A stretch of DNA of 59,642 nt, the filler included. It is 10 parts of 10 records of this genome, joined end to end, with 100 filler letters (N's around TTAATTAATTAA, not from the genome) between each part and the next. Parts side by side here need not be neighbours in the genome. Positions count along the whole stretch, not along the records: positions 30,257 to 36,719 come from SRR31156797_99640; 9 more parts are not named here. One strand, given 5' to 3'. The position numbers and the translations under genes were made by a program. The notes below the pieces were generated by a model. The model was not told the DNA's origin and did no database searches. It saw nothing but the letters and a program-made list of their open reading frames with translations. Shown here one piece after another: positions 1-59,642 of the stretch (within the stretch, counting starts at the first letter, position 1; every line of letters begins with the position of its first letter).

Positions 1-40
1 GACAAAGAGATTGGGAAAAATAACCATTTAGGGGCAGACG

Positions 41-799
41 CTAACGCCCCTTAAGCGGCATGGTCTTATGTCCGTATAAAGAGAATCCCAGCCAGTCAAA
101 TCCCAGTTCCAGCAGCTTGACGTCGTCATTTTCCGCCGCGGCTACATATTCGGGCGAAAAGTCAAACATCTGCAGGAACCTGCTCTGGAACACAAAGTCG
201 CGAAACCGGTCAATATTATAGGAAACCATGGAGAACATCTGGATTTTTTTGACCAGGTGTTCCTGCGGGCCCAAGGAATCCTTGGCCGTTATTATTTCCA
301 TCCACAAATCATTAAGCCGGTTGTATTCTTCGAGCCCCTGGTCAGCCAGCCACTCTTCAACCGACCATTCACGCTCCTGTTCAAAACCCCGGCAATGGTC
401 TTCCTGCACGACAAAAAACATTTCCCTGCCGCCCGATGAAGAGCCTCTGCCCAGGGGATAGGTGCGGCAGGCGCCGGGTCTGTCTTCATAAATTGAACAG
501 CCCTCGGGCGTGACAAACGGGCAGGGGCGTTTTGGCTTATCGGTCATTTTGAGCTGCAATTTGGGGAACCGGCCGCCGTCGTCGGGCTGAGATTCAGTGT
601 ATGTTTCCAGGAATTCGTCGGAGCGCATCCCCAGCCGTTTTTTTAACCGTAGAATGTCATAAGGGGTCAGAACCAGGTTCAGGTCCGCACAGCACTCGTT
701 AAAACAAGGCACTCCGGGATGGCAGGCGAACCTGAACTTGTCGCCGTCCAAATTGCGGAATGGACCGCCTTCGGGTAAAGGGGCTGATTTGCCGGCCAT
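41..799 (-). CDS. YkgJ family cysteine-cluster protein (putative Fe-S/zinc-binding)
   Basis: 252 aa; FxCHPGVPCFNECC, CPF..GCSIYEDRPGACRTYP and HCRG motifs typical of YkgJ/CxxCxxCC proteins. Confidence 0.85.
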   Translation of the reverse strand: MAGKSAPLPEGGPFRNLDGDKFRFACHPGVPCFNECCADLNLVLTPYDILRLKKRLGMRSDEFLETYTESQPDDGGRFPKLQLKMTDKPKRPCPFVTPEGCSIYEDRPGACRTYPLGRGSSSGGREMFFVVQEDHCRGFEQEREWSVEEWLADQGLEEYNRLNDLWMEIITAKDSLGPQEHLVKKIQMFSMVSYNIDRFRDFVFQSRFLQMFDFSPEYVAAAENDDVKLLELGFDWLGFSLYGHKTMPLKGR

Positions 800-801
800 T
801 T

Positions 802-1587
802 TTATTGAGCCTTGGCTTGCTCGGCCCGTTTTTTGGCTTCGAGAACTTCAGGTTTTACGGTCAGGGTTTTTTCGCCGAACAGGCCGAACTTGACCCAGTC
901 GAGTCCCAACTTGAGAAGCTCGGTGTCGTCGACGCGGATCTGTTCCATGAAATCGTCCTCAAATTCAAACATATCCATGAATCGGCTGTTCATGACGAAT
1001 TTTCTGAACCTGTCCAGGTCGTAAGAAGCCAGGTAAACCATCTGCCTGACCTGGTCGTTGGTTACGTCCATTTCCTTAAGCTTGGGATGGGATGTGATTT
1101 CAGAGTAATAGTTGTTGACTCTCTGATAATCCATGACACCCTGGTCTTCCAGCCATTCAATGACCCGCATTTCTTCTTCTTCCAGGAGTCCTTTGCATTT
1201 TTCCTCTGCAGCGATGACGGAAAACTTTTCCTGTTCGTCCACATCAAGGGGAAACATGCGGCAGGCCCAAGGCCGGTCTTCATACACCGTGCAACCGTTT
1301 TCCGTGACCAGTTGACAGGATTTTTTCTCGTTATCCGACATCTTCAGGGCGACAACCGGGATAACCTGGTTTTCCTTGGTCAGTAAATGGGTGTATTTGT
1401 CCATGAATTCGCTTGAAGTTATTCCCAGCCGGTTTTTTAACCGGAGCACGTCGTAAGGCGTCAGGAAAATGGTTACATCCGCGCAGCAATTGGTGAAACA
1501 CTTTACTCCGGGATGGCACTTGAAGCGGAATCTGGATTGAAAGTCCATTTTGGACTGGCTGTTGTTTTGGTTTTCTTGTTCGCTCAT
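802..1587 (-). CDS. YkgJ family cysteine-cluster protein (paralog of 41-799)
   Basis: 261 aa; FKCHPGVKCFTNCC, CQL..GCTVYEDRPWACRMFP, KCKG; 2 nt from the downstream paralog. Confidence 0.85.
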   Translation of the reverse strand: MSEQENQNNSQSKMDFQSRFRFKCHPGVKCFTNCCADVTIFLTPYDVLRLKNRLGITSSEFMDKYTHLLTKENQVIPVVALKMSDNEKKSCQLVTENGCTVYEDRPWACRMFPLDVDEQEKFSVIAAEEKCKGLLEEEEMRVIEWLEDQGVMDYQRVNNYYSEITSHPKLKEMDVTNDQVRQMVYLASYDLDRFRKFVMNSRFMDMFEFEDDFMEQIRVDDTELLKLGLDWVKFGLFGEKTLTVKPEVLEAKKRAEQAKAQ

Positions 1588-1690
1588 TTAATTAATCCCT
1601 GGGGGCGGTTGTGAAACCGCCGGTATTTTTTCTTAATTGAAAGAAACAAATATCAGATGGCCTCTTTATTGTCAATTGGCCCGCGATCAA

Positions 1691-1710
1691 TTTGTGTATT
1701 TTTTCACGAA
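1691..1710. promoter_or_regulatory. Rex-like operator
   Basis: TTTGTGTATTTTTTCACGAA resembles the Rex consensus TTGTGAA-N4-TTCACAA; lies in the divergent ykgJ/aconitase intergenic region. Confidence 0.5.
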
Positions 1711-1962
1711 TAGGCGACATGGTCAAGAGAAAGGCTTGTTAGGCGGCTGCATGTAATTATGAGCCGGCCGGCGTTGACTTTTATCATTATTTGGTGTCTA
1801 AACTAACACTTTGGAAGGCGAGGACGGACTGCGGCCGGAAGGTCTTTTATCTTTGTGCCCGGCGTCGCCATTTATTTTTTTGGTTACATGACAAGAAATA
1901 AAAGGAGCGGATAAGCTCCTTAAATAATTAGATATGGGCCATGGCCCACAGGAGAGATTAGC

Positions 1963-3897
1963 ATGACCATGAATTTGACTCGGAAAATACTAAAGGATCA
2001 CCTGGTGGATGGGGAACTGACGCCGGGACGCGAAATTGCCGTTAAAATAGACCACGTGCTGATGCAGGACGCGACCGGGACCATGGCCATGCTCGAATTT
2101 GAAGCATTAAACATAGATGCCGTCCGGGCCGAAAAGGCGATTGTTTTTGTGGACCATAACCTGATGCAAAGCGACAACAAGAATGCGGACGACCACAGGT
2201 TCCTGCAGACTGCTTCCGCCAGGTTCGGTTTTCATTACAGCCCTCCGGGCAACGGCATATGTCACCAGGTGTATTTGGAACGATTCGGTCAGCCTGGAAA
2301 AATTCTTCTGGGGTCGGACAGCCACACGCCGAGCGCGGCCGGCGTTTCCGTGTTGGGCATCGGCGCCGGAGGCATGGACGTGGCCATGGCCGCGGCCGGG
2401 TATCCTTACCATTTGCCTTGTCCTAAAGTATTGGGAGTTAAACTGACCGGCAAGCTGCCTGCCTGGGTGAGCGCCCGGGATGTGATATTGGAGATGCTGC
2501 GCCGATACGGAGTTAAAGGCTGCGTGGGCAAGGTGGTCGAATATTACGGCCCCGGCGTTGAGTCGCTTTCGGCCGCGGACAGGGAAACAATAGCCAATAA
2601 AGGCACTGAGCTTGGAGCTACCGGTACTGTTTTTCCTTCGGATGAAAATACGAAAATGTTCCTCGATGCCCAGGGCCGTGGAGATAGCTGGATTTCTCTT
2701 GAAGCTGATGAAGGCGCCGATTATGACGAGTATGATGAAATAGACCTTGGCGGCCTGGAACCCATGATCGCCTGCCCTTCTTCCCCGGGCAACGTGGTAA
2801 CGGTTCGCGAAGTCGCGGGCATGCAGGTCGACCAGGTAATTGTCGGAAGTTGCGCCAATTCATCTTACCGGGATCTCATGGTCACGGCCGGTATTGTCAA
2901 GGGTCGTATGGTCAATCCCATGGTTGCTTTTCACATCAATCCCGGCAGCAGGCAGGTGCTGTTGAATGTTTCCGAACATGGCGGGGCGTCCGATCTTTTG
3001 ACCGCCGGCGCCGGGATTCACGTGCCGGGTTGTCATGGATGCATCGGCATTGGGCAGGCCCCGGGTACGGGACAGGTCAGCCTCAGGACTTTCACCCGCA
3101 ATTTTCCGGATCGCAGCGGAACAAAATTCGACAAGGTCTACCTCTGTTCGCCTGAAACCGCTGCCGCCGCTGCCCTGACCGGAAAGATAACCGACCCTCG
3201 GGATTTGGACATGGAATATCCCGAGGTCAGGGAACCTGAAAAATACATCGTTCATGAAGAATCGATAGTCTTTCCTTCTCCGGCCCTGAAAAAGACGGAA
3301 GTATCCAGGGGGCCCAACATCAAGCCTTTCCCCGAGCTTGACCAACTGCCGGACAACCTGGAAGCGGAAGTAGTACTCAAGGTGGGAGACAATATAACCA
3401 CCGATCACATTATGCCGGCCGGCTCCCAGATACTACCTTTAAGGTCGAATATTGAAGCCATAAGCCAGTACGTGTATTCGCAGGTTTCACCCGAATGCGC
3501 GGATGCCTGCCTTGAAAAAGGGGATGTGGTTATTATCGGAGGAGACAACTACGGCCAGGGATCCAGCCGGGAGCATGCGGCATTAGCCCCGAGACACCTG
3601 GGCGTAAGGGCCAAGATCGTCCGCAGTTTCGCCCGCATTCACAAGGCCAACCTGTGCAATTTCGGCATACTGCCGCTAACATTTAAAAATCCGGGTGATT
3701 ACGATGGCATCCAGGAAAATGACCGGGTGACTCTGCCCAATATCAGGGAAAGCGTTATCCGAGGCGACGAGGAAATCAAAGTGAAGATCGGCGACCGGGA
3801 AATAGTGTGTTTGCTGGAAGTATCCGACAGACAGCGCCGACACCTGGCGGCGGGCGGGGCCCTGAATTTCGTCCGTTCGGAATTGGAGAAAGAATAA
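1963..3897 (+). CDS. acn: aconitate hydratase (single-chain, C-terminal swivel domain)
   Basis: 644 aa; QDATG, DH, GICHQ, GSDSHT, GSCAN, CHGCIG (4Fe-4S Cys), TTDHI and NYGQGSSREHAA motifs; GGAG RBS. Confidence 0.9.
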   Translation: MTMNLTRKILKDHLVDGELTPGREIAVKIDHVLMQDATGTMAMLEFEALNIDAVRAEKAIVFVDHNLMQSDNKNADDHRFLQTASARFGFHYSPPGNGICHQVYLERFGQPGKILLGSDSHTPSAAGVSVLGIGAGGMDVAMAAAGYPYHLPCPKVLGVKLTGKLPAWVSARDVILEMLRRYGVKGCVGKVVEYYGPGVESLSAADRETIANKGTELGATGTVFPSDENTKMFLDAQGRGDSWISLEADEGADYDEYDEIDLGGLEPMIACPSSPGNVVTVREVAGMQVDQVIVGSCANSSYRDLMVTAGIVKGRMVNPMVAFHINPGSRQVLLNVSEHGGASDLLTAGAGIHVPGCHGCIGIGQAPGTGQVSLRTFTRNFPDRSGTKFDKVYLCSPETAAAAALTGKITDPRDLDMEYPEVREPEKYIVHEESIVFPSPALKKTEVSRGPNIKPFPELDQLPDNLEAEVVLKVGDNITTDHIMPAGSQILPLRSNIEAISQYVYSQVSPECADACLEKGDVVIIGGDNYGQGSSREHAALAPRHLGVRAKIVRSFARIHKANLCNFGILPLTFKNPGDYDGIQENDRVTLPNIRESVIRGDEEIKVKIGDREIVCLLEVSDRQRRHLAAGGALNFVRSELEKE

Positions 3898-4149
3898 TCG
3901 GCCGGCTGCTAATATGATGATTTCTCCCTTGACATCGGGCCGGATAGAATTGACTATCAAAATACAGGAATAAGCGGATCGGAATAATTTTTCACTTGTG
4001 ATTGTCCACACGGATAATCTTTAACTGTTTTGCCTTAATTATTATTATCCGGCCGCAAAAAAATACGAAAATTATCGCTCATGGGGCGGTGATTGAATTC
4101 TCCCCGGCTTGTTGCGGGGAGCTAAATTATTATACCAAGGAGAGGGGAT

Positions 4150-5211
4150 ATGTTTGCAAAGCGTTTAGTGGTTATTTTTTCATGCTTGATGCTTCTTCTT
4201 ACTGCTTCCGCGTCCTGGGGTGCGGATTACAAAAAAGAATACAAGCTTCAACTCAACGTAGGCCCCACATTCTATTGGGGCATGGGCGCCGACAAATTCG
4301 CCGAACTGGTCAAGGAAAAAACCAACGGACAAATCAATGTCAAACCATACTACGGGAGCGCTCTTCTTAAAGGAGCGCAGTTGAAGTCCGCCCAGATGGT
4401 GTCCAAGGGCGTTATCGATTGCGCCATGGAATCCACCATTAATATATCTCCGGTCATTCCTTCGGCCAATGTTTTCCATCTACCGTTCTTCATCAATACA
4501 TTCGAAAACCTGGATAAAATCAAGGACGGCGCGGCCGGTCAGACCATTTTCGCGGACATGGAAAAAATAGGCTTAAAGCCGTTGGCCTGGGCGGAAAACG
4601 GTTTCAGGCAGATTACCAACAGCAAGCGGGAAATAGTAAATCCCGGCGACTTGAAAGGTCTGCGCATCAGGGTTGTGGGCAGCCCCATATTTATTGAAAC
4701 ATTTAAAGCTCTCGGCGCGGATCCCGTTAACATGAACTGGGGCGACGCCGTGGCCGGATTCCAGCAGGGAGTTGTCGACGGCCAGGAAAACCCGGTCGGC
4801 GTCCTCATACCCGTTCAGATTTTCAACTATCATAAATACACTACGTTCTGGAACTACCTGGTCGACCCGCTGATCATTTACTGGAACAAGAAACAATGGG
4901 ATGCGTTTCCGCCTGACATTCAAAAAGGCATAATGGAAGCGGCCAAGGAAGCCGGACGGTTTGAAATATCTTTGTGCCGGGCCGGACTGGACGGCGACAA
5001 ATCGCTCAATATTTTGAAAAATGAATTCAAACACGAAATGAAAGTGCCGGAACCGGTCAAGTTCCTCGAAGGCAAGGGCATGACTGTTTCCTTCCTTTCA
5101 GCGGAACAGGTGGAAGCATTCAAAAAAGCCACCTCGGCCGTATACGACAAGTTCGTGCCTTCGATCGGAAAAGATGTAGTTGAGAAGGCTAAGGCGGATA
5201 TGGCGAAGTAG
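4150..5211 (+). CDS. dctP: TRAP transporter solute-binding protein
   Basis: signal peptide; ENGFRQIT, DLKGLRIRV, QQGVVDGQENP motifs. Confidence 0.92.
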   Translation: MFAKRLVVIFSCLMLLLTASASWGADYKKEYKLQLNVGPTFYWGMGADKFAELVKEKTNGQINVKPYYGSALLKGAQLKSAQMVSKGVIDCAMESTINISPVIPSANVFHLPFFINTFENLDKIKDGAAGQTIFADMEKIGLKPLAWAENGFRQITNSKREIVNPGDLKGLRIRVVGSPIFIETFKALGADPVNMNWGDAVAGFQQGVVDGQENPVGVLIPVQIFNYHKYTTFWNYLVDPLIIYWNKKQWDAFPPDIQKGIMEAAKEAGRFEISLCRAGLDGDKSLNILKNEFKHEMKVPEPVKFLEGKGMTVSFLSAEQVEAFKKATSAVYDKFVPSIGKDVVEKAKADMAK

Positions 5212-5439
5212 ATCCGGGCGCCCGGCCATAAATGGTCCTTTTTCCCAATCTCTTTGTCGACCTTGGAAAAAATTCCTCATTTATGGCCGGACACCTTCCT
5301 TTTTTGGAAATTCCCGGACAACGTTCCGGGAATACTTTTTTAATTAGGCCGGATATTCTATCTGTCATTAAATTGGACAGCCTACGGCAAGAAGCTTTAT
5401 TAGACGGTTTGCCGAATTTTAATTAATTTAGGTAATGTT

Positions 5440-5928
5440 ATGGACGGTGAAAAAAAGAAAATCAGGTTGGATCACTGGATAGTCGCGATATTGCTGTTTG
5501 TCATGGCGGCGATTGCCTTCATCAATGTGCTCAGCCGGTATTTTTTCCATTTTTCATTCGCGGCTACGGAAGAAATAACAATCAATATGTTCGTCTGGAT
5601 GACCGTGGTCGGATCGGGCATTGCCTTTGAACGCGGCGGACAGATGGGCATGATAACATTTTACAATCTGTTTCCTGTCAAGCTGAAAAGATTTGTGGTT
5701 GTATTCAGCGCCATCCTGAGCGCGGGCCTGTTCGTCCTGGTCAGTATATATATGATCCAGGCCATCTATGACGAGTTGACCATGTTTCACGCTACATCTG
5801 CCGCATTGGGCGTGCCGGTTTGGATTTATTATCTTGGAGTGCCGGTATTATCGATATTCGTTTTTCATGGCGTTTACCGAGATGCGGCGACAAAACTTGC
5901 GTCGTTGAAGGGGGAGGCTGAAAAATAA
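5440..5928 (+). CDS. dctQ: TRAP transporter small permease
   Basis: 162 aa, 4 TM segments, VLSRY..TEEI motif, between dctP and dctM. Confidence 0.9.
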   Translation: MDGEKKKIRLDHWIVAILLFVMAAIAFINVLSRYFFHFSFAATEEITINMFVWMTVVGSGIAFERGGQMGMITFYNLFPVKLKRFVVVFSAILSAGLFVLVSIYMIQAIYDELTMFHATSAALGVPVWIYYLGVPVLSIFVFHGVYRDAATKLASLKGEAEK

Positions 5929-7217
5929 TGGAAATCGCGGTTATCAGTCTGACCTTTCTTGTTTTGATGTTCCTGGGCGTCCCCATCGGCACGTCGCTGG
6001 GAGTAGCCGCTATTGTCACTATCTTTCAGTTCGACCTCGGCATTGAAATGTTGGGCGTGAATTTCTCATCCGGGATTGCTTCCTTTCCATTATTGGCCAT
6101 TCCTTTTTTTGTTTTGGCCGGAACAATTCTGGAAAGAGCCAAACTCGCCGCCACCATCGCCGATTTTTTCGAACTGCTCGTAGGGCAGACCGTGGGCGGT
6201 CTGGCGGTTGTCGCGGTTTTAACCTGCATGTTCTGGGGCGCCCTGTCCGGCTCCGGACCGGCGACCACGGCCGCGGTCGGCCTAATCCTTTTGGCGCCCA
6301 TGGTCAGGCATGGTTATGATAAAAGTTTTGCCGGCGCCACCATAGCCAATGCTTCCGACTTGTCGATTATTATTCCGCCAAGCATAGCTTTTATAATTTA
6401 TGGAAACATCACCAGTGTTTCAGTCAGCGCCCTTTTTGTGGCCGGAATAATTCCCGGGATTATAACCGGAATCGGAACGATTCTGGTGGCCTGGTACATA
6501 TCCCGGCGTCGGGGATATCGCGGCCTGGAAAAACGCGGCAGCGCCAGGGAAATATTGGCCGCTTTCAAAAAATCCATCTGGGCGGTTTTAACGCCGGTTG
6601 TTATTCTGGGCGGAATATACACCGGTATATTCACACCGACCGAAGCGGCTGTTGTGGCAGTGTTTTACAGCCTGTTCGTGGCCGTCTTCATCTACCGGAG
6701 CATAACCTGGCGCGACTTTATTGAATTACTGGTCGATGCGGCCGTCACCAGTTCGGTCATCATGTTTATTGTCGTGTTTGCTGGAATCTTTACCTGGACG
6801 GCCTCGGTAATAGGCGTGATTGATCGCGCCGCCGAATTGATCGTGTCCATTTCACCGAACGCCGTGGTCATGATAATCCTGGTCAACCTGATGCTTTTGG
6901 CCCTGGGCATGGTCCTGGACGCCATCTCAATATCTTACCTGCTCATGCCCATTCTCATTCCGGTTTTGACCGCTTTTAATATCGATCCCTTATGGTACGG
7001 CGTTATATTCATATCAGCACTGGCCATTGGCCAGGCGACCCCGCCGGTCGGGGTGAATCTTTTTACCGCGGCCAATCTCATCAAGGGCGATGTGGATTCA
7101 GTGGCCAAGGAAGCTATCCCTTACGTGGTAATGGACGCTGTTGTGCTGATAATTCTGTCGCTGCTGCCGATTCTATCACTGTACCTGCCCATCAAAGCCG
7201 GCTTGTACCATCCCTAA
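5928..7217 (+). CDS. dctM: TRAP transporter large permease
   Basis: 429 aa polytopic; LLAIPFF, SGSGPA, IIIPPSI, FTPTEAA, TPPVG motifs; TAATG overlap with dctQ. Confidence 0.93.
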   Translation: MEIAVISLTFLVLMFLGVPIGTSLGVAAIVTIFQFDLGIEMLGVNFSSGIASFPLLAIPFFVLAGTILERAKLAATIADFFELLVGQTVGGLAVVAVLTCMFWGALSGSGPATTAAVGLILLAPMVRHGYDKSFAGATIANASDLSIIIPPSIAFIIYGNITSVSVSALFVAGIIPGIITGIGTILVAWYISRRRGYRGLEKRGSAREILAAFKKSIWAVLTPVVILGGIYTGIFTPTEAAVVAVFYSLFVAVFIYRSITWRDFIELLVDAAVTSSVIMFIVVFAGIFTWTASVIGVIDRAAELIVSISPNAVVMIILVNLMLLALGMVLDAISISYLLMPILIPVLTAFNIDPLWYGVIFISALAIGQATPPVGVNLFTAANLIKGDVDSVAKEAIPYVVMDAVVLIILSLLPILSLYLPIKAGLYHP

Positions 7218-7272
7218 CCGCCATATCCAGGAAATGTACGTCTCATGGAAGTTTTAAAGGAATTAGTCGTTA

Positions 7273-7372
7273 NNNNNNNNNNNNNNNNNNNNNNNNNNNN
7301 NNNNNNNNNNNNNNNNTTAATTAATTAANNNNNNNNNNNNNNNNNNNNNNNNNNNNNNNNNNNNNNNNNNNN
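7273..7372. other. artificial contig linker
   Basis: N-run/TTAATTAATTAA/N-run, 100 nt, stops in all six frames. Confidence 0.97.
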
Positions 7373-7458
7373 CCGGTTCGTCCAGGGAAGGAAGCTGTAA
7401 AATCCCCCTGGTATCCCATTGCTGTTAATCCCACAGGTTTTCACCTCATTGGCTGGCT

Positions 7459-9336
7459 ATGGACAACCGGCTCAATAAATGCCATTTTGGCATTGGTTTT
7501 GCTTTTTTCACCACTAGTTTTAAAAGGAAATCCCAGATGGCCAAGTGCATCCCCCCCCAAAATGACAGCAGTCTTGAATTCAACCAGGTTATTGCAGGGC
7601 TTAAGGAGGAAAAATTATTTTCCGAAACAGTCCTCAACAGCCTTCCCGGGATATTTTATCTCTACGACGAAGAGGGGAACCTTTTAAAATGGAACAAGAA
7701 TCATGAAACCTTGACCGGATTTTCAGGAAAGGAATTGTCCAGACGAAAAATTCTGGACTGGTTTGAAGGGGAGGATAAGGTCCGGGTAGAAAAAACCGTT
7801 GAAAATGTGAAAAAATATGGAAAGGGAAAAACAGAGGCCGGGCTTTTGATAAAAAACGGCAACAAGATTCCATATTATTTTACAGGCGCGTCCATGGAAA
7901 TTAACGGACAGATTTACATGATGGGGGTGGGAATTGACCTGACAGAACAAAAGGCAACGGAATATGCCCTCCGGCGAAGCGAGGAGAAGTACAGGGAAAT
8001 CTTTGAGAATTCTGTGGAAGGCATTTTTCAGACAACGCCGGATGGTAAATTTGTAAGCGCAAATCCGTCTGCAGCAAAAATTCTGGGATATGATTCCCCC
8101 GAAGATTTAAGGGAAAATCTAACGGATATTGAAACCCAGCTCTATGTTTCAAAGGAAAAAAGAAAGGAATTTATTAAAATAATAGAACTGCAGAAGGAGG
8201 TGTCCGGCTTTGAACTTCAGTTCTATAGAAAAGACAAGTCCATTATCTGGGTGGCCTTATATGCAAGATCTGTCTATGACTCAAAGGGAAACCTTCGCCT
8301 CTTTGAAGGCATATTTTCTGATATCACTGAAAACAGGGAAGCTGCCGATGCCCTGCAGCAGGAGAACATCCGCCTGAGGTCCGGTCTTAAACATCGATAC
8401 AAATTTGAAGATATCATTGGAAAAAGCCCGGCAATGCAGGAGGTGTATGAACTGATCATGAGTGCGTCATCTTCCGGGGCCACGACAATCATCTATGGTG
8501 AATCCGGGACTGGCAAAGAATTGGTTGCAAGGGCCATTCATAATCTGAGCAACCGAAGGAAACAACGCTTTGTTGCCGTGAACTGCGGCGCCATACCGGA
8601 AAACCTTTTAGAAAGTGAATTCTTTGGCTATAAAAAAGGGGCGTTTACCGGGGCGGACAAGGATAAAGAGGGCTATCTGGGGCTCGCCGACGGGGGAACA
8701 TTATTTTTGGATGAACTGGGAGAGATCAGCCTCAGTCTTCAGGTCAAATTGTTACGCGTTTTAGAAAATAACAGCTATCGGCCGGTGGGTGAAGGAATTT
8801 CCAAAAAAGTCGATATCCGGATTGTTGCCGCAACCAATCAGGACCTTAAAGAAGCCGTTAGAAACGGAGTGATGCGGGAGGATTTTTACTATAGGGTTCA
8901 CGTCCTTTCCATCTCCTTACCGCCGTTGAGGGAACGAAAAGAGGATATCCCTCTTTTAATTGATCATTTCCTGACCGCCTTAAAAGGCAGGGAAAATATG
9001 CCGCCCCTTGACGGGAAAATGATTGAAACCCTTCTTAACCACCACTGGCCGGGCAATGTCAGGGAACTGCAAAATGTACTTCAGCGGTATAAGAGCTTAA
9101 ACAGAATCGACCTTGCAGGTGGGCTGAATAGCGGTAAAAACCGGATACCTGGCAATGATCCGGCCGATGCTGAAAACAACGATCTTTCATTTAAAGAGGC
9201 AATGGAAGCATTTGAAAAAAACCTTATCTTAAATTCCCTGGAACAGCACAAATGGCACCGGGAAAAAACCTCACGGGCACTAGGAATCCCCAGAAGAACA
9301 TTCTTTAGAAAACTTAAAAAATTCAACCTTTGTTGA
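7459..9336 (+). CDS. PAS-PAS sigma54-dependent transcriptional activator (Fis-type HTH); start uncertain (7537 possible)
   Basis: two PAS-like domains; GESGTGKE Walker A, GAFTGA loop, LFLDE, WPGNVREL, C-terminal HTH. Confidence 0.92.
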   Translation: MDNRLNKCHFGIGFAFFTTSFKRKSQMAKCIPPQNDSSLEFNQVIAGLKEEKLFSETVLNSLPGIFYLYDEEGNLLKWNKNHETLTGFSGKELSRRKILDWFEGEDKVRVEKTVENVKKYGKGKTEAGLLIKNGNKIPYYFTGASMEINGQIYMMGVGIDLTEQKATEYALRRSEEKYREIFENSVEGIFQTTPDGKFVSANPSAAKILGYDSPEDLRENLTDIETQLYVSKEKRKEFIKIIELQKEVSGFELQFYRKDKSIIWVALYARSVYDSKGNLRLFEGIFSDITENREAADALQQENIRLRSGLKHRYKFEDIIGKSPAMQEVYELIMSASSSGATTIIYGESGTGKELVARAIHNLSNRRKQRFVAVNCGAIPENLLESEFFGYKKGAFTGADKDKEGYLGLADGGTLFLDELGEISLSLQVKLLRVLENNSYRPVGEGISKKVDIRIVAATNQDLKEAVRNGVMREDFYYRVHVLSISLPPLRERKEDIPLLIDHFLTALKGRENMPPLDGKMIETLLNHHWPGNVRELQNVLQRYKSLNRIDLAGGLNSGKNRIPGNDPADAENNDLSFKEAMEAFEKNLILNSLEQHKWHREKTSRALGIPRRTFFRKLKKFNLC

Positions 9337-9343
9337 CATGATT

Positions 9344-9432
9344 AGTGCCAAAAACGACACAATACCCCCATATCCTTTTGAAATGGCCGATTCTGGCTCT
9401 CCCCCCCACTAAACAGTGCCATGAAAGGCACT
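9344..9432. promoter_or_regulatory. two candidate enhancer (UAS) sites for the sigma54 activator
   Basis: perfect palindrome AGTGCC-N6-GGCACT at 9415-9432 and degenerate copy AGTGCC-N6-GACACA at 9344-9361, about 150-230 nt upstream of the -24/-12 promoter. Confidence 0.55.
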
Positions 9433-9577
9433 ATTCTCAATTTATATTCTTCCCATATAAACTAAAGTACTGATGTCTGAACACTAGTTGCCATAAGGCT
9501 TTACAGGGTTAAAGCCCTGTATGTCAGGCTTATGGTTTGCCTTTTTTCAAAATTTTTTACAGTCAAACAACCCCCAT

Positions 9578-9594
9578 TTGGCATGCAGATTGCT
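9578..9594 (+). promoter_or_regulatory. sigma54 (-24/-12) promoter
   Basis: TTGGCATGCAGATTGCT, GG-N10-GC spacing, 60 nt upstream of ATG 9654. Confidence 0.85.
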
Positions 9595-9653
9595 CTTATC
9601 CAGCTCCATACATCTCGTATTATTGTTTTATAAATCGTAAAGGAGGGGCTGCC

Positions 9654-11255
9654 ATGGGTCAGGATCGTCAGTTTGATTATGATTTTATCATCATCGGATC
9701 TGGTTTCGGCGGTAGTGTGTCTGCACTACGGCTGGCAGAGAAGGGATATAAAGTCGCCGTACTGGAAAAGGGAAAACGCTGGGAGAATAAGGATTTCCCT
9801 AAAACCAACTGGAACACCCGAAAATACATGTGGCTGCCCCGGCTTGGGTGTTATGGCTTCCAGATGCTCACCCAGCTTAAACATGTGCTGATTTTCCACG
9901 GGGGGGGTGTCGGCGGCGGCAGCCTGGTCTATGCCAACCAATTACTTGTCCCTCCTGACGAAGTGTTTGACAGACCCGAATGGGGCATTGAAAATTGTAA
10001 GGAAAAAATGATGCCCTGCTATGAACGGGCAAAGAAAATGCTGGGGGCCAATCCCAGCCCCCAGGTAGGCAAGGCGGACAAATGCCTCCGGGAAGTGGGT
10101 AAGGAGATACGGGGACAAGACACCTTCCATAAAAATGATGTGGGAATTTTTTTCGGGACACCTAAAACCACCGTGCCGGATCCCTATTTCAACGGAGAGG
10201 GTCCGGATAGAACCGGGTGCGATTTTTGCGGTTCCTGTATGGTGGGCTGTCCCAGCGGGGCCAAAAACACATTGGATAAAAATTATCTCTACCTGGCCGA
10301 AAAAAAAGGGGTGAAGATTATCCCTGAAACTGAGGTTCTGGATGTAAAACCAGCCAATGGCGGCTATGAAATTATCACCAGAAAATCCACAGGTATCTTT
10401 AAACCCCAAAAAATCTTTCACACAAAATCCGCCGTTTTCAGCGGCGGGGTATTGGGGACAGTAAAACTGCTGCACAAATGCAAACAGGAAGGGTCATTAC
10501 CCGATCTTTCAGATCAATTGGGGAATTTTGTCCGGACCAATTCAGAAGCCATCCTGGGGGTTAAATCATTGGATAAGGATACGGACTGGAATGATCAGAT
10601 TGCCATTACATCCGGTATTTATCCGGATGAGACCACCCATATTGAAATGGTCCGGTACAACAAAGGATCAGATGTGCTTTTAAACCTGTTAACCCTGATG
10701 ACAGGCGGCGGTGGCAAATTGCCCAGACTGTTTCGATTCCTGGGTAATATTCTGCGCCATCCCATCCGGTTCATCAAGCTGTTATGGCCCTTTGGCATGG
10801 CATCTTCCACAAGCATTGTTCTGGTGATGCAGACCGATGAAAACTATTTAAAACTCGATTACAAACCAAGATGGTGGCGGTTTGGCAAAAAAAGTTTAAA
10901 TTCAGAGGTCCCCACGGGATTAAAGCGTGCCCCTGCCTATATCCCCATTGCAAATACGGTCACTGAAAAGCTGGCCGAAAAAATGAAAGGGGTGCCGCTG
11001 AGCCTGCTTCCTGAAGCGGCATTTAATGCATCCAGCACGGCCCATATTTTAGGGGGATGCTGCATGGGAGAATCCTCCCCCAAAGGGGTGGTGGGATTTA
11101 ACGGTGAATTGTTCGGCTATCCGAATCTTTATGTCGCGGACGGCTCGGTTGTCCCTGCCAATCTCGGTGTAAACCCAAGCCTTACGATCACAGCATTATC
11201 AGAATACATTATGTCCCGGATTCCTGAAAAAGGAAAACAATCTGAGGTGACATAG
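9654..11255 (+). CDS. GMC family FAD oxidoreductase, cholesterol-oxidase (ChoD)-like
   Basis: IIGSGFGGSV FAD motif, GVGGGSLVYAN, CDFCGSCMVGCP, TAHILGG, NLGVNPSLTI; AGGAGG RBS supports start at 9654 rather than 9537. Confidence 0.88.
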   Translation: MGQDRQFDYDFIIIGSGFGGSVSALRLAEKGYKVAVLEKGKRWENKDFPKTNWNTRKYMWLPRLGCYGFQMLTQLKHVLIFHGGGVGGGSLVYANQLLVPPDEVFDRPEWGIENCKEKMMPCYERAKKMLGANPSPQVGKADKCLREVGKEIRGQDTFHKNDVGIFFGTPKTTVPDPYFNGEGPDRTGCDFCGSCMVGCPSGAKNTLDKNYLYLAEKKGVKIIPETEVLDVKPANGGYEIITRKSTGIFKPQKIFHTKSAVFSGGVLGTVKLLHKCKQEGSLPDLSDQLGNFVRTNSEAILGVKSLDKDTDWNDQIAITSGIYPDETTHIEMVRYNKGSDVLLNLLTLMTGGGGKLPRLFRFLGNILRHPIRFIKLLWPFGMASSTSIVLVMQTDENYLKLDYKPRWWRFGKKSLNSEVPTGLKRAPAYIPIANTVTEKLAEKMKGVPLSLLPEAAFNASSTAHILGGCCMGESSPKGVVGFNGELFGYPNLYVADGSVVPANLGVNPSLTITALSEYIMSRIPEKGKQSEVT

Positions 11256-11302
11256 CCAGTTGATTTCCATCCATATAACCCGTTTAATTAAAAGGAGAAG
11301 GT

Positions 11303-12865
11303 ATGTTAAATTTGGTTTCTGCTCTGGAACACAGTGTAAAGGATTTTCCCCAAAAAGATGCCATTATTTTTGGAGATACACGACTAACATATGCCCAGGT
11401 CAATGCCATGGCAAACCAGGTGGCAAACGGGCTGAAAAACTCAGGTATTTCAAAAGGAGACAAGGTCGCCGTAAGCTGTCCCAATCTTCCTTTTTTCCCC
11501 GTCGTATACTATGGCATTTTAAAAACCGGGGCTGTTGTTGTTCCCATTAATGTCCTTCTTAAAGGCCGGGAAATAGCCTATCACCTTGAAAACAGTGAAG
11601 CAAAAGCCTATTTTTGTTTCCAGGGAACCCCTGAACTGCCCATGGCAGAGGAAGGCTGGAAAGGATTCAAGGATGTGGCAACATGCGAAATGTTTTATGT
11701 GATGACAGCCGATCCTGCTGCAGCCTCACCCATTGAGGGTGCTGCCACATTGGGGCAGATGATGGGGCCCCAGCCGCCTGAATTTGAAACCATAGCGACG
11801 GAACCTGGGGATACGGCTGTTATCCTGTATACGTCCGGCACCACCGGATTTCCCAAAGGTGCAGAACTTTCCCATTCCAATATGACAATGAATGCCCTGG
11901 GTTCCAAAGAGATCATGAAAATGACCCATGATGATGTCCATGTGGTTGTGGCACCCCTGTTTCATTCCTTTAGTCAGACCTGCCAGATGAATGCGGGTTT
12001 CATCAGCGGGGCCTCACTGGTGTTGATTCCCCGTTTTGACCCAGGCGCTGTGCTGGCTGCCATGCAAAAAGAAAAAGTCAGCATATTTGTTGGGGTGCCA
12101 ACCATGTATTGGGCCCTTTTGACCTACGAAGACAAAGAGAATCAATTGGACCTGGATAGAATTTCAAAACATCTTAGAATAGGCGTTTCAGGGGCTTCTT
12201 CACTCCCCCTGGAAATCATTAAGGGAATAGGGGAAAAGTATAATATTCCGATTATGGAAGGATACGGTCTTTCCGAAACCTGTCCTGTCGCCACCTTCAA
12301 CCATTTGCACAAAGAATTAAAACCCGGGTCTGTCGGCACACCCATCTGGGGGGTTGAGGTTAAAATTTTTGATAAGGACAATAAAGAAATGCCACAGGGT
12401 GAAATCGGCCAAATCGTTATTCAGGGGCATAATGTCATGAAAGGCTATTACAACAAACCCGAAGCAACTGCCGAAGCCTTTGAATCTACCCCCTGGTTTC
12501 ATACAGGCGATTTAGGGAGAATGGATGAGGACGGTTACCTGTTTATTGTGGACCGTGTAAAGGATATGATCATCCGCGGGGGATTTAATATCTACCCAAG
12601 GGAGATTGAAGAGGTTCTGCTCACCCATCCGGCCGTCTCTCTCACCTCTGTTATCGGGGTTCCCCATGACAGCCACGGTGAAGAAGTCAAGGCTTTTGTC
12701 GTCCTCAATCCGGGAGAGACCATTGAAACTGAGGAGATCATCAGATGGTCAAAAGAGCAGATGGCCTCCTACAAATACCCGAGAATTGTAGAAATAAGAG
12801 AATCCCTTCCCATGACTGCTACAGGGAAAATTCTAAAGAAAGAGTTGAAAGCTGAAAGCATCTAA
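11303..12865 (+). CDS. fadD: long-chain fatty-acid--CoA ligase
   Basis: YTSGTTGFPKG, EGYGLSET, FHTGD, DRVKDMIIRGG, TATGKILK motifs. Confidence 0.9.
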   Translation: MLNLVSALEHSVKDFPQKDAIIFGDTRLTYAQVNAMANQVANGLKNSGISKGDKVAVSCPNLPFFPVVYYGILKTGAVVVPINVLLKGREIAYHLENSEAKAYFCFQGTPELPMAEEGWKGFKDVATCEMFYVMTADPAAASPIEGAATLGQMMGPQPPEFETIATEPGDTAVILYTSGTTGFPKGAELSHSNMTMNALGSKEIMKMTHDDVHVVVAPLFHSFSQTCQMNAGFISGASLVLIPRFDPGAVLAAMQKEKVSIFVGVPTMYWALLTYEDKENQLDLDRISKHLRIGVSGASSLPLEIIKGIGEKYNIPIMEGYGLSETCPVATFNHLHKELKPGSVGTPIWGVEVKIFDKDNKEMPQGEIGQIVIQGHNVMKGYYNKPEATAEAFESTPWFHTGDLGRMDEDGYLFIVDRVKDMIIRGGFNIYPREIEEVLLTHPAVSLTSVIGVPHDSHGEEVKAFVVLNPGETIETEEIIRWSKEQMASYKYPRIVEIRESLPMTATGKILKKELKAESI

Positions 12866-12878
12866 AAATTGGGGTGAT

Positions 12879-13031
12879 GTAAGGACAGACACCGCTTTCC
12901 TTCCCCTCAGGACGAACGGAAGGAATTTAGTAGCGGTCCCTTACCCTGTTGAGGACGGATTCAGGGCGGTCCCCCCAAAGGCTAGGGGGAAAATTTCAAC
13001 GAATATGGAATCGGGGTTAATGGGACCCGGA
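12879..13031 (+). ncRNA. candidate structured RNA with AGGACG hairpin loops (CsrA/RsmA-sponge-like)
   Basis: three consecutive hairpins, two with 13-nt loops containing AGGACG; 10 GGA motifs in about 150 nt; truncated by contig end. Confidence 0.3.
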
Positions 13032-13043
13032 GCAGCAGCTGCT

Positions 13044-13143
13044 NNNNNNNNNNNNNNNNNNNNNNNNNNNNNNNNNNNNNNNNNNNNTTAATTAATTAAN
13101 NNNNNNNNNNNNNNNNNNNNNNNNNNNNNNNNNNNNNNNNNNN
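13044..13143. other. artificial contig linker
   Basis: N-run/TTAATTAATTAA/N-run. Confidence 0.97.
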
Positions 13144-13867
13144 CATCTATCTCAAGTACCTTCAGTCCCTTTGGGCTGTCAATTGCCTCAACATCCATTA
13201 TTCCACGAAGTTTAAGGTTCCTGGCAAGTTCATAGGTTATTTTCCTGAAATCAGGATGGTTATCGATGGGAGTTACCATATGACAATCGTAGGTATCATC
13301 GACATACACCCTTGTTTCCTTTACAACTGCAAAATGACTTCCGTCACCGATCACCTCAAGGGAAATAACATTACCCTCAACATATTCTTCAATGAGCATT
13401 GAAGTATCAAGTCCTTCAAGTTCCTCATCCTCATATATTATAGAAGTCCCGACACTGCTGCTCTCACAAGGCGGTTTGACAAAATACGGAGGACTAACAG
13501 GCTTATCCCCGGGTGTGGGGACGTTGATGGATTTAAAGAAATTTTTGGAACGCTTTTTGTCCCTGCTGATGTGATAGGAATCAAAATCAAAAAGTATCGG
13601 ACATGCCAGCTCATCCTTTATGTTTTCAAGGAATTCTATTGTTTCAATGTTCTCGTTAACAGGGATGATCGCATCCATGTTTTTTGAGAGGATTCTCAGT
13701 TTTTCAGGTTCCCTGACCACGTCAAAGCAGAGAAAACTATCAACAACATTACGTATCAGGGGATTCTCCCTGCGGTCCACAAGTGTGACATTCATGCCAG
13801 CCTTGTGTGCCAGATACGTAACCTCAAAACCCTGTAGTTTCCCCCCGATTATACAGACATTGGTCAC
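13144..13867 (-). CDS. pylC: 3-methylornithine--L-lysine ligase (ATP-grasp), 3' truncated by contig edge
   Basis: IIGGKLQGFE N-terminus, FVKPPCESSS, GIMDVEAI..LKVLEID; GTGA overlap with pylB. Confidence 0.93.
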
Positions 13868-14955
13868 AATGCCACCACCGGTATTTTAAGATGTGTTGCT
13901 GGCTGATTTTTGATTATCCTGTTGAATTCATCCTGGCTTGCAGGTTCCATACCCATGGTCCTCAGGCGTCTGATAACGCTTTTTGAGTCTCTGTCCCTTT
14001 CTTCGAGTTCCCTGTCATAGTTGACAACGCCTTCAAGTGAAGAATCAGAGGATATTATTGATGTGACAACATTTGCACCTGCATTCAGACGGTGGACCAT
14101 ACCATCGATTCCCTCAAGGTCGAGAGATGCTGGTATAAGTCTGTCAGGGAACATCAGCCTGAGAACTGAGATTATCTTCAGTTCTGAGAGACTGGATCCC
14201 TGGTCCACTTCCTCAAGGGGGGTTCCTTCCTGTGGAACGAATGTCATAACACGCACCATGTCAGGATATCCTTTTTGCATTCCCCGAAGCGATCTTATGG
14301 TTGATTCGATATCATTACCAACACCAGTAAGTATGCCGTCCTCGACACAGTACCCGATGTCTCTTGCAAATTCCCTTGCATGGCTCCTTTCTTCGAATGA
14401 CTGCCCGACCCTCAGTTTCCGGTAGAGTTCCTTATCGTGTGTTTCCTGGTAGAGGGCAAGGAAATCAGCTCCGTTCTCATGGAGTTTTGTAAGTGTCTTG
14501 TCGTCCATGACACCTGGAGATATCATAATAGGGAGTCCTGTCTCTTCCTTTACTGCCCTTACGACCTCAACGAACCTCTCAGGATCATTGTGGAAATAGG
14601 GATCTTCTCCCATTGTGAGATCAACCATATGGATGTTCTCGTTCTTCACTGCCCTTGCTATGCTGCGTATCTCGTCCATGTCCAGGCGGTAGCGCTGTAT
14701 GTCGTTACACCTGTTGTAGTAACAGAAGGCGCAGTTGTTCCTGCAGTATGTTGAGAAGTAAACGAAGCTGTAGAGGAAGACCCGGTTGCCGAAGAAGTGG
14801 TCCCTCACTTTTCTTGCAACATAGTGCAGTTTCTCTATGTCCTCTTCATCTGTCAGGGAAAGAAGTTCCCTTAGGTTATCATTTGTGAGCTTACAGCCTT
14901 TTATTATATGCTCTGCAACAGTATCGAGGTCCCAGTGATCTGTATTCTTTATCAT
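13864..14955 (-). CDS. pylB: methylornithine synthase (radical SAM lysine mutase)
   Basis: CRNNCAFC radical SAM motif, DLTMGED, PASLD, GANVVTSII; between pylS and pylC. Confidence 0.95.
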   Translation of the reverse strand: MIKNTDHWDLDTVAEHIIKGCKLTNDNLRELLSLTDEEDIEKLHYVARKVRDHFFGNRVFLYSFVYFSTYCRNNCAFCYYNRCNDIQRYRLDMDEIRSIARAVKNENIHMVDLTMGEDPYFHNDPERFVEVVRAVKEETGLPIMISPGVMDDKTLTKLHENGADFLALYQETHDKELYRKLRVGQSFEERSHAREFARDIGYCVEDGILTGVGNDIESTIRSLRGMQKGYPDMVRVMTFVPQEGTPLEEVDQGSSLSELKIISVLRLMFPDRLIPASLDLEGIDGMVHRLNAGANVVTSIISSDSSLEGVVNYDRELEERDRDSKSVIRRLRTMGMEPASQDEFNRIIKNQPATHLKIPVVAL

Positions 14956-14964
14956 GATGGCACC

Positions 14965-16323
<1,359 letters not shown>

Positions 16324-16689
16324 CTAACCTTTTTTCCAATTACTTCCTAAAATCCCAGATATGCCATCATCCAGTTGTGGTTCTTGGTTTTGATTATCAT
16401 TGGTTCTATTCCTTTTTATTTTGATTATTTTAGGTTGTTTTACTGATGTATTGTATCGACTAGAACAACATAACAATGTTAGTCATCGACATATATATAT
16501 ATTGCCCATATTTGACATTATATATAGTTTTCTAGGCGGGAATCAGAAAACATCTACATATAGTTTTCTCTATTTTATGGCCATCTAGATGCCATCCTTA
16601 CATTTTCAGGTCTATAATAAATGAGAAATACCCTCATAATTCTGAATGGGAGATTGATCCTTAGCTATTTATCTTGATCTTAGTGCAAG

Positions 16690-16730
16690 ATTACAACGCT
16701 GTTGTAATAATACACTGACAATCAAATATT
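16690..16730. promoter_or_regulatory. palindromic operator ATTACAAC-N3-GTTGTAAT plus CAATCAAATATT box (copy 1)
   Basis: perfect 8-bp inverted repeat; 34/41 identical to copy at 19110-19150 with the same internal spacing. Confidence 0.7.
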
Positions 16731-16923
16731 CCAATGTAATTTTTAAAAACAATATCTCAATACTGTTTTTCTTAGATATGGGGGTCTATGCCGGCAACAC
16801 TCTTCCGTCAGTTTTAAATAAAAGTTACCAGAATAGCAATTCCGTAAAATATAAGTAGCGCACTTGATATTTGCATATAAATTTATCGTTCAGGTATTTT
16901 GCTTAAATCACTGAGGTGGTAGA

Positions 16924-17061
16924 ATGAACAAAATAATCACTTTGAATAAATACGTGGATTGTTGTGTCCGCGAGAATTCTCCCGTAACTGGAATATAGGC
17001 CGGAGCCGGCTACCCGATGGGTATGCCTCTTTCCCAGAAAACGAACCTGAGTTATCCATGA
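16924..17061 (+). CDS. candidate pyrrolysine-containing leader peptide (45 codons, UAG at codon 25)
   Basis: GAGGTG RBS before ATG 16924; MNKIITLNKYVDCCVRENSPVTGI-(TAG 16996-16998)-AGAGYPMGMPLSQKTNLSYP-TGA; the TGA overlaps the GAGGTGA RBS of the permease. Confidence 0.5.
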
Positions 17062-17070
17062 GGTGAGCGC

Positions 17071-18602
17071 ATGAGCAGTAAAGCGGATGCATCTCAGCCC
17101 GGTATTGACTGGGAACACGGTCCCCAGTGCAGTAAGAACATATGTGACCCACAGGAACTTGAGAGAACTATAGACTGGAAACAAGGTCTTGCAATAGCAC
17201 TGGGTGTTCCCCTGCTTATCCTTCCTTCTATAGGTACCTCACAAGTTATGTCTGGTCCTTTGCGATAGTCATCTGGGGGGCTACGGTACTTCTTGGATTC
17301 CTGCAGAACTTCGCTTTCGGAGAACTGGCAACAGTATTCCCAAAAGCTTCGGGTCTTCCAGGCTATACGCAGACGGTCTTTGGTTCCGATAAGGACAAGA
17401 ACAACAAAGGTAAATTCAAATTCGGTAAGTTCATCGGCGGTTTCAGCGCCTGGAGTTACTGGTTCGGATGGAGTCCTGTCCTTGCCATCTATGCTATACT
17501 GATATCTAGCTATATCCAGGGGATGGTCCCTGCACTTGCAGGTATCAATGAGACTCTACTGGCACTGGTTATTGGTGGATTCATTTTCGGTTCTCTTGCA
17601 ATTATCAATGCAAAGGGACTCAAGAATGGAGCAGCTGCCGGAGTCATTTTAGCTGCTATCTCCTTGGTACCTCTTCTGGTCATCACCATTGCCCCATTCT
17701 TTACCGGTGATTTCCAGATGTCAAATATCACAAATTCATGGTTCCCTTCAGACTGGAGTTGGGACTGGGAGCACATACTCATCCTTCTCGGACTTCTTGC
17801 AATGGCAGAATGGAGTGCTGCTGCATGGGAAACTGCTGCTATCTATGGTCCTGAGTATAAGAAACCGAATTCAGATATACCAAAGGCATTGCTTGTTTGT
17901 GGAGCAATATGCCTTGTACTATATGTACTTGTACAGACATCAGTCATCGGTGCACTTGGAGTTGAGGGAGTTCTTGCAGAACCTATCTCACCAATGCTTC
18001 CACTGGCAAACATGTCACTTGGTCCAATCGGCGCTTCCATTTCAATTGTAATGTTGATAGGTGCAATGCTTCTGATTATCCAGACAGCTTTCCTCTCATC
18101 TGCACGTTCCATATATTCAATGTCACTTGAAGGAAACCTACCATCGGTTCTGAGCAAGCTGAATAAACACGGGCATCCCATGAACGCTATGATCGCTGAT
18201 GCAGCCTTCAACATGTTCCTTATCCTTCTTGGAACACCAACGGCTATACTGGCTGCTTCTGCTATCGGTTACATTTGTGCCAATGGTATCAGTCTTTACA
18301 CCTATGTAAAGGTCAGGAACGACCCTGAGCTCTCAAAACTGGAAAGACCTTTCAAGGCCCCAAGGGGATGGAAGAGCGTTGTTCTGGCAACTACAATACT
18401 GAACACTCCTCTCTTCCTGATAGGTATAATATACCTCAACAGCCTTGAACTCGGATGGGAAACAACAGGTGTTGGCTTTGCAATGCTCTGTTTATTCATT
18501 CCTCTCTGGATATACTCCCAGCGTGAGAACAGGAACAGAATGCCTGTAGCTCATGCAGAGCACAGGGAACATGGTATACTCGACCCAGAACCGGTTCCTT
18601 AA
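17071..18602 (+). CDS. APC-family methylamine permease (MtmP/MtbP-like) with a 1-nt frameshift near 17235
   Basis: LERTIDWKQGLAIALGVPLLILPSIG continues in the -1 frame as YLTSYVWSFAIVIWG..GELATVFPKASGLPGY into ORF 17523-18602 (AWETAAIYGPEY, LERPFKAP). Confidence 0.82.
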
Positions 18603-18746
18603 GAAGAATGATAAAAACATGATACAATGAGTAATACAGGAACCTGATATCACGGATATCAGGATTCCTTTTAATATTAGCATGAAGTACTCAAAAACTA
18701 AAAATCAAAAAACTGGCTTTATTGCCTACTTCTATTTGGTGTAAAA

Positions 18747-18911
18747 ATGGAAATTGAAAATATCATTATTGTAAATTTTGCTATTGCTATTCTGGCAAGT
18801 TTTTTCATATATTCAGCGACCAATCCTCTCCCGTCAGGAATCACAGTACTTGAAACTCTGGCAATTAGTGGTCTGTGTGCTTACCTCTTTAATAACCCGG
18901 ATATTTTGTAG
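18747..18911 (+). CDS. small hydrophobic (two-TM) hypothetical protein ending in TAG
   Basis: GGTG RBS-like; MEIENIIIVNFAIAILASFFIYSATNPLPSGITVLETLAISGLCAYLFNNPDIL-TAG; readthrough would end at TGA 19011-19013. Confidence 0.4.
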   Translation: MEIENIIIVNFAIAILASFFIYSATNPLPSGITVLETLAISGLCAYLFNNPDIL

Positions 18912-19109
18912 GAAATTCGCTCTTTCTCGATGCATGTGGTGCAAAATTCTGAAAATACGGTCCTTTTGTCCTTATTATATTCACATTCAAGTGTCCATTT
19001 TTGCAGATCTTGATCTCAGATATCTTTTTGATCTTCTATGAAAAGGAAGTCAATGTTACCATGATCAGATCCATAAGATCCTAATAGTCCATTTTAATCA
19101 TCCTCTAAT

Positions 19110-19150
19110 ATTACAACGCCGTTGTAATAATTCGAGTGCAATCAAATATT
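19110..19150. promoter_or_regulatory. palindromic operator ATTACAAC-N3-GTTGTAAT plus CAATCAAATATT box (copy 2)
   Basis: see copy 1; lies about 150 nt upstream of the ORF starting near 19297. Confidence 0.7.
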
Positions 19151-19296
19151 TCTTTGCTGTTAATTAATTCACATGCAGTAGGCTCATTTTACTGAGTTTA
19201 TGATATATACGTTTTCTTCTTATGCTTAATTATAACTGATTGCTCTTTCAAGTTTCAAATTATCTACTATGGACTGGGGGCAAAAGGTCAGGAGGT

Positions 19297-19338
19297 ATGA
19301 TTATTAGTAACGAAGAAATGTTCAAAGAATTATCAGAC
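19297..19338 (+). CDS. N-terminus of a probable methylamine corrinoid protein (MtmC/MtbC-like), truncated
   Basis: AGGAGGT RBS; MIISNEEMFKELSD resembles N-termini of methylamine corrinoid proteins; only 14 codons visible. Confidence 0.45.
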
Positions 19339-19438
19339 NNNNNNNNNNNNNNNNNNNNNNNNNNNNNNNNNNNNNNNNNNNNTTAATTAATTAANNNNNN
19401 NNNNNNNNNNNNNNNNNNNNNNNNNNNNNNNNNNNNNN
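19339..19438. other. artificial contig linker
   Basis: N-run/TTAATTAATTAA/N-run. Confidence 0.97.
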
Positions 19439-20413
19439 ATTATCACCCATATCACTAATAATGAATGGCTTCTCTTCAAAGGCAATGGCTTGCTCCAAAC
19501 ATTCTTCCAAAGATGCCACAGGAGCAACAAATTCAAACTCTTCCCGCACGTCCCAAAAAGCTTTAGCCAGTTTTTCGGCTGCACCAGTTACTTCTGCTTT
19601 ATCATCGCCATATGCCATAACTACGGCACGGTTTCGTGGCTCATCGGCCCATGCGTAGCCCACCCAAATGGCAGCATCAATTACGCCTTCGCTCTTTGTT
19701 AACGGATCAACCATAGCATACAGGCTTTTACCGGGCTCTATGCGCGTACTTGTCTTCTCTCCGGGTAAAAGTACCGGAACCGGTATCCAGGCTTTGTATT
19801 TTGGTTTGCCTTTGCCGTTTTCCAACCGATCGAGTAAATTGGTTAAAGCCCGGTGTTTCGATTCAATGGCATCTTCGTGTGGTGCCATACGGTAACAAGT
19901 AATCAAATCAGTATGTTTTGCCAATCGTTCGCTGACGTTTCCGTGCAAATCCATCGAGGTTGAAATAAGCACATTGTCGCCAACAACTTTTCGTATGCGG
20001 GCAATCATATCCCCTTCCGGATCATCTAATCCCACCACACTCATTGCTCCGTGAATATCGAAAAAGATACCGTCGTAAGGCATATTCTTTTTCAGACTGT
20101 CAAGCATTTCGCCCAGTAATGTTTCATAAGCTTCTTTTGTAACAACACCTCCTGGTAGCGCATGGCCGCGCAATGCCGGAAACCATTGTGCACGTTGCCG
20201 AGTAGCAGCTGTGTCATCCATAAAGGGGTAATAAGTAAATATTTCTTCCCCCCTGCGTGCATGGAAAGCTTCAATACCCGATTGAGCGGGAGAAAAAGTA
20301 CTGGATTCGATGGCAAGGCCGCAAATGGCAACACGAGGTAGTTTGCTTTGTTTCTTACAACTCCAGCTAAAAAATATAATCAACAGGAATATTCCCGAAA
20401 TAAATTGTTTCAT
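19439..20413 (-). CDS. M81 family metallopeptidase (MlrC-like) lipoprotein, 3' truncated
   Basis: lipobox-like FSWSC; IESSTFSP, DIHGAM, DLHGN, YRMAPHED, SDMGDN motifs. Confidence 0.88.
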
Positions 20414-20456
20414 GGTGAATAAAATTTCAATTATATGTTAGTTACTGGCGAATTTA

Positions 20457-20488
20457 AATAAAAAATGGCGCCTCCCCAAGCGCCATTT
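20457..20488 (-). terminator. intrinsic terminator after the DUF6261-like gene
   Basis: AAATGGCGC/GCGCCATTT stem followed by a U-tract on the minus strand. Confidence 0.65.
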
Positions 20489-20512
20489 CTCCTCATTGTT
20501 CTGCAAAACTCC

Positions 20513-21271
20513 TTATTGTCCCTCTTCTACCGGAGTTTCTTCACTTTCCGCTGAATCTGTTTCTTTATGCCCCTGGCGGTTTGCCAGCAGGTCGTTATAG
20601 CGTTTAATTACCTGGTTCATTACAATTACAAAATTATCCATTTCGGGTGTAGCCATACCTATTGAAACAAAAGAGTTTACCAGGTTTACAATTTCGCGGT
20701 AAACCGGATCTAGTTTAATACGAACGGCCTTAACATCGCCACTTGATTTATAGCCCGACTCCACATCGCGTTGGTGTTGCAAGGCTTCAAATCCTTCTTG
20801 CTGACTGTTGTACATGGTTACCCACGAATTAATTTTTACACGTTTTATATGTTCGGCATTTTCTTCCTTTTCTAGGTCCTGGATAAGGTTTTTTGCGTTG
20901 CCCGATTCCGCCACGTAACTCGAGCGTCTGAAATCCCCATACACATCAAAAATACGACGCAAAACCTTTGCACTTTCTACTTCTTTTGCAATTGGGCTTA
21001 ACAGGTGGGCATCAATTATCAGGTCCATTGCTTTCCATGTTTGGCCTCTGTTTAAATCGGCAGCCTGCACCTTTTCGGTTAACAAGCTTCCTTTATCAAC
21101 ATTGGTTACCGTATCCAGTTGGGCGTATAATTCGTTAAAGGTGTTTAAAATTTCATCGGTTGTAGTATTCGATGGGATAATCCCAGACAACAACCTTTTA
21201 AAATCGCTCATCAGGTTAAAATACTCGCTGTTACGTAATTGATTTAATACTATTGTGTTTAATGTGTTCAT
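20513..21271 (-). CDS. DUF6261-like alpha-helical protein (Bacteroidota)
   Basis: LRNSEYFNLM, KGSLLTEKVQAADLNR, SYVAES..NLIQDL, VRIKLDPVYREI, NQVIKRY pattern; acidic tail. Confidence 0.75.
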   Translation of the reverse strand: MNTLNTIVLNQLRNSEYFNLMSDFKRLLSGIIPSNTTTDEILNTFNELYAQLDTVTNVDKGSLLTEKVQAADLNRGQTWKAMDLIIDAHLLSPIAKEVESAKVLRRIFDVYGDFRRSSYVAESGNAKNLIQDLEKEENAEHIKRVKINSWVTMYNSQQEGFEALQHQRDVESGYKSSGDVKAVRIKLDPVYREIVNLVNSFVSIGMATPEMDNFVIVMNQVIKRYNDLLANRQGHKETDSAESEETPVEEGQ

Positions 21272-21449
21272 AATACTGTTTTTAAAGGTTAATTAATTAA
21301 TGTTATTGTTTGAGCTTGTACTATTTTGAATTTTTAGTGCGTTATACTGAACTGGTTACGAGTTACAATAGTAAAATTAGAACATATTATAACTTAAGTC
21401 AATGGTCGAAAACATGTTTTATGACATTATACATCAGTAAACGAGTGCT

Positions 21450-21800
21450 TTACGAATTGAACAACAAGCTCTGAGGCTGTAGCCATTATGTTTTCAGGTG
21501 GTAATGCACTTTCCTTACGGGTGGTAGTTGCTTTTACATTTACGAATAGCGACATCAAGCAAGTGTGAGAATGGGTTACAAGGCTGCATGGGGTTTTCGT
21601 TATAGTTTGAAGTAGTATTACATGCTTGTATTATGGTTTCAATATAGTGTGAAAGTACATTACATACATGAAAAATGATTTCACTGGAACGTGAAAACTC
21701 TATGCAGGCGTGAAAAATGGTTTCAAGCCAGCGTGAAGTGGCCATGCAGGTGTGTAAAATGATTTCACGCTTGCGTGATTTTATTTTACAACGCTGCGGA
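21450..21800. repeat. degenerate tandem array of about 8 x 42-bp units
   Basis: (TTA/ATG)CA at 21534, 21576, 21618, 21660, 21702, 21744, 21786 with TCA/TCG 21 nt later in each of the first six units; weaker units at 21450 and 21492. Confidence 0.75.
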
Positions 21801-22053
21801 AGGCATGTATATGAGGCAGTTAGAATGTTTTAAGGAGGAAATACAGGAAGGTTGGAAGTTTATTGAATAGTTTTTAGGTACAGGCCTACCTCCGCCCAAA
21901 AGGATGGAGTTAGTAAGTTTTAAGCAAACCCTAATTTACAAAAACCAAACAAGTTTAGCTGTATTAAATATTTTGAGCATTGGGTGATAGGATTTCCCGG
22001 CTAATAACCTAAGATCTGGCAGTGTTACAAGCGCACTGCTTATGGCCGTACAA

Positions 22054-23382
22054 CTACTTTTCAAACCTATCTTGCGGATTTTGCGCTTTACGCGATAGAA
22101 CAGTAATAATACCAACTACTGCCAGCAAAACATAAATACCCCAGGCATAGCTTCCGGTTTGCGAAAACGACAAACTAAAAATTATAGGGCCTAAAGCACT
22201 GCTAAATACAATAATAGACATAACAAATCCTGTAATTTTCCCCAGGTTATCGCGGCCATAAAAGCGAGGCCAGGTAACCGCCATTAACACATTAAAAATA
22301 CCGCTTACTATGCCGTTGCCAATAATAAAAGTGATATAGAAAATTCCGGTATTCATATTTGCCAGCGAATAGAGGCCAATAATTTCGCCGGCCAGCAATA
22401 GCCAAAGCAGGTATTGCAATTTTATACGGTCGCTAATCCAACCTCCGGCCAGCGCAAAACTTACCGATATAACCGATACCGGAATGAAAATGGCCAGGGC
22501 TTTTTCTTCGTTTATGCCAACCTCGCCAAACAAGGATACCAAATGAAAAGTTAGCCCGGTTACGTACAAGGAATAAATACCCAGAGGAATGGCAAACAAC
22601 CAGAAAGTAAGGCCTCCCCTTGCCTCTTTCAGGTTAAATTGTTTAAAGGGTTTTATAATTACATCGTGTTCTTTATTGCTATGCTGCTCCCCGTCAGGAA
22701 TCATTCCAAGATCTTCGGGGTTATCGCGAAAGAAAATAAATATAAACAACAGTAAAAATACCGCACTTCCCAGGGCCATAATAAGCCATGCACCGCGCCA
22801 TGATGTGCTGTTAATAATCATGTAAAAGCTTAATGGGGCAATTGAAAAACCCAGCGACACAAATACCGAAGAGATTCCATTTACCAATCCTCGTCGGGCA
22901 ATAAACCATTTCATCAACATGTTTCGCGATACCATGGTTAGCACCCCTTGACCAGAAAAACGCAGCATAAAAAAGAACAGCATACAAACTGCCACCGCAA
23001 AACTGGCGTAAATCCCCGAATCACCATCAACAAAAGCTTTAATAATCCTGTCGCTCTGACTTAACAATACCAAAGCCAGCCCCATAATTATAGCAGCTGC
23101 CATTGCCACCCAGCGAACTCCAAATTTATCGTAGAGCCTTCCGGCATAGGTTAAAATAAACGAACTACCAACGGTACCAAACATGTAGGCAATACTTAAC
23201 TGGTCGCGATTAATACCAATGTTGTCTAACAAGTAATCGGTAAAGGTTGAAACGCCCATGGTTTGCCCTGGGGCACTACACAAAACCCCAATTGTTGATG
23301 CAAATAAAATTACCCATCCGTAAAAGAATGGCACTTTTATCGGATTAAACGGGAAGTTATTGTATTTCTGTTTGAGTTTCAT
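22054..23382 (-). CDS. MFS transporter
   Basis: 442 aa, about 12 TM segments; FFYGWVI, GRLYDKFGVR, GWISDRI, PRFYGRDNLGKITG. Confidence 0.9.
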   Translation of the reverse strand: MKLKQKYNNFPFNPIKVPFFYGWVILFASTIGVLCSAPGQTMGVSTFTDYLLDNIGINRDQLSIAYMFGTVGSSFILTYAGRLYDKFGVRWVAMAAAIIMGLALVLLSQSDRIIKAFVDGDSGIYASFAVAVCMLFFFMLRFSGQGVLTMVSRNMLMKWFIARRGLVNGISSVFVSLGFSIAPLSFYMIINSTSWRGAWLIMALGSAVFLLLFIFIFFRDNPEDLGMIPDGEQHSNKEHDVIIKPFKQFNLKEARGGLTFWLFAIPLGIYSLYVTGLTFHLVSLFGEVGINEEKALAIFIPVSVISVSFALAGGWISDRIKLQYLLWLLLAGEIIGLYSLANMNTGIFYITFIIGNGIVSGIFNVLMAVTWPRFYGRDNLGKITGFVMSIIVFSSALGPIIFSLSFSQTGSYAWGIYVLLAVVGIITVLSRKAQNPQDRFEK

Positions 23383-23695
23383 TGTGTAAAGCTAGCCATT
23401 GTTTCCGCGCCAGCCACATAGATGTAAATATGGCTTAAAAAGGTAATAATTTGTTAGGAAAGCTTGTTCGGAAATAAAGCAGTATATGATTATTGATTCT
23501 ACAAATGTTATTCCACCTAAAACCTGAATTCCCTATTGACTTTCTATTAACTATTTCATAAATTGCATAAAGTCAAAAAGAAAGAATGATCTCAAACACC
23601 ATAAACATTTAAGTCTAATTTCTAAAATAGCTGTATTACAATGGTGGAAACAAATTTTGGCGAATAAATCAACCATTATTCGTAGGGACAGCACC

Positions 23696-23731
23696 AAACG
23701 CCTGGATATATTAATTGAAAGGCGTTTTTTT
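23696..23731 (+). terminator. intrinsic terminator / attenuator-like hairpin
   Basis: AAACGCCT/AGGCGTTT stem followed by a T-run. Confidence 0.5.
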
Positions 23732-23883
23732 ATACCCGTCTCCTAACTTTTCGCGTTTCGGATTAATTAACTCACCGAAAAACTCTGGTAAACTAACTTT
23801 GTTCTTAATAATTCCTGCCGGGCCGCTCAATTTTAAAAGAAACGAGGCTGTATCAGTAAAATATGAAAACAGCCTCTTTCTTC

Positions 23884-24258
23884 TTAATTTCTTTCGTTAT
23901 GTTTTTCGTGACTATGGTTATGCCCATTTGCCTGGGTATGTGTCACCAGCGTGTCGTACTCTTCTTTAGTAATCTTTTCGGCCTTATAACCTTTTTTCTG
24001 AATGGCTGTGGCCAGTTTTTCATCGGTATTCTTGCCTTCTTTATACTCTACATAAATGGTATTCGAGATATGGTCTGCTTTTAATGCCTTTACCCCTTTC
24101 TCAAACTTCAGGTATTCGGTAATCGTTTTTTCGCAGTCGCCACAATCCATGTCGCTTTTAAAACAAACTACAGTGTTTCCCTTTTTTTGAGCAAACGAAT
24201 CGGTTGCTGAAATACCAATAAACATTGCCAATGCAATAAAATAAATTAATGTTTTCAT
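23884..24258 (-). CDS. heavy-metal-associated (HMA) domain periplasmic protein
   Basis: signal peptide; MDCGDC metal motif, FEKGVK, His-rich tail; GAGGCTGT/ACAGCCTC hairpin downstream. Confidence 0.85.
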   Translation of the reverse strand: MKTLIYFIALAMFIGISATDSFAQKKGNTVVCFKSDMDCGDCEKTITEYLKFEKGVKALKADHISNTIYVEYKEGKNTDEKLATAIQKKGYKAEKITKEEYDTLVTHTQANGHNHSHEKHNERN

Positions 24259-24340
24259 TTGTTTTTAGTTTTGAGACACAAGCCACGAGTAACGCACTTC
24301 TATTAACCGTTACTCGCCTCTTTATACTCGTTACTCCGTT

Positions 24341-24764
24341 TTATTCATAATTCAAATTAAATCGTAATCCCAAATATATTTTTCGCCCCAATGTTGGGCC
24401 CCAAACATTTGTCGCATTAAAATCCGGTCCAAACGGATCATCCACCCCCTGAATTGGATTTTTCTGTTTAAAATCAGTAAGGTTTTCTGTTCCCAGGTAA
24501 ATACTCCAGTAACGGAAGTATTTTGTAATCTGGGCATTCATAACCGTGTATGGCGAAAACTTTCCAATATCGCTTGACAAATTAACACCAGCCAGCCCCT
24601 CTTCATATACGTAAGGAATCCGGCCTCCACCATTAAACTGAATGGTGTAATCGAACATCCATTTTTTTAGTGGAGTTGTATAGTTCAAATTGATCAATCC
24701 CTTATAATCGTTAGTAAGCGGTTTGTCCTTCAACTGGCCTCCAATGGTTTGTTTTATTTCGTTG
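24341..24764 (-). CDS. TonB-dependent receptor, C-terminal fragment
   Basis: YTVMNAQITK, YLGTENLTDFKQ, WGPTLGRKIYLGLRF beta-barrel end; 5' cut by contig edge. Confidence 0.85.
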
Positions 24765-24864
24765 NNNNNNNNNNNNNNNNNNNNNNNNNNNNNNNNNNNN
24801 NNNNNNNNTTAATTAATTAANNNNNNNNNNNNNNNNNNNNNNNNNNNNNNNNNNNNNNNNNNNN
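24765..24864. other. artificial contig linker
   Basis: N-run/TTAATTAATTAA/N-run. Confidence 0.97.
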
Positions 24865-25736
24865 ACCGTATCCCGGTGGCTCTTGGTCGGGCGCTCCGTA
24901 TAGAAAGATGCGAAATGGTCTTTCATTTCAAGGTAAGATTCCCGCAGATCCTCGGAAAACAACTCGATTACCTGTTTCCCGGTCAATTGCCTGCGATCCG
25001 TGTACCCGAACATGGAAAGGAATGCATCGTTGATAACAAGGAGTTTGTCGTCCTGGACCACCATTATACCGTCCGCCACGTTTTTGGCCAGGGATCGGTA
25101 ACGTTCCTCGCTATCCCTAAGCGCCTGCTCCACTTGTTTCCGGATCGTAATATCCCGCTGCGCGCCGAAATGCCCAACCATTTTTCCTTCATCGTTGTAG
25201 ATGCAAAAATAGTCGCCCAAAAACCATACATCTTCACCCGCGAATTTATTGGAGCCCTCGAAACGATGTTCCTTGGTCTCCATTGTCAGCGTGCCGGCAT
25301 CAAACACCTGGCGCCATTTATTTCTGGCGTTTTCCAGGTCGTGGGCGAAAAAATCATTAAGAGTCAACCCCATGAATTGATCGATTGTGGCATGGTATTG
25401 CCTCAGCATGGCATTATTTACCCGAACGATATGCTGGCGGGAAAATGCGTAATCCAGGGCCGCCTCTTTATCGATTTCATCATTCCATAAAAAGGGTTCG
25501 TCGGCTTCCATGAACCAGATCCCCTCCACGCAATGGGTGAAATACATCTCCATGAACTGGTCGCTTTCCCAGAGTTTCTGATCGCGCCTGATTTTCAACA
25601 TGCGTGCGCCGGCATCAACTATGTCCGAGGTCAAGCTTGTTTTAATGGCTGAATCGTATTCCATTGCGGGAATATCCGTCGACATTGCGTCCTCCACTTG
25701 GCATGGCGTTTCACAAAAAAGCCGGTTGTACGACAA
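24865..25736 (-). CDS. PAS-domain signalling protein, 3' truncated; start uncertain
   Basis: two PAS/PAC-like segments (HFGAQRDITIRKQVEQALRDSEERYRSL; INDAFLSMFGY). Confidence 0.8.
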
Positions 25737-26478
25737 TCATGCCGCCGATTTTTATTGGCTGGAGCCGTGTATCACTCCCACGTTGCTTGTTGAGTGAATA
25801 GGAAAAAATAAAGCTGACGAGACGGCAAGAGATATCGATATGGATCGATTAAGTGAATTTTTGAGGCGGGGGGACTGTGTCCCCAAAGGGAAATAATATG
25901 ATATACGAACGGTTTTCTGTATTTGTGAAGATCAAGTTTGGACTCCTTATGAACTGCCGGTCACGACTTTGGCTTAACGCCCGGCAATTACAATAGTGCG
26001 TTTCGATATGCCCCTGACTACGGAGCTTTTCGTCCTTATTGAACAATCACTGTTATTTGTATCTCCTGATCGGTCCGGCAATCGGCTGTTTCCAATTCCC
26101 CTGCCCGGGCCGATCCCGAAAAATAGTAACAAACAGAATTCGTTTGTCAATTGGATTGTCTATAATAAATAAAATAAAATTAATGCAATAAATTAGTAAA
26201 TTAGGCGCCTGGAAATATCCAAAAAGAAAAAGCCGTGCCGCCTACAAAAATACACTGTTAAATCAGTTGGTTATTGTCTGGATGTGGTATGTGGAAGATG
26301 GACTTCAAACCAGATATCCATATTTCCATAAAATTTAACCAGATTCCAAAATTTTCCAACTATGGCGTCTTGATAAGCGAGCCATTGTATATTTTGCAGA
26401 TATGAAAGAAACGTGTAATATAAGACCCGCCCGGTTTTTAGGCGCAATTATTTATTAGCTATTGGGGGGCGGTGGATT

Positions 26479-27171
26479 ATGGAAGAGAATCGATTCTTTA
26501 GATATGTTTGGCGTTTTAACTCCATAATTATTATGGCGGCGGGTGTTTTAGCCATAGGGGTGTTGGTTTTTGGCGGATACCAGATTATTCGTGAAATAAC
26601 CGGAGAGCGGGATACTCGCAACATTGTAAATGTACAAGAAGAAACTGAAGTAGAAGAAAAATGGAGCCTGGGGGGCATGCTAGATGTACCTGGCAGTCCA
26701 TATGTCATGATTTCCTTATATTCCGATCAAAGCTACGACCAATCCTATTACAGCAAGTCGACGACCTCTGTGCGAAATTATCTTTTCATAAACAGTAAGA
26801 GTAATGAGCAGCATTGGTTGTTTAATACAAACAAGTACATGATAGTTGACAGGGAATATCTTTCAGAAGAAGGATCTGATTCAGAAGACAGAAAAATCAG
26901 GTCGATTCTTTATGAAGTCGTTAAAGGCGATACTGATAACAACAAACGTCTCACCGGCAAAGATCTGATTTCTATCGGCATGTCACAGCCGGACGGCAAG
27001 GGATATAAAGAAATCCTTGAAGGAATAGAAGTTTTTTTCGGGCAAAGGCTGGTCGATCGGGATACATTACTTATTGTTTACCAGAAAAATGGAGTTGGAT
27101 ATTCAGCCAGGGTGAACCTGTCCGGTTTTGTTGTTACAAATGAAACGGAACTGCCAAAGGTCGGCCCCTGA
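26479..27171 (+). CDS. hypothetical protein with N-terminal membrane anchor
   Basis: 230 aa ORF, one hydrophobic segment, DTDNNKRLTGKD EF-hand-like loop. Confidence 0.7.
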   Translation: MEENRFFRYVWRFNSIIIMAAGVLAIGVLVFGGYQIIREITGERDTRNIVNVQEETEVEEKWSLGGMLDVPGSPYVMISLYSDQSYDQSYYSKSTTSVRNYLFINSKSNEQHWLFNTNKYMIVDREYLSEEGSDSEDRKIRSILYEVVKGDTDNNKRLTGKDLISIGMSQPDGKGYKEILEGIEVFFGQRLVDRDTLLIVYQKNGVGYSARVNLSGFVVTNETELPKVGP

Positions 27172-27660
27172 CCAGGCAAGTTTATTCGGATGCGGTCTAT
27201 TAATCGTTTGCTATCAAATAAAGTTAAGTCTCCGGGACTGAATTTATCGGAACATGGCAAGGGCGTTCAATCCTGAACATACAGAAACCTTGTATTTCTC
27301 CGAATCCATTGTCATCATTCCCGGTCCTCCCATAATGCCATAAAGAAATAAGCTACATCGTATTAACCGATATCCTGATTAATTTCATTTTCATTCTTAA
27401 TATAAAGACAATCAAAAATAATGGAACTATAAGCCCACCGAAGTTATCAGGCGAGTACGGTCCTGCGTTGCTGGATGGTTTGGGTTAGCCGCCGGGGACG
27501 GCATGGCTTGGGTTTTAAGGGCGCTTGATTAAAAAGCGGGCGTCTTTATAATTCTTGCCCATAAGATTTCCAACTATCATCTTCCCGCCTTATTTGCGTA
27601 ACAGCCGAAGGCAATGCTTGCCAGCACGGTGAAAATGTGATATTGGCAATACGGATAATA

Positions 27661-27681
27661 TATATTGACAAAATCAATATA
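27661..27681. promoter_or_regulatory. palindromic operator overlapping a TTGACA -35 box
   Basis: TATATTGA-CAAAA-TCAATATA, 35 nt upstream of ATG 27716. Confidence 0.5.
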
Positions 27682-27715
27682 GCGTTGCTTTCTATTAAAG
27701 GACTTAATCTGAACC

Positions 27716-28573
27716 ATGCATATCGATTTCATATTCGAGCAAGGAACCGGGGAGATTAACGAAGATTTTCATTGTCGGAAAGATAACCTTTTTGGAGTCT
27801 TTGACGGCGCTACAAGTCTTACTTCAGTCCGTTTTCAAAATAATCTGACCGGCGGATTCCTTGCGGCTTCTCTGGCCGGCCAAACTTTCCATGAGAACAA
27901 CGACAGTTTGATAAACCTGGCCAAAAAAGCCAACACTGCTATCCGCAAGGCCATGATGGATAACGGCGTGGACATGAGCAACAAGGGCGGCCTCTGGTGC
28001 ACAAGCGCCGCGGTTGTGCGCTTGCTTGAAGATTCTTTTGAATGGGCGCAGATCGGCGACTGCCTTATTTTGGTCATTTATGAAGATGGCGCATACGAAT
28101 TGCTCATAGATGATTTCGACCACGACCTGGAGACGCTCAGGCTTTGGAAGGACCATTCGTGTAATGCGAAAGATTCCATTCTGACCGCTCTTCATGAACA
28201 AATACTCAAAGTCCGGGCCAACCAGAACGTCGCTTACGGCGTGCTGAACGGTGAAGAAGAGGCTATGCCCTTTCTCAATGCCGGCGCCAAAAGCCTGCAC
28301 CGCGTGCGGCATATTTTACTATTTACCGACGGTATGTTTATCCCGAAAAGCGAACCCGAGAAACGGGAAGATTTTTATTTATTTACCTCGCTCTTTCTTG
28401 AAGGCGGTCTTACCCGCGTTCGCGACACTGTAAGAAAAATGGAACAGAGCGATGTCGATTGCCGTATGTATCCGCGCTTTAAAACCCACGATGACATTGC
28501 GGCCTTTGCCATAACCTTTAACCGTACTTCTCAAAAATCAGCATCAAAGGTAGTTGAGAAACCTTATCCATAA
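27716..28573 (+). CDS. PP2C/PPM-like phosphatase domain protein
   Basis: INED, FGVFDGAT, WAQIGDC, LLFTDG, HDDIA metal-binding motifs. Confidence 0.78.
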   Translation: MHIDFIFEQGTGEINEDFHCRKDNLFGVFDGATSLTSVRFQNNLTGGFLAASLAGQTFHENNDSLINLAKKANTAIRKAMMDNGVDMSNKGGLWCTSAAVVRLLEDSFEWAQIGDCLILVIYEDGAYELLIDDFDHDLETLRLWKDHSCNAKDSILTALHEQILKVRANQNVAYGVLNGEEEAMPFLNAGAKSLHRVRHILLFTDGMFIPKSEPEKREDFYLFTSLFLEGGLTRVRDTVRKMEQSDVDCRMYPRFKTHDDIAAFAITFNRTSQKSASKVVEKPYP

Positions 28574-28607
28574 ATATTTACAGCTCTAATTGGAGGGAAA
28601 TTTCACC

Positions 28608-29651
28608 ATGTTTGGAAAATGCGTAAAAGAATTTATTCTGATCTTAAGCCTGATTACTTGCACCTCGCTTGGTTTCAGCAATGTCCAGGCCGCTGACATG
28701 GAGGACAAAGTCGTCGTGTATTCAACCCACCCCGAATCCCTGCTGGAATTGGTGGCTGACGCCTTTACCAGGGAAACAGGGGTAAAAGTGGACTTTATCA
28801 ACCTCAAGGGCGAGCTGGCAGACAGGGTGCGCGCTGAAAAAGCCAATCCCCAGTCCGATGTCATGTACGGCGGGCCATCGTCAATATATCAGGAGCTTAA
28901 GGGAGAGGGATTGTTTGAAGCGTGCACGCCTTCCTGGGCCGGCCAAATAGACCCGCTGTTAAAGGATGCGGAAAATTATTGGTTCGGAACCATAAAGACT
29001 CCCGTGGTGATGTTCTACAATAGCGACATGATTGCCAAGGATAAAGCCCCCAAAGACTGGAGCGACATGGCCGGGCCTGAATACAGGAATATGCTGGTTT
29101 TCAGAAACGCGCTCTCTTCTTCGGCCAGGGCTACATACACTTCACTGCTGCAGCAGTATGAAAGAAAGAACGACCTGGAAGCCGGGTGGAAGTTTCTTAA
29201 AGCACTGGACGCCAACACCAAACGCTACTATGGCAGCGGTTCCTTGCAGTTCCAGGCCGTGGGCAGAAAAGAAGCTTCCATCAGTTTTGCGGTGCTGAAC
29301 TCTGTAATTGACAACAAAATAAAGAATAAAATGCCCCTGGAAATCATAGATGCGTCAAGCGGTTCTCCGATCCTGACCGACGGCATCGCCCTGATTAAGA
29401 ATGCCAGGCATCCCAATGCCGGCAAGGCGTTTTTGGATTTTGCAGGCAGCGCCAAAATCCAGGCCATGCTGGCCAACAAGTTCAATCGCCTGCCGACCCA
29501 TCCCGAGGCCATAGCTTCTTCCCCAAAATGGATGGGCGAGATAAAGATCAAGGCAATGGATGTGGATTGGGGCGCGCTGGCTGGGAAGCAGTCCGAGTGG
29601 ATGCAACATTGGGATATGGAAATAAAAGATTCCGAAAAAGATAAAAAATAG
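28608..29651 (+). CDS. ABC transporter substrate-binding protein (Fe3+/AfuA/phosphonate-type family)
   Basis: signal peptide, VVVYST, RAEKANPQSDVMYGG, PKDWSD, HPNAGKAFLDF; GAGG RBS before ATG 28608. Confidence 0.85.
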   Translation: MFGKCVKEFILILSLITCTSLGFSNVQAADMEDKVVVYSTHPESLLELVADAFTRETGVKVDFINLKGELADRVRAEKANPQSDVMYGGPSSIYQELKGEGLFEACTPSWAGQIDPLLKDAENYWFGTIKTPVVMFYNSDMIAKDKAPKDWSDMAGPEYRNMLVFRNALSSSARATYTSLLQQYERKNDLEAGWKFLKALDANTKRYYGSGSLQFQAVGRKEASISFAVLNSVIDNKIKNKMPLEIIDASSGSPILTDGIALIKNARHPNAGKAFLDFAGSAKIQAMLANKFNRLPTHPEAIASSPKWMGEIKIKAMDVDWGALAGKQSEWMQHWDMEIKDSEKDKK

Positions 29652-29659
29652 GAGACGCC

Positions 29660-30156
29660 ATGGCTGCCGTGGTCCTGAAAGATGTGGAGAAATCCTTTGG
29701 TGGAGTTGTTGCCTGTTCCGAGGTAAATCTCTCCATCAATGCTGGGGAGTTCTTCACTTTTTTAGGACCTTCCGGCTGTGGTAAAACTACCATACTTCGT
29801 CTTATTGCTGGATTCATCATGCCGGACAAGGGATCGATATTCCTGGATGGGAAAGACATAACCAATGTTCCCGCCGAAAAACGTAAAGTGGGCATGGTTT
29901 TTCAGAATTACGCACTCTTTCCGCATTTGAACGTATACCGGAATATAGAGTATGGTCTGAAAGTGCAGAAGCGGCCTGACAGGGATGTTAAAGCGACAAT
30001 TGGCCATTACATGGAAATGACAGGTCTGAAGGGATTTGAAAATCGCTCGATTTCAGATTTATCGGGCGGCGAGCAGCAACGAGTCGCCCTGGCGCGATCC
30101 CTGGCTATTGAACCACGGGTGCTGCTGCTGGACGAACCGCTTTCCAACCTGGACGC
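29660..30156 (+). CDS. ABC transporter ATP-binding protein (PotA/FbpC-like), 3' truncated
   Basis: GPSGCGKT, VFQNYALFPHL, LSGGEQQRVALAR, LLLDEPLSNLD. Confidence 0.92.
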
Positions 30157-30256
30157 NNNNNNNNNNNNNNNNNNNNNNNNNNNNNNNNNNNNNNNNNNNN
30201 TTAATTAATTAANNNNNNNNNNNNNNNNNNNNNNNNNNNNNNNNNNNNNNNNNNNN
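30157..30256. other. artificial contig linker
   Basis: N-run/TTAATTAATTAA/N-run. Confidence 0.97.
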
Positions 30257-30314
30257 TCAGAGCATGCGGCTCATATCCGCAGAGTCACTGGTTCAAATCC
30301 AGTCACCGCCACCA
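30257..30314 (+). tRNA. tRNA-Met (CAT, probably elongator), 5' truncated
   Basis: anticodon arm TGCGG-CTCATAT-CCGCA, T-arm ACTGG-TTCAAAT-CCAGT, 3' CACCGCC-A-CCA. Confidence 0.88.
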
Positions 30315-30402
30315 GTAAAAAACCAGCCCGGCATTGACATTTTCCCGTCCGATCTTATTTTTTTCGTGTTAATACGCCAATACGAACCTCTGGTGTAAGT
30401 AT

Positions 30403-30924
30403 ATGGCCTCTTTCAAAAAAAACGACCTTACGGTTGTCAGCGACGCTCTGGAAATTGCAGAAGACGCAACGGGAAATTTCTATAAATTTTCCCTGGGGCA
30501 ATGGAAACGGCACCGCTATGATGTCAAGACCCGGTCTTCCCTTAAAACGGAAGGGATGAGCACTTCCGCACTGGCGGTTTTGTTCAAAGGGATGCGGATG
30601 GTGGACGATTTTAGCCCTAGAACAAAAGGTAGAGATTTTTATTTCATCTGCCTCCAGGATCATTCAATCCTGGAGGTTCTGAAACGTGACCGTTATCTCG
30701 CACTTTTTCCGCTCCTTATTTATGTTTTCACCCATGAGTTGGTCCATATCGTAAGGTTCTGTAACTTTTATCAAAGGTTTGATGTATCTGAAAAAAATCG
30801 GGTCAGAGAGGAAGAGATCGTCCATAAAACCACCTTTGAAATTTTAAAGGATTTTTCTCTGCCGAACTTAAATTATGTCCTTGATTCCTATCGGGACCAC
30901 AGAATGTGCGAGATTGTTTCTTGA
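30403..30924 (+). CDS. hypothetical protein with HExxH motif (zincin-like)
   Basis: 173 aa; THELVH followed by REEE. Confidence 0.7.
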   Translation: MASFKKNDLTVVSDALEIAEDATGNFYKFSLGQWKRHRYDVKTRSSLKTEGMSTSALAVLFKGMRMVDDFSPRTKGRDFYFICLQDHSILEVLKRDRYLALFPLLIYVFTHELVHIVRFCNFYQRFDVSEKNRVREEEIVHKTTFEILKDFSLPNLNYVLDSYRDHRMCEIVS

Positions 30925-30948
30925 ATGTGAAGGAGGAGTTATTTAAAA

Positions 30949-31266
30949 ATGCCGATTTATGAATATGAATGTGATAAATGCGGGCACCATGTGGAGGCTT
31001 TGCAGAAAATTACGGATCCCCCGATTATTGAATGTGACCAGTGCCACTCCGATATGAAAAAGCTTATCAGTCAGAGTACTTTTCACCTGAAGGGGACCGG
31101 ATGGTATGTAACCGACTACGCCTCTAAGAATAAAAACAGCCAGGTGGAGGCAAAAGAAAAGGCATCTTCCGGTAGCGATACGGCGAAGAAAAAGGTCGAA
31201 GCAAAAACCGCGACGGAAAAGGCGACAAAAAAGGATGCGTCAGGCCCTTCTAAGGGTAAAGATTAA
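30949..31266 (+). CDS. FmdB family zinc-ribbon protein
   Basis: [38 protein letters not shown]. Confidence 0.9.
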
Positions 31267-31293
31267 TCTCAATGTGAAGGGTGAAGGTTTCCT

Positions 31294-31848
31294 ATGCATA
31301 CCAGGGATAGTGGCAGGGTTCACGAAAAATTGGTCAAGCGGCTGGAGCGCCAGGAAAAACAGCTTGCTTATCAGCAGGGAAGGTTTTTTCGGTATAAACT
31401 GGTTGAAATCCATGGAAAGCTGATGCAAGTGCTGTTGCAGGAAGAAATCATAGAAACAGACAATGCAGCGGCCGTTTCGAGCGCCCTGATGAAGGGTGTA
31501 AAAAAAGCAGCGAACAGTACGGAGTTTGATTTCACATATTTCATTTCACCCATCCGCACGTTGGTTTCCCGTCCAAACCCCTACTCTCTTTACATGACAC
31601 AGTATCTTATGGAAGTGCTTATCAATGATCCCTCGGTCATTGAAATCTATGGGACCGATGAGGAAATATACCATGTGATTAACAGGGTTATCAGCCAGAG
31701 CAGTATCCAGTTCGATGAGATGGAGCGGGAGATTGATGCACAGCTGGCGCGCAACCGGAAACTGGTGCCGGGTTCCGCCGCTTATCAGGTGGCAAAGGAT
31801 GAGATGTTCAGAAAAAAAGTGGGAGACCCCAAGAGCGAAACCCGCTAA
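31294..31848 (+). CDS. hypothetical protein (DUF507-like C-terminal region)
   Basis: 184 aa helical ORF in operon-like spacing; IEIYGTDEEIY, PGSAAY motifs. Confidence 0.65.
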   Translation: MHTRDSGRVHEKLVKRLERQEKQLAYQQGRFFRYKLVEIHGKLMQVLLQEEIIETDNAAAVSSALMKGVKKAANSTEFDFTYFISPIRTLVSRPNPYSLYMTQYLMEVLINDPSVIEIYGTDEEIYHVINRVISQSSIQFDEMEREIDAQLARNRKLVPGSAAYQVAKDEMFRKKVGDPKSETR

Positions 31849-31863
31849 TGACAGGAGTTTTTC

Positions 31864-32805
31864 ATGGGCCATAAGATAGCATTTCTATTTCCGGGGCAGG
31901 GGTCGCAGTTTGTGGGCATGGGGCAGGCGCTGGCGGAACAATTTCCCGGGGTCGGGCATATTTTCAGGGAAACGGACCGGATCTGTGGAAAACCCATCAC
32001 CCATCTTTCTTTTGAAGGGCCCATGTCGGAATTGACCCTTACGGAGAATTGTCAGCCGGCCATTACGGCCGTCAGTCTGGCCTCCCTTTCCGTGCTGAAT
32101 GAATCTGGCGTGAAACCAAGTGTTTCCGCGGGACACAGCGTGGGAGAATGTGCTGCAATGGTTTCAGCGGGTATCCTCAGTGAAAGCGATGCCCTTAGAG
32201 TGGTGCACAAAAGGGGTGTGTTGATGCATCGGGAAGCCCTGGCCAATCCCGGTCACATGGCGGCTGTGATCGGTCTGGATATGGAAGCGGTCCTGGAGAT
32301 TGTGGCGGAAGCAAAGAATGGTGGGATCCTCGATGTTGCCAACCACAACACGGCCCAACAGATCGTCATCACAGGCCAAAAAGATCCCGTGGCACGGGCG
32401 GTCAAAATGGCCAAAGAGAAAAAGGGGAAGGCCATCCCCCTGAAGGTCAGCGGCGCCTGGCATTCGGGACTCATGCGGGGTGGCGTGGATGAATTCAGGG
32501 CGTTCATGGAAGATATCCCCTTTTCCCCCCCCCGGTCGGATATGATTTTTAATGCCACGGCCCGATGTGAAACCGATCCCGAGCGTATCAAGGATATCAT
32601 GGCCAACCAGTTGGTGAGCCCGGTGAAATGGTACGATATCATGCGAAAGATGCTGGATGACGGCGTGGATACCTTCGTGGAGGTGGGTCCCAAAAAAGTA
32701 CTGGCCGGGTTGCTCAAGAAAATCGCCTCCCCCGATGATGCCATAAACGTGTTCACGGTCCAGGACCCCAAGGGCCTGGAAAGCGTTCTGGAAAAGATCT
32801 CCTGA
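31864..32805 (+). CDS. fabD: malonyl-CoA:ACP transacylase
   Basis: FPGQGSQ, GHSVGE catalytic motif, VSGAWHS, FVEVGP. Confidence 0.93.
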   Translation: MGHKIAFLFPGQGSQFVGMGQALAEQFPGVGHIFRETDRICGKPITHLSFEGPMSELTLTENCQPAITAVSLASLSVLNESGVKPSVSAGHSVGECAAMVSAGILSESDALRVVHKRGVLMHREALANPGHMAAVIGLDMEAVLEIVAEAKNGGILDVANHNTAQQIVITGQKDPVARAVKMAKEKKGKAIPLKVSGAWHSGLMRGGVDEFRAFMEDIPFSPPRSDMIFNATARCETDPERIKDIMANQLVSPVKWYDIMRKMLDDGVDTFVEVGPKKVLAGLLKKIASPDDAINVFTVQDPKGLESVLEKIS

Positions 32806-32838
32806 AGCCTTTCATCTGCTGCTCCCAAAGCTCAGTAA

Positions 32839-32892
32839 GGTGCAGTCTCAGCCATTCGTAAATGGCTGGAAAGCCAAGGGGTTACACCATGA
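32839..32892 (+). pseudogene. hicA: 3' remnant of a HicA toxin gene
   Basis: GAVSAIRKWLESQGVTP-TGA resembles HicA C-termini; ATGA overlap with hicB; in-frame TAA immediately upstream, no start. Confidence 0.65.
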
Positions 32893-33224
32893 ATATCATG
32901 ACGGTGGAAGGGCGTAAGGCCAAAATAGAATATGATCCCGAGATCGACATGTTTCGGGGTGAAATTCTTGGGCTCAACGGCGGGGCTGATTTCTTTGGTA
33001 AAACACCGGATGAGTTGCGCTTAGAGTTCAAAAAATCATTGAAGGTATTTCTTGATGTTTGTAAGGAAAAAGGTGTCGAACCCTATAAAAAATATTCCGG
33101 GAAATTCAACCTTCGCATTCCTTCTGAATTGCACGCTGAAATAGCGTCGAGAGCTTCAGCAGACGGCAAGAGCCTGAACCAATGGGTTGTTGAAACCTTA
33201 GATCAAATTGTTCATGGTCTTTAG
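32889..33224 (+). CDS. hicB: HicB family antitoxin (RHH C-terminus)
   Basis: MNIMTVEGRKAKIEYDPEIDMFRGEILGLNGGADF, YSGKFNLRIPSELH, SLNQWV. Confidence 0.9.
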   Translation: MNIMTVEGRKAKIEYDPEIDMFRGEILGLNGGADFFGKTPDELRLEFKKSLKVFLDVCKEKGVEPYKKYSGKFNLRIPSELHAEIASRASADGKSLNQWVVETLDQIVHGL

Positions 33225-33244
33225 AAAGAACTCTCGTAATCCCA

Positions 33245-33619
33245 CTATTCCGTAATCCCGGGACATTCCCTGATGACTTGATCCTTGTGTTTCCTGAAAT
33301 GATCCCAGAAAGGGAACTGGCGGCATTGAAGGGGTCTGGCGGCATAGATTGAACATCTTTTTGGAGGGTTTTCCAGAAAGATACATTCAAAATCGCGTCC
33401 ATTATGCCGCTCCTTGATGGATAATCCGTTGTCCACTCGGTTGAGATATGTTTGGATGAAGTCGATGGAATTGATATTTAAAAAACTGCGGATCTGAAAA
33501 ATTTCCTGTTGGTTTACCCAGACACGGCCCGCTTCCCCTCGGCAGCATCGGCTCGGGCAGTCTGTGCAAGCCTCGGGGTCGAAGCCGAAATCAAACCCTT
33601 CCCTTCGGATGATGCTCAT
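33245..33619 (-). CDS. YkgJ family cysteine-cluster protein
   Basis: CTDCPSRCC, CIFL..CSIYAARPLQCRQFPFW, ECPG. Confidence 0.88.
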   Translation of the reverse strand: MSIIRREGFDFGFDPEACTDCPSRCCRGEAGRVWVNQQEIFQIRSFLNINSIDFIQTYLNRVDNGLSIKERHNGRDFECIFLENPPKRCSIYAARPLQCRQFPFWDHFRKHKDQVIRECPGITE

Positions 33620-34149
33620 GCCCGCATCTCTTTTTTTCGTTTCTTTTCATGCTCAAGCAGATACCGCTTAACATCCAGTCCGCTGCCGAAACCGCCGAGT
33701 CCCCCGGCGGCAAGAACCCGGTGTCACGGAAAGATCAGCGGCAGGGGATTCCTCCCCATGGCCTGCCCCACGGCCCGGGCCCCTTTTGGGTTCCCCGCCA
33801 TGGCCGCCACCTGAGAGTAGGTCCTGGTTTCTCCGAAAGGGATCTTGGCGATGGCTTTCAAGGCCGACCATTGAAAGGGGGTGCAGGCGATATCCAGGGC
33901 CGGACCTTCTTGAAATTCCCCATTGGAAAAGGCCGCTTCAACGGCCCGTTGAAGGGACCGGTTGGCACCGCGATCTTCCCGCAATTCCGAATTGGGATAT
34001 AGTCCTTTAAAAAAGCCCCTTGCATCGAGGTTTGAATCCAAGCGGATTCCGATGCGAAGCGCCCCTTTTTCCGTTGAAGCCATGTGAACATAGAGCCGGT
34101 CCAGTTTTATGCCCCAGCAGTAGATTTCGGGTATAGACGCCCCTGCCAT
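33616..34149 (-). CDS. ogt: O6-alkylguanine-DNA alkyltransferase with selenocysteine (UGA 33724-33726) at the catalytic position
   Basis: TPFQ..[66 protein letters not shown] RBS; true stop overlaps the next ATG (ATGA 33616-33619). Confidence 0.85.
33691..33711 (-). promoter_or_regulatory. bacterial SECIS-like hairpin
   Basis: GCCGCCGGG-GGA-CUCGGCGGU 9-bp stem with G-starting apical loop, beginning 12 nt after the in-frame UGA. Confidence 0.65.
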
Positions 34150-35036
34150 GTCTCCCTCCTTTCAAGGGTCTCCTGAATGGTCTTGAGGTTCTCCATTTTT
34201 TGAGCTGCCCAGTCCGGGGCCAAAAGATCGGATTTTCCGGGATCCCCGGTGAGCCGTTGAATCACCATGTCAGGGGGGAGAAGTTCCAGAAAGTCCGCCA
34301 CCAGGTTCGCATATTCATCCCTTTTAAGACAGCGGAATGCCCCTTTCTCATAAAGTCGGGCCAAAGGGGTTCCGCGAATCACGTAAAGGAGATGGATCTT
34401 GACGCCGTGGATGGGCAATTTTGATATGAACCGGGCCGTTTCCAGCATCATGGGGCGGTCTTCACCGGGAAGCCCCAGAATTATGTGAGCGCAGATATTG
34501 AGGCCGAAGCCGTGGGTCAGACGAGCCGCCCGTTCAAAACAGGCGACGGAATGCCCCCGGTTGATGGTTTGAAGGGTTTTGTCGTGGGCCGACTGCAGAC
34601 CGTACTCCATCCAGACCAGATAGTCCTTCCTGTAAGCGCTGATCACTTCAAGGATCTCCTCGTTGACGCAATCGGGCCGGGTGCCCACCGAGAGACCCAC
34701 CATGTCGGGATGGCTTAAGGCTTCATGGTAGAGATCCCTTAAGTGGGGAACCGGCGCGTAGGTGTTGGTGAAGGATTGAAAATAGGCGATGAATTTTCGG
34801 GCCTTATACCGTTTGCGGATGAACCTTTCGGCATCGGCGATCTGCCGGGAGATGGATTCCCGACCTTCCGTAAAAGCGCCGGTGCCCGATCCGCGCCCGT
34901 CGCAGAAGATGCATCCGCCCCTGGAAACGGTTCCGTCGCGATTGGGGCACCCGAGTCCCGCATCCAGTGAAATGCGCTGCACCCGTTCGCCGAATTGTTC
35001 CCTGAGGTAGGTGTTAAAATCCCGATATCTTTTCAA
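34107..35036 (-). CDS. TIGR01212/YhcC-family radical SAM protein
   Basis: CPNRDG..GCIFC, AYFQSFTNTY, GTRPDC, EYGLQS, HIILGLPGE, IQRLTGD. Confidence 0.9.
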   Translation of the reverse strand: MKRYRDFNTYLREQFGERVQRISLDAGLGCPNRDGTVSRGGCIFCDGRGSGTGAFTEGRESISRQIADAERFIRKRYKARKFIAYFQSFTNTYAPVPHLRDLYHEALSHPDMVGLSVGTRPDCVNEEILEVISAYRKDYLVWMEYGLQSAHDKTLQTINRGHSVACFERAARLTHGFGLNICAHIILGLPGEDRPMMLETARFISKLPIHGVKIHLLYVIRGTPLARLYEKGAFRCLKRDEYANLVADFLELLPPDMVIQRLTGDPGKSDLLAPDWAAQKMENLKTIQETLERRETWQGRLYPKSTAGA

Positions 35037-35280
35037 GAGGATTCCTTTCTCTACAGGGGGCAGTTGTCAGTGTTCAGTTATCAGGGGCAGAAAATCAGCC
35101 CTGCCCCCTGATAACTGCACCCTTTGATCATGATATGAGATGAATGCAGCCTTGAGCAAGTGCTTTTCCATCCCATTATGTTTTTTATGGGTCATATTTT
35201 GATTGACTTACAGTAAAACTTTCAGTATTCATACCCTTGCGTCATGAGGTAAACAGTTTTTGGCAAAGGAGCGGTGACCC

Positions 35281-35886
35281 ATGAAATTGACGGACAGGCA
35301 AAAGCAGGTTTTAAGCTATATTTCCAGCTATATGGATGAATGGGGGAAGGCGCCGTCCTTTGATGAAATCCGTTCCCATTTTGGATTTGCGTCTTACAAT
35401 ACCGTGTCCACCCATCTCAATGCCCTGGAAAAAAAGGGGTATATCCGCCGGCCGAAAGAAAAAAATAAAAAGCGCGCCATCGAAATTATCAGCCCCGTGG
35501 AGACCCGACGATTTGAATGGCCCCTGCTGGGCCGGGTGGCGGCAGGTTCACCCATTGAAGCCATCGAGGATCCGGACGTGGTGGAGGTGCCGCCTTCCAT
35601 GGCCAATGAGGGAGATTGTTTCGTTCTTCAGGTGAAGGGAGTCTCCATGGAGGAAGCCGGCATTTTGGACGGCGACTTTGTGGTGGTGCGGAAACAGGCC
35701 ACGGCAAAGAACGGAGAGATCGTGGTGGCTTTGGTGGACAACGGGGCCACGGTGAAACGGTATTACCGGAAAAAAGATCATGTGGAACTTCGGCCGTCCC
35801 ATGGGGAGATGCCGTCCATCCGTGTTCGGGATGAAAATTTTTGCATCGAAGGAAAAGTCGTGGGGGTCATGAGGTACTATCGGTGA
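35281..35886 (+). CDS. lexA: SOS repressor LexA
   Basis: N-terminal wHTH, GRVAAG cleavage site, GVSM (Ser), TVKR (Lys). Confidence 0.93.
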   Translation: MKLTDRQKQVLSYISSYMDEWGKAPSFDEIRSHFGFASYNTVSTHLNALEKKGYIRRPKEKNKKRAIEIISPVETRRFEWPLLGRVAAGSPIEAIEDPDVVEVPPSMANEGDCFVLQVKGVSMEEAGILDGDFVVVRKQATAKNGEIVVALVDNGATVKRYYRKKDHVELRPSHGEMPSIRVRDENFCIEGKVVGVMRYYR

Positions 35887-36719
35887 CGAGGTTCTCCAAT
35901 CATCGCAGCATTATTCATCTTCATATCGCGGCCCTTCCCATTGCCGTGGCCCGGGTTTCCCGGGCCACGCTCCGGAACCGCCCCGTGGCCGTGGCACCGC
36001 TTCAGTCGGATCGGCCGGTACTGCTGTCCGTTTCCGGTGAAGCCCGGCGTGAAGGGGTTTTTAAGGGGATGCCCCTAAAAAAGGCCGTGAAAAGATGCCC
36101 GGGGCTCAAGGTCCTCCCCCCGGATCCCGAGGCTTCGGAGAAAGCCTGCCGGCATCTGGCCCGGGTGGCGGCCCGGTACACGCCGATCTGGGAACCGTCG
36201 CGGCCGGGACATCTATACCTGGATCTCACCGGTGCTGAGCGGCTGTGGGGACCGGTTCATGATGCGGCCCGGCGTTTTCAAAAAGAGGTCCGGGATCATT
36301 TGGGTTTGTCCGGAACCCTCGGCGTCGCCGCCAACAAGCTGGTTTCCAATGTGGCTTCCCGTCTCCTGCCGCCGGGAAGGGTGGGGATGTTCAATGTGGC
36401 ATATGGCCGGGAAGCCGATTTTATGGCCCCCTTACGGGTGGATGTGGTTCCCGGCATCGGGCGTGTGCGTCAAAAGACCCTTTTGGAAGACCTCAATATT
36501 ACCCGTGTCGGAGAGTTGGCGGCCATGGATGTGGGTCGCCTGAAATTACTTTTCGGCCGCAGGGCTCCCCTGATCCATCAATACTCCCTGGGGATTGATG
36601 CGACCCCGGTATATGCACGGGCCAAAAAACCCATGGTGAGCGAATCAGCCATGCTGCCCCAAGGGGAAAATGATGATGGAAAGCTTCTGAAAACGTTCTG
36701 GCGTCTGGTGGAGACCTGT
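35883..36719 (+). CDS. Y-family polymerase homolog (ImuB/DinB-like, catalytic acidic residues absent), 3' truncated
   Basis: GTGA overlap with lexA; EARREGVFKGMP, GVAANKLVS, PGIG; IIHLHIAAL and SRPGHLYLD replace HxDMDAF and SIDEAxLD. Confidence 0.8.
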
Positions 36720-36819
36720 NNNNNNNNNNNNNNNNNNNNNNNNNNNNNNNNNNNNNNNNNNNNTTAATTAATTAANNNNNNNNNNNNNNNNNNNNNNNNN
36801 NNNNNNNNNNNNNNNNNNN
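36720..36819. other. artificial contig linker
   Basis: N-run/TTAATTAATTAA/N-run. Confidence 0.97.
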
Positions 36820-38087
36820 TCCCGGACATTGCCGGGCCAGGAATACCGCAGGAGTGTCTCCAGGGCATGGGGGCCCAGGGAGGGGCGAAGGTGCAGGCCC
36901 ATGCGTTTCCTGGCCGCCTCTATGAAATGGGAAATCAGGGCGTAGATATCCTGCTTTCGCTCCCTGAGGGGCGGCACATGGATGGGGAACACATAGACCC
37001 GGTAATAGAGGTCTTCACGGAAACTGCCGTCCTTGAGCATCTGCTCCAGGTTTCTGTGGGTGGCGGTAATGATGCGTACGTCAACGGAGATCGATTCCTT
37101 TCCCCCCAATCGTTCCACCACGCCGTTTTGCAGGACCCGCAACAGTCTCACCTGGGCCTGGTGGGTGAGTTCCCCCACCTCATCCAGAAACAGGGTCCCG
37201 CCGTTTGCCTGCTCGAATTTACCGGGCCTGGCCTCCACTGCTCCGGTAAATGCCCCCTTCTCATACCCGAACAATTCGCTGTCCATGAGGCTGTCCGGAA
37301 TGGCGCCGCAGTTGACCTTCACAAAGGGCGCGTCCCGTCTCGGGGAGATGCGCCGGACCATATCCGCGATCAGTTCCTTTCCCGTGCCGGTTTCTCCCCG
37401 GATAAGCACGGGGACCTCCTTGCCTTCTAAGCTCCTGATGATTTCCATGGTGCGGCCCAGTCCGTCCAGGGAGCCCACCATTTTGCTGTCCTGTATGAAA
37501 TCGATGGTTTTTTCCAGCCGGTGTTTCTCTTCATTGAGTTTTTTTTGAAAATCAAGCACCCGCCGAAACTTCAGCATATTGGACATGGCCAGGGCAAAGG
37601 GGGTGAGAAGCAGGCGCATCTTCCGTTCATGTTCCGGTGTAAAGCAGTTCTCCTCTTTCCCGATGAAGCCCAGGTGCCCCACCGTTTCGTTGCCCGAGCG
37701 GAGAATCCCCACCAGGTAGGACCGGGACCTGTCCGGCAGCAGGTGGGACAGGCCCTGGGCGTGTTTGCTCGAAACCCCGTCGATGCTGGTTTTTGAGGCA
37801 AGGATAATATCCCTGCCTTTTTCGTGCTGGAGCATCAGGGCCCCCTCCTGGGGGGAAAGTTTTACCAGGCTCTCCACATGATCGAACCGGCCTTCCTGCA
37901 CCAGGAAGAGCAGTTTCAGGGATTTCAGCCTGTCCGAATACTGGTGGAGGGAGATTCCCTCAAGGGGAAAATGGGCAGCCAGATGGCTGAATACCGACAC
38001 CATGTTTTTGGCAAGATCCAGGCTTGCGGAAAGGTGGGCGACGGTTTCCTGGAAAAAATGCAGGTCATTGCCGGTTGTGGTGGTCAT
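36820..38087 (-). CDS. GAF-type sigma54-dependent activator, 3' truncated
   Basis: GETGTGKE, GAFTGA, LFLDEVGE, WPGNVR; divergent from the rdh operon. Confidence 0.9.
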
Positions 38088-38220
38088 GGTCGGTCTCCAA
38101 GGTTGTCAAATGTAGTGGATAGTTGCCTTATTTGGTTAAATATATCATTTAATCGCTGTATTTGACAATGAGTGAAATGGTTGTTGTTCGGAAGCTGCTG
38201 AAAATAAAGGGAAAAATATT

Positions 38221-38237
38221 TTGGCACGGCTGTTGCT
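38221..38237 (+). promoter_or_regulatory. sigma54 (-24/-12) promoter
   Basis: TTGGCACGGCTGTTGCT, consensus match. Confidence 0.9.
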
Positions 38238-38280
38238 TTAGGAACCTCCGAGTCATTGAAATTTACACAAAGGATGGACC

Positions 38281-39195
38281 ATGCATAGCAAAGCGATACA
38301 AACCGGGCAGGGGCCGGAAGAGGCCCTTGAAAGAACTATTGGGCAATTCAAGCGGAAGGGCGATTTTGCCGGGCTTGTCACATTTCTCCGGGAGCGGGTG
38401 GAGGCGTTTACCCGTGCCGGGGACTCGCCGGTCCTGCTTGCCAGGTTGAACAATGAACTGGGGGTGTCCCTGCTGGAGCTGGAGGAACTGGAAGAGGCCC
38501 TTAAGTGCCTGGATAAGGCCGAAGCCCTGGACCCGGAGAACCTGAACGCGGCATACAACCGCGCCAACTTTTCCCTGTACCATAAGGATCTGGAAGACGC
38601 CCTGGTGCGCTACGGACGGATCCTTGAGAAGGATGACGGCCATGTGGGGGCCACGTATAACGCGGCCCTGTGCCATGCCCTGAGGGGGCGTGTCAAGGAG
38701 GCCCTTCCGCTGTTTGAGCGGGTGACGGTCCTGGAACCGGGGTATGCCGGGGCCCATTTCTGGGCCGGGGAGTGCCTTATGGACCAGGGAAAGCCGGAGG
38801 ACGCACTCGTTTATTTCCAGGGGGCGGCGGCCCTTAACCCGGATCACCCGGACTCGGTGCGGGGGCTTGCCATCTGCCTGTTCCATGGGGGGGAGTTTGA
38901 GGAAGCCATGGGGCGATGTGACCAGTTGCTTGCTCGGTCCGGACCGGAACTTGTGGCCCTGCGGGTGAAGGGTGACTGCCTGCTGGCATTGAACCGTCCC
39001 GAAGAGGCCGCCGGGTGTCACATCCACATGGCCGTCATTGATTTCGATGCCCGGGAATATGTGATGAACCGCGCCAGGTTCCTTGGGGAGGCGGAACCGG
39101 AAAAGGCCCCGGCCTACATCAAGGCCGTTCTGGCCCATTTCCCGGAATTTGAACCCTCCCTGGGAGAATATTGCAGTTCCCTTCATGTGAATTGA
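38281..39195 (+). CDS. tetratricopeptide repeat protein
   Basis: multiple 34-aa TPR units (A..LDPEN..AAYNRA; LEPGYAGAHFWAG; LNPDHPDSVRGLA). Confidence 0.85.
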   Translation: MHSKAIQTGQGPEEALERTIGQFKRKGDFAGLVTFLRERVEAFTRAGDSPVLLARLNNELGVSLLELEELEEALKCLDKAEALDPENLNAAYNRANFSLYHKDLEDALVRYGRILEKDDGHVGATYNAALCHALRGRVKEALPLFERVTVLEPGYAGAHFWAGECLMDQGKPEDALVYFQGAAALNPDHPDSVRGLAICLFHGGEFEEAMGRCDQLLARSGPELVALRVKGDCLLALNRPEEAAGCHIHMAVIDFDAREYVMNRARFLGEAEPEKAPAYIKAVLAHFPEFEPSLGEYCSSLHVN

Positions 39196-39278
39196 ACCCG
39201 TTTCCCGTGCAGACATCCATGGGAAGATCTTCCCGTGGGGTGCATGGGGACGGATAGAATATAAGACTGTAAGGATAT

Positions 39279-40958
39279 GTGATTATGTCGAAAAAAAAAG
39301 ATGCTTTGGAGATCATCAACGATCCTGCCAATTTTACGTCCCGTACCGACCACCTGGCTTCACTGGACAAGGACCCGGACAGGGTCGGTGAACCGCCGCC
39401 CAAACCAGAAAAAAAAGGGTTGTCCCGCCGGGGCTTTTTGAAGATAGGCGGGGCCGCGGCCGCTGCCGCCACGGTTGGGGGCGCCGGCGCCGCCGGATTT
39501 GCCATCGGCCGCTCGGACGATGCCTATACCGGCTACAACCGGACCTACCAGGGCGGGGACATGTTTTTCAACCGTGAACCCTTCCGGGTGGACCTGCCGA
39601 CGTTTTTCAAGCCGGTGGGCAAGGTGGAGCGCCCCGACTGGACCGAGTTCCTGTTCCAGCGCAAGCATGTGATCATGGAGCTCATTCAAAAGGGGGAGTG
39701 GACCCCGGACATGGGGCTTGGGAACCTCCCAGGGCCCGTGGGCGACTACTATCGCAGCAGGCCCCGGCAGGATTATGACAATATGATGCTCTCCCTTGAA
39801 AATAGCGTCACCCGGGCGGAGGCCTGGCGCGCCGGAAAGCATAAGCGCTATGCCATTGCGGATGCCTACAACGCTTCCTTCAGGAGCACGGGCATGTACA
39901 ACCGCTACGGGTCCACCATTCCCGAGGAGCCCACGGAAAAGCACATGGAGACCGGCAAGCTCATTCCCCCGGAAGAGTGGGATTTTCGTCATATCTGGCG
40001 GAAGGAACCCATGGCCTTCAAATCCCCGAAACATGCGTCCAAACTGATCAAGCGCATGGCCCACATGTACGGCATGTCCCTGGTGGGGATCACCAAATTC
40101 GATTCCCGGTTCATGTTCAAGGGGCTCATGCGGGGCATGCCCCACCAGGGACACGACAGCTGGGGAGACAAGGTGCCCGGACACTGGAAGAGCATCATCG
40201 TGTTCGGCGTGCCCATGTACTGGGACAGCACCTATTCCGCCGTGGGATACTCCACCTCCTTTGACGCCTACTTCCGGTCCCGGTGTGCGTCAGGGCTTCT
40301 GGAGCGGTTTATCCAGGAGCTGGGATATCCCGCCCGGGCCCAGTTCCCCGGCCATCATTATGAGATCATGATGAGTCCCTTTGTGCAGCTGGCGGGGTTG
40401 GGGGAGTACAGCCGGGCAGGGGTGGTGATGGTGCCGGAACTGGGGGCCAACTTTCGGCCCGCCGCAGTGATCACCAACATCGAGTTTGAATATGACAAAC
40501 CCATCAGTGTGCGCATGGCGGATTTCTGCAAGAAGTGCAAGATCTGCGCGGAAACCTGTCCCTCCGGGGCGATTCCCAAGACCGATGAACCGGAGACGGT
40601 GATCCGGGGATTCAAGCGGTGGCGGCTGGATGAGGAAAAATGCCACCTCCAGTGGTGCAGCGGCCCCACCAGCGACGGACTGGGCTGCCGGGTGTGCATC
40701 GGTGTCTGTCCCTATTCCCGGAAGAACACCTGGATCCACGCGATCTCCCGGGAACTGGAACCCAGGGATCCGACCCACCTGGTGTCCACCGGGCTTCTGG
40801 CCATGCAGACCAATTTTTTCAAATACCCGGAAGCCGAGGAGTTCAAGTCGGATTGGGACGGCGGCAAGGAAGCCAACTATCATAAGGCGCCCTGGTGGAT
40901 GCGCAGCGACAATTTTTTCGAGATCGAGAAGACCTGGGAATACCACGGCATGGAGTAA
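39279..40958 (+). CDS. rdhA: reductive dehalogenase catalytic subunit (start 39279 or 39285)
   Basis: Tat motif SRRGFLK; SLVGIT, FIQELGYPARA, AGLGEYSRAG, CKKCKICAETCP and C..CRVCIGVCP Fe-S motifs. Confidence 0.92.
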   Translation: MIMSKKKDALEIINDPANFTSRTDHLASLDKDPDRVGEPPPKPEKKGLSRRGFLKIGGAAAAAATVGGAGAAGFAIGRSDDAYTGYNRTYQGGDMFFNREPFRVDLPTFFKPVGKVERPDWTEFLFQRKHVIMELIQKGEWTPDMGLGNLPGPVGDYYRSRPRQDYDNMMLSLENSVTRAEAWRAGKHKRYAIADAYNASFRSTGMYNRYGSTIPEEPTEKHMETGKLIPPEEWDFRHIWRKEPMAFKSPKHASKLIKRMAHMYGMSLVGITKFDSRFMFKGLMRGMPHQGHDSWGDKVPGHWKSIIVFGVPMYWDSTYSAVGYSTSFDAYFRSRCASGLLERFIQELGYPARAQFPGHHYEIMMSPFVQLAGLGEYSRAGVVMVPELGANFRPAAVITNIEFEYDKPISVRMADFCKKCKICAETCPSGAIPKTDEPETVIRGFKRWRLDEEKCHLQWCSGPTSDGLGCRVCIGVCPYSRKNTWIHAISRELEPRDPTHLVSTGLLAMQTNFFKYPEAEEFKSDWDGGKEANYHKAPWWMRSDNFFEIEKTWEYHGME

Positions 40959-41037
40959 CCCCCAAGGCGCATGTATCCTTGGCGATATGGACAACCATGA
41001 CTTTTGATAACGTCATATGCAAAATCAGGAGGAAAAG

Positions 41038-41352
41038 ATGTTTCCTGGAACAACAATGTTGAACTACCTGTTCTGGATGGCCATGGGGGCCATGCAGGTG
41101 ATCATCGTCCTGGCGGGCCGGGCCTGGCTGGAAGATACGGGCAGGAAGGTGCCCTGGTGGCAGCAGGCGCTCATGTACGGGTGCTTTTTGTCATTCACAG
41201 CCGTGGTGGCCGGCGGGTTTACCCTGGCCGGTGAGTTTGAAAGCCGTGCGGGCTTGTATTTTATCGGTTTCCTGGGGGTGCCCCACATCATTGCCGGGGC
41301 AGGGATGCTGAAGCTGTTCGTGTTCAAGAAGACAGCGGCGATCGAATCATGA
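41038..41352 (+). CDS. rdhB: membrane anchor of the reductive dehalogenase
   Basis: about 104 aa, 3 TM segments, GEFE motif, directly after rdhA; AGGAGG RBS. Confidence 0.75.
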   Translation: MFPGTTMLNYLFWMAMGAMQVIIVLAGRAWLEDTGRKVPWWQQALMYGCFLSFTAVVAGGFTLAGEFESRAGLYFIGFLGVPHIIAGAGMLKLFVFKKTAAIES

Positions 41353-41394
41353 AAAAAGCAAGCAAAGATAACCCCACGAAGGAGCTTGATTTAA

Positions 41395-42573
41395 ATGCGT
41401 AAGCAACACCTTGAGCGCATTGCGGCCTGGGGGTCCCTTCTTGTCCTTGTCCTGGCATGGACGATGGGGGACGCCCGTGTCCGGGAAGACGCCGCGGCGC
41501 GCATTCGAAACATCTCCCCGGAGATCGTGTCCGTGACCCCCCTGGGGGAGGATCTGTTCCTGGGAGAGAAACAAAGTAAAAGAGAGGGAGAACCCGGGTC
41601 ACCGGTTTATATTGCCCAGGCCAGCCGTCCCGGTTACGGCGGCCCCTTGGGTGTGGCGGTGACGGTGGGGGAGGACAAGGTCATCCGGCAGGTGGCCATT
41701 CTTCACAGCACCGACACCGCAACCTATCTGGATAAGGTGGTGGGGGAGGGGATTCTGGACAAATTCCCGGGCAGCCGTCTGGACAACCTGCCCCAGGTGG
41801 ATGCGGTTTCCGGGGCAACCCTCTCCTCCAATGCCATTTTAGGGGGCATCCACGGGGCCGCCGCCCGTATCGGCCAGGCCCGGTTCGGGATGCCCGCGCC
41901 GGAACTCCCGAAGCAGGCGCCGGAAAAGGAGCTGATGAAGCTGGTTGTGGTATCGCTGCTGTTCGCGTCTGTTCTGATCCTGGGGAACAAACGGCTGGGA
42001 CGGGTAAGGAAACGGGCCAGGGCGGGATTGATGATTGTCTCGACACTGGTACTCGGTGTCTGGCTTGGCACCCAGTTCTCCCTCTCCTCCCTGACCCTGC
42101 TCATAAGCGGCGCCTGGACACGGGGACTGGCTTCCCACGCGGCCCTGCTTTGCCTGGTCCTGGCGGTCCTGGTGTTTCTGATCACCCGCAAGAATCTTTA
42201 CTGCGCCACCCTGTGCCCCTTTGGCGGGGTTCAGGAAGGATTGGGACGAATCACCGGATGCTCGCCGCCCCCCCGGTATCCCTGGATCGTCTGGACGGCC
42301 CGGGCCTTTGCCCTTGGGGCCATTGCCGTTGCCCTCTATTTCAGGAATCCCTCCGATGCGGTCTACGAGCCCTTTGGCATGGCCTTCAACCTGATCGGTT
42401 CCGATCTGTTGTTTGCCCTGACCATCCTGACCGTGATCGGGTCGCTTCTGGTGAAACGTCCCTGGTGCCGTCTTTTCTGTCCGGTGACCTGTTTTTTTGA
42501 TTACTTAAGTTTTTTCCGGAACGGCTGGGCCAGGTTCCTGAAAAACCGAAGGGCTGTGAAGGAGGCGTCATGA
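41395..42573 (+). CDS. rdhC: RdhC/NosR-like FMN-binding membrane protein
   Basis: GYGGPL, flavinylation motif DAVSGATLSS, TM region, two CxxxCP motifs (YCATLCP, WCRLFCP). Confidence 0.85.
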   Translation: MRKQHLERIAAWGSLLVLVLAWTMGDARVREDAAARIRNISPEIVSVTPLGEDLFLGEKQSKREGEPGSPVYIAQASRPGYGGPLGVAVTVGEDKVIRQVAILHSTDTATYLDKVVGEGILDKFPGSRLDNLPQVDAVSGATLSSNAILGGIHGAAARIGQARFGMPAPELPKQAPEKELMKLVVVSLLFASVLILGNKRLGRVRKRARAGLMIVSTLVLGVWLGTQFSLSSLTLLISGAWTRGLASHAALLCLVLAVLVFLITRKNLYCATLCPFGGVQEGLGRITGCSPPPRYPWIVWTARAFALGAIAVALYFRNPSDAVYEPFGMAFNLIGSDLLFALTILTVIGSLLVKRPWCRLFCPVTCFFDYLSFFRNGWARFLKNRRAVKEAS

Positions 42574-42788
42574 AATTTCGGAAGATGATCACCTTCGTGC
42601 TTTTTCTGGTGTTCTTTCTGCTCAGCGGAACGGAGCTGTCCCGGAAATGGATGGCCTCCCTGGAAAGGGACCCGGCTTCCGTGCGGTATGTCCGCAGCGT
42701 GGAAGTAAAAACAGCCCAAAGGAAAGAAAAGAAGAAAATAGATTACGGCAGTATCCTGGAAGCCAACAAGATGAGCAAGGACGGTTAG
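42570..42788 (+). CDS. small hypothetical membrane-anchored protein
   Basis: 72 aa, AGGAGG RBS, ATGA overlap with rdhC, N-terminal hydrophobic helix. Confidence 0.6.
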   Translation: MKFRKMITFVLFLVFFLLSGTELSRKWMASLERDPASVRYVRSVEVKTAQRKEKKKIDYGSILEANKMSKDG

Positions 42789-42897
42789 CCCCAATGCCCC
42801 CCTTTCCTTCACGGCGTGCACGGGCCGGATTTACCTGTTCTGGTGGTCTGCCATGCAACCAATGAGGGCTTAAGCGCGGGACAACCGGTTTAGGATG

Positions 42898-43271
42898 TCA
42901 GCAAAGCTTGCGGTGACGTACCATATGGTAGGAGAAGGTTTTGGGTTTTTCATTCCAGTCTTTTGGAAGCAGTATATCCGTTTTAAAGGGTTTTTCATTC
43001 CGGGCCGGTCTATTTTCTATAATGGTGTTTATCTTTTTCAGCTCCGCCAAACATTTTGACTCCCGGGTGAACAGCATGTTTCTTTTTTTCTTGGCCTCAT
43101 CGATTAATTTTAATTCCTTTGGAGAGATGATCAATCGCCCGCTACCTTCTTTCCTTTTCAGAATAATTTTTTTGACAGATAGCAGCTGATCATCAATCTC
43201 CAGGCGTTTCTTTCGGATATCATGCCATTCTTTCAGCAGTTTTTCCCTTTGTCTTTGGAATAGCGCCTTTT
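42898..43271 (-). CDS. hypothetical Lys-rich coiled-coil protein, 5' truncated
   Basis: frame of ORF 42898-43134 stays open to the contig edge (KALFQRQREKLLKEWHDIRKK...). Confidence 0.5.
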
Positions 43272-43371
43272 NNNNNNNNNNNNNNNNNNNNNNNNNNNNN
43301 NNNNNNNNNNNNNNNTTAATTAATTAANNNNNNNNNNNNNNNNNNNNNNNNNNNNNNNNNNNNNNNNNNNN
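43272..43371. other. artificial contig linker
   Basis: N-run/TTAATTAATTAA/N-run. Confidence 0.97.
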
Positions 43372-45594
43372 GTTGGTGACCGATGAATTAATAGCAGCCG
43401 GCAGATTAATTGTTACCGCCACCAGGTCCTCCCCCTCCCTCTCAACGGTTATCACCCCGTTATGTTTATGAATTATCACCGGAACCAAGGGCAGTTCCAC
43501 CAGGGAAGTGTCCGCCTCTTCCGTGGTAAAGGGATAGAAAAAATGCCTTAACTGGTCGTCGGGAAGGTATCCCGCCGGGTAAGCAATTTTGATCTCAACC
43601 ATTTTTCCGTCCAAAGCTATACTCATGCTCAATGTTCCACGTTGCGGTATTTGATACGCCGCATTTTTTATTAAGTTTAACAAAGCGCGTTCCACATGTT
43701 CAGGGTCGATGTTTAATCGGGGCAATTTATCTTTTATTTCCAAATCGAAATCTATCTCTTTGTCCCTCAAGATCTCAGTTGACAACTCAACAATATTATT
43801 GACAAAAGATTCGATTACCATGGGCTGCGGCCTGAGCTCTATAGGCTTTATATAACTCTGGATCATGGTCAGAATTGTTTCCAGCCGGCTGATTTCTTCA
43901 ATTAATATAGCCGCATACGGCGCAGCGGAATGTGAATCCGGCAGGGCCTTGGACAAACGGCTGGCGCTTAAGCCCACTATGGACAGGGGATTGCGAAATT
44001 CGTGGGCCAGCCTTGATGATATTTCACCAAGCGTCTTTAATTCCTCCTCTCTGAAAGTGTGTTCCTCGAGCCTTCTACGCTCCCTGATATCCAGCATGTA
44101 GCCTTCCATGTACAAAAAATCCCCGCTCTCCCCTCTTACAGGCTCGGCATGATCGAGGATATCCACTTCCCTGCCCTGGCGGTCCTGAAGGCTATATTCG
44201 ATTTCCAGGCTGTACCCGCCTTCCAGCGCTTTCTGCTTGGCGTCCAATACACGTTGACGATCCTGGGGGTGGATATAGCTCGACCATACGGCCGGCCCGC
44301 CTACCTGCTCCTCGGCGGGCCAACCGGTCAGCCTTTCTATATGGCTGCTGACAAAAGTTCTTATTAAATCATTTTCCAGCCGATATACAACCAGCGGTAT
44401 GTTCTCCACCAGGGTGCGGAATTTTTCTTCCGACCTGACCAGTTCAAGGGTGCGTTGCCGAACCCGGGCTTCCAACTCGTACGCCTGGTTTTGAAGCCGG
44501 TATTGGGAAGCTTCCAAACTGGCCAACATCCTGTTAAGAGCACCGGCCAGGGCGCCGAATTCATCCTGGACCGTGACCTCCATTTGAGGAACCCTTTTGC
44601 CGGCCGTTATTTTTTCAGCCTGGTCCACAAGAGCGCCAATAGGGGCCAGGAACAAGGTTGATATCCACCAGACAAAAATTAAGGCCAATATAAGCAGAAC
44701 CAGGCCGAATAAAACAATCCAGGCGCTCTGCTTGTAAAAAACCTCCATTACGCCCGACCGGTCCCTTGTTATTTCCACAACCGCCACCACGTCGCCCTTA
44801 AAATCCCTTATCGGCCCCACGAGGACGCTCAAATCATGAGTACCGCTTTCATGGGTAAAATAAACTGTTTGACCATCCTGCACAGCCTTGTTAATCGCGG
44901 CGGGATTCAGCACGTTCCGCGATTCCTCGGTCGACGCCAGCACCCTTAGCCCATTAGGCAAGCCGGGAGAAGAAACATAAATGGTCAATTCGACCATGAA
45001 ATCGGTTTTGTAGCTTTCCAGAAAAGACTGTTCAATACTGGAACCGAATTCAACGCTTCCAACCAGCCGATTTTCATAATATACAGGGGCAACGCCCCTC
45101 AAACCGAAACCGGTTACGCCGACCTCAAGACCGCTGACCACTTTCCCGGTTTCATAAGCCTGCCTGATGGTTTGACGGTAACTCAATAATTCGTCGCCGA
45201 ACACCTTCAATCGATGCAGCCGCAGAAACGATTCGCCCGGATAAATATGAAAATGGAATTGCTTTATATCCGCCAGCCGGCTCAGCTCCATGTAAGTTGA
45301 TTGAAAGATCCTGGCCAGGGCTTCCCGGTCTTTTTCGTTCAGCGCCTTTTGCACTTCGGGGTTTGAAGCCGCCATAACCGCCAGGGCCGCGGAAGAATCG
45401 AGGCAAATATTTATTCGCTGCTGCAAATATTTATAATTATTAAAAGATATCCGCTGTTCCTGTTGAGAAAGCGTGCTGTGCTGGCTGCGGATTCCCCAGA
45501 CAACCAGCAGCACCGTTAAGGCGGCAGGTAAAAAAAGAAACGGAATCAACAGTTTCCATTTAAGGCTGATATTCCGTATTTTCCTTAAGTTCAC
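43372..45594 (-). CDS. Cache-HAMP-PAS histidine kinase-like sensor with degenerate ATPase domain
   Basis: TM-Cache (QFHFH..SFLRLH..FGD)-TM-HAMP-PAS; H-box LAHEFRNPLS; N-box NLIKNA; G1/G2 boxes missing. Confidence 0.85.
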
Positions 45595-45906
45595 GAATCA
45601 TGCTCCTGAAATAATCTACTGTTCGCGATTTGGATCATGGCTGAATCCGAGCTTAATATTATTATCAGGGATGTAACGTCTTCCAGGTTTAAACAAGTCA
45701 TTTTCTTGAATTACTTTACATTTCAGTTTCATTCGCTTTTCCCGAGGCATGTATTTCATGAAAAAAGCTTAAAACCGGTTTTTAAAAATACTTCTGTATA
45801 TACAGTCAGATATCTTCAGTGTATAATGTCTTCGCCAGAAAGGCAAAGCAAGTTAGTTTAAAACGTAATAAAAGCTGAACCAACGGGAGATTGATTACCT
45901 GGAATC

Positions 45907-48060
45907 ATGCCTACGGCAGACACAGATTTTAGCAAATTCAACCAAACCAAGATCGTACTTTATCTTTATGACCCGGTGATCAGGAAGCATACCGCTATTG
46001 CGCTTCAACACCTGGGATTTGAAGATGTTACCGACTATGACGTGCCCAGGAACTATTTTGAGGCATTAAAGCGCCTGATATCCATCATTCCTGGTGAATC
46101 AGACCTGGTTTTGATGAACCTTCCGGACAGGCCCGCGCCTCCAGGCGCTAAAAAAGGCGATGTCGACCCAATCTTTGAAACCATAAATTCAACTTTTCTT
46201 GATATTAAAACAAACCTGGCCAAGCGCACTTCCGATCCATTGAAACTATTGTCAAAAACAGTGCCGGTCATTGAAGTCGGCGATTATCTGCGGGACAAGC
46301 TGATTGAAGTCTTGTTCAAGTACAGAGTGCCGGCCGCTTTTTTCATGTCCGCGATCCCGGATGTCCGGCATTTGAAAGGCGCCAGAAAGACTACCCAGTC
46401 CAGGGAAAATCTCCAGATCCACCTGGAGGAAATAACTAAATATTTATCTCAATATTTCAGGGATAAGGACGAACTGGTCGCCCTGGCCGATGAAAAGCTC
46501 ACCGAAAAAGAGCTGAGCGAAAGAAAAAAGAAATTCGACCAGTTAATGGCTGAAGCCGAAAAATGCAAACAAAGCGGGGAATACGAGCGGGCTATCACCC
46601 TGTTAAAGCAGGCCATTGAAACGTATCCCAAGGACATTGAACCATACCTCGAAAGCGGGAGGCTTTATGTCCGCAGACGTGAATATGGGCGCGCCCTGGC
46701 CCGCTTCAGCCAGGCGGAAGAGCTTTTCGAAGAGGCGCCGTCGCCCAACAAGGAAATTGCCAACGTCAGGATTATACAGGCAAAGGAAAAAATCGAGGCC
46801 GGCGCGGATCCCAATAGCCCCGAAATAATGGAACTGCTAAATGACGCCACGGAAAATTTCCGCCAGGCGCATGCCAAAACAGTTGAGATGACGGAAAAGG
46901 CCCCTGAATCTCCGGATCTGAACCAGCCATTGACCATTGGACAGGAAATATACAAATGGGGTCTGGCCGATTTCCTCGGCCCCAAGCACCCCTCCGTCCA
47001 GGAACTCAACCAGGTGGCCCGGGAAACAACAGCGGGCCTGGATTCCGTGCCCCTGGAAGAGCTATCGACCATGCAGTGCCTGGCCCTGGGACTCCAGGCC
47101 GTGGACGAAGGCAATATCCCACAGGCAGAAAGGTATTATTTTCAAGCCCTTAAAGACAGGGAGCGTTTCGGGGAAGTCTGTACGGAAATCAACCTTTTCG
47201 GTATGAGGCTGCGTTCCTTGAAAAAGTTTGACGAAGCCATTCGAATATACGACCGCCTGCTCGAGCACAAACCGCACAATCAGGGCGCGGTGTACTGGAA
47301 CATGGCCATAGCCTATGCATACAAAAATGATCGTATGAGTGTGGCCGGGTACATTTCCCGTTCGCTTTATACAGACCCCTACCTTCCCCGTGAGAATGAA
47401 TTCTATATCACTCTGACGCCGAACGTGGTTCCAGTACTTATTAATATGCTCAAGGTGCTTCGCCTGATTAGCAATCAATCCAAATCCGTCAAGGCGCCCC
47501 CGCAACTAATGAAACTATACCACGCCAGACTTAACCTGGGACGTCTTATCAGGGCCAGAAAACAGAAGGAAGCTCTGACCCTGTTTTTCAACCTTTTCAA
47601 GAAAGCTCAAAAGTTCACCGTAAAAATGGATTTCTATTGCGACGGCGAAGTCCCCAGATTTCTCCAGGAAATCAAGGCATCACTGGCCAAGAGCAAGGAC
47701 CCGAAACAATTGGCCATGGTAAAAACCATAAACAGTTATCTCAAATATGTCGCCGGACATCCCGCCCCCCCCCAAATGGCCAAGTTCATGACCCTGATTT
47801 ATCAGGCCATAGATGTTCTTGAAGAAAAAGGCGACCAGCACCAGGCATCTTTTTTTCTTGGCCAGGCCATATTGCTCATGCCCGCAACGTATTATCAACG
47901 GCCGGATTTTTTTGCCTTTGAATCCATCCCGGCCCTTGTTGTCGAACTATCCGGAAAATTTAAATATATCGATACAAAAAGAATCCCCAAACCCAAGCCG
48001 ACAAAAGCATCTGGCAAGGCTGCTTCACCCGCGAGGCGCAAGGCATCATCCCCGGCTTGA
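45907..48060 (+). CDS. large TPR-containing protein with receiver-like N-terminus
   Basis: 717 aa; TPRs (YERAITLLKQAIETYP, FDEAIRIYDRLLEHKP..VYWNMAIAY). Confidence 0.75.
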   Translation: MPTADTDFSKFNQTKIVLYLYDPVIRKHTAIALQHLGFEDVTDYDVPRNYFEALKRLISIIPGESDLVLMNLPDRPAPPGAKKGDVDPIFETINSTFLDIKTNLAKRTSDPLKLLSKTVPVIEVGDYLRDKLIEVLFKYRVPAAFFMSAIPDVRHLKGARKTTQSRENLQIHLEEITKYLSQYFRDKDELVALADEKLTEKELSERKKKFDQLMAEAEKCKQSGEYERAITLLKQAIETYPKDIEPYLESGRLYVRRREYGRALARFSQAEELFEEAPSPNKEIANVRIIQAKEKIEAGADPNSPEIMELLNDATENFRQAHAKTVEMTEKAPESPDLNQPLTIGQEIYKWGLADFLGPKHPSVQELNQVARETTAGLDSVPLEELSTMQCLALGLQAVDEGNIPQAERYYFQALKDRERFGEVCTEINLFGMRLRSLKKFDEAIRIYDRLLEHKPHNQGAVYWNMAIAYAYKNDRMSVAGYISRSLYTDPYLPRENEFYITLTPNVVPVLINMLKVLRLISNQSKSVKAPPQLMKLYHARLNLGRLIRARKQKEALTLFFNLFKKAQKFTVKMDFYCDGEVPRFLQEIKASLAKSKDPKQLAMVKTINSYLKYVAGHPAPPQMAKFMTLIYQAIDVLEEKGDQHQASFFLGQAILLMPATYYQRPDFFAFESIPALVVELSGKFKYIDTKRIPKPKPTKASGKAASPARRKASSPA

Positions 48061-48166
48061 CCGCCGTCCAACGGCCCCATATAAAAAAATGTCTTGCCGG
48101 AGTTTGCCCTCTAAGGTATAAAAAATGCCCTGAAACCCTACATTTCTTCCAAGGTTGGTGCTTAAT

Positions 48167-49003
48167 ATGAAGATCCATGAATTTCAAGCAAAGGAATTAT
48201 TAAAAAAATTCAATGTGCCTGTGCCTATCGGCGCGGTCGCGGATTCGAGCGAATCGGCCAAGGAAAAAGCAGGCCGGCTTGCAGAAGGTAAACTTGCGGT
48301 CAAGGCCCAGATACATGCCGGCGGCCGCGGCAAAGGCGGAGGCGTTAAGGTTGTTGACGGCCCCGACCAGGTTTTTGACATTGCCGCGTCTCTATTGGGA
48401 TCAAACCTGGTTACGCCGCAGACAGGGCCCGAAGGACAGGAAGTCCGTCGGGTCCTTATAGAAGAAGGGCAGCCCATTAAAAAGGAATTCTACGTCGGCC
48501 TCACCCTGGACCGCGCTCTGGCCAAACCGGTTTTTATGGTCAGTCCGGCCGGCGGCATGGATATTGAAGAAGTTGCCGAAAAGACGCCGGAGCTTATTTT
48601 TAAGGAAGCAGTCGACCCGCGTTTCGGCCTGCTGCCCTTCCAGGGTCGCTCCCTGGCCGCGGGCCTGGGATTGTCCGGCGCTCTCATGAGAGCGGGCGCG
48701 GCCCTGTTTGCGAATGTGTATTCCCTGTTTTCCACCCTGGATGCATCCCTGGTGGAAATCAATCCTCTTATTCTCACCGAGGACGACAAACTCCTGGCGT
48801 TGGATGCCAAAATAACCTTTGACGACAGCGCCCTTTTCAAACACCCCGAAATCAAGGAACTCGAGGACCCGTTCGAAGTCGACCCTCTTGAACTTGAAGC
48901 CGCCAATTACGATCTTAACTACATACGTCTGGACGGCAACATCGGCGCCATGGTTAACGGCGCAGGACTGGCCATGGCCACCATGGACCTGATTAAACAG
49001 GCC
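48167..49003 (+). CDS. sucC: succinyl-CoA synthetase beta subunit, 3' truncated
   Basis: MKIHEFQAKE, KAQIHAGGRGKGGGV, GGMDIEEVA, EINPL, GNIGAMVNGAGLAMATMD. Confidence 0.95.
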
Positions 49004-49103
49004 NNNNNNNNNNNNNNNNNNNNNNNNNNNNNNNNNNNNNNNNNNNNTTAATTAATTAANNNNNNNNNNNNNNNNNNNNNNNNNNNNNNNNNNNNNNNNN
49101 NNN
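49004..49103. other. artificial contig linker
   Basis: N-run/TTAATTAATTAA/N-run. Confidence 0.97.
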
Positions 49104-49199
49104 AGACGGGTATGGAATGCATGGGTCTGCAGCCGTCGGTTTGGCCAAATCACTGGTTCAACCCGAAACCAGAAAATAAAGTTGAAAAAGGAGACCCTT

Positions 49200-49997
49200 A
49201 TGCAACTGGTGGGCGAACTGATCAATGCCAGTCGAAAAAAGATTGCGGACATGATTCAATCCCAGGACAGGGCCGCTATTGAATCCGTGGCACAGGCGCA
49301 GGCCGAACATCGGGTTGATTTTATCGATGTTAATGCTGGAATTTTCGAAGAGCAGGAAAGCGCATATCTTCAATGGCTGGTTGAAATTGTACAGGCCAAA
49401 ACCGGAATGCCCTGCTGCATTGACAGCCCTAATCCAGCGGCAATCGAGGCGGCTGCGAAAGTGCATACCGGCGCCCCCCTTATCAATTCCATCTCACTGG
49501 AAAAAGCGCGTTATGACAATTTATTACCCCTTTTGGCGGGAACAGATTGGAAAGTGGTGGCCCTGTGCATGAGTGACGAGGGGATGCCCGAAACCACCCG
49601 ATCGCGCCTGACCAATGCCGAAAAATTGATCACCGGCCTGGTTCAAAACGGCGTTCCAACGGACAATATTTACGTCGATCCGCTGGTTCAGCCGGTAGCG
49701 ACTGGCCACCGGCAGGGCAACGCCTTTTTGGAAAGCGTCAAAACCATCGCTTCTCGATTTGATGGCGTCCACACCATTTGCGGTCTTTCCAATATTTCTT
49801 ACGGTCTTCCGCAGAGAAGCCTGATCAATCAATCTTTTGCAGCAATGGCCATTGCCCATGGTTTGGACTCTGCAATTATCAATCCCCTGGATGACGGATT
49901 GATGGCCACCATTGTAGCCGCCGAGGCGTTGGCTGGTAGGGACGAGTATTGCATGAACTATCTGATGGCATTTCGTCAACAACGCCTTGCGCTATGA
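49200..49997 (+). CDS. methyltetrahydrofolate:corrinoid methyltransferase (AcsE/pterin-binding family)
   Basis: GELINASRK, IDVNAG, CIDS, INSIS, YVDPLV, GLSNISYGLP, DSAIINP; GGAG RBS before ATG 49200. Confidence 0.88.
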   Translation: MQLVGELINASRKKIADMIQSQDRAAIESVAQAQAEHRVDFIDVNAGIFEEQESAYLQWLVEIVQAKTGMPCCIDSPNPAAIEAAAKVHTGAPLINSISLEKARYDNLLPLLAGTDWKVVALCMSDEGMPETTRSRLTNAEKLITGLVQNGVPTDNIYVDPLVQPVATGHRQGNAFLESVKTIASRFDGVHTICGLSNISYGLPQRSLINQSFAAMAIAHGLDSAIINPLDDGLMATIVAAEALAGRDEYCMNYLMAFRQQRLAL

Positions 49998-50082
49998 GAG
50001 TGAGGCAAAACGAATATCTCAAAAGGTCTGATCTGGCTGCCTTTGGCGTTATCGATCCATCCCAACTCAATAAGGAGGTACA

Positions 50083-51150
50083 ATGAATTCAGCAGAAAGA
50101 ATGGGCGCTGTACTTATGCAAAAAAAACCGGACCGGGTACCTGTGCTGCCGTTTATTCATGCAGCGGTCACCAAAACCACTGGAATCAGCTACAAAGAGT
50201 TCTGGTCCAATGCAGATTCATACTTTGACGCCCATTTCAGCGCCATGCGGTTGTTCGGATATGAACAAAGCCCGCTGTTCGGATATGCCGCCTGCGGTCC
50301 CAAGGAATTCGGTGGCAAAGTCGGTTTGCCCGAAGAGCCTGGATCCGTTGCACCCTACGTGATCGAACCCTTGGTGAAAACGACTGAAGACATCGATCAA
50401 CTTGAAGTACCCGACTTCAAAGAGGGAGCCCTGCCCGGTAATTACGGTATGGCTGATCGTGTCGGCGAACGCTGCTCTGAACTGGGAATGCCGGTTGGAT
50501 TCCAGGCCGGAAGTATTTTTTCCGCAGCTGCACAGATCGCCGAGACCACCACCTTTTTGACGTGGACCCTCACAAATCCGGATGCCGTCCACAAGTTGAT
50601 GGAAAAAGTCACCGGTCTTTACCTCAACGCACTGGATTATTTCGCCGACAAGTTTGGCGGACAAAATTGCCTTCCCTTTCAAGCCGGCCCCATGGAAGCC
50701 AATGGAATGATATCACCCGACCAATTCATGGAGTTGGTGTATCCGTACCTGTTGAGAATCAACCAGCGCATCAAGGAGCTGGGAATCATGGCGTCCTTCA
50801 TACATCCCTGCGCCGACCAGAACGGAAATATTCCGGCTTACGTTAAAATGCGCGAAGCCTGTGACTGGCACGGGCGCTACATCTGGTTGTTCGGCCCGGA
50901 AACCTCTGTTGCGGATCAAATGAAAGCCTTTGGAGCGCACGATATCATTTGCGGCAATGTGGATCCCGGAGTGATTCATGAAAAATCCTATGAAGAAGTG
51001 CTTCAACTGTGCAAAGAACAAATCGAAGTGGGCAAGGACAACCCGGGAGGCTTTTTTCTTTCGGCCGGTTGCGACTTCCCCGTTGAAGCATCTCCCATCA
51101 AACTGATGGCCTTTATGGATGCGGCCGAACAGTTCGGCAGATACGATTGA
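50083..51150 (+). CDS. uroporphyrinogen-decarboxylase-family methyltransferase (MtaA/CmuA-like)
   Basis: PDRVPVLP, ISPDQF, HPC zinc motif, GNVDP, LSAGCD. Confidence 0.85.
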   Translation: MNSAERMGAVLMQKKPDRVPVLPFIHAAVTKTTGISYKEFWSNADSYFDAHFSAMRLFGYEQSPLFGYAACGPKEFGGKVGLPEEPGSVAPYVIEPLVKTTEDIDQLEVPDFKEGALPGNYGMADRVGERCSELGMPVGFQAGSIFSAAAQIAETTTFLTWTLTNPDAVHKLMEKVTGLYLNALDYFADKFGGQNCLPFQAGPMEANGMISPDQFMELVYPYLLRINQRIKELGIMASFIHPCADQNGNIPAYVKMREACDWHGRYIWLFGPETSVADQMKAFGAHDIICGNVDPGVIHEKSYEEVLQLCKEQIEVGKDNPGGFFLSAGCDFPVEASPIKLMAFMDAAEQFGRYD

Positions 51151-51167
51151 ACCTCTTCATCAGACAA

Positions 51168-51190
51168 GGGGGAGCGGATGCCGCTCCCCC
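51168..51190. terminator. GC-rich hairpin between convergent genes
   Basis: GGGGGAGCGG-ATG-CCGCTCCCCC perfect 10-bp stem. Confidence 0.55.
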
Positions 51191-51214
51191 ACTACAGATT
51201 GCGAAAAGCCCCTG

Positions 51215-51756
51215 TCATTTCAGTGATCGGTAATAACTGTTGAGCGTATAGATGGCAGCCAGTGGATTGTGCCCCAAAAGACGGTCTTTAACGGCCAGCA
51301 CCGTGCAGGGTGCCTGACAGTATTTAAAGAGCAGCGAATCATGGCCCACGCACAGTCCCATTAAAACAGTGAATTCCACCTTAGCGTCATTGAGCACAAA
51401 AGCCTGGGCGATGGGGTTGCACATGGATTCAAATTTACCGGGCTGGATTTTTTGATCTTCTTGAAGGCCGATATCTTCTTTCGGCTTACAACCAAGTTTG
51501 CAGCACACCGAGACCACTTCAAAACCGCTATCAACCAATAGGCGGTTTACAGCGCGGGCCTCTTCGTTGAGGCCAATGCAAAAACCAACCCCAAGCGTTT
51601 AAAATTCATTTTGTGAGCGAACTCGATGGTTTCCTGAATACGGGGTGTGACAGGTTTCACATGTTCGTAACCCTTTTCCTTGTCCCCATACCCTTCTCCT
51701 TCCTGAATAGCAACACTGCGGACAAATTCAAAATTTTCCTTTTTCGCAATCCGCAC
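51215..51756 (-). pseudogene. DUF1847 family protein, frameshifted and apparently lacking its N-terminus
   Basis: IQEGEGY..PRIQETIEFA..KRLGLVF|CIGL..SVCCK..MCNPIAQA..GLCVGHDSL..VKDRLLGHNP; one T missing from a T-run near 51580-51584. Confidence 0.75.
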
Positions 51757-53413
51757 TGACCGCGGATACTGTTTTTACCTCCGGGCCAACCATGGAGAAG
51801 CGAAAAACGATATGCTTATCCCAGTGAGGATCCGTTTCAGAAAAATCCAGCCTCTGATGGCCTCCCCGCGATTCGGTTCGCATCAAAGCCGCTTGCAAAA
51901 TGAGTTTTCCCACTGTCAGCATATTTTCAACTTCCAGCAGTTCGGCCAAACGGCTGAAAGACGGATCGGCGCCAAGAAAAAGGGTGCCGATCTGGTAGTT
52001 TTCAATGGCGTCAAGGGTGTTCAGTGCGTGTCGAAGGCCGTTCTCATGGCGGATGACACCGACCTTCATGCTCATGACGTCCTGAATCCTGGATCGAACT
52101 TCCTTGTAGTGGGTTCCGTTTGTCGCCTTGAACAGATCTGCAATTTGTCTTTTGGCGCCATCCGTCCACTTGTGATTCGGAATTGGGGATTGGATTGCCT
52201 TGGCTCTTTCAGCGGCTGTTTGACCCGCAATTGCGCCGAACACCTGGGTTTCGGTAAGCGCGTTTCCTCCCATGCGATTGGCGCCCTGAACGCCTGCGGC
52301 GACTTCACCGGCGGCGTAGAGTCCCAGCACACCGGTCTGGCAAGCTGAATTCATCACAACTCCTCCCATGCAATGATGTGCAGCCGGAGCCCACTCAAAG
52401 CTTTGGTAGGTTGGATCGAAGCCGGTACTACGACAGGCGCCCATGAATTTTTTTACGCGCTTCAATGTGCTTGATGGAACATCGGACAAATCGCCGTACA
52501 AACCACCATGGGGGGTCTGCCTGCCGGCAATGATTTCCAGCTGCGCGCATCTTGCGATTTCCGCCCGGGTGACGCCTTCCAGTTGATCGGGATGATACCG
52601 CTTCATGTACCTTTCATGGAGCCCGTTGTAAAACCTGCCACCTGCTGAAACGAAGCCGTCAAAAGGCGGCAAACTGCCTTTGAGTCCTTCGGGATGGACA
52701 ATGCATTGCCGCATTTGAACGAATTCCATATGAGACAAAGACGCACCGGCTTTGTAAGCCATGGCCAGGCCATCTCCGGTTGTCCCCTTGCAATTCGAAG
52801 AGAACATGTACATTCTCCCGGCACCACCGGTTGCCAGAATCACACTTTTCGCGTAGATAAAAAGGACGGTTTCCGTTTCGATTTCAAGGCCGACGGCTCC
52901 GACAACCGTTTGTCCCGACTGGATCAGGTCCATGATGGCCACTCGGTCTCGAACATCGATGCTGAGCCTTCGGGTCTCGTCAACCAGGGCTTTCAGCCAA
53001 TCCCCTGAATAGGGGGTCCCTGCCGGCAGCACACGCGACACAGAATTATCGTTGGAGGGCCACAGGCAGATCTCACCTTCTTTCCTCAAATATCGGGCTC
53101 CATATCGCTCCAAATCCAGTGCCCTGTCTCCGGCATAAAGGGCCATCATTTCGACAAGCCCGTGATAATTCAATCCGCCACCCGCCTTCATCGTATCACC
53201 GATGTATTGTTCAGGTGAGTCCTCTTTGCCCAACGGCGCTAGCATGGCGCCGCCCGCCTTGGCTGTATTGCACCCTTGAGGATAGGCACCTTTGGAAACC
53301 ACAAGTACATCGACACGGCTCAACTTGGCGGCAATGGCGGCACGCAGTCCCGCCCCGCCCGCACCGAGGACCAAAACATCGGTGCGGATTGTCTTTTCCT
53401 TGATTTTAATCAT
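51728..53413 (-). CDS. FAD-dependent oxidoreductase, SdhA/FrdA/NadB/TfrA flavoprotein family
   Basis: GAGGAG, ATGGAG, TGDG, AHHCMGG, GANRMGGNAL, RTESRGGHQRLDF. Confidence 0.87.
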   Translation of the reverse strand: MIKIKEKTIRTDVLVLGAGGAGLRAAIAAKLSRVDVLVVSKGAYPQGCNTAKAGGAMLAPLGKEDSPEQYIGDTMKAGGGLNYHGLVEMMALYAGDRALDLERYGARYLRKEGEICLWPSNDNSVSRVLPAGTPYSGDWLKALVDETRRLSIDVRDRVAIMDLIQSGQTVVGAVGLEIETETVLFIYAKSVILATGGAGRMYMFSSNCKGTTGDGLAMAYKAGASLSHMEFVQMRQCIVHPEGLKGSLPPFDGFVSAGGRFYNGLHERYMKRYHPDQLEGVTRAEIARCAQLEIIAGRQTPHGGLYGDLSDVPSSTLKRVKKFMGACRSTGFDPTYQSFEWAPAAHHCMGGVVMNSACQTGVLGLYAAGEVAAGVQGANRMGGNALTETQVFGAIAGQTAAERAKAIQSPIPNHKWTDGAKRQIADLFKATNGTHYKEVRSRIQDVMSMKVGVIRHENGLRHALNTLDAIENYQIGTLFLGADPSFSRLAELLEVENMLTVGKLILQAALMRTESRGGHQRLDFSETDPHWDKHIVFRFSMVGPEVKTVSAVSADCEKGKF

Positions 53414-53420
53414 ATAGGAA

Positions 53421-54190
53421 TTATTCGGCAGGCGGCACCGGCGAAGCGGCTGCGCGGCAAATCAGATCGATAAATTCTTGTAATTCGGTCATGTATGCCA
53501 AGGGATTAATCGGCGCGCGAAAATACCAACGGTTGTAGTTTGAAGCCAACGATCCCATGATCAGATTGCGAAAGACCCGCGTCTCAATTTCAGGACGAAA
53601 GACACCGGCGGCCTTTCCCTCTTCCAGCACCTCACAGAACTTGTCATGATACCTGACGAACATCTCATGGGCTTCATCCTCATAGAAGTACTTTTTCAGC
53701 TTGGTTTCTCTTAAAAAGACGGAAACCAACTCCTCGTCTTCCGCAAAAAGGAGAAAATGCCGCCACATCAACCAGCGCAGCTTTTCAGTTGGATGTTCGA
53801 TGGTGAAGGCATTGTCCAGGACTATTTTAAAGCCCCCGAAATATGCCTTGGTAATGGAAAGCAAAAGGTCTTGCTTATTTTTGAAGTATTCATAGATCGT
53901 ACCTTCGGCAACACCGGCAGACCTGGCCACTTCGGCCATGGTCGATTTTTTATACCCTTTTTCAGCATAAAGCTGTTTGGCCGCCATCAGAATCCGGTTG
54001 TACTTGTCCGGCTTGCCATTGGAAGGATCCGGCTTGGGCTCTTTCATCGTCATGGCGAGAATCAGATTCATAATGGCATCGAAATCGGACAATGTGTCTT
54101 TAGGCCCATCGGGTGCCGCCATCATCAACCCCTCTTGATCCAAAAGCCCTAAAATCGTTGTGCGAGCAAGGGGTATGTTCAGATTCGACC
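53421..54190 (-). CDS. TetR family regulator (probably tandem two-domain), 5' truncated
   Basis: HTH TMAEVARSAGVAEGTIYEYFKNK; frame is open to the contig edge with a preceding TetR-C-like segment (SNLNIPLARTTILG). Confidence 0.82.
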
Positions 54191-54290
54191 NNNNNNNNNN
54201 NNNNNNNNNNNNNNNNNNNNNNNNNNNNNNNNNNTTAATTAATTAANNNNNNNNNNNNNNNNNNNNNNNNNNNNNNNNNNNNNNNNNNNN
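54191..54290. other. artificial contig linker
   Basis: N-run/TTAATTAATTAA/N-run. Confidence 0.97.
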
Positions 54291-54976
54291 TCAAAGATCT
54301 GGAAGGACCAGATCGTCCCGAGGGTAACCACCAGATAGCTCACCGAAGAGAGTCCGGGTATGGTGATATGAAAGAACTGCTGCATTCTGGTCGCGCCATC
54401 CACATCTGCCGCTTCATAGAGGCTTCTGGGGATATCCATGATACCCGCATAGAAAATGACCAGGAAATAGCCCACATTCTTCCAGATGGTTGCCATGCAG
54501 ACGCTGAGAAGGGAACTCTGCTTTCCGCCCAGCCAGTTGACAGGTTCCATACCTGCAAACTCGATCATGGTATTCACAGCTCCCGAGGGGGAAAGCAGGA
54601 TAGACCAGATCGTCCCCACCAGAACAGCCGATGCGATGACCGGGATAAAGAGTGCGCTTTTTACAAAGTTCCCATAGCGTTTTCTGAACTTCCTGGCGAT
54701 CAATGCGGCTAGCGACAGAGAGAGAACCGTCTGCACGGGAACTGTGATAAAAGTAAAGACAATTGTATTTTTCAATGACGCCCAGACATAGGGATCATGT
54801 ATCATTCGCATGTAATTAGCCAGACCGACCCACCGGGCGGGCTGCATGATATTGTATTTGGATAAGCTATACCCCATATTCATAGCTATGGGGATAAGAG
54901 AGAATATGCTGATCAGAACAAGACTGGGGAGGATATAGAGTAAGGCCCCAACGGTTTCTGAAGTACGTTTCTTCAT
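54291..54976 (-). CDS. carbohydrate ABC transporter permease, 3' truncated
   Basis: WVGLANY, IWKNVGY, EAA loop LYEAADVDGA..FFHITIP. Confidence 0.9.
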
Positions 54977-55002
54977 TTTATAATTCCTAGTAAGGGGGGG
55001 AT

Positions 55003-55037
55003 ATCCGTCAGCGGTACCCGGGGCACCGCTGACGGAT
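55003..55037. other. intercistronic stem-loop (mRNA-stabilising or partial terminator)
   Basis: ATCCGTCAGCGGT/ACCGCTGACGGAT perfect 13-bp stem between the binding-protein and permease genes. Confidence 0.6.
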
Positions 55038-55067
55038 CAGGATCTCATTTCAAATGATCAAAGGGAA

Positions 55068-56336
55068 TCAAGAGCCGAGAATGCTCTTGGAGTAATCTAC
55101 GGTATTGCTGATCGCCTCTTCGGGAGAAAGCTCTCCCAGCATCATCAGCTGAAGGTTCTTGTACAGAACATCCATGACCTTGAAAGAACCCTCTGCGACG
55201 GGAAGGGTGTGGAAGTCGGCGGAACCGTTCTCATACATATCCTTGAAGACGGGATTGTCATTGTAGGGTTCATCCAGGGTGATGGGAGGAAAGGTCGCGA
55301 TTTCCGTATGATAGGCCGCCATAACCTCGGCGCTTGTCATAAACTTCATCAGGGAAGCGGCCAGCTCCTTATCCTTACAGGTGTTGCTCATAATCAGTGA
55401 GTCGGAAGCCACCCAGATGGCCTTCTCTTTGTTCTCAAAACTGGGAATAAACTCCCAATTAATACCTGAGTCGGTCAGCTTGCCGCCGGCTTTGGCATCC
55501 ATGGATGCGATGGCGATATGTCCTGCCATAAACTCATGTCTCAGGCTTAAACCGTCGAGGGCGAGACATTTTTCGGAGAGCACACCGTATTTGAATTTCA
55601 AATCATAGAGGAACTGAGCCGCATCGACAGCAGCGCTGTTGTCCATAAGAGCCACGGCGGAACCGTCTTCATTGTAAATATCTCCTCCCGCCTGCCAGAG
55701 GTAGGGATAGAAGATATTATTAAGAGCACCGATAGCGGGATCGGCCCACTCCTGTGCGAAGGGTATGACATTGCCGAGATTAGCGTCTTTTACCTTGAGA
55801 GCCGTTTCAATCAGCCCTTCCCAGGTTGTAGGCAGTTCGGTAACTCCGGCGGCGGCAAGAAGATCCATATTGAAATAGGGAATACGGGCGTTTCCTACGA
55901 TAAAGGGAAGCGCGTACTGTCCTCCCTTCATATTTCCCTTGTTGTAATAAAGGTAGTTTGCTTTCTCTTCTTCACTGAAGTACTGGTCAATGTCAGCAAG
56001 AGTGTTCATCTCGATAAAATCGTTAAACATCTCAAGGTACATGTAGCCCACATCGGGTCCCTGACCGGAAGCAAAACCGGTAAGATACTTCTCCTCGTAA
56101 CCGCCCCAGGGGGTGATCTCAATATTCACTTTTGCATTGTTGGCCTCGGCCCAGGGAGCGATGGCATTGGTCCAGAACTCCTGATCCAGTGAATCGCCTG
56201 TACCGAAGGGGGGCATCCACAGAAGCAGCTCTGTTTTTTTACCGGCATCGGAAGATCCGCCTTCGGTCTGACCGGATGCAAATACGGATAATCCGACAAC
56301 CGCGACCAACAGGATAAGGAATATACTCTTTTTCAT
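55068..56336 (-). CDS. sugar ABC transporter substrate-binding protein (spirochaete-type N-terminus)
   Basis: SVFASGQTE signal, GQGPDV, YALPF, PTTWE, WQAGG motifs. Confidence 0.88.
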   Translation of the reverse strand: MKKSIFLILLVAVVGLSVFASGQTEGGSSDAGKKTELLLWMPPFGTGDSLDQEFWTNAIAPWAEANNAKVNIEITPWGGYEEKYLTGFASGQGPDVGYMYLEMFNDFIEMNTLADIDQYFSEEEKANYLYYNKGNMKGGQYALPFIVGNARIPYFNMDLLAAAGVTELPTTWEGLIETALKVKDANLGNVIPFAQEWADPAIGALNNIFYPYLWQAGGDIYNEDGSAVALMDNSAAVDAAQFLYDLKFKYGVLSEKCLALDGLSLRHEFMAGHIAIASMDAKAGGKLTDSGINWEFIPSFENKEKAIWVASDSLIMSNTCKDKELAASLMKFMTSAEVMAAYHTEIATFPPITLDEPYNDNPVFKDMYENGSADFHTLPVAEGSFKVMDVLYKNLQLMMLGELSPEEAISNTVDYSKSILGS

Positions 56337-56617
56337 TTGTTTCTCCTCATAGGATTGTTAAACTATTCATATAAGCGTATATCCCTTTCCGTTATCCGTA
56401 TATAACCAAGTTTTTCGGTATAATTATACAACAAAACGGTATTTCTTAACCTTTTTTTGAGAATGACTCACTGGGAATAAACAATTTTATCTCTCGATTA
56501 ACTATTTTTCAGCAGCCATAGCGAGAAGAGTCTGAAAAGCTTACTGTTTCAGATAAAAAATAGGCAGTTCGGGAAAATCATCAGAGAACCATAATTTTAC
56601 CGTTTCTACTGAAGCGT

Positions 56618-57613
56618 ATGAAAAACAGTGATAAATCAGTGATCATAGAAGAAATGAATTATATAAGTCAGTTCTCCCGTTCTGGCGTAAAAACAGCCCG
56701 GACCTGAGCTGCGGCGGCGACTTACACACATTCGATGAGAAAGGGAATCTTATTGACGACAGCAAGGGGATATGGCTCCAGGTGCGCTTCACATGGCTCC
56801 TCTCCTGGTTAGCCATGAGCTGTAAAGATCCCGATGAAAAAGAATCACTCTTGAAAGATGCGGCCCTGGGCGCCGGATTCCTGATGAACTTCCCGCCAAG
56901 ACCCTCTCTTCCGCCCCCGACATGCGCTCCCACTCCATGACTATGATCCTGATAAACCTCTATCAGCAGTTCCGCTCCAATACTTTCGATAAGGAAAAGA
57001 AGGAACAGTACAGCCGTCTGATTCACAGACAGATCGAAGAGTTTTTCCCTTTCTTCTACAAGGAGGAACACAAAGCCGTTTTGGAGTTCAGTGCATTAGA
57101 CGGAAGCCTTCTGGACAGCCCCGAAGGGCGGGAGATCAATCCGGGACATGCCATAAAGACGGCCTGGTTCATCCTGGAAGAGACCAGACTCAGCAGGAAC
57201 CAGGATCACAGGAACAAGGCACTGAAAATTATCGACTGGTCTCTGGAGTCTGGATGGGATAAAGAGTTCGGAGGACTGATCTCCTTTATCGATATGAAGA
57301 GTCTTCCCTCTCTGCATGTGGAATGGGATATGAAATACTGGTGGCCCCATACGGAAGCTCTCTACGCCCTCCTGCTGGCCTATAACATTACAAAAGACGT
57401 GAAATATGCCAGCTGGTACGAAAAGATGGCGGAGTATACATTCAGCCATTTTGCCGATCCCGATCCCAATCCCGAAAACGGAAGAGAATGGTACGGTTAT
57501 CTCCACAGAGACGCCCCCCCTTCTCCACTCTGAAGGGCAATATGTGGAAAGGCCCCTTCCATATTCCCCGCAGCCTGAAGAAGTGCCTGGATCTGCTGGA
57601 AGAGATGGATTGA
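56618..57613 (+). pseudogene. AGE family (N-acylglucosamine 2-epimerase) pseudogene
   Basis: VLPFWRKNSPD..KGIWLQ, INPGHAIK, GWDKEFGG, KYWWPHTEA, EWYGYLHRD and KGPFHIPR lie in different frames; internal segment missing near 56890-56920. Confidence 0.8.
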
Positions 57614-57783
57614 GAGTTCTTGATGAACTGTCAATCATGAGAAGAAAAACACTCGTCGCAAGGTACCTTTCACAGAGAAGAGTTCCCCGGCGACGGGCAG
57701 GAAAAAATCTTTAAAAGAGCGGTTCATGCAGAAAACGAATCTCTGCCAAATACCAATCGTACCAAGATTAACTATGCTATTTC

Positions 57784-59292
57784 TTACTGTCCGGATGCCA
57801 TTTCTTTATTCCCCGACCTTTTGAATAAAGGCGACAACAGGGGTGAAAAGAGAGATAGCAATGCAATAACTAAAAGGGCGAAGCAGATCGGATGCTCCAT
57901 AAAGACCATTATGTTTCCATCACTCATAATGAGAGCCCCTCTGAAATTTGCCTCTGCCAGTTTTCCCAGAATAATTCCGATGATAATGGCGGACATTGAG
58001 AACTCAAGCTTATTCAGGAAATACCCGAATATCCCGAAACCTACCATAACGAATATATCAATCATGGAATTGTTATAGGCGTATGCTCCCACGAAGGTGA
58101 GGCTGAAGATAAGAGGAATCAGAATTTTCTTCGGAACATTTATAACCTTTACGAAAAAACGGATCAATGAGAAGCCGAAGATTCCCATCACGATATTGGC
58201 CATCAACAGGCCGATAAAAAGACTATAAACAGTAGGAAGTTGTTCCTTGAAAAGCAGAGGCCCGGGTTGGATCCCCTGAACCAGCAAGGCTCCCAGCATT
58301 ATGGCGGTAGCACCGTCACCGGGGATTCCCAGAGTCAGCATGGGAATAAATGCCCCCCCTGAAACGGAATTATTCCCAGCCTCAGGCGCACAGATACCTT
58401 CAAGAGCCCCATTGCCGAATTCCTCTTTGTGCCTGGACCACTTCTTAGCCTGGTCATAAGAGATAAAAGATGAAATATCCCCTCCAGTACCCGGTACGCA
58501 CCCAATAAAGGTTCCAATGAATGAGGAACGGACAAGAGTGATAAAAACGGTCTTAAGGTCTTTAAACGTTGGGAAGGACCGGTGTATTTTTACTGATTTT
58601 TTCACCTGTTCTTTACCGTAAGACTCCTCTATGGACAGCAATGCTTGTGAAAAAGCAAACAGCCCTATCAGAATCGGGATAAAAGAGATTCCTCCCAGCA
58701 TGTAGGTCGTTCCGAAGGTAAAGCGAATCAGCCCGCTCATAGCATCGATGCCTATTGTGGATATAAAAAGTCCCAGTATCCCTCCGAGGATTCCCTTGAT
58801 GATCGAGCCGGATGATAAACTTGTTATAATGCTGATTCCGAAAATAGCCAAGGCAAAAAACTCTGGTTTAGAGAACTTCAAAGCAACTTTGGCTAATTGA
58901 GGAGATACAAGCATTAAAGTGATTGCGCTGAAAACGCCCCCGAAGAGAGAACCAAGAGTTGATAGTCCCAAGGCCCTACCGGGCTGATTCTTCTTTATGG
59001 CCAGAGGATAACCGTCCATTGTAGTGGCTGCGGAGGCAGGTGTTCCTGGAGTATTCAGCAGAATAGCGGATATGGATCCTCCGTAAATCGCTCCACAGTA
59101 AATGCCCATAAGCATGAGGATTCCACCTATCCCGTGAAAAGCAAAGGTGAGGGGAAACAACAATGCGATTCCCATATTCACAGATAATCCCGGCAGTGCT
59201 CCGATAAGAATGCCAATCCCCGTACCGAAGATAAGTCCGATTATATTGATCGGTTGAAAGACCAGGTTCAACGCTTCAACAAAATTAAGCAT
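57784..59292 (-). CDS. tctA: tripartite tricarboxylate transporter large permease
   Basis: GALPGL, YGGSISAILLNTPGTP, DGYP, PEAGNN, LTLGIPG, QPGPLLF. Confidence 0.92.
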   Translation of the reverse strand: MLNFVEALNLVFQPINIIGLIFGTGIGILIGALPGLSVNMGIALLFPLTFAFHGIGGILMLMGIYCGAIYGGSISAILLNTPGTPASAATTMDGYPLAIKKNQPGRALGLSTLGSLFGGVFSAITLMLVSPQLAKVALKFSKPEFFALAIFGISIITSLSSGSIIKGILGGILGLFISTIGIDAMSGLIRFTFGTTYMLGGISFIPILIGLFAFSQALLSIEESYGKEQVKKSVKIHRSFPTFKDLKTVFITLVRSSFIGTFIGCVPGTGGDISSFISYDQAKKWSRHKEEFGNGALEGICAPEAGNNSVSGGAFIPMLTLGIPGDGATAIMLGALLVQGIQPGPLLFKEQLPTVYSLFIGLLMANIVMGIFGFSLIRFFVKVINVPKKILIPLIFSLTFVGAYAYNNSMIDIFVMVGFGIFGYFLNKLEFSMSAIIIGIILGKLAEANFRGALIMSDGNIMVFMEHPICFALLVIALLSLFSPLLSPLFKRSGNKEMASGQ

Positions 59293-59315
59293 ATAATATG
59301 TCCTTAGGAATTCCC

Positions 59316-59642
59316 CTACCGGAGAAAAATCGGCAAGGGTAATGTCGTTTTTAGAATTACAGTAAAGATCAGATACAGAGCAGCTACAATTGATGCGGCA
59401 ACAAGGATCTTCTCCTTACTGCTGTTCACTCCCAATACACCCATCAGTAGATAGACAAACAGGAAAATCGAAGCTATAAATCCCAGCAGATAGGTGCTTA
59501 TGCAGAATAATACTGACAAACCCATCACGACATAGACTTTCTTGTGAGCGTCTGTAGCCAGAGACAGAACTTTGTTTTTTATATCTTTGCTGATAAAATT
59601 CTGAAAGAGCAGGAACACTGAAAGAGAAATCATAATGATTCC
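59316..59642 (-). CDS. tctB: tripartite tricarboxylate transporter small subunit, 5' truncated
   Basis: hydrophobic, LGFIAS, YLIFTVILKTTLP C-terminus; directly upstream of tctA. Confidence 0.7.
   Translation of the reverse strand, partial: GIIMISLSVFLLFQNFISKDIKNKVLSLATDAHKKVYVVMGLSVLFCISTYLLGFIASIFLFVYLLMGVLGVNSSKEKILVAASIVAALYLIFTVILKTTLPLPIFLR

Follow-up and report, generated by a model that had tools for sequence, protein, structure and literature searches.

The window analysed here, a 59,642-nt stretch of DNA, consists of short contigs chained by 44 N, TTAATTAATTAA and a further 44 N, and the contig of interest occupies positions 13144-19338. Its minus strand carries pylS (14965-16305; NCBIfam NF007083, 720 bits), pylB (13864-14955; NCBIfam, 567 bits) and pylC (13144-13867; NCBIfam, 352 bits), the last of which is cut at the contig end. 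Divergent from pylS, on the plus strand, lie a short leader open reading frame (ORF; 16924-17061), a gene for an APC-superfamily permease (17071-18602), and the start of mtbC (19318-19338), which is likewise cut at the contig end and whose first seven residues (MFKELSD) are those of the corrinoid protein at locus L001, in which B12-binding domains are present. No pylT was found by ARAGORN in the window or at five loci, a 13-nt anticodon-arm motif gave no relevant match, and an Rfam search (E up to 10) detected no tRNA in 16300-17300.

The leader ORF begins behind its own Shine-Dalgarno (SD) sequence, GAGGTG (16913-16918, plus strand), and consists of an ATG, 23 codons, an in-frame TAG (16996-16998), 20 codons and a TGA (17059-17061). 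Counting the ATG, 24 codons (MNKIITLNKYVDCCVRENSPVTGI) precede the TAG and 20 (AGAGYPMGMPLSQKTNLSYP) follow it. The TGA opens TGAGGTGA, 9 nt before the permease ATG at 17071, and the permease has an SD of the same sequence, GAGGTG, at 17060-17065 (plus strand). A preliminary description had read this locus as a candidate pyrrolysine (Pyl)-sensing leader peptide coupled to a methylamine permease, and every position that it gave for the ATG, the TAG, the TGA and the permease ATG proved correct. The ORF resembles known leader peptides and upstream ORFs (uORFs) in having its own SD and start, in lying directly upstream of the permease in the same orientation, in a frame that is kept across relatives while the peptide drifts, and in carrying the codon of its pathway, an invariant TAG in the Pyl context of mtbB, which is presumably read as Pyl. 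We also considered an antisense ORF (16903-17184, minus strand) and rejected it as not conserved, with stops in all three minus frames in five of nine sequences.

The permease gene matches Pfam AA_permease_2 (PF13520) with 158 bits over 17235-18599, against a cut-off of 27, and the intact L001 orthologue scores 161 bits. Its best NCBIfam match is a TMAO-permease model, at 206-238 bits and far under the cut-off of 690. In the earlier name of methylamine permease, methylamine as the substrate is presumed from context. In the window the gene is frameshifted by a 1-nt deletion near 17232-17235, where relatives insert one base after 17234, and it continues in frame +2 from 17235. The early TGA of the leader is itself created by a 1-nt insertion, CC at 17056-17057 (plus strand), in place of a single base in all eight relatives. 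Both indels recur in X1 (depth 44.5), another assembly of what is probably the source run; the insertion is absent from the contigs of runs X2, X3 and X4. Genome G003 also has a damaged permease, in which codon 127 has changed from TGG to TGA. Two of nine genomes thus have a broken permease gene, and the leader-permease unit is therefore dispensable. In the window's own strain, with its leader insertion and frameshifted permease, the device appears to be decaying.

Of 177 Methanosarcinaceae genomes searched by BLAST, 8 have the leader in front of an orthologous APC permease, and nine Methanolobus genomes have the arrangement of leader and transporter. Methanolobus vulcani PL-12/M and B1d are among those in which leader and permease are both intact. 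Our comparison set consists of nine sequences, all close relatives. Three BLAST matches of slightly different extent (G068, G074 and G081) were rejected as leaders, being ordinary mtbB genes. A covariance model of the leader scored 112-127 bits in 7 of 151 sampled family genomes; no more diverged leaders were detected in these 151, and the other matches reached at most 46 bits and were all Pyl sites of mtbB. Leader and permease move together and occur in at least two genomic contexts, with pylS upstream in four of nine copies and absent from the other five; the back-to-back placement with pylSBC noted previously therefore describes the window but is not general.

All eight relatives have the SD, the ATG, 23 codons, the TAG and 24 codons, ending in a TGA that shares bases with the permease ATG (ATGA), which gives 49 codons in relatives and 45 in the window. 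Conservation of the ORF, its TAG and its frame, which the preliminary description had named among its checks, is thus borne out in eight genomes; the overlap that it reported between the stop and the permease ribosome-binding site exists in the window but is strain-specific, stemming from the 1-nt insertion. The AGGT of the leader SD is invariant in all nine sequences, as is the TAG within GGAATATAG. The leader frame is free of extra stops in all nine, and 39 and 20 stops fall in the two remaining frames. When alignment columns were permuted, the frame stayed open in all nine sequences in 68 of 20000 permutations; taken separately, the half ahead of the TAG stayed open in 1116 of 20000 and the half behind it in 1196 of 20000, such that openness of the second half alone has p ~0.06. 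The eight relatives have no indels in the 150 nt of the leader and several in the 100 nt upstream. The only further leader indel, an 18-nt deletion (16962-16981) in the contigs of runs X2, X3 and X4, is in frame. It removes the 3' arm of a small hairpin of seven pairs in the first half of the leader (16953-16972, plus strand; pair 50/67 is GC in four sequences, AU in four and GU in one), and this hairpin is hence not essential. Outside the motif described below, leader divergence (0.32) equals that of 4-fold sites of the permease, so the open frame is not due to slow evolution. Variable sites fall evenly on first, second and third codon positions (15/14/13 in the half ahead of the TAG, 13/16/15 in the half behind it), and, judged from these alignments, the predicted peptide sequence is not conserved.

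The context of the leader TAG is mtbB-like from -8 to +31, and about 30 genuine mtbB genes have the same GG[TAC]ATATAG and hairpin core as the leader. The PYLIS_2-like hairpin (17002-17034, plus strand) comprises the core GGCTACCCGATGGGTATGCC (17008-17027) and an outer 4-bp stem (17002-17005 with 17031-17034); one base of the 20 in the core differs from mtbB, plus a variable loop base. Position 1 of the Rfam model for the mtbB element (PYLIS_2, RF02509) aligns at 16996, exactly the TAG, and the core aligns with posterior probabilities '*'. The match, at 25.9 bits (E 0.001-0.008), is confined to the first ~48 of the model's 100 positions and lies under the gathering score of 36, while true mtbB sites score 108-112 bits. 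As in PYLIS_2, the in-frame UAG is followed immediately by a 3' hairpin, and the leader lies outside any dimethylamine methyltransferase gene, the location that defines PYLIS_2. A metagenomic scan for the pattern of TAG plus hairpin returned one locus, a true full-length mtbB. PYLIS_1-type mini-leaders were not found in five leader-bearing genomes, which yielded only full-scoring sites (96-101 bits).

Within the comparison set, 3 of 29 motif columns vary, compared with 76 of 102 elsewhere in the leader (Fisher 4e-10). The three variable columns are all unpaired (p 0.018) and the core pairs are invariant; the three changes are all non-synonymous (Y/N once and M/T twice), with third codon positions invariant. 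The outer pair 99/129 is GC in six sequences and AU in three, and the hairpin is formed in seven of nine minimum-energy folds. Because the motif varies so little, and only at unpaired positions and non-synonymously, selection acts on the RNA and not on the peptide; this pattern of substitution argues for RNA-level selection on the TAG and its hairpin.

Further upstream, 233 nt before the leader ATG, lies an operator-like 8-3-8 palindrome, TTACAACGCTGTTGTAA (16691-16707), of which a second copy (19111-19127) precedes mtbC; the window holds two matches, against 0.01 expected. The palindrome is upstream of the leader in four of nine copies, the same four that have pylS upstream, and it also precedes mtbC in L011 and L009, making it a candidate binding site. 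A conserved A/T-rich box, CCGTAAAATATAAGTAG (16842-16858, plus strand), marks the 5' limit of the block common to leader-bearing genomes. It can be recognized by eye in eight of nine aligned sequences (not in L025) and may serve as a BRE/TATA promoter element.

The gene order of M. profundi (L011) suggests how this locus came about. It reads pylS, palindrome, mtbC, mtbB, permease, and is collinear with the window except that the window lacks mtbC and most of mtbB. This collinearity shows the leader to be a deletion remnant of mtbB, which in the window lineage has been reduced to 147 nt; such an origin speaks against the coupling model proposed below. The first half of the leader and the 5'UTR have no above-shuffle similarity to the starts of mtbC and mtbB or to the pre-TAG part of mtbB in L011. 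At 5 of 11 permease loci (L011, L005, L006, L007 and L010), an entire mtbB is the immediate upstream neighbour of the orthologous permease. The gap between the two genes is ~17 nt in L011, so permease translation may already follow that of mtbB through its UAG there; in Methanosarcina loci with the same pair, by contrast, an A/T-rich spacer parts the genes.

We propose that the leader would open the permease mRNA as its first cistron, built around a transplanted mtbB decoding site that comprises the UAG, the sequence just 5' of it and the hairpin that follows after 9 nt. Ribosomes would initiate from the SD and ATG of the leader itself. If Pyl-tRNA is charged, the UAG would be read and 24 more codons translated up to the UGA that overlaps the permease AUG, where termination-reinitiation at ATGA would supply permease translation; without Pyl-tRNA, ribosomes would stop or stall 75 nt short of the permease AUG. 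Transporter synthesis would then track the capacity for making Pyl-dependent methyltransferases. In relatives, the frame ends at the permease ATG, so only UAG-decoding ribosomes would arrive there by translation. We give just short of an even chance to the claim that a translated leader couples permease translation to the decoding of UAG as Pyl, and through such coupling the leader may regulate the permease. The amber-readthrough checkpoint envisaged in the preliminary description is partly supported, by the conserved ORF and TAG and by the copy of a genuine mtbB Pyl site, but not by the stop and ribosome-binding site overlap that it stressed; the ATGA overlap is present in 8/8 relatives, and the window stop falls ahead of the ATG. 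In M. acetivorans, a recent profiling study reports that Pyl-tRNA charging, and dwell time or pausing at UAG, vary with methylamine supply (PMC13663744).

Any such control has limits. Occlusion of the permease SD is not supported, being no better than with shuffled upstream sequence (fraction at or below the observed value 0.19-0.99 over nine sequences). Whole-stretch fold energies were like those of shuffles (z -1.6 to +0.2, nine sequences), and folding and SD-accessibility tests found no alternative-hairpin switch. An ACCU/AGGU stem proposed by RNAalifold is kept in 92% of cells, yet forms in three of nine minimum-energy folds. The permease SD is strong and its accessibility is not lowered, and control would therefore be modulatory at best. 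Furthermore, the TGA of ATGA derives from the conserved second codon of the permease, so the prior for its being in frame with the leader is one in three.

Constraint seen at the RNA level only would also be expected if the module worked purely as RNA, bound or processed by a factor (protein, sRNA or nuclease) that acts on mtbB mRNA as well; permease and mtbB would then be co-regulated, and the open frame would be incidental. The unconstrained peptide (15/14/13 and 13/16/15 variable sites) and the same hairpin in mtbB, where its synonymous sites do not vary across two genera, fit this account. We consider it rather unlikely, as it leaves unexplained a conserved SD and ATG 72 nt upstream, a frame open in 9/9 sequences (68/20000 permutations), a deletion of 18 nt that is in frame, and the invariance of the stop triplet and the preceding 6 nt. 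The leader could instead be a functionless, drifting remainder of an mtbC-mtbB pair deleted before the permease. The M. profundi gene order minus mtbC and most of mtbB, the neutral rate outside the motif, the frameshifted window copy, the two of nine broken permeases, and a weak match of the peptide to Pfam Dimeth_Pyl (positions 346-367 only, 11 bits, E 0.14) all agree with such a relic. Against it, 26 of 29 motif columns are invariant while 75% of the others vary, and the leader is open and indel-free in 8/8 relatives; conversion by mtbB is an unlikely cause, since at positions invariant in mtbB the leaders consistently differ (TAC/AAC for GAC, and the codons after GCC). A neutral remainder is in our view distinctly unlikely.

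It is more improbable still that the UAG is a plain stop ending a 24-residue peptide, in an ordinary repressive uORF whose hairpin affects termination or reinitiation independently of Pyl. The first half does have its own SD and start, and openness of the second half by itself reaches only p ~0.06, but the TAG context from -8 to +31 matches a site that is decoded as Pyl in an abundant enzyme, and with pylS, pylB and pylC next door, read-through would hardly be avoidable once Pyl-tRNA is charged. We regard as very improbable a small Pyl-containing peptide that is itself functional, for which the preserved 49-codon frame and the likeness of GI-O-xGxGxPxGxP to the active-site loop of MtbB could be cited: amino-acid-level constraint is absent, and the motif changes are all non-synonymous with synonymous sites frozen. 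The Cys-Cys version of this peptide, raised in the preliminary description, fails as well, because CC occurs in the window alone and variable sites are even over the three codon positions.

Our literature search found no description of such a Pyl-codon leader, and we know of no cis-acting device that reads Pyl-tRNA charging or the UAG dwell signal. The function of PYLIS-type hairpins has long been disputed and, to our knowledge, the prevailing view is that Pyl insertion requires no mRNA signal. We suggest tentatively, and with some doubt, that the coupled leader is a naturally occurring sensor for the 22nd amino acid, reusing an mtbB Pyl site in minimised form so that a recoded stop gates translation of a methylamine transporter. 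If true, this would be the first post-UAG hairpin selected outside methyltransferase coding constraint, and it would imply a role for the hairpin when UAG is decoded, which goes against the prevailing view. The wider question addressed is how methanogens that use Pyl bring its supply into line with methylamine catabolism. At 150 nt, with a single UAG and a single hairpin, the leader is a compact, mutable module that would allow direct testing of UAG read-through as a regulatory signal and of PYLIS-type hairpin function.

The closest known element is PYLIS_2 of mtbB, which like the leader has GGxATA before the UAG and a GGC-ACCC-GAY-GGGTA-Y-GCC hairpin 9 nt after it; PYLIS_2, however, lies in an enzyme gene of 466-467 codons, whereas the leader ORF has 49, and the codons on either side of the leader's site show no relation to MtbB. 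In bacterial amino-acid operons, leader peptides of the trpL and hisL type are short ORFs before pathway genes whose completion hangs on one charged tRNA. The Methanolobus leader shares this position before pathway genes and the unimportance of the peptide sequence itself, and its completion would likewise depend on a single charged tRNA, but its sensing codon would be a recoded stop, its host is an archaeon, and its likely read-out is coupling at ATGA, not a terminator/antiterminator switch. In prfB, the autoregulated gene for RF2, an early in-frame UGA leads to a +1 frameshift within one gene. There, too, the fate of an early in-frame stop reports the level of a decoding factor, but the outcome in the leader would be read-through by a dedicated tRNA, with ribosomes delivered to a second cistron. 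Finally, the E. coli selAB 5'UTR is reported to contain a SECIS-like feedback element that is untranslated, binds SelB-GTP-Sec-tRNA beside the SD, and represses (PMC13449736). In both cases an element that recodes for a rare amino acid has been copied into the leader of a gene from that amino acid's pathway; unlike the selAB element, the Methanolobus element includes the stop codon and lies within an ORF.

The contig bearing the leader occupies positions 13144-19338 of the window, which consists of pieces of about 5-6.5 kb linked by 44 N, TTAATTAATTAA and another 44 N (N runs start at 7273, 13044, 19339, 24765 and further), so that adjoining pieces need not be neighbors in the genome. Its minus strand carries a truncated pylC, pylB and a full-length pylS (NCBIfam 352, 567 and 720 bits, respectively). 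A 619-nt gap separates these from the plus-strand features of the leader: an SD, GAGGTG (16913-16918); an ATG at 16924, followed by 23 more codons; an in-frame TAG (16996-16998); 20 codons; and a TGA (17059-17061). A second GAGGTG (17060-17065) serves an APC-superfamily permease that starts with ATG at 17071, and the contig end cuts mtbC after its first seven codons. Rechecked on the sequence, the coordinates in the preliminary description were all correct. ARAGORN detected no tRNA-Pyl gene beside pylS (16306-16923), anywhere in the window or in five related loci (≤17 kb), and Rfam found none on 16300-17300 at E up to 10, so either pylT is located elsewhere or these models miss it. Just beyond the next linker, a minus-strand ORF (19391-20413) has a lipoprotein-like N-terminus.

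The TAG belongs to a copy of the Pyl site of mtbB. PYLIS_2, the Rfam model of the 100 nt after the mtbB Pyl codon (gathering score 36), aligns to 16996-17090 with its first position exactly at the TAG. Only its first ~48 positions fit, and the score of 25.9 bits (E 0.001-0.008) lies under the gathering score; true mtbB sites in relatives reach 108-112 bits. In about 30 mtbB genes from Methanolobus and Methanosarcina the site reads GG[TAC]ATATAG, 9 nt, then GGCGACCC[GAT]ATGGGTATGCC; the leader equivalent is GGAATATAG, 9 nt, then GGCTACCCGATGGGTATGCC. The likeness to MtbB at the protein level is GI-O-xGxG(D/Y/N)PMGMP, with only positions 346-367 of Pfam Dimeth_Pyl matching the leader peptide (11 bits), and sequence comparison of the remainder of the ORF revealed no resemblance to mtbC or mtbB. 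We also compared the hairpin that follows the Pyl codon in real mtbB genes (L001 10629-12032, L011 6413-7813 and ~30 other mtbB loci). Its synonymous sites are invariant across two genera and its sole variable base, CC[GAT], is in the loop, a pattern that supports RNA-level selection acting on PYLIS_2 within mtbB itself.

The leader is found in a small set of relatives. BLAST against 177 Methanosarcinaceae genomes gave a match in 64; eight matches cover the leader, and the others (three odd-looking ones were inspected) are confined to the Pyl site of genuine mtbB genes. A covariance model recovered seven leaders from 151 sampled genomes at 112-127 bits, versus ≤46 bits for all else. All eight relatives share an identical layout of SD, ATG, 23 codons, TAG, 24 codons and TGA, and in each this TGA takes its T and G from the end of the permease ATG. 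The expected conservation of TAG position and frame was thus borne out in 8/8 relatives; that of the stop/RBS overlap, which the preliminary description had stressed, was not. The overlap belongs to the window strain only, whose leader alone has one additional base (CC at 17056-17057) that puts a TGA in frame, 9 nt 5' of the permease ATG.

Selection on the open frame was assessed in an alignment of these nine sequences, in which 86 of 150 leader columns vary. Frame 0 has no stops beyond the TAG and the terminal TGA; the other two frames have 39 and 20. Shuffling the variable columns leaves the phylogeny and the invariant columns intact; under this procedure all nine sequences retained an open frame 0 in 68 of 20000 permutations (1116/20000 for the pre-TAG half alone and 1196/20000 for the post-TAG half). 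The eight relatives have no indels over the 150 nt, and the 100 nt 5' of it need several gaps to align. Variable sites are spread over the three codon positions (15/14/13 pre-TAG, 13/16/15 post-TAG), so the peptide is not conserved, and mean divergence outside the motif, 0.32, equals that at 4-fold degenerate sites in the neighboring permease gene. No minus-strand frame across the leader is conserved in the nine sequences. Such a pattern marks an ORF that is kept for its translation and not for its product. The leaders fall into types A (window, L012, L022-L024), B (L014, L025, L026) and C (L013). Between types, leader divergence outside the motif (0.34-0.43) exceeds that of permease 4-fold sites (0.25-0.33) in many pairs, and within types the relation is reversed, a hint either that the permease has recombined or that the leader flanks turn over rapidly.

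A separate constraint acts on the TAG and its hairpin. Only 3 of 29 columns vary in GGAATATAG plus the 20-nt hairpin core, versus 76 of 102 other leader columns (Fisher 4e-10). The three are a bulge, the loop and a second bulge (p 0.018 that all land among the 6 unpaired positions), and all alter the amino acid (Y/N, M/T, M/T), while every third codon position in the stretch is invariant. The outer stem covaries, pair 99/129 being GC in six sequences and AU in three. Together, these features place the constraint on the RNA. The outer stem of the hairpin starts 3 nt after the UAG and the core 9 nt after it; with the stop codon in the A site, a structure at that distance stands at the mRNA entry channel. 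Gene conversion from mtbB was considered and is unlikely, since the leaders consistently deviate at sites invariant in mtbB.

Genomic context points to how the leader arose. M. profundi (L011) has pylS, then an 8-3-8 palindrome, mtbC, mtbB and, ~17 nt further on, the orthologous permease; the window is collinear with this locus minus mtbC and all of mtbB except the Pyl site. A full mtbB lies directly 5' of the permease in 5 of 11 permease loci. On these grounds the leader is a minimised mtbB. It accompanies the permease in two contexts, with pylS and the palindrome 5' in 4/9 copies and with neither in 5/9; mtbC lies 3' of the leader-permease unit in the window and in M. vulcani, where mtbB and a second permease come after it. 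The perfect palindrome, TTACAACnnnGTTGTAA, stands in the pylS/leader intergenic region (16691-16707) and again before mtbC (19111-19127), two occurrences in the window versus 0.01 expected by chance. It likewise precedes mtbC in L011 and L009, and is a candidate operator of a methylamine regulon.

The window permease slips one base near 17232-17235 and goes on in another frame to 18602; GGTACCT here versus GGATAYCT in relatives indicates a 1-nt deletion. Its orthologues are close (89-94% identity in Methanolobus, 80% in Methanosarcina). The Logan assembly of X1, the probable source run, shows no difference from the window across 16700-17600 (word depth 44.5) and has both indels; X1 may be the window's own sample, which makes this a second assembly and not an independent sample. 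Contigs from three further runs in two other studies (X2, X3 and X4) are without the base at 17056, have an additional base after 17234 and have lost 18 nt at 16962-16981, which keeps the frame; the TAG is untouched among the differences listed for them. We take both indels (17056-17057 and 17232-17235) as real. In the window strain the leader is altered and the permease is probably a pseudogene. In G003 (L013 / L009), another leader-bearing Methanolobus genome, codon 127 of the permease is TGA instead of TGG, a second independent disruption. The leaders of the relatives are of greater interest than the degenerate copy in the window.

Judged by sequence comparison, the leader is a real, conserved, selected element, for which a regulatory role is plausible. 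The preliminary description proposed a Pyl-sensing leader that gates a methylamine permease by UAG readthrough. By the leader's anatomy, ribosomes that read UAG as Pyl finish on the ATGA overlap, a classical termination-reinitiation arrangement, and others stop or pause at the UAG, 75 nt 5' of the permease AUG; those that finish on the overlap may then reinitiate at the permease. A signal to sense exists: according to the available excerpts of a 2026 ribosome profiling study of M. acetivorans, tRNA-Pyl charging is higher in cells growing on methylamines, and low charging goes with strong ribosome pausing at UAG (PMC13663744).

This coupling is the favored reading but is judged slightly less likely than not, because the permease has an SD of its own, predicted accessibility of its SD and AUG is not convincingly below that of shuffled-upstream controls, and fold energies of the leader region are unremarkable. 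An element acting through its RNA only would suit the constrained hairpin and leave the open frame to chance; we consider it unlikely. That the leader is a neutral relic would follow easily from descent from mtbB and sits poorly with the selected motif, and is quite unlikely. An ordinary uORF ended by UAG seems very unlikely. An independent peptide would use the whole frame, and with its residues free to vary is highly improbable.

No description of such a leader was found in the available extracts of the literature on pyrrolysine, mtbB/PYLIS and methylamine permeases. In the accessible parts of one paper, less full-length protein is obtained when PYLIS is replaced, and nothing similar to PYLIS was seen in mtbB (PMC2933860; PYLIS is also a subject of PMC8211752). 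The nearest parallel to a coupling of the permease to UAG decoding lies in its logic, in the SECIS-like element of the E. coli selAB 5'UTR, as outlined in the available portion of PMC13449736.

What the first reader, a model, noticed from the sequence alone, without database searches (positions are those of the whole stretch)
33616..34149. Selenocysteine at the suicide active site of a DNA alkyltransferase (Ogt)
Seen: the ORF track stops at ...NPLPLIFP, but the next codons are TGA-CAC-CGG-GTT, i.e. the invariant PCHRV motif with Cys replaced by UGA. The frame continues with the normal C-terminus ([19 protein letters not shown]) to a stop overlapping the next gene's ATG. A 9-bp hairpin with a G-starting loop begins 12 nt after the UGA. 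Known: bacterial Sec insertion uses UGA plus an adjacent SECIS, and Ogt is consumed stoichiometrically by alkyl transfer. Inference: a 177-aa selenoprotein spending one Sec per repair. From memory, Sec forms of this family have been predicted computationally in deltaproteobacteria; I know of no biochemical characterisation, including whether methyl-Sec can be recycled.
Basis: partly seen in the sequence, partly recalled or inferred. Interest (0 to 1): 0.78.

Follow-up and report, generated by a model that had tools for sequence, protein, structure and literature searches.

The report
Selenocysteine DNA alkyltransferase (Ogt), known kind
This is a real gene for a DNA-repair alkyltransferase that uses selenocysteine instead of the usual active-site cysteine, a type first predicted in 2005 and still never studied biochemically in its natural form.

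Summary
A 177-codon ogt gene (33619-34149) has TGA (33726-33724) exactly where all solved alkyltransferases have the PCHRV cysteine. The frame then continues for 35 conserved codons.

The TGA is not an accident. It is shared by 53 of 58 orthologs examined, including 48 of 105 genomes of one Desulfobacteria-type family. The 3' segment is under purifying selection (pN/pS 0.14). A hairpin 13 nt after the UGA meets the published bacterial SECIS model, shows compensatory changes, and is kept in 45 of 47 Sec forms against 2 of 29 Cys forms with the same peptide spacing.

The relatives' genomes carry tRNA-Sec, SelA, SelB and SelD. An independent assembly of the likely source run reproduces the TGA.

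No genome is held for the window's own organism, so its Sec machinery is inferred from relatives.

The kind is already in print: CHY0809 of Carboxydothermus hydrogenoformans (2005), metagenome surveys and reviews. An engineered human AGT with Sec at residue 145 is active in vivo.

New here are the breadth of the clade, one likely ancient origin with several reversions to Cys, and a conserved overlap with the tRNA-modification gene mnmL.

Interest is moderate to low: a new member of a known kind.

The parts
33619..34149 (-). ogt coding sequence, 177 codons, with Sec (U) at codon 142. The terminal TGA lies at 33618-33616.
   Evidence: Translation with TGA=U. Pfam PF01035, E = 5e-30, residues 91-169. 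NCBIfam TIGR00589, 95.3 bits against a cut-off of 46.4. Best solved structure by sequence: 4wxc, E = 8e-24, with U142 aligned to the active-site Cys. AlphaFold model pLDDT 87.7, matching full-length AGT structures.
33724..33726 (-). In-frame UGA read as selenocysteine, replacing the Cys of the P-C-H-R-V motif.
   Evidence: TGA at this aligned site in 53 of 58 orthologs and TGC in 5. Cys (TGC/TGT) in 76 of 80 metagenome homologs. Confirmed by an independent assembly.
33691..33711 (-). Core SECIS hairpin: 8-9 bp GC-rich stem with loop GGA, 21 nt between the UGA and the apical loop.
   Evidence: Folds. Upper helix paired in 94.6% of cells across 52 distinct sequences, with compensatory changes at two pairs. 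At least 7 of 8 pairs in 45 of 47 Sec forms against 2 of 29 Cys forms. Meets the published bSECIS constraints.
33686..33721 (-). Extended hairpin, including a weaker lower stem.
   Evidence: Best local hairpin -18.2 kcal/mol. In the alignment the lower helix is paired in only 78.8% of cells, with little covariation, so it is weakly supported.
34107..35036 (-). mnmL/ytqA-type radical SAM gene. Its 3' end overlaps the ogt start by 43 nt.
   Evidence: TIGR01212, 378.7 bits against a cut-off of 180; Pfam Radical_SAM plus Radical_SAM_C. The overlap with ogt is conserved in 56 of 58 loci.
33245..33619 (-). Downstream CxxCxxCC (YkgJ-type) gene. Its ATG overlaps the ogt stop (ATGA).
   Evidence: Pfam PF03692, E = 5e-11. 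A 124-aa ORF stands in the same place in L004 but not in L001-L003, so it is not a conserved partner.
35281..36767 (+). Divergently transcribed lexA and an impB/dinB-type polymerase gene; the polymerase gene is cut by the end of the contig piece.
   Evidence: Pfam LexA_DNA_bind plus Peptidase_S24, and IMS. This is context only. The adjacency is not seen in L002 or L004.

Best explanation
The gene encodes a two-domain O6-alkylguanine-DNA alkyltransferase (Ogt/AGT) whose alkyl-accepting residue is selenocysteine. When the ribosome reaches UGA142, SelB carrying Sec-tRNA(Sec) binds the GC-rich hairpin that starts 13 nt downstream (the SECIS) and Sec is inserted, giving a 177-aa protein. Without selenium or SelB, translation would stop there and give a 141-aa fragment lacking the active site. 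By analogy with the Cys enzymes, the protein binds DNA through its helix-turn-helix, flips out O6-alkylguanine (Arg125 and Tyr111 are conserved), and the selenolate of U142 takes the alkyl group in a single irreversible step. The likely benefit is that Sec is ionised at neutral pH and is a stronger nucleophile. Shown here: the recoding signals, their conservation, the fold, the catalytic residues, and the Sec machinery in relatives. Inferred: actual Sec insertion, DNA repair activity, single turnover, and the nature of the benefit.
For: 1. Family: Pfam PF01035 E = 5e-30. TIGR00589 95.3 bits. 47 PDB sequences at E <= 1e-5, best 4wxc at 8e-24, with U142 aligned to the PCHRV Cys. The model (pLDDT 87.7, pTM 0.82) matches full-length OGT, Ada-C and human AGT over 160-172 columns. 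Y111, R125, N134, P141, R144 and E168 are invariant and H143 nearly so in 45 aligned clade members.
2. TGA conserved: 53 of 58 orthologs have TGA and 5 have TGC. 48 of 105 genomes of one family carry the TGA form. In the class, 17 further genomes have an in-frame TGA in the match; the site was not checked for these.
3. Translation beyond the UGA: for the 26 codons after the UGA, pN/pS = 0.138 with pS = 0.352. For the 60 codons before it, pN/pS = 0.246 with pS = 0.353 (9 sequences, 36 pairs).
4. SECIS: the upper helix is paired in 94.6% of cells. Pair 28-45 is GC 36, GU 8, AU 3; pair 31-42 is GC 44, CG 3, GU 2, AU 1. 0 of 500 shuffles reach the observed pairing or covariation score, and slid registers give 31-57%. 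45 of 47 Sec forms keep at least 7 of the 8 pairs, against 2 of 29 Cys forms with the same peptide spacing. Loop, stem, G position, 21-nt spacing and -18.2 kcal/mol all fit the model quoted in PMC13188914.
5. Machinery in relatives: tRNA-Sec 5 of 5, SelB 5 of 5, SelA 4 of 5, SelD 4 of 5 with its own in-frame TGA. SelB is present in 44 of 48 TGA-form genomes.
6. TGA is otherwise a stop here: it ends 17 of 42 complete ORFs in the window, ogt itself included.
7. No assembly error.
8. An engineered human AGT with Sec at 145 protects E. coli from MNNG and is active even with N137A (PMC4150793, passages).
Against: No genome is held for the window's own organism. The window's other nine contig pieces show no Sec machinery and no second selenoprotein gene, so Sec competence of this host is inferred from relatives. 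The hairpin's free energy is not unusual: z = -0.91 against shuffles, and 9 of 79 Cys homologs, mostly GC-rich, fold as well as the median Sec form. The hairpin lies in codons for a conserved Gly-rich peptide, so part of its conservation is protein-driven. Compensatory events are few (7 cells in two pairs) and the statistics are not corrected for phylogeny. The lower stem is weak (78.8% paired). Two TGA forms are odd: L128 has lost the hairpin through a 6-codon deletion, and L138 has Pro in place of the His after the UGA. No RNA, protein or selenium evidence exists.
Confidence: 0.93

Rival explanations
1. The TGA is a true stop in this organism. The gene is a pseudogene, or it makes only a 141-aa truncated protein without an active site, perhaps acting as an alkyltransferase-like damage sensor.
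For: By table 11 the ORF ends at 141 aa. TGA is a normal stop in the window. Sec machinery is not shown for this host. One ortholog, L128, carries the TGA without the hairpin.
Against: The 26 codons after the TGA are under stronger purifying selection than the codons before it, at equal synonymous divergence. There are no frame disruptions in 53 TGA forms down to about 43% identity. The hairpin is conserved with compensatory changes. Residues needed only by a full-length enzyme (H143, R144, E168) are conserved.
Confidence: 0.03
2. The UGA is read through, but not as Sec. It could be decoded as Cys or Trp by near-cognate or suppressor decoding, or under a reassigned genetic code.
For: Every TGA form has C directly after the UGA. 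From recall, that is a weak termination context. No direct evidence of selenium exists.
Against: TGA ends 17 of 42 complete ORFs in the window, so the code is not reassigned. The TGA co-occurs with a SECIS-type hairpin that Cys forms lack and with SelB in 44 of 48 genomes. The aligned residue in homologs is Cys, the classic Sec/Cys pair.
Confidence: 0.02
3. Sec is inserted, but the protein is not a one-shot DNA repair protein. The Se-alkyl adduct may be resolved so that the protein turns over, or the protein may serve the co-transcribed MnmL tRNA-modification step as an alkyl acceptor or donor.
For: The mnmL 3' end overlaps the ogt start in 56 of 58 loci across the clade. MnmL lies upstream of two more distant Cys homologs, L044 and L068. 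Keeping costly Sec in a stoichiometric protein across a whole class is unexpected.
Against: All DNA-binding and base-flipping residues of canonical AGTs are invariant, and the fold is a canonical AGT. The Cys revertants keep the same mnmL linkage, so the linkage is not tied to Sec. Overlapping genes tend to stay together by descent. The two MnmL papers have 0 occurrences of 'ogt', 'alkyltransferase' or 'methylguanine'.
Confidence: 0.04

Closest known systems
CHY0809, the Sec-containing methylated-DNA-protein-cysteine methyltransferase of Carboxydothermus hydrogenoformans (Wu et al. 2005, PMC1287953). It is listed as a prokaryotic selenoprotein family in PMC1976440, PMC2398784, PMC9312934 and PMC13188914, and in algae as 'MDP' in PMC7539508.
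   Same: Same protein family (PF01035) and the same idea: UGA/Sec in place of the active-site Cys, with a stem-loop just downstream. It was also predicted by Sec/Cys homology and never assayed (passages read).
   Different: Different lineage: a Firmicute, against a Desulfobacteria-type clade here. I could not fetch CHY0809, so I did not test whether the two Sec forms share an origin. The 2005 paper called its case unique and recent. Here the Sec form is the majority state of a large clade: 48 of 105 family genomes, in one clade of the tree.
Engineered human AGT C145U (Haruna et al. 2014, PMC4150793)
   Same: Sec at the same catalytic position. It is active in vivo against MNNG damage, and Sec makes the enzyme independent of Asn137 (passages).
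   Different: It is artificial: Sec is inserted at UAG by EF-Tu without a SECIS. The natural protein here keeps Asn134, His143 and Glu168.
Canonical Cys-type Ogt/AGT (M. tuberculosis OGT 4wxc/4bhb, E. coli Ada-C 1sfe, human AGT 1eh6)
   Same: Two-domain fold, helix-turn-helix, Arg finger, Tyr, Asn hinge, H-R-V after the nucleophile, and C-terminal Glu.
   Different: Sec instead of Cys, and about 33% identity to the nearest solved structure.
Alkyltransferase-like (ATL) proteins (e.g. S. pombe Atl1, 3gva)
   Same: Same C-terminal DNA-binding domain.
   Different: ATLs lack the nucleophile and the N-terminal domain. They match the model only over 83-88 columns. Here the nucleophile position is kept as Sec.

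Membership tests
O6-alkylguanine-DNA alkyltransferase (Ogt/AGT; PF01035, TIGR00589) | C-terminal DNA_binding_1 (helix-turn-helix) domain | tested here: met
   PF01035 E = 5e-30, profile positions 1-80 of 81. TIGR00589 95.3 bits against a cut-off of 46.4.
O6-alkylguanine-DNA alkyltransferase (Ogt/AGT; PF01035, TIGR00589) | Active-site P-C-H-R-V motif with the alkyl-accepting Cys | tested here: met
   P-U-H-R-V: every position is kept except that Cys is encoded by UGA. U142 aligns with the Cys of 4wxc and 4wxd. Strictly the residue is Sec, not Cys.
O6-alkylguanine-DNA alkyltransferase (Ogt/AGT; PF01035, TIGR00589) | Arg finger, Tyr, Asn hinge and C-terminal Glu of the active-site network | tested here: met
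   R125, Y111, N134 and E168 are invariant and H143 nearly invariant in 45 clade members, and they align with the PDB homologs. The functional names of these residues are recalled from the AGT literature and from PMC4150793.
O6-alkylguanine-DNA alkyltransferase (Ogt/AGT; PF01035, TIGR00589) | Two-domain AGT fold, N-terminal domain included | tested here: met
   Model pLDDT 87.7. Foldseek: 4zye E = 4.9e-12, 4wxc TM 0.69/0.74, over 160-172 aligned columns. Pfam finds no N-terminal domain family.
O6-alkylguanine-DNA alkyltransferase (Ogt/AGT; PF01035, TIGR00589) | Stoichiometric alkyl transfer from O6-alkylguanine in DNA | not testable with these tools
   Needs biochemistry.
Bacterial SelB-dependent selenoprotein | In-frame UGA aligned with Cys in homologs and conserved among orthologs | tested here: met
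   53 TGA and 5 TGC among 58 orthologs. 76 of 80 metagenome homologs have Cys.
Bacterial SelB-dependent selenoprotein | SECIS hairpin just downstream: 3-9 nt loop, 4-16 bp upper stem, G in the first two loop positions, 16-37 nt spacing, MFE <= -7.5 kcal/mol (PMC13188914, Fig. 2 legend) | tested here: met
   3-nt loop GGA, 8-9 bp stem, 21-nt spacing, -18.2 kcal/mol. Conserved with compensatory changes and lost in Cys forms.
Bacterial SelB-dependent selenoprotein | Coding sequence continues under selection after the UGA | tested here: met
   pN/pS 0.138 downstream against 0.246 upstream, with equal pS.
Bacterial SelB-dependent selenoprotein | selA, selB, selC and selD in the same genome | tested here: inconclusive
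   No genome is held for the window and none of these genes is in the window. They are present in relatives' genomes.
Bacterial SelB-dependent selenoprotein | Selenium in the protein | not testable with these tools
   Needs 75Se labelling or mass spectrometry.

The most novel reading that the evidence does not exclude
Sec was fixed once, long ago, in an Ogt lineage that is translationally coupled to the anaerobic tRNA-modification enzyme MnmL. It has been kept because this protein is not a simple suicide enzyme. Either its Se-alkyl adduct can be resolved so that the protein turns over, or it exchanges alkyl groups with the MnmL pathway. If so, it would be the first regenerable or dual-purpose alkyltransferase.
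Probability: 0.05. Interest if true: 0.8.

Novelty: new member of a known kind. Interest (0 to 1): 0.35.

Why it matters
Almost all selenoproteins are redox catalysts, where the cost of Sec is repaid over many turnovers. An alkyltransferase is consumed by its own reaction, so a Sec form is an unusual case for asking what Sec offers beyond redox catalysis: reaction rate, a low pKa, or independence from an activating network. That question has been open since the first prediction in 2005. In the four literature searches I ran I found no biochemical study of a natural Sec form, only the engineered human one. This locus adds material rather than a new idea. The Sec form is the usual state of a large clade of sulfate-reducer-type bacteria. 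Its SECIS is supported by covariation. Natural Sec/Cys ortholog pairs exist, for example L101 (Sec) and L100 (Cys) at 87.9% identity, and these would make a clean comparison possible. For annotation, these genes are called as 141-aa fragments by standard gene callers.

Tried and rejected
- Search of the window's own genome: no genome is held.
- tRNA and Rfam scans of the window: no tRNA and no family at gathering score.
- Pfam on 51 window ORFs: no SelA, SelB or SelD.
- Search for other TGA- or TAG-interrupted genes in the window by reading through flanking stops: no convincing second selenoprotein. This is uninformative for 57 kb.
- The window is ten contigs joined by spacers, with GC from 0.40 to 0.57. 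The pieces may not share an organism, so I did not use the pyl cluster as evidence about the ogt host.
- Hairpin energy as evidence: rejected as insufficient on its own. z = -0.91, and 9 of 79 Cys forms fold as well as the median Sec form.
- Synonymous-site constraint over the hairpin with only five sequences: 0.16 against 0.29, too few sites.
- Radical-SAM neighbour as a possible 'methyl-Sec recycling' enzyme: it is an MnmL/YtqA equivalog, whose known reaction is tRNA cmnm5s2U demodification (abstract). The idea is kept only as a low-probability reading.
- RNA evidence: no RNA holder listed.
- Small-share runs X2, X3 and X6 gave only short contigs of relatives.
- PYLIS_2 hit next to pylS (25.9 bits, below the gathering score of 36): no mtbB-like frame was found with TAG read through.
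- My first regex missed the 'IFP*HR' forms. This was corrected.
- One paper reading failed on a term format and was re-asked.
- The metagenome scan used two patterns, one of which demands a Cys codon. Its ratio of 4 TGA to 76 Cys is therefore biased against Sec forms and is not a frequency.
- Direction of change on the tree (one gain and five losses, or several gains) was not tested with a rooted tree or an AU test.

Full report
**What is in the sequence.**
The feature is on the minus strand. By table 11 there is a 141-aa ORF, 33724..34149 (-), ending ...NPLPLIFP. The stop is TGA (33726-33724), followed by CAC CGG GTT. Read with TGA=U, the frame runs 177 codons...[41 protein letters not shown]. 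It ends at a TGA (33618-33616) that overlaps the ATG of the next ORF.

Twelve bases after the internal UGA comes GCCGCCGGG-GGA-CTCGGCGGT (33711-33691), a 9-bp hairpin with a G-first loop.

The window itself is ten contigs of 5.1-7.3 kb joined by N44-TTAATTAATTAA-N44 spacers. The finding lies in the piece 30257-36719. GC differs between pieces from 0.40 to 0.57, so the pieces need not come from one organism.

**The protein is an alkyltransferase.**
- Pfam gives PF01035, E = 5e-30, over residues 91-169.
- NCBIfam gives TIGR00589 'ogt', 95.3 bits against a cut-off of 46.4.
- Against PDB sequences there are 47 matches at E <= 1e-5. The best is M. tuberculosis OGT (4wxc, 8e-24), with U142 aligned to the Cys of PCHRV.
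- An AlphaFold model built on 45 clade members has pLDDT 87.7 and pTM 0.82.
- Foldseek matches full-length two-domain alkyltransferases over 160-172 columns: 4zye at 4.9e-12, 4wxc with TM 0.69/0.74, 1sfe, and human AGT. ATL proteins match only 83-88 columns.
- In the 45-sequence alignment Y111, R125, N134, P141, residue 142, R144 and E168 are invariant and H143 is nearly so.

**The TGA is conserved.**
- A scan of species-representative genomes found four close relatives, 72-76% identical. All four have TGA at the site and share synteny. A Desulfovibrio homolog has TGC.
- A metagenome scan kept 80 loci. Four have TGA and 76 have TGC or TGT. One of its two search patterns required a Cys codon, so this ratio is biased against Sec forms.
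- Searching the GTDB family of one relative, with stops read through, gave matches at E <= 1e-10 in 90 of 105 genomes.
- I fetched the 49 best new matches. Among 58 sequences in all (the window, 4 genome loci, 4 metagenome loci and these 49), 53 have TGA at the active site and 5 have TGC.
- So 48 of 105 family genomes carry the TGA form, at identities down to about 43%.
- In the class (209 genomes), 17 more genomes outside the family have a full-length match with an in-frame TGA. I did not check the site in these.
- In 37 of the 48 TGA-form genomes no second alkyltransferase match was seen at E <= 1e-10. Eleven do have one (my count from the table; MAG incompleteness applies).

**The frame is translated past the UGA.**
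For nine close sequences (36 pairs), the 26 codons after the UGA give pS = 0.352 and pN = 0.048, so pN/pS = 0.138. The 60 codons before it give pS = 0.353 and pN/pS = 0.246. TGA is otherwise an ordinary stop: it ends 17 of the window's 42 complete ORFs, ogt itself included.

**The hairpin behaves as a SECIS.**
Its energy alone proves nothing. The z-score is -0.91 against shuffles, and 9 of 79 Cys homologs fold as well as the median Sec form.

The comparative evidence is stronger. In an alignment of all 53 TGA forms:
- The upper helix is paired in 94.6% of cells.
- Two pairs change on both sides: 28-45 (GC 36, GU 8, AU 3) and 31-42 (GC 44, CG 3, GU 2, AU 1).
- 0 of 500 shuffles reach the observed pairing or covariation score.
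- Slid registers give 31-57% pairing.
- The lower helix is weak (78.8% paired).

As a control I scored the same eight pairs in Cys-form homologs that encode the same peptide spacing. 45 of 47 distinct Sec forms make at least 7 of 8 pairs (mean 7.57). Only 2 of 29 Cys forms do (mean 4.31). Mann-Whitney p = 1.7e-13, not corrected for phylogeny. One of those two Cys forms is L100, which sits inside the Sec clade.

The hairpin meets all four constraints of the published bacterial SECIS model: 3-9 nt loop, 4-16 bp stem, G in the first two loop positions, 16-37 nt spacing, and MFE <= -7.5 kcal/mol (PMC13188914, Fig. 2 legend). Here the values are loop GGA, 8-9 bp, 21 nt and -18.2 kcal/mol.

There are exceptions. 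L128 has lost the hairpin through a 6-codon deletion. L102 has one extra codon in the loop. L138 has Pro instead of His after the UGA.

**Sec machinery.**
No genome is held for the window. The window holds no tRNA, no Rfam family at gathering score, and no SelA, SelB or SelD.

I searched five genomes: four with the TGA ortholog and the Cys-form Desulfovibrio MAG.
- tRNA-Sec is over the cut-off in 5 of 5.
- SelB is over the cut-off in 5 of 5.
- SelA is over the cut-off in 4 of 5. The fifth match is cut by a contig end in a 2.2-Mb MAG.
- SelD is over the cut-off in 4 of 5, each with its own in-frame TGA.

SelB is over the cut-off in 84 of 105 family genomes and in 44 of the 48 with the TGA form. 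The four misses are MAGs of 2.0-2.7 Mb.

**Not an assembly error.**
Logan's contig from the likely source run (10,017 bp, depth 36.3) matches 33300-34500 with 0 differences. A 350-nt contig from another study covers the TGA and lists no difference there. This is not independent of the source sample.

**Evolution.**
I built a quick maximum-likelihood tree of 125 near-full-length sequences, 50 Sec and 75 Cys. Ten of 135 rows were dropped for length: L024, L116 and L146 (Sec) and seven Cys rows.

All Sec forms fall in one clade of 58 tips, with 8 Cys forms nested at five places. The tree needs 6 changes, and 3 are forced by well-supported branches.

The simplest reading is one old Cys-to-Sec change followed by reversions. 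The root is a midpoint root and I did not test the direction. The nearest natural pair is L101 (Sec) and L100 (Cys), 87.9% identical.

**Context.**
The upstream gene (34107-35036) is an MnmL/YtqA equivalog: TIGR01212, 378.7 bits. This radical-SAM enzyme demodifies cmnm5s2U in tRNA anaerobically (bioRxiv 10.64898/2026.05.18.725915, abstract).

Its 3' end overlaps the ogt start by 43 nt. This overlap is kept in 56 of 58 clade loci, Cys forms included. The two misses are cut at contig ends.

Among 81 other loci, seven have MnmL upstream. Five are clade members: L018 and L019 (TGA forms) and L021, L022 and L023 (nested Cys forms). The other two, L044 and L068, are more distant Cys forms.

The two MnmL papers have 0 occurrences of 'ogt', 'alkyltransferase' or 'methylguanine'. 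The downstream CxxCxxCC gene is not a conserved partner.

**What is known.**
- Wu et al. 2005 described CHY0809 of C. hydrogenoformans as a Sec-containing methylated-DNA-protein-cysteine methyltransferase with a downstream stem-loop, and called it unique and recent (PMC1287953, passages).
- The family is listed among known selenoprotein families in the Olavius symbiont metagenome (2 Sec sequences, unassigned; PMC1976440) and in GOS (1 sequence; PMC2398784).
- Two reviews list it as well (PMC9312934; PMC13188914). It also appears in algae (PMC7539508). For all of these I read passages only.
- Human AGT with Sec at residue 145, made by an engineered EF-Tu system, protects E. coli against MNNG. 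It stays active with N137A, where the Cys form is dead (PMC4150793, passages).
- Four searches found no biochemical study of a natural Sec form. The library lacks most subscription journals, so this is not proof of absence. I did not read the supplements of these papers, and they may list deltaproteobacterial members.

**Verdict.**
This is a genuine Sec-Ogt gene (about 0.93) and a new member of a known kind. Interest is moderate to low (0.35).

Noticed in passing
window 7273-7372, 13044-13143, 19339-19438, 24765-24864, 30157-30256, 36720-36819, 43272-43371, 49004-49103, 54191-54290: The window is ten contigs joined by N44-TTAATTAATTAA-N44 spacers. GC of the pieces ranges from 0.40 to 0.57, so they may come from different organisms.
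   Followed up: partly
window 13088-16305 (-): Pyrrolysine cluster. It holds a full-length fused PylS (446 aa; NF007083 at 720 bits, with both the PylS_Nterm and PylS_Cterm models), PylB (TIGR03910, 567 bits) and PylC (TIGR03909, cut by the piece end). From recall, the fused form is the archaeal arrangement; the Olavius delta1 bacterium has split pylSn and pylSc. This piece has GC 0.43. No tRNA-Pyl was found by ARAGORN or Rfam.
   Followed up: partly
window 16996-17090 (+): Weak match to Rfam PYLIS_2 (mtbB pyrrolysine insertion sequence): 25.9 bits against a gathering score of 36, E = 0.0015. No mtbB-like frame was seen with TAG read through. Probably chance.
   Followed up: yes
window 34107-34149 and L001-L004, L018-L023, L098-L145: The 3' end of mnmL (TIGR01212 radical SAM) overlaps the ogt start in 56 of 58 clade loci, Sec and Cys forms alike. 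MnmL is also adjacent to two more distant Cys homologs, L044 and L068. I found no mention of this pairing in the two MnmL papers checked.
   Followed up: partly
L128:562-633, L138:169-240, L102:178-249: Three odd TGA forms. L128 lacks the hairpin through a 6-codon deletion and may be decaying. L138 has U-P-R-V instead of U-H-R-V. L102 has one extra Gly codon in the hairpin loop.
   Followed up: no
G001:C218, G003:C135, G004:C1, G005:C7 (selD matches): SelD in the relatives carries one in-frame TGA. From recall, SelD is itself a selenoprotein in many bacteria.
   Followed up: no
window 39279-40958 (+): A 559-aa protein with 4Fe-4S motifs scores just below the reductive dehalogenase model: TIGR02486, 157.6 bits against a cut-off of 160.35.
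   Followed up: no
window 51215-51538 (-), 56922-57533 (+), 17523-18602 (+): Three ORFs match only the C-terminal part of their Pfam families: DUF1847 positions 79-157 of 157, GlcNAc 2-epimerase 154-328 of 347, and AA_permease_2 113-415 of 427. The upstream stop is TAA for the DUF1847 ORF, and the other two were not flagged as TGA- or TAG-interrupted. These look like frameshifts or truncations rather than recoding.
   Followed up: partly
window 49182-51150 (+): Corrinoid methyl-transfer genes: a methyltetrahydrofolate:corrinoid/iron-sulfur protein methyltransferase (NF005719, 328.6 bits) and a weak MtaA/CmuA-type URO-D family protein.
   Followed up: no
window 35281-36767 (+): lexA and an impB/dinB-type polymerase gene lie divergent to the mnmL-ogt operon. 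A shared SOS-type control region at 35037-35280 is possible, but it was not examined.
   Followed up: no
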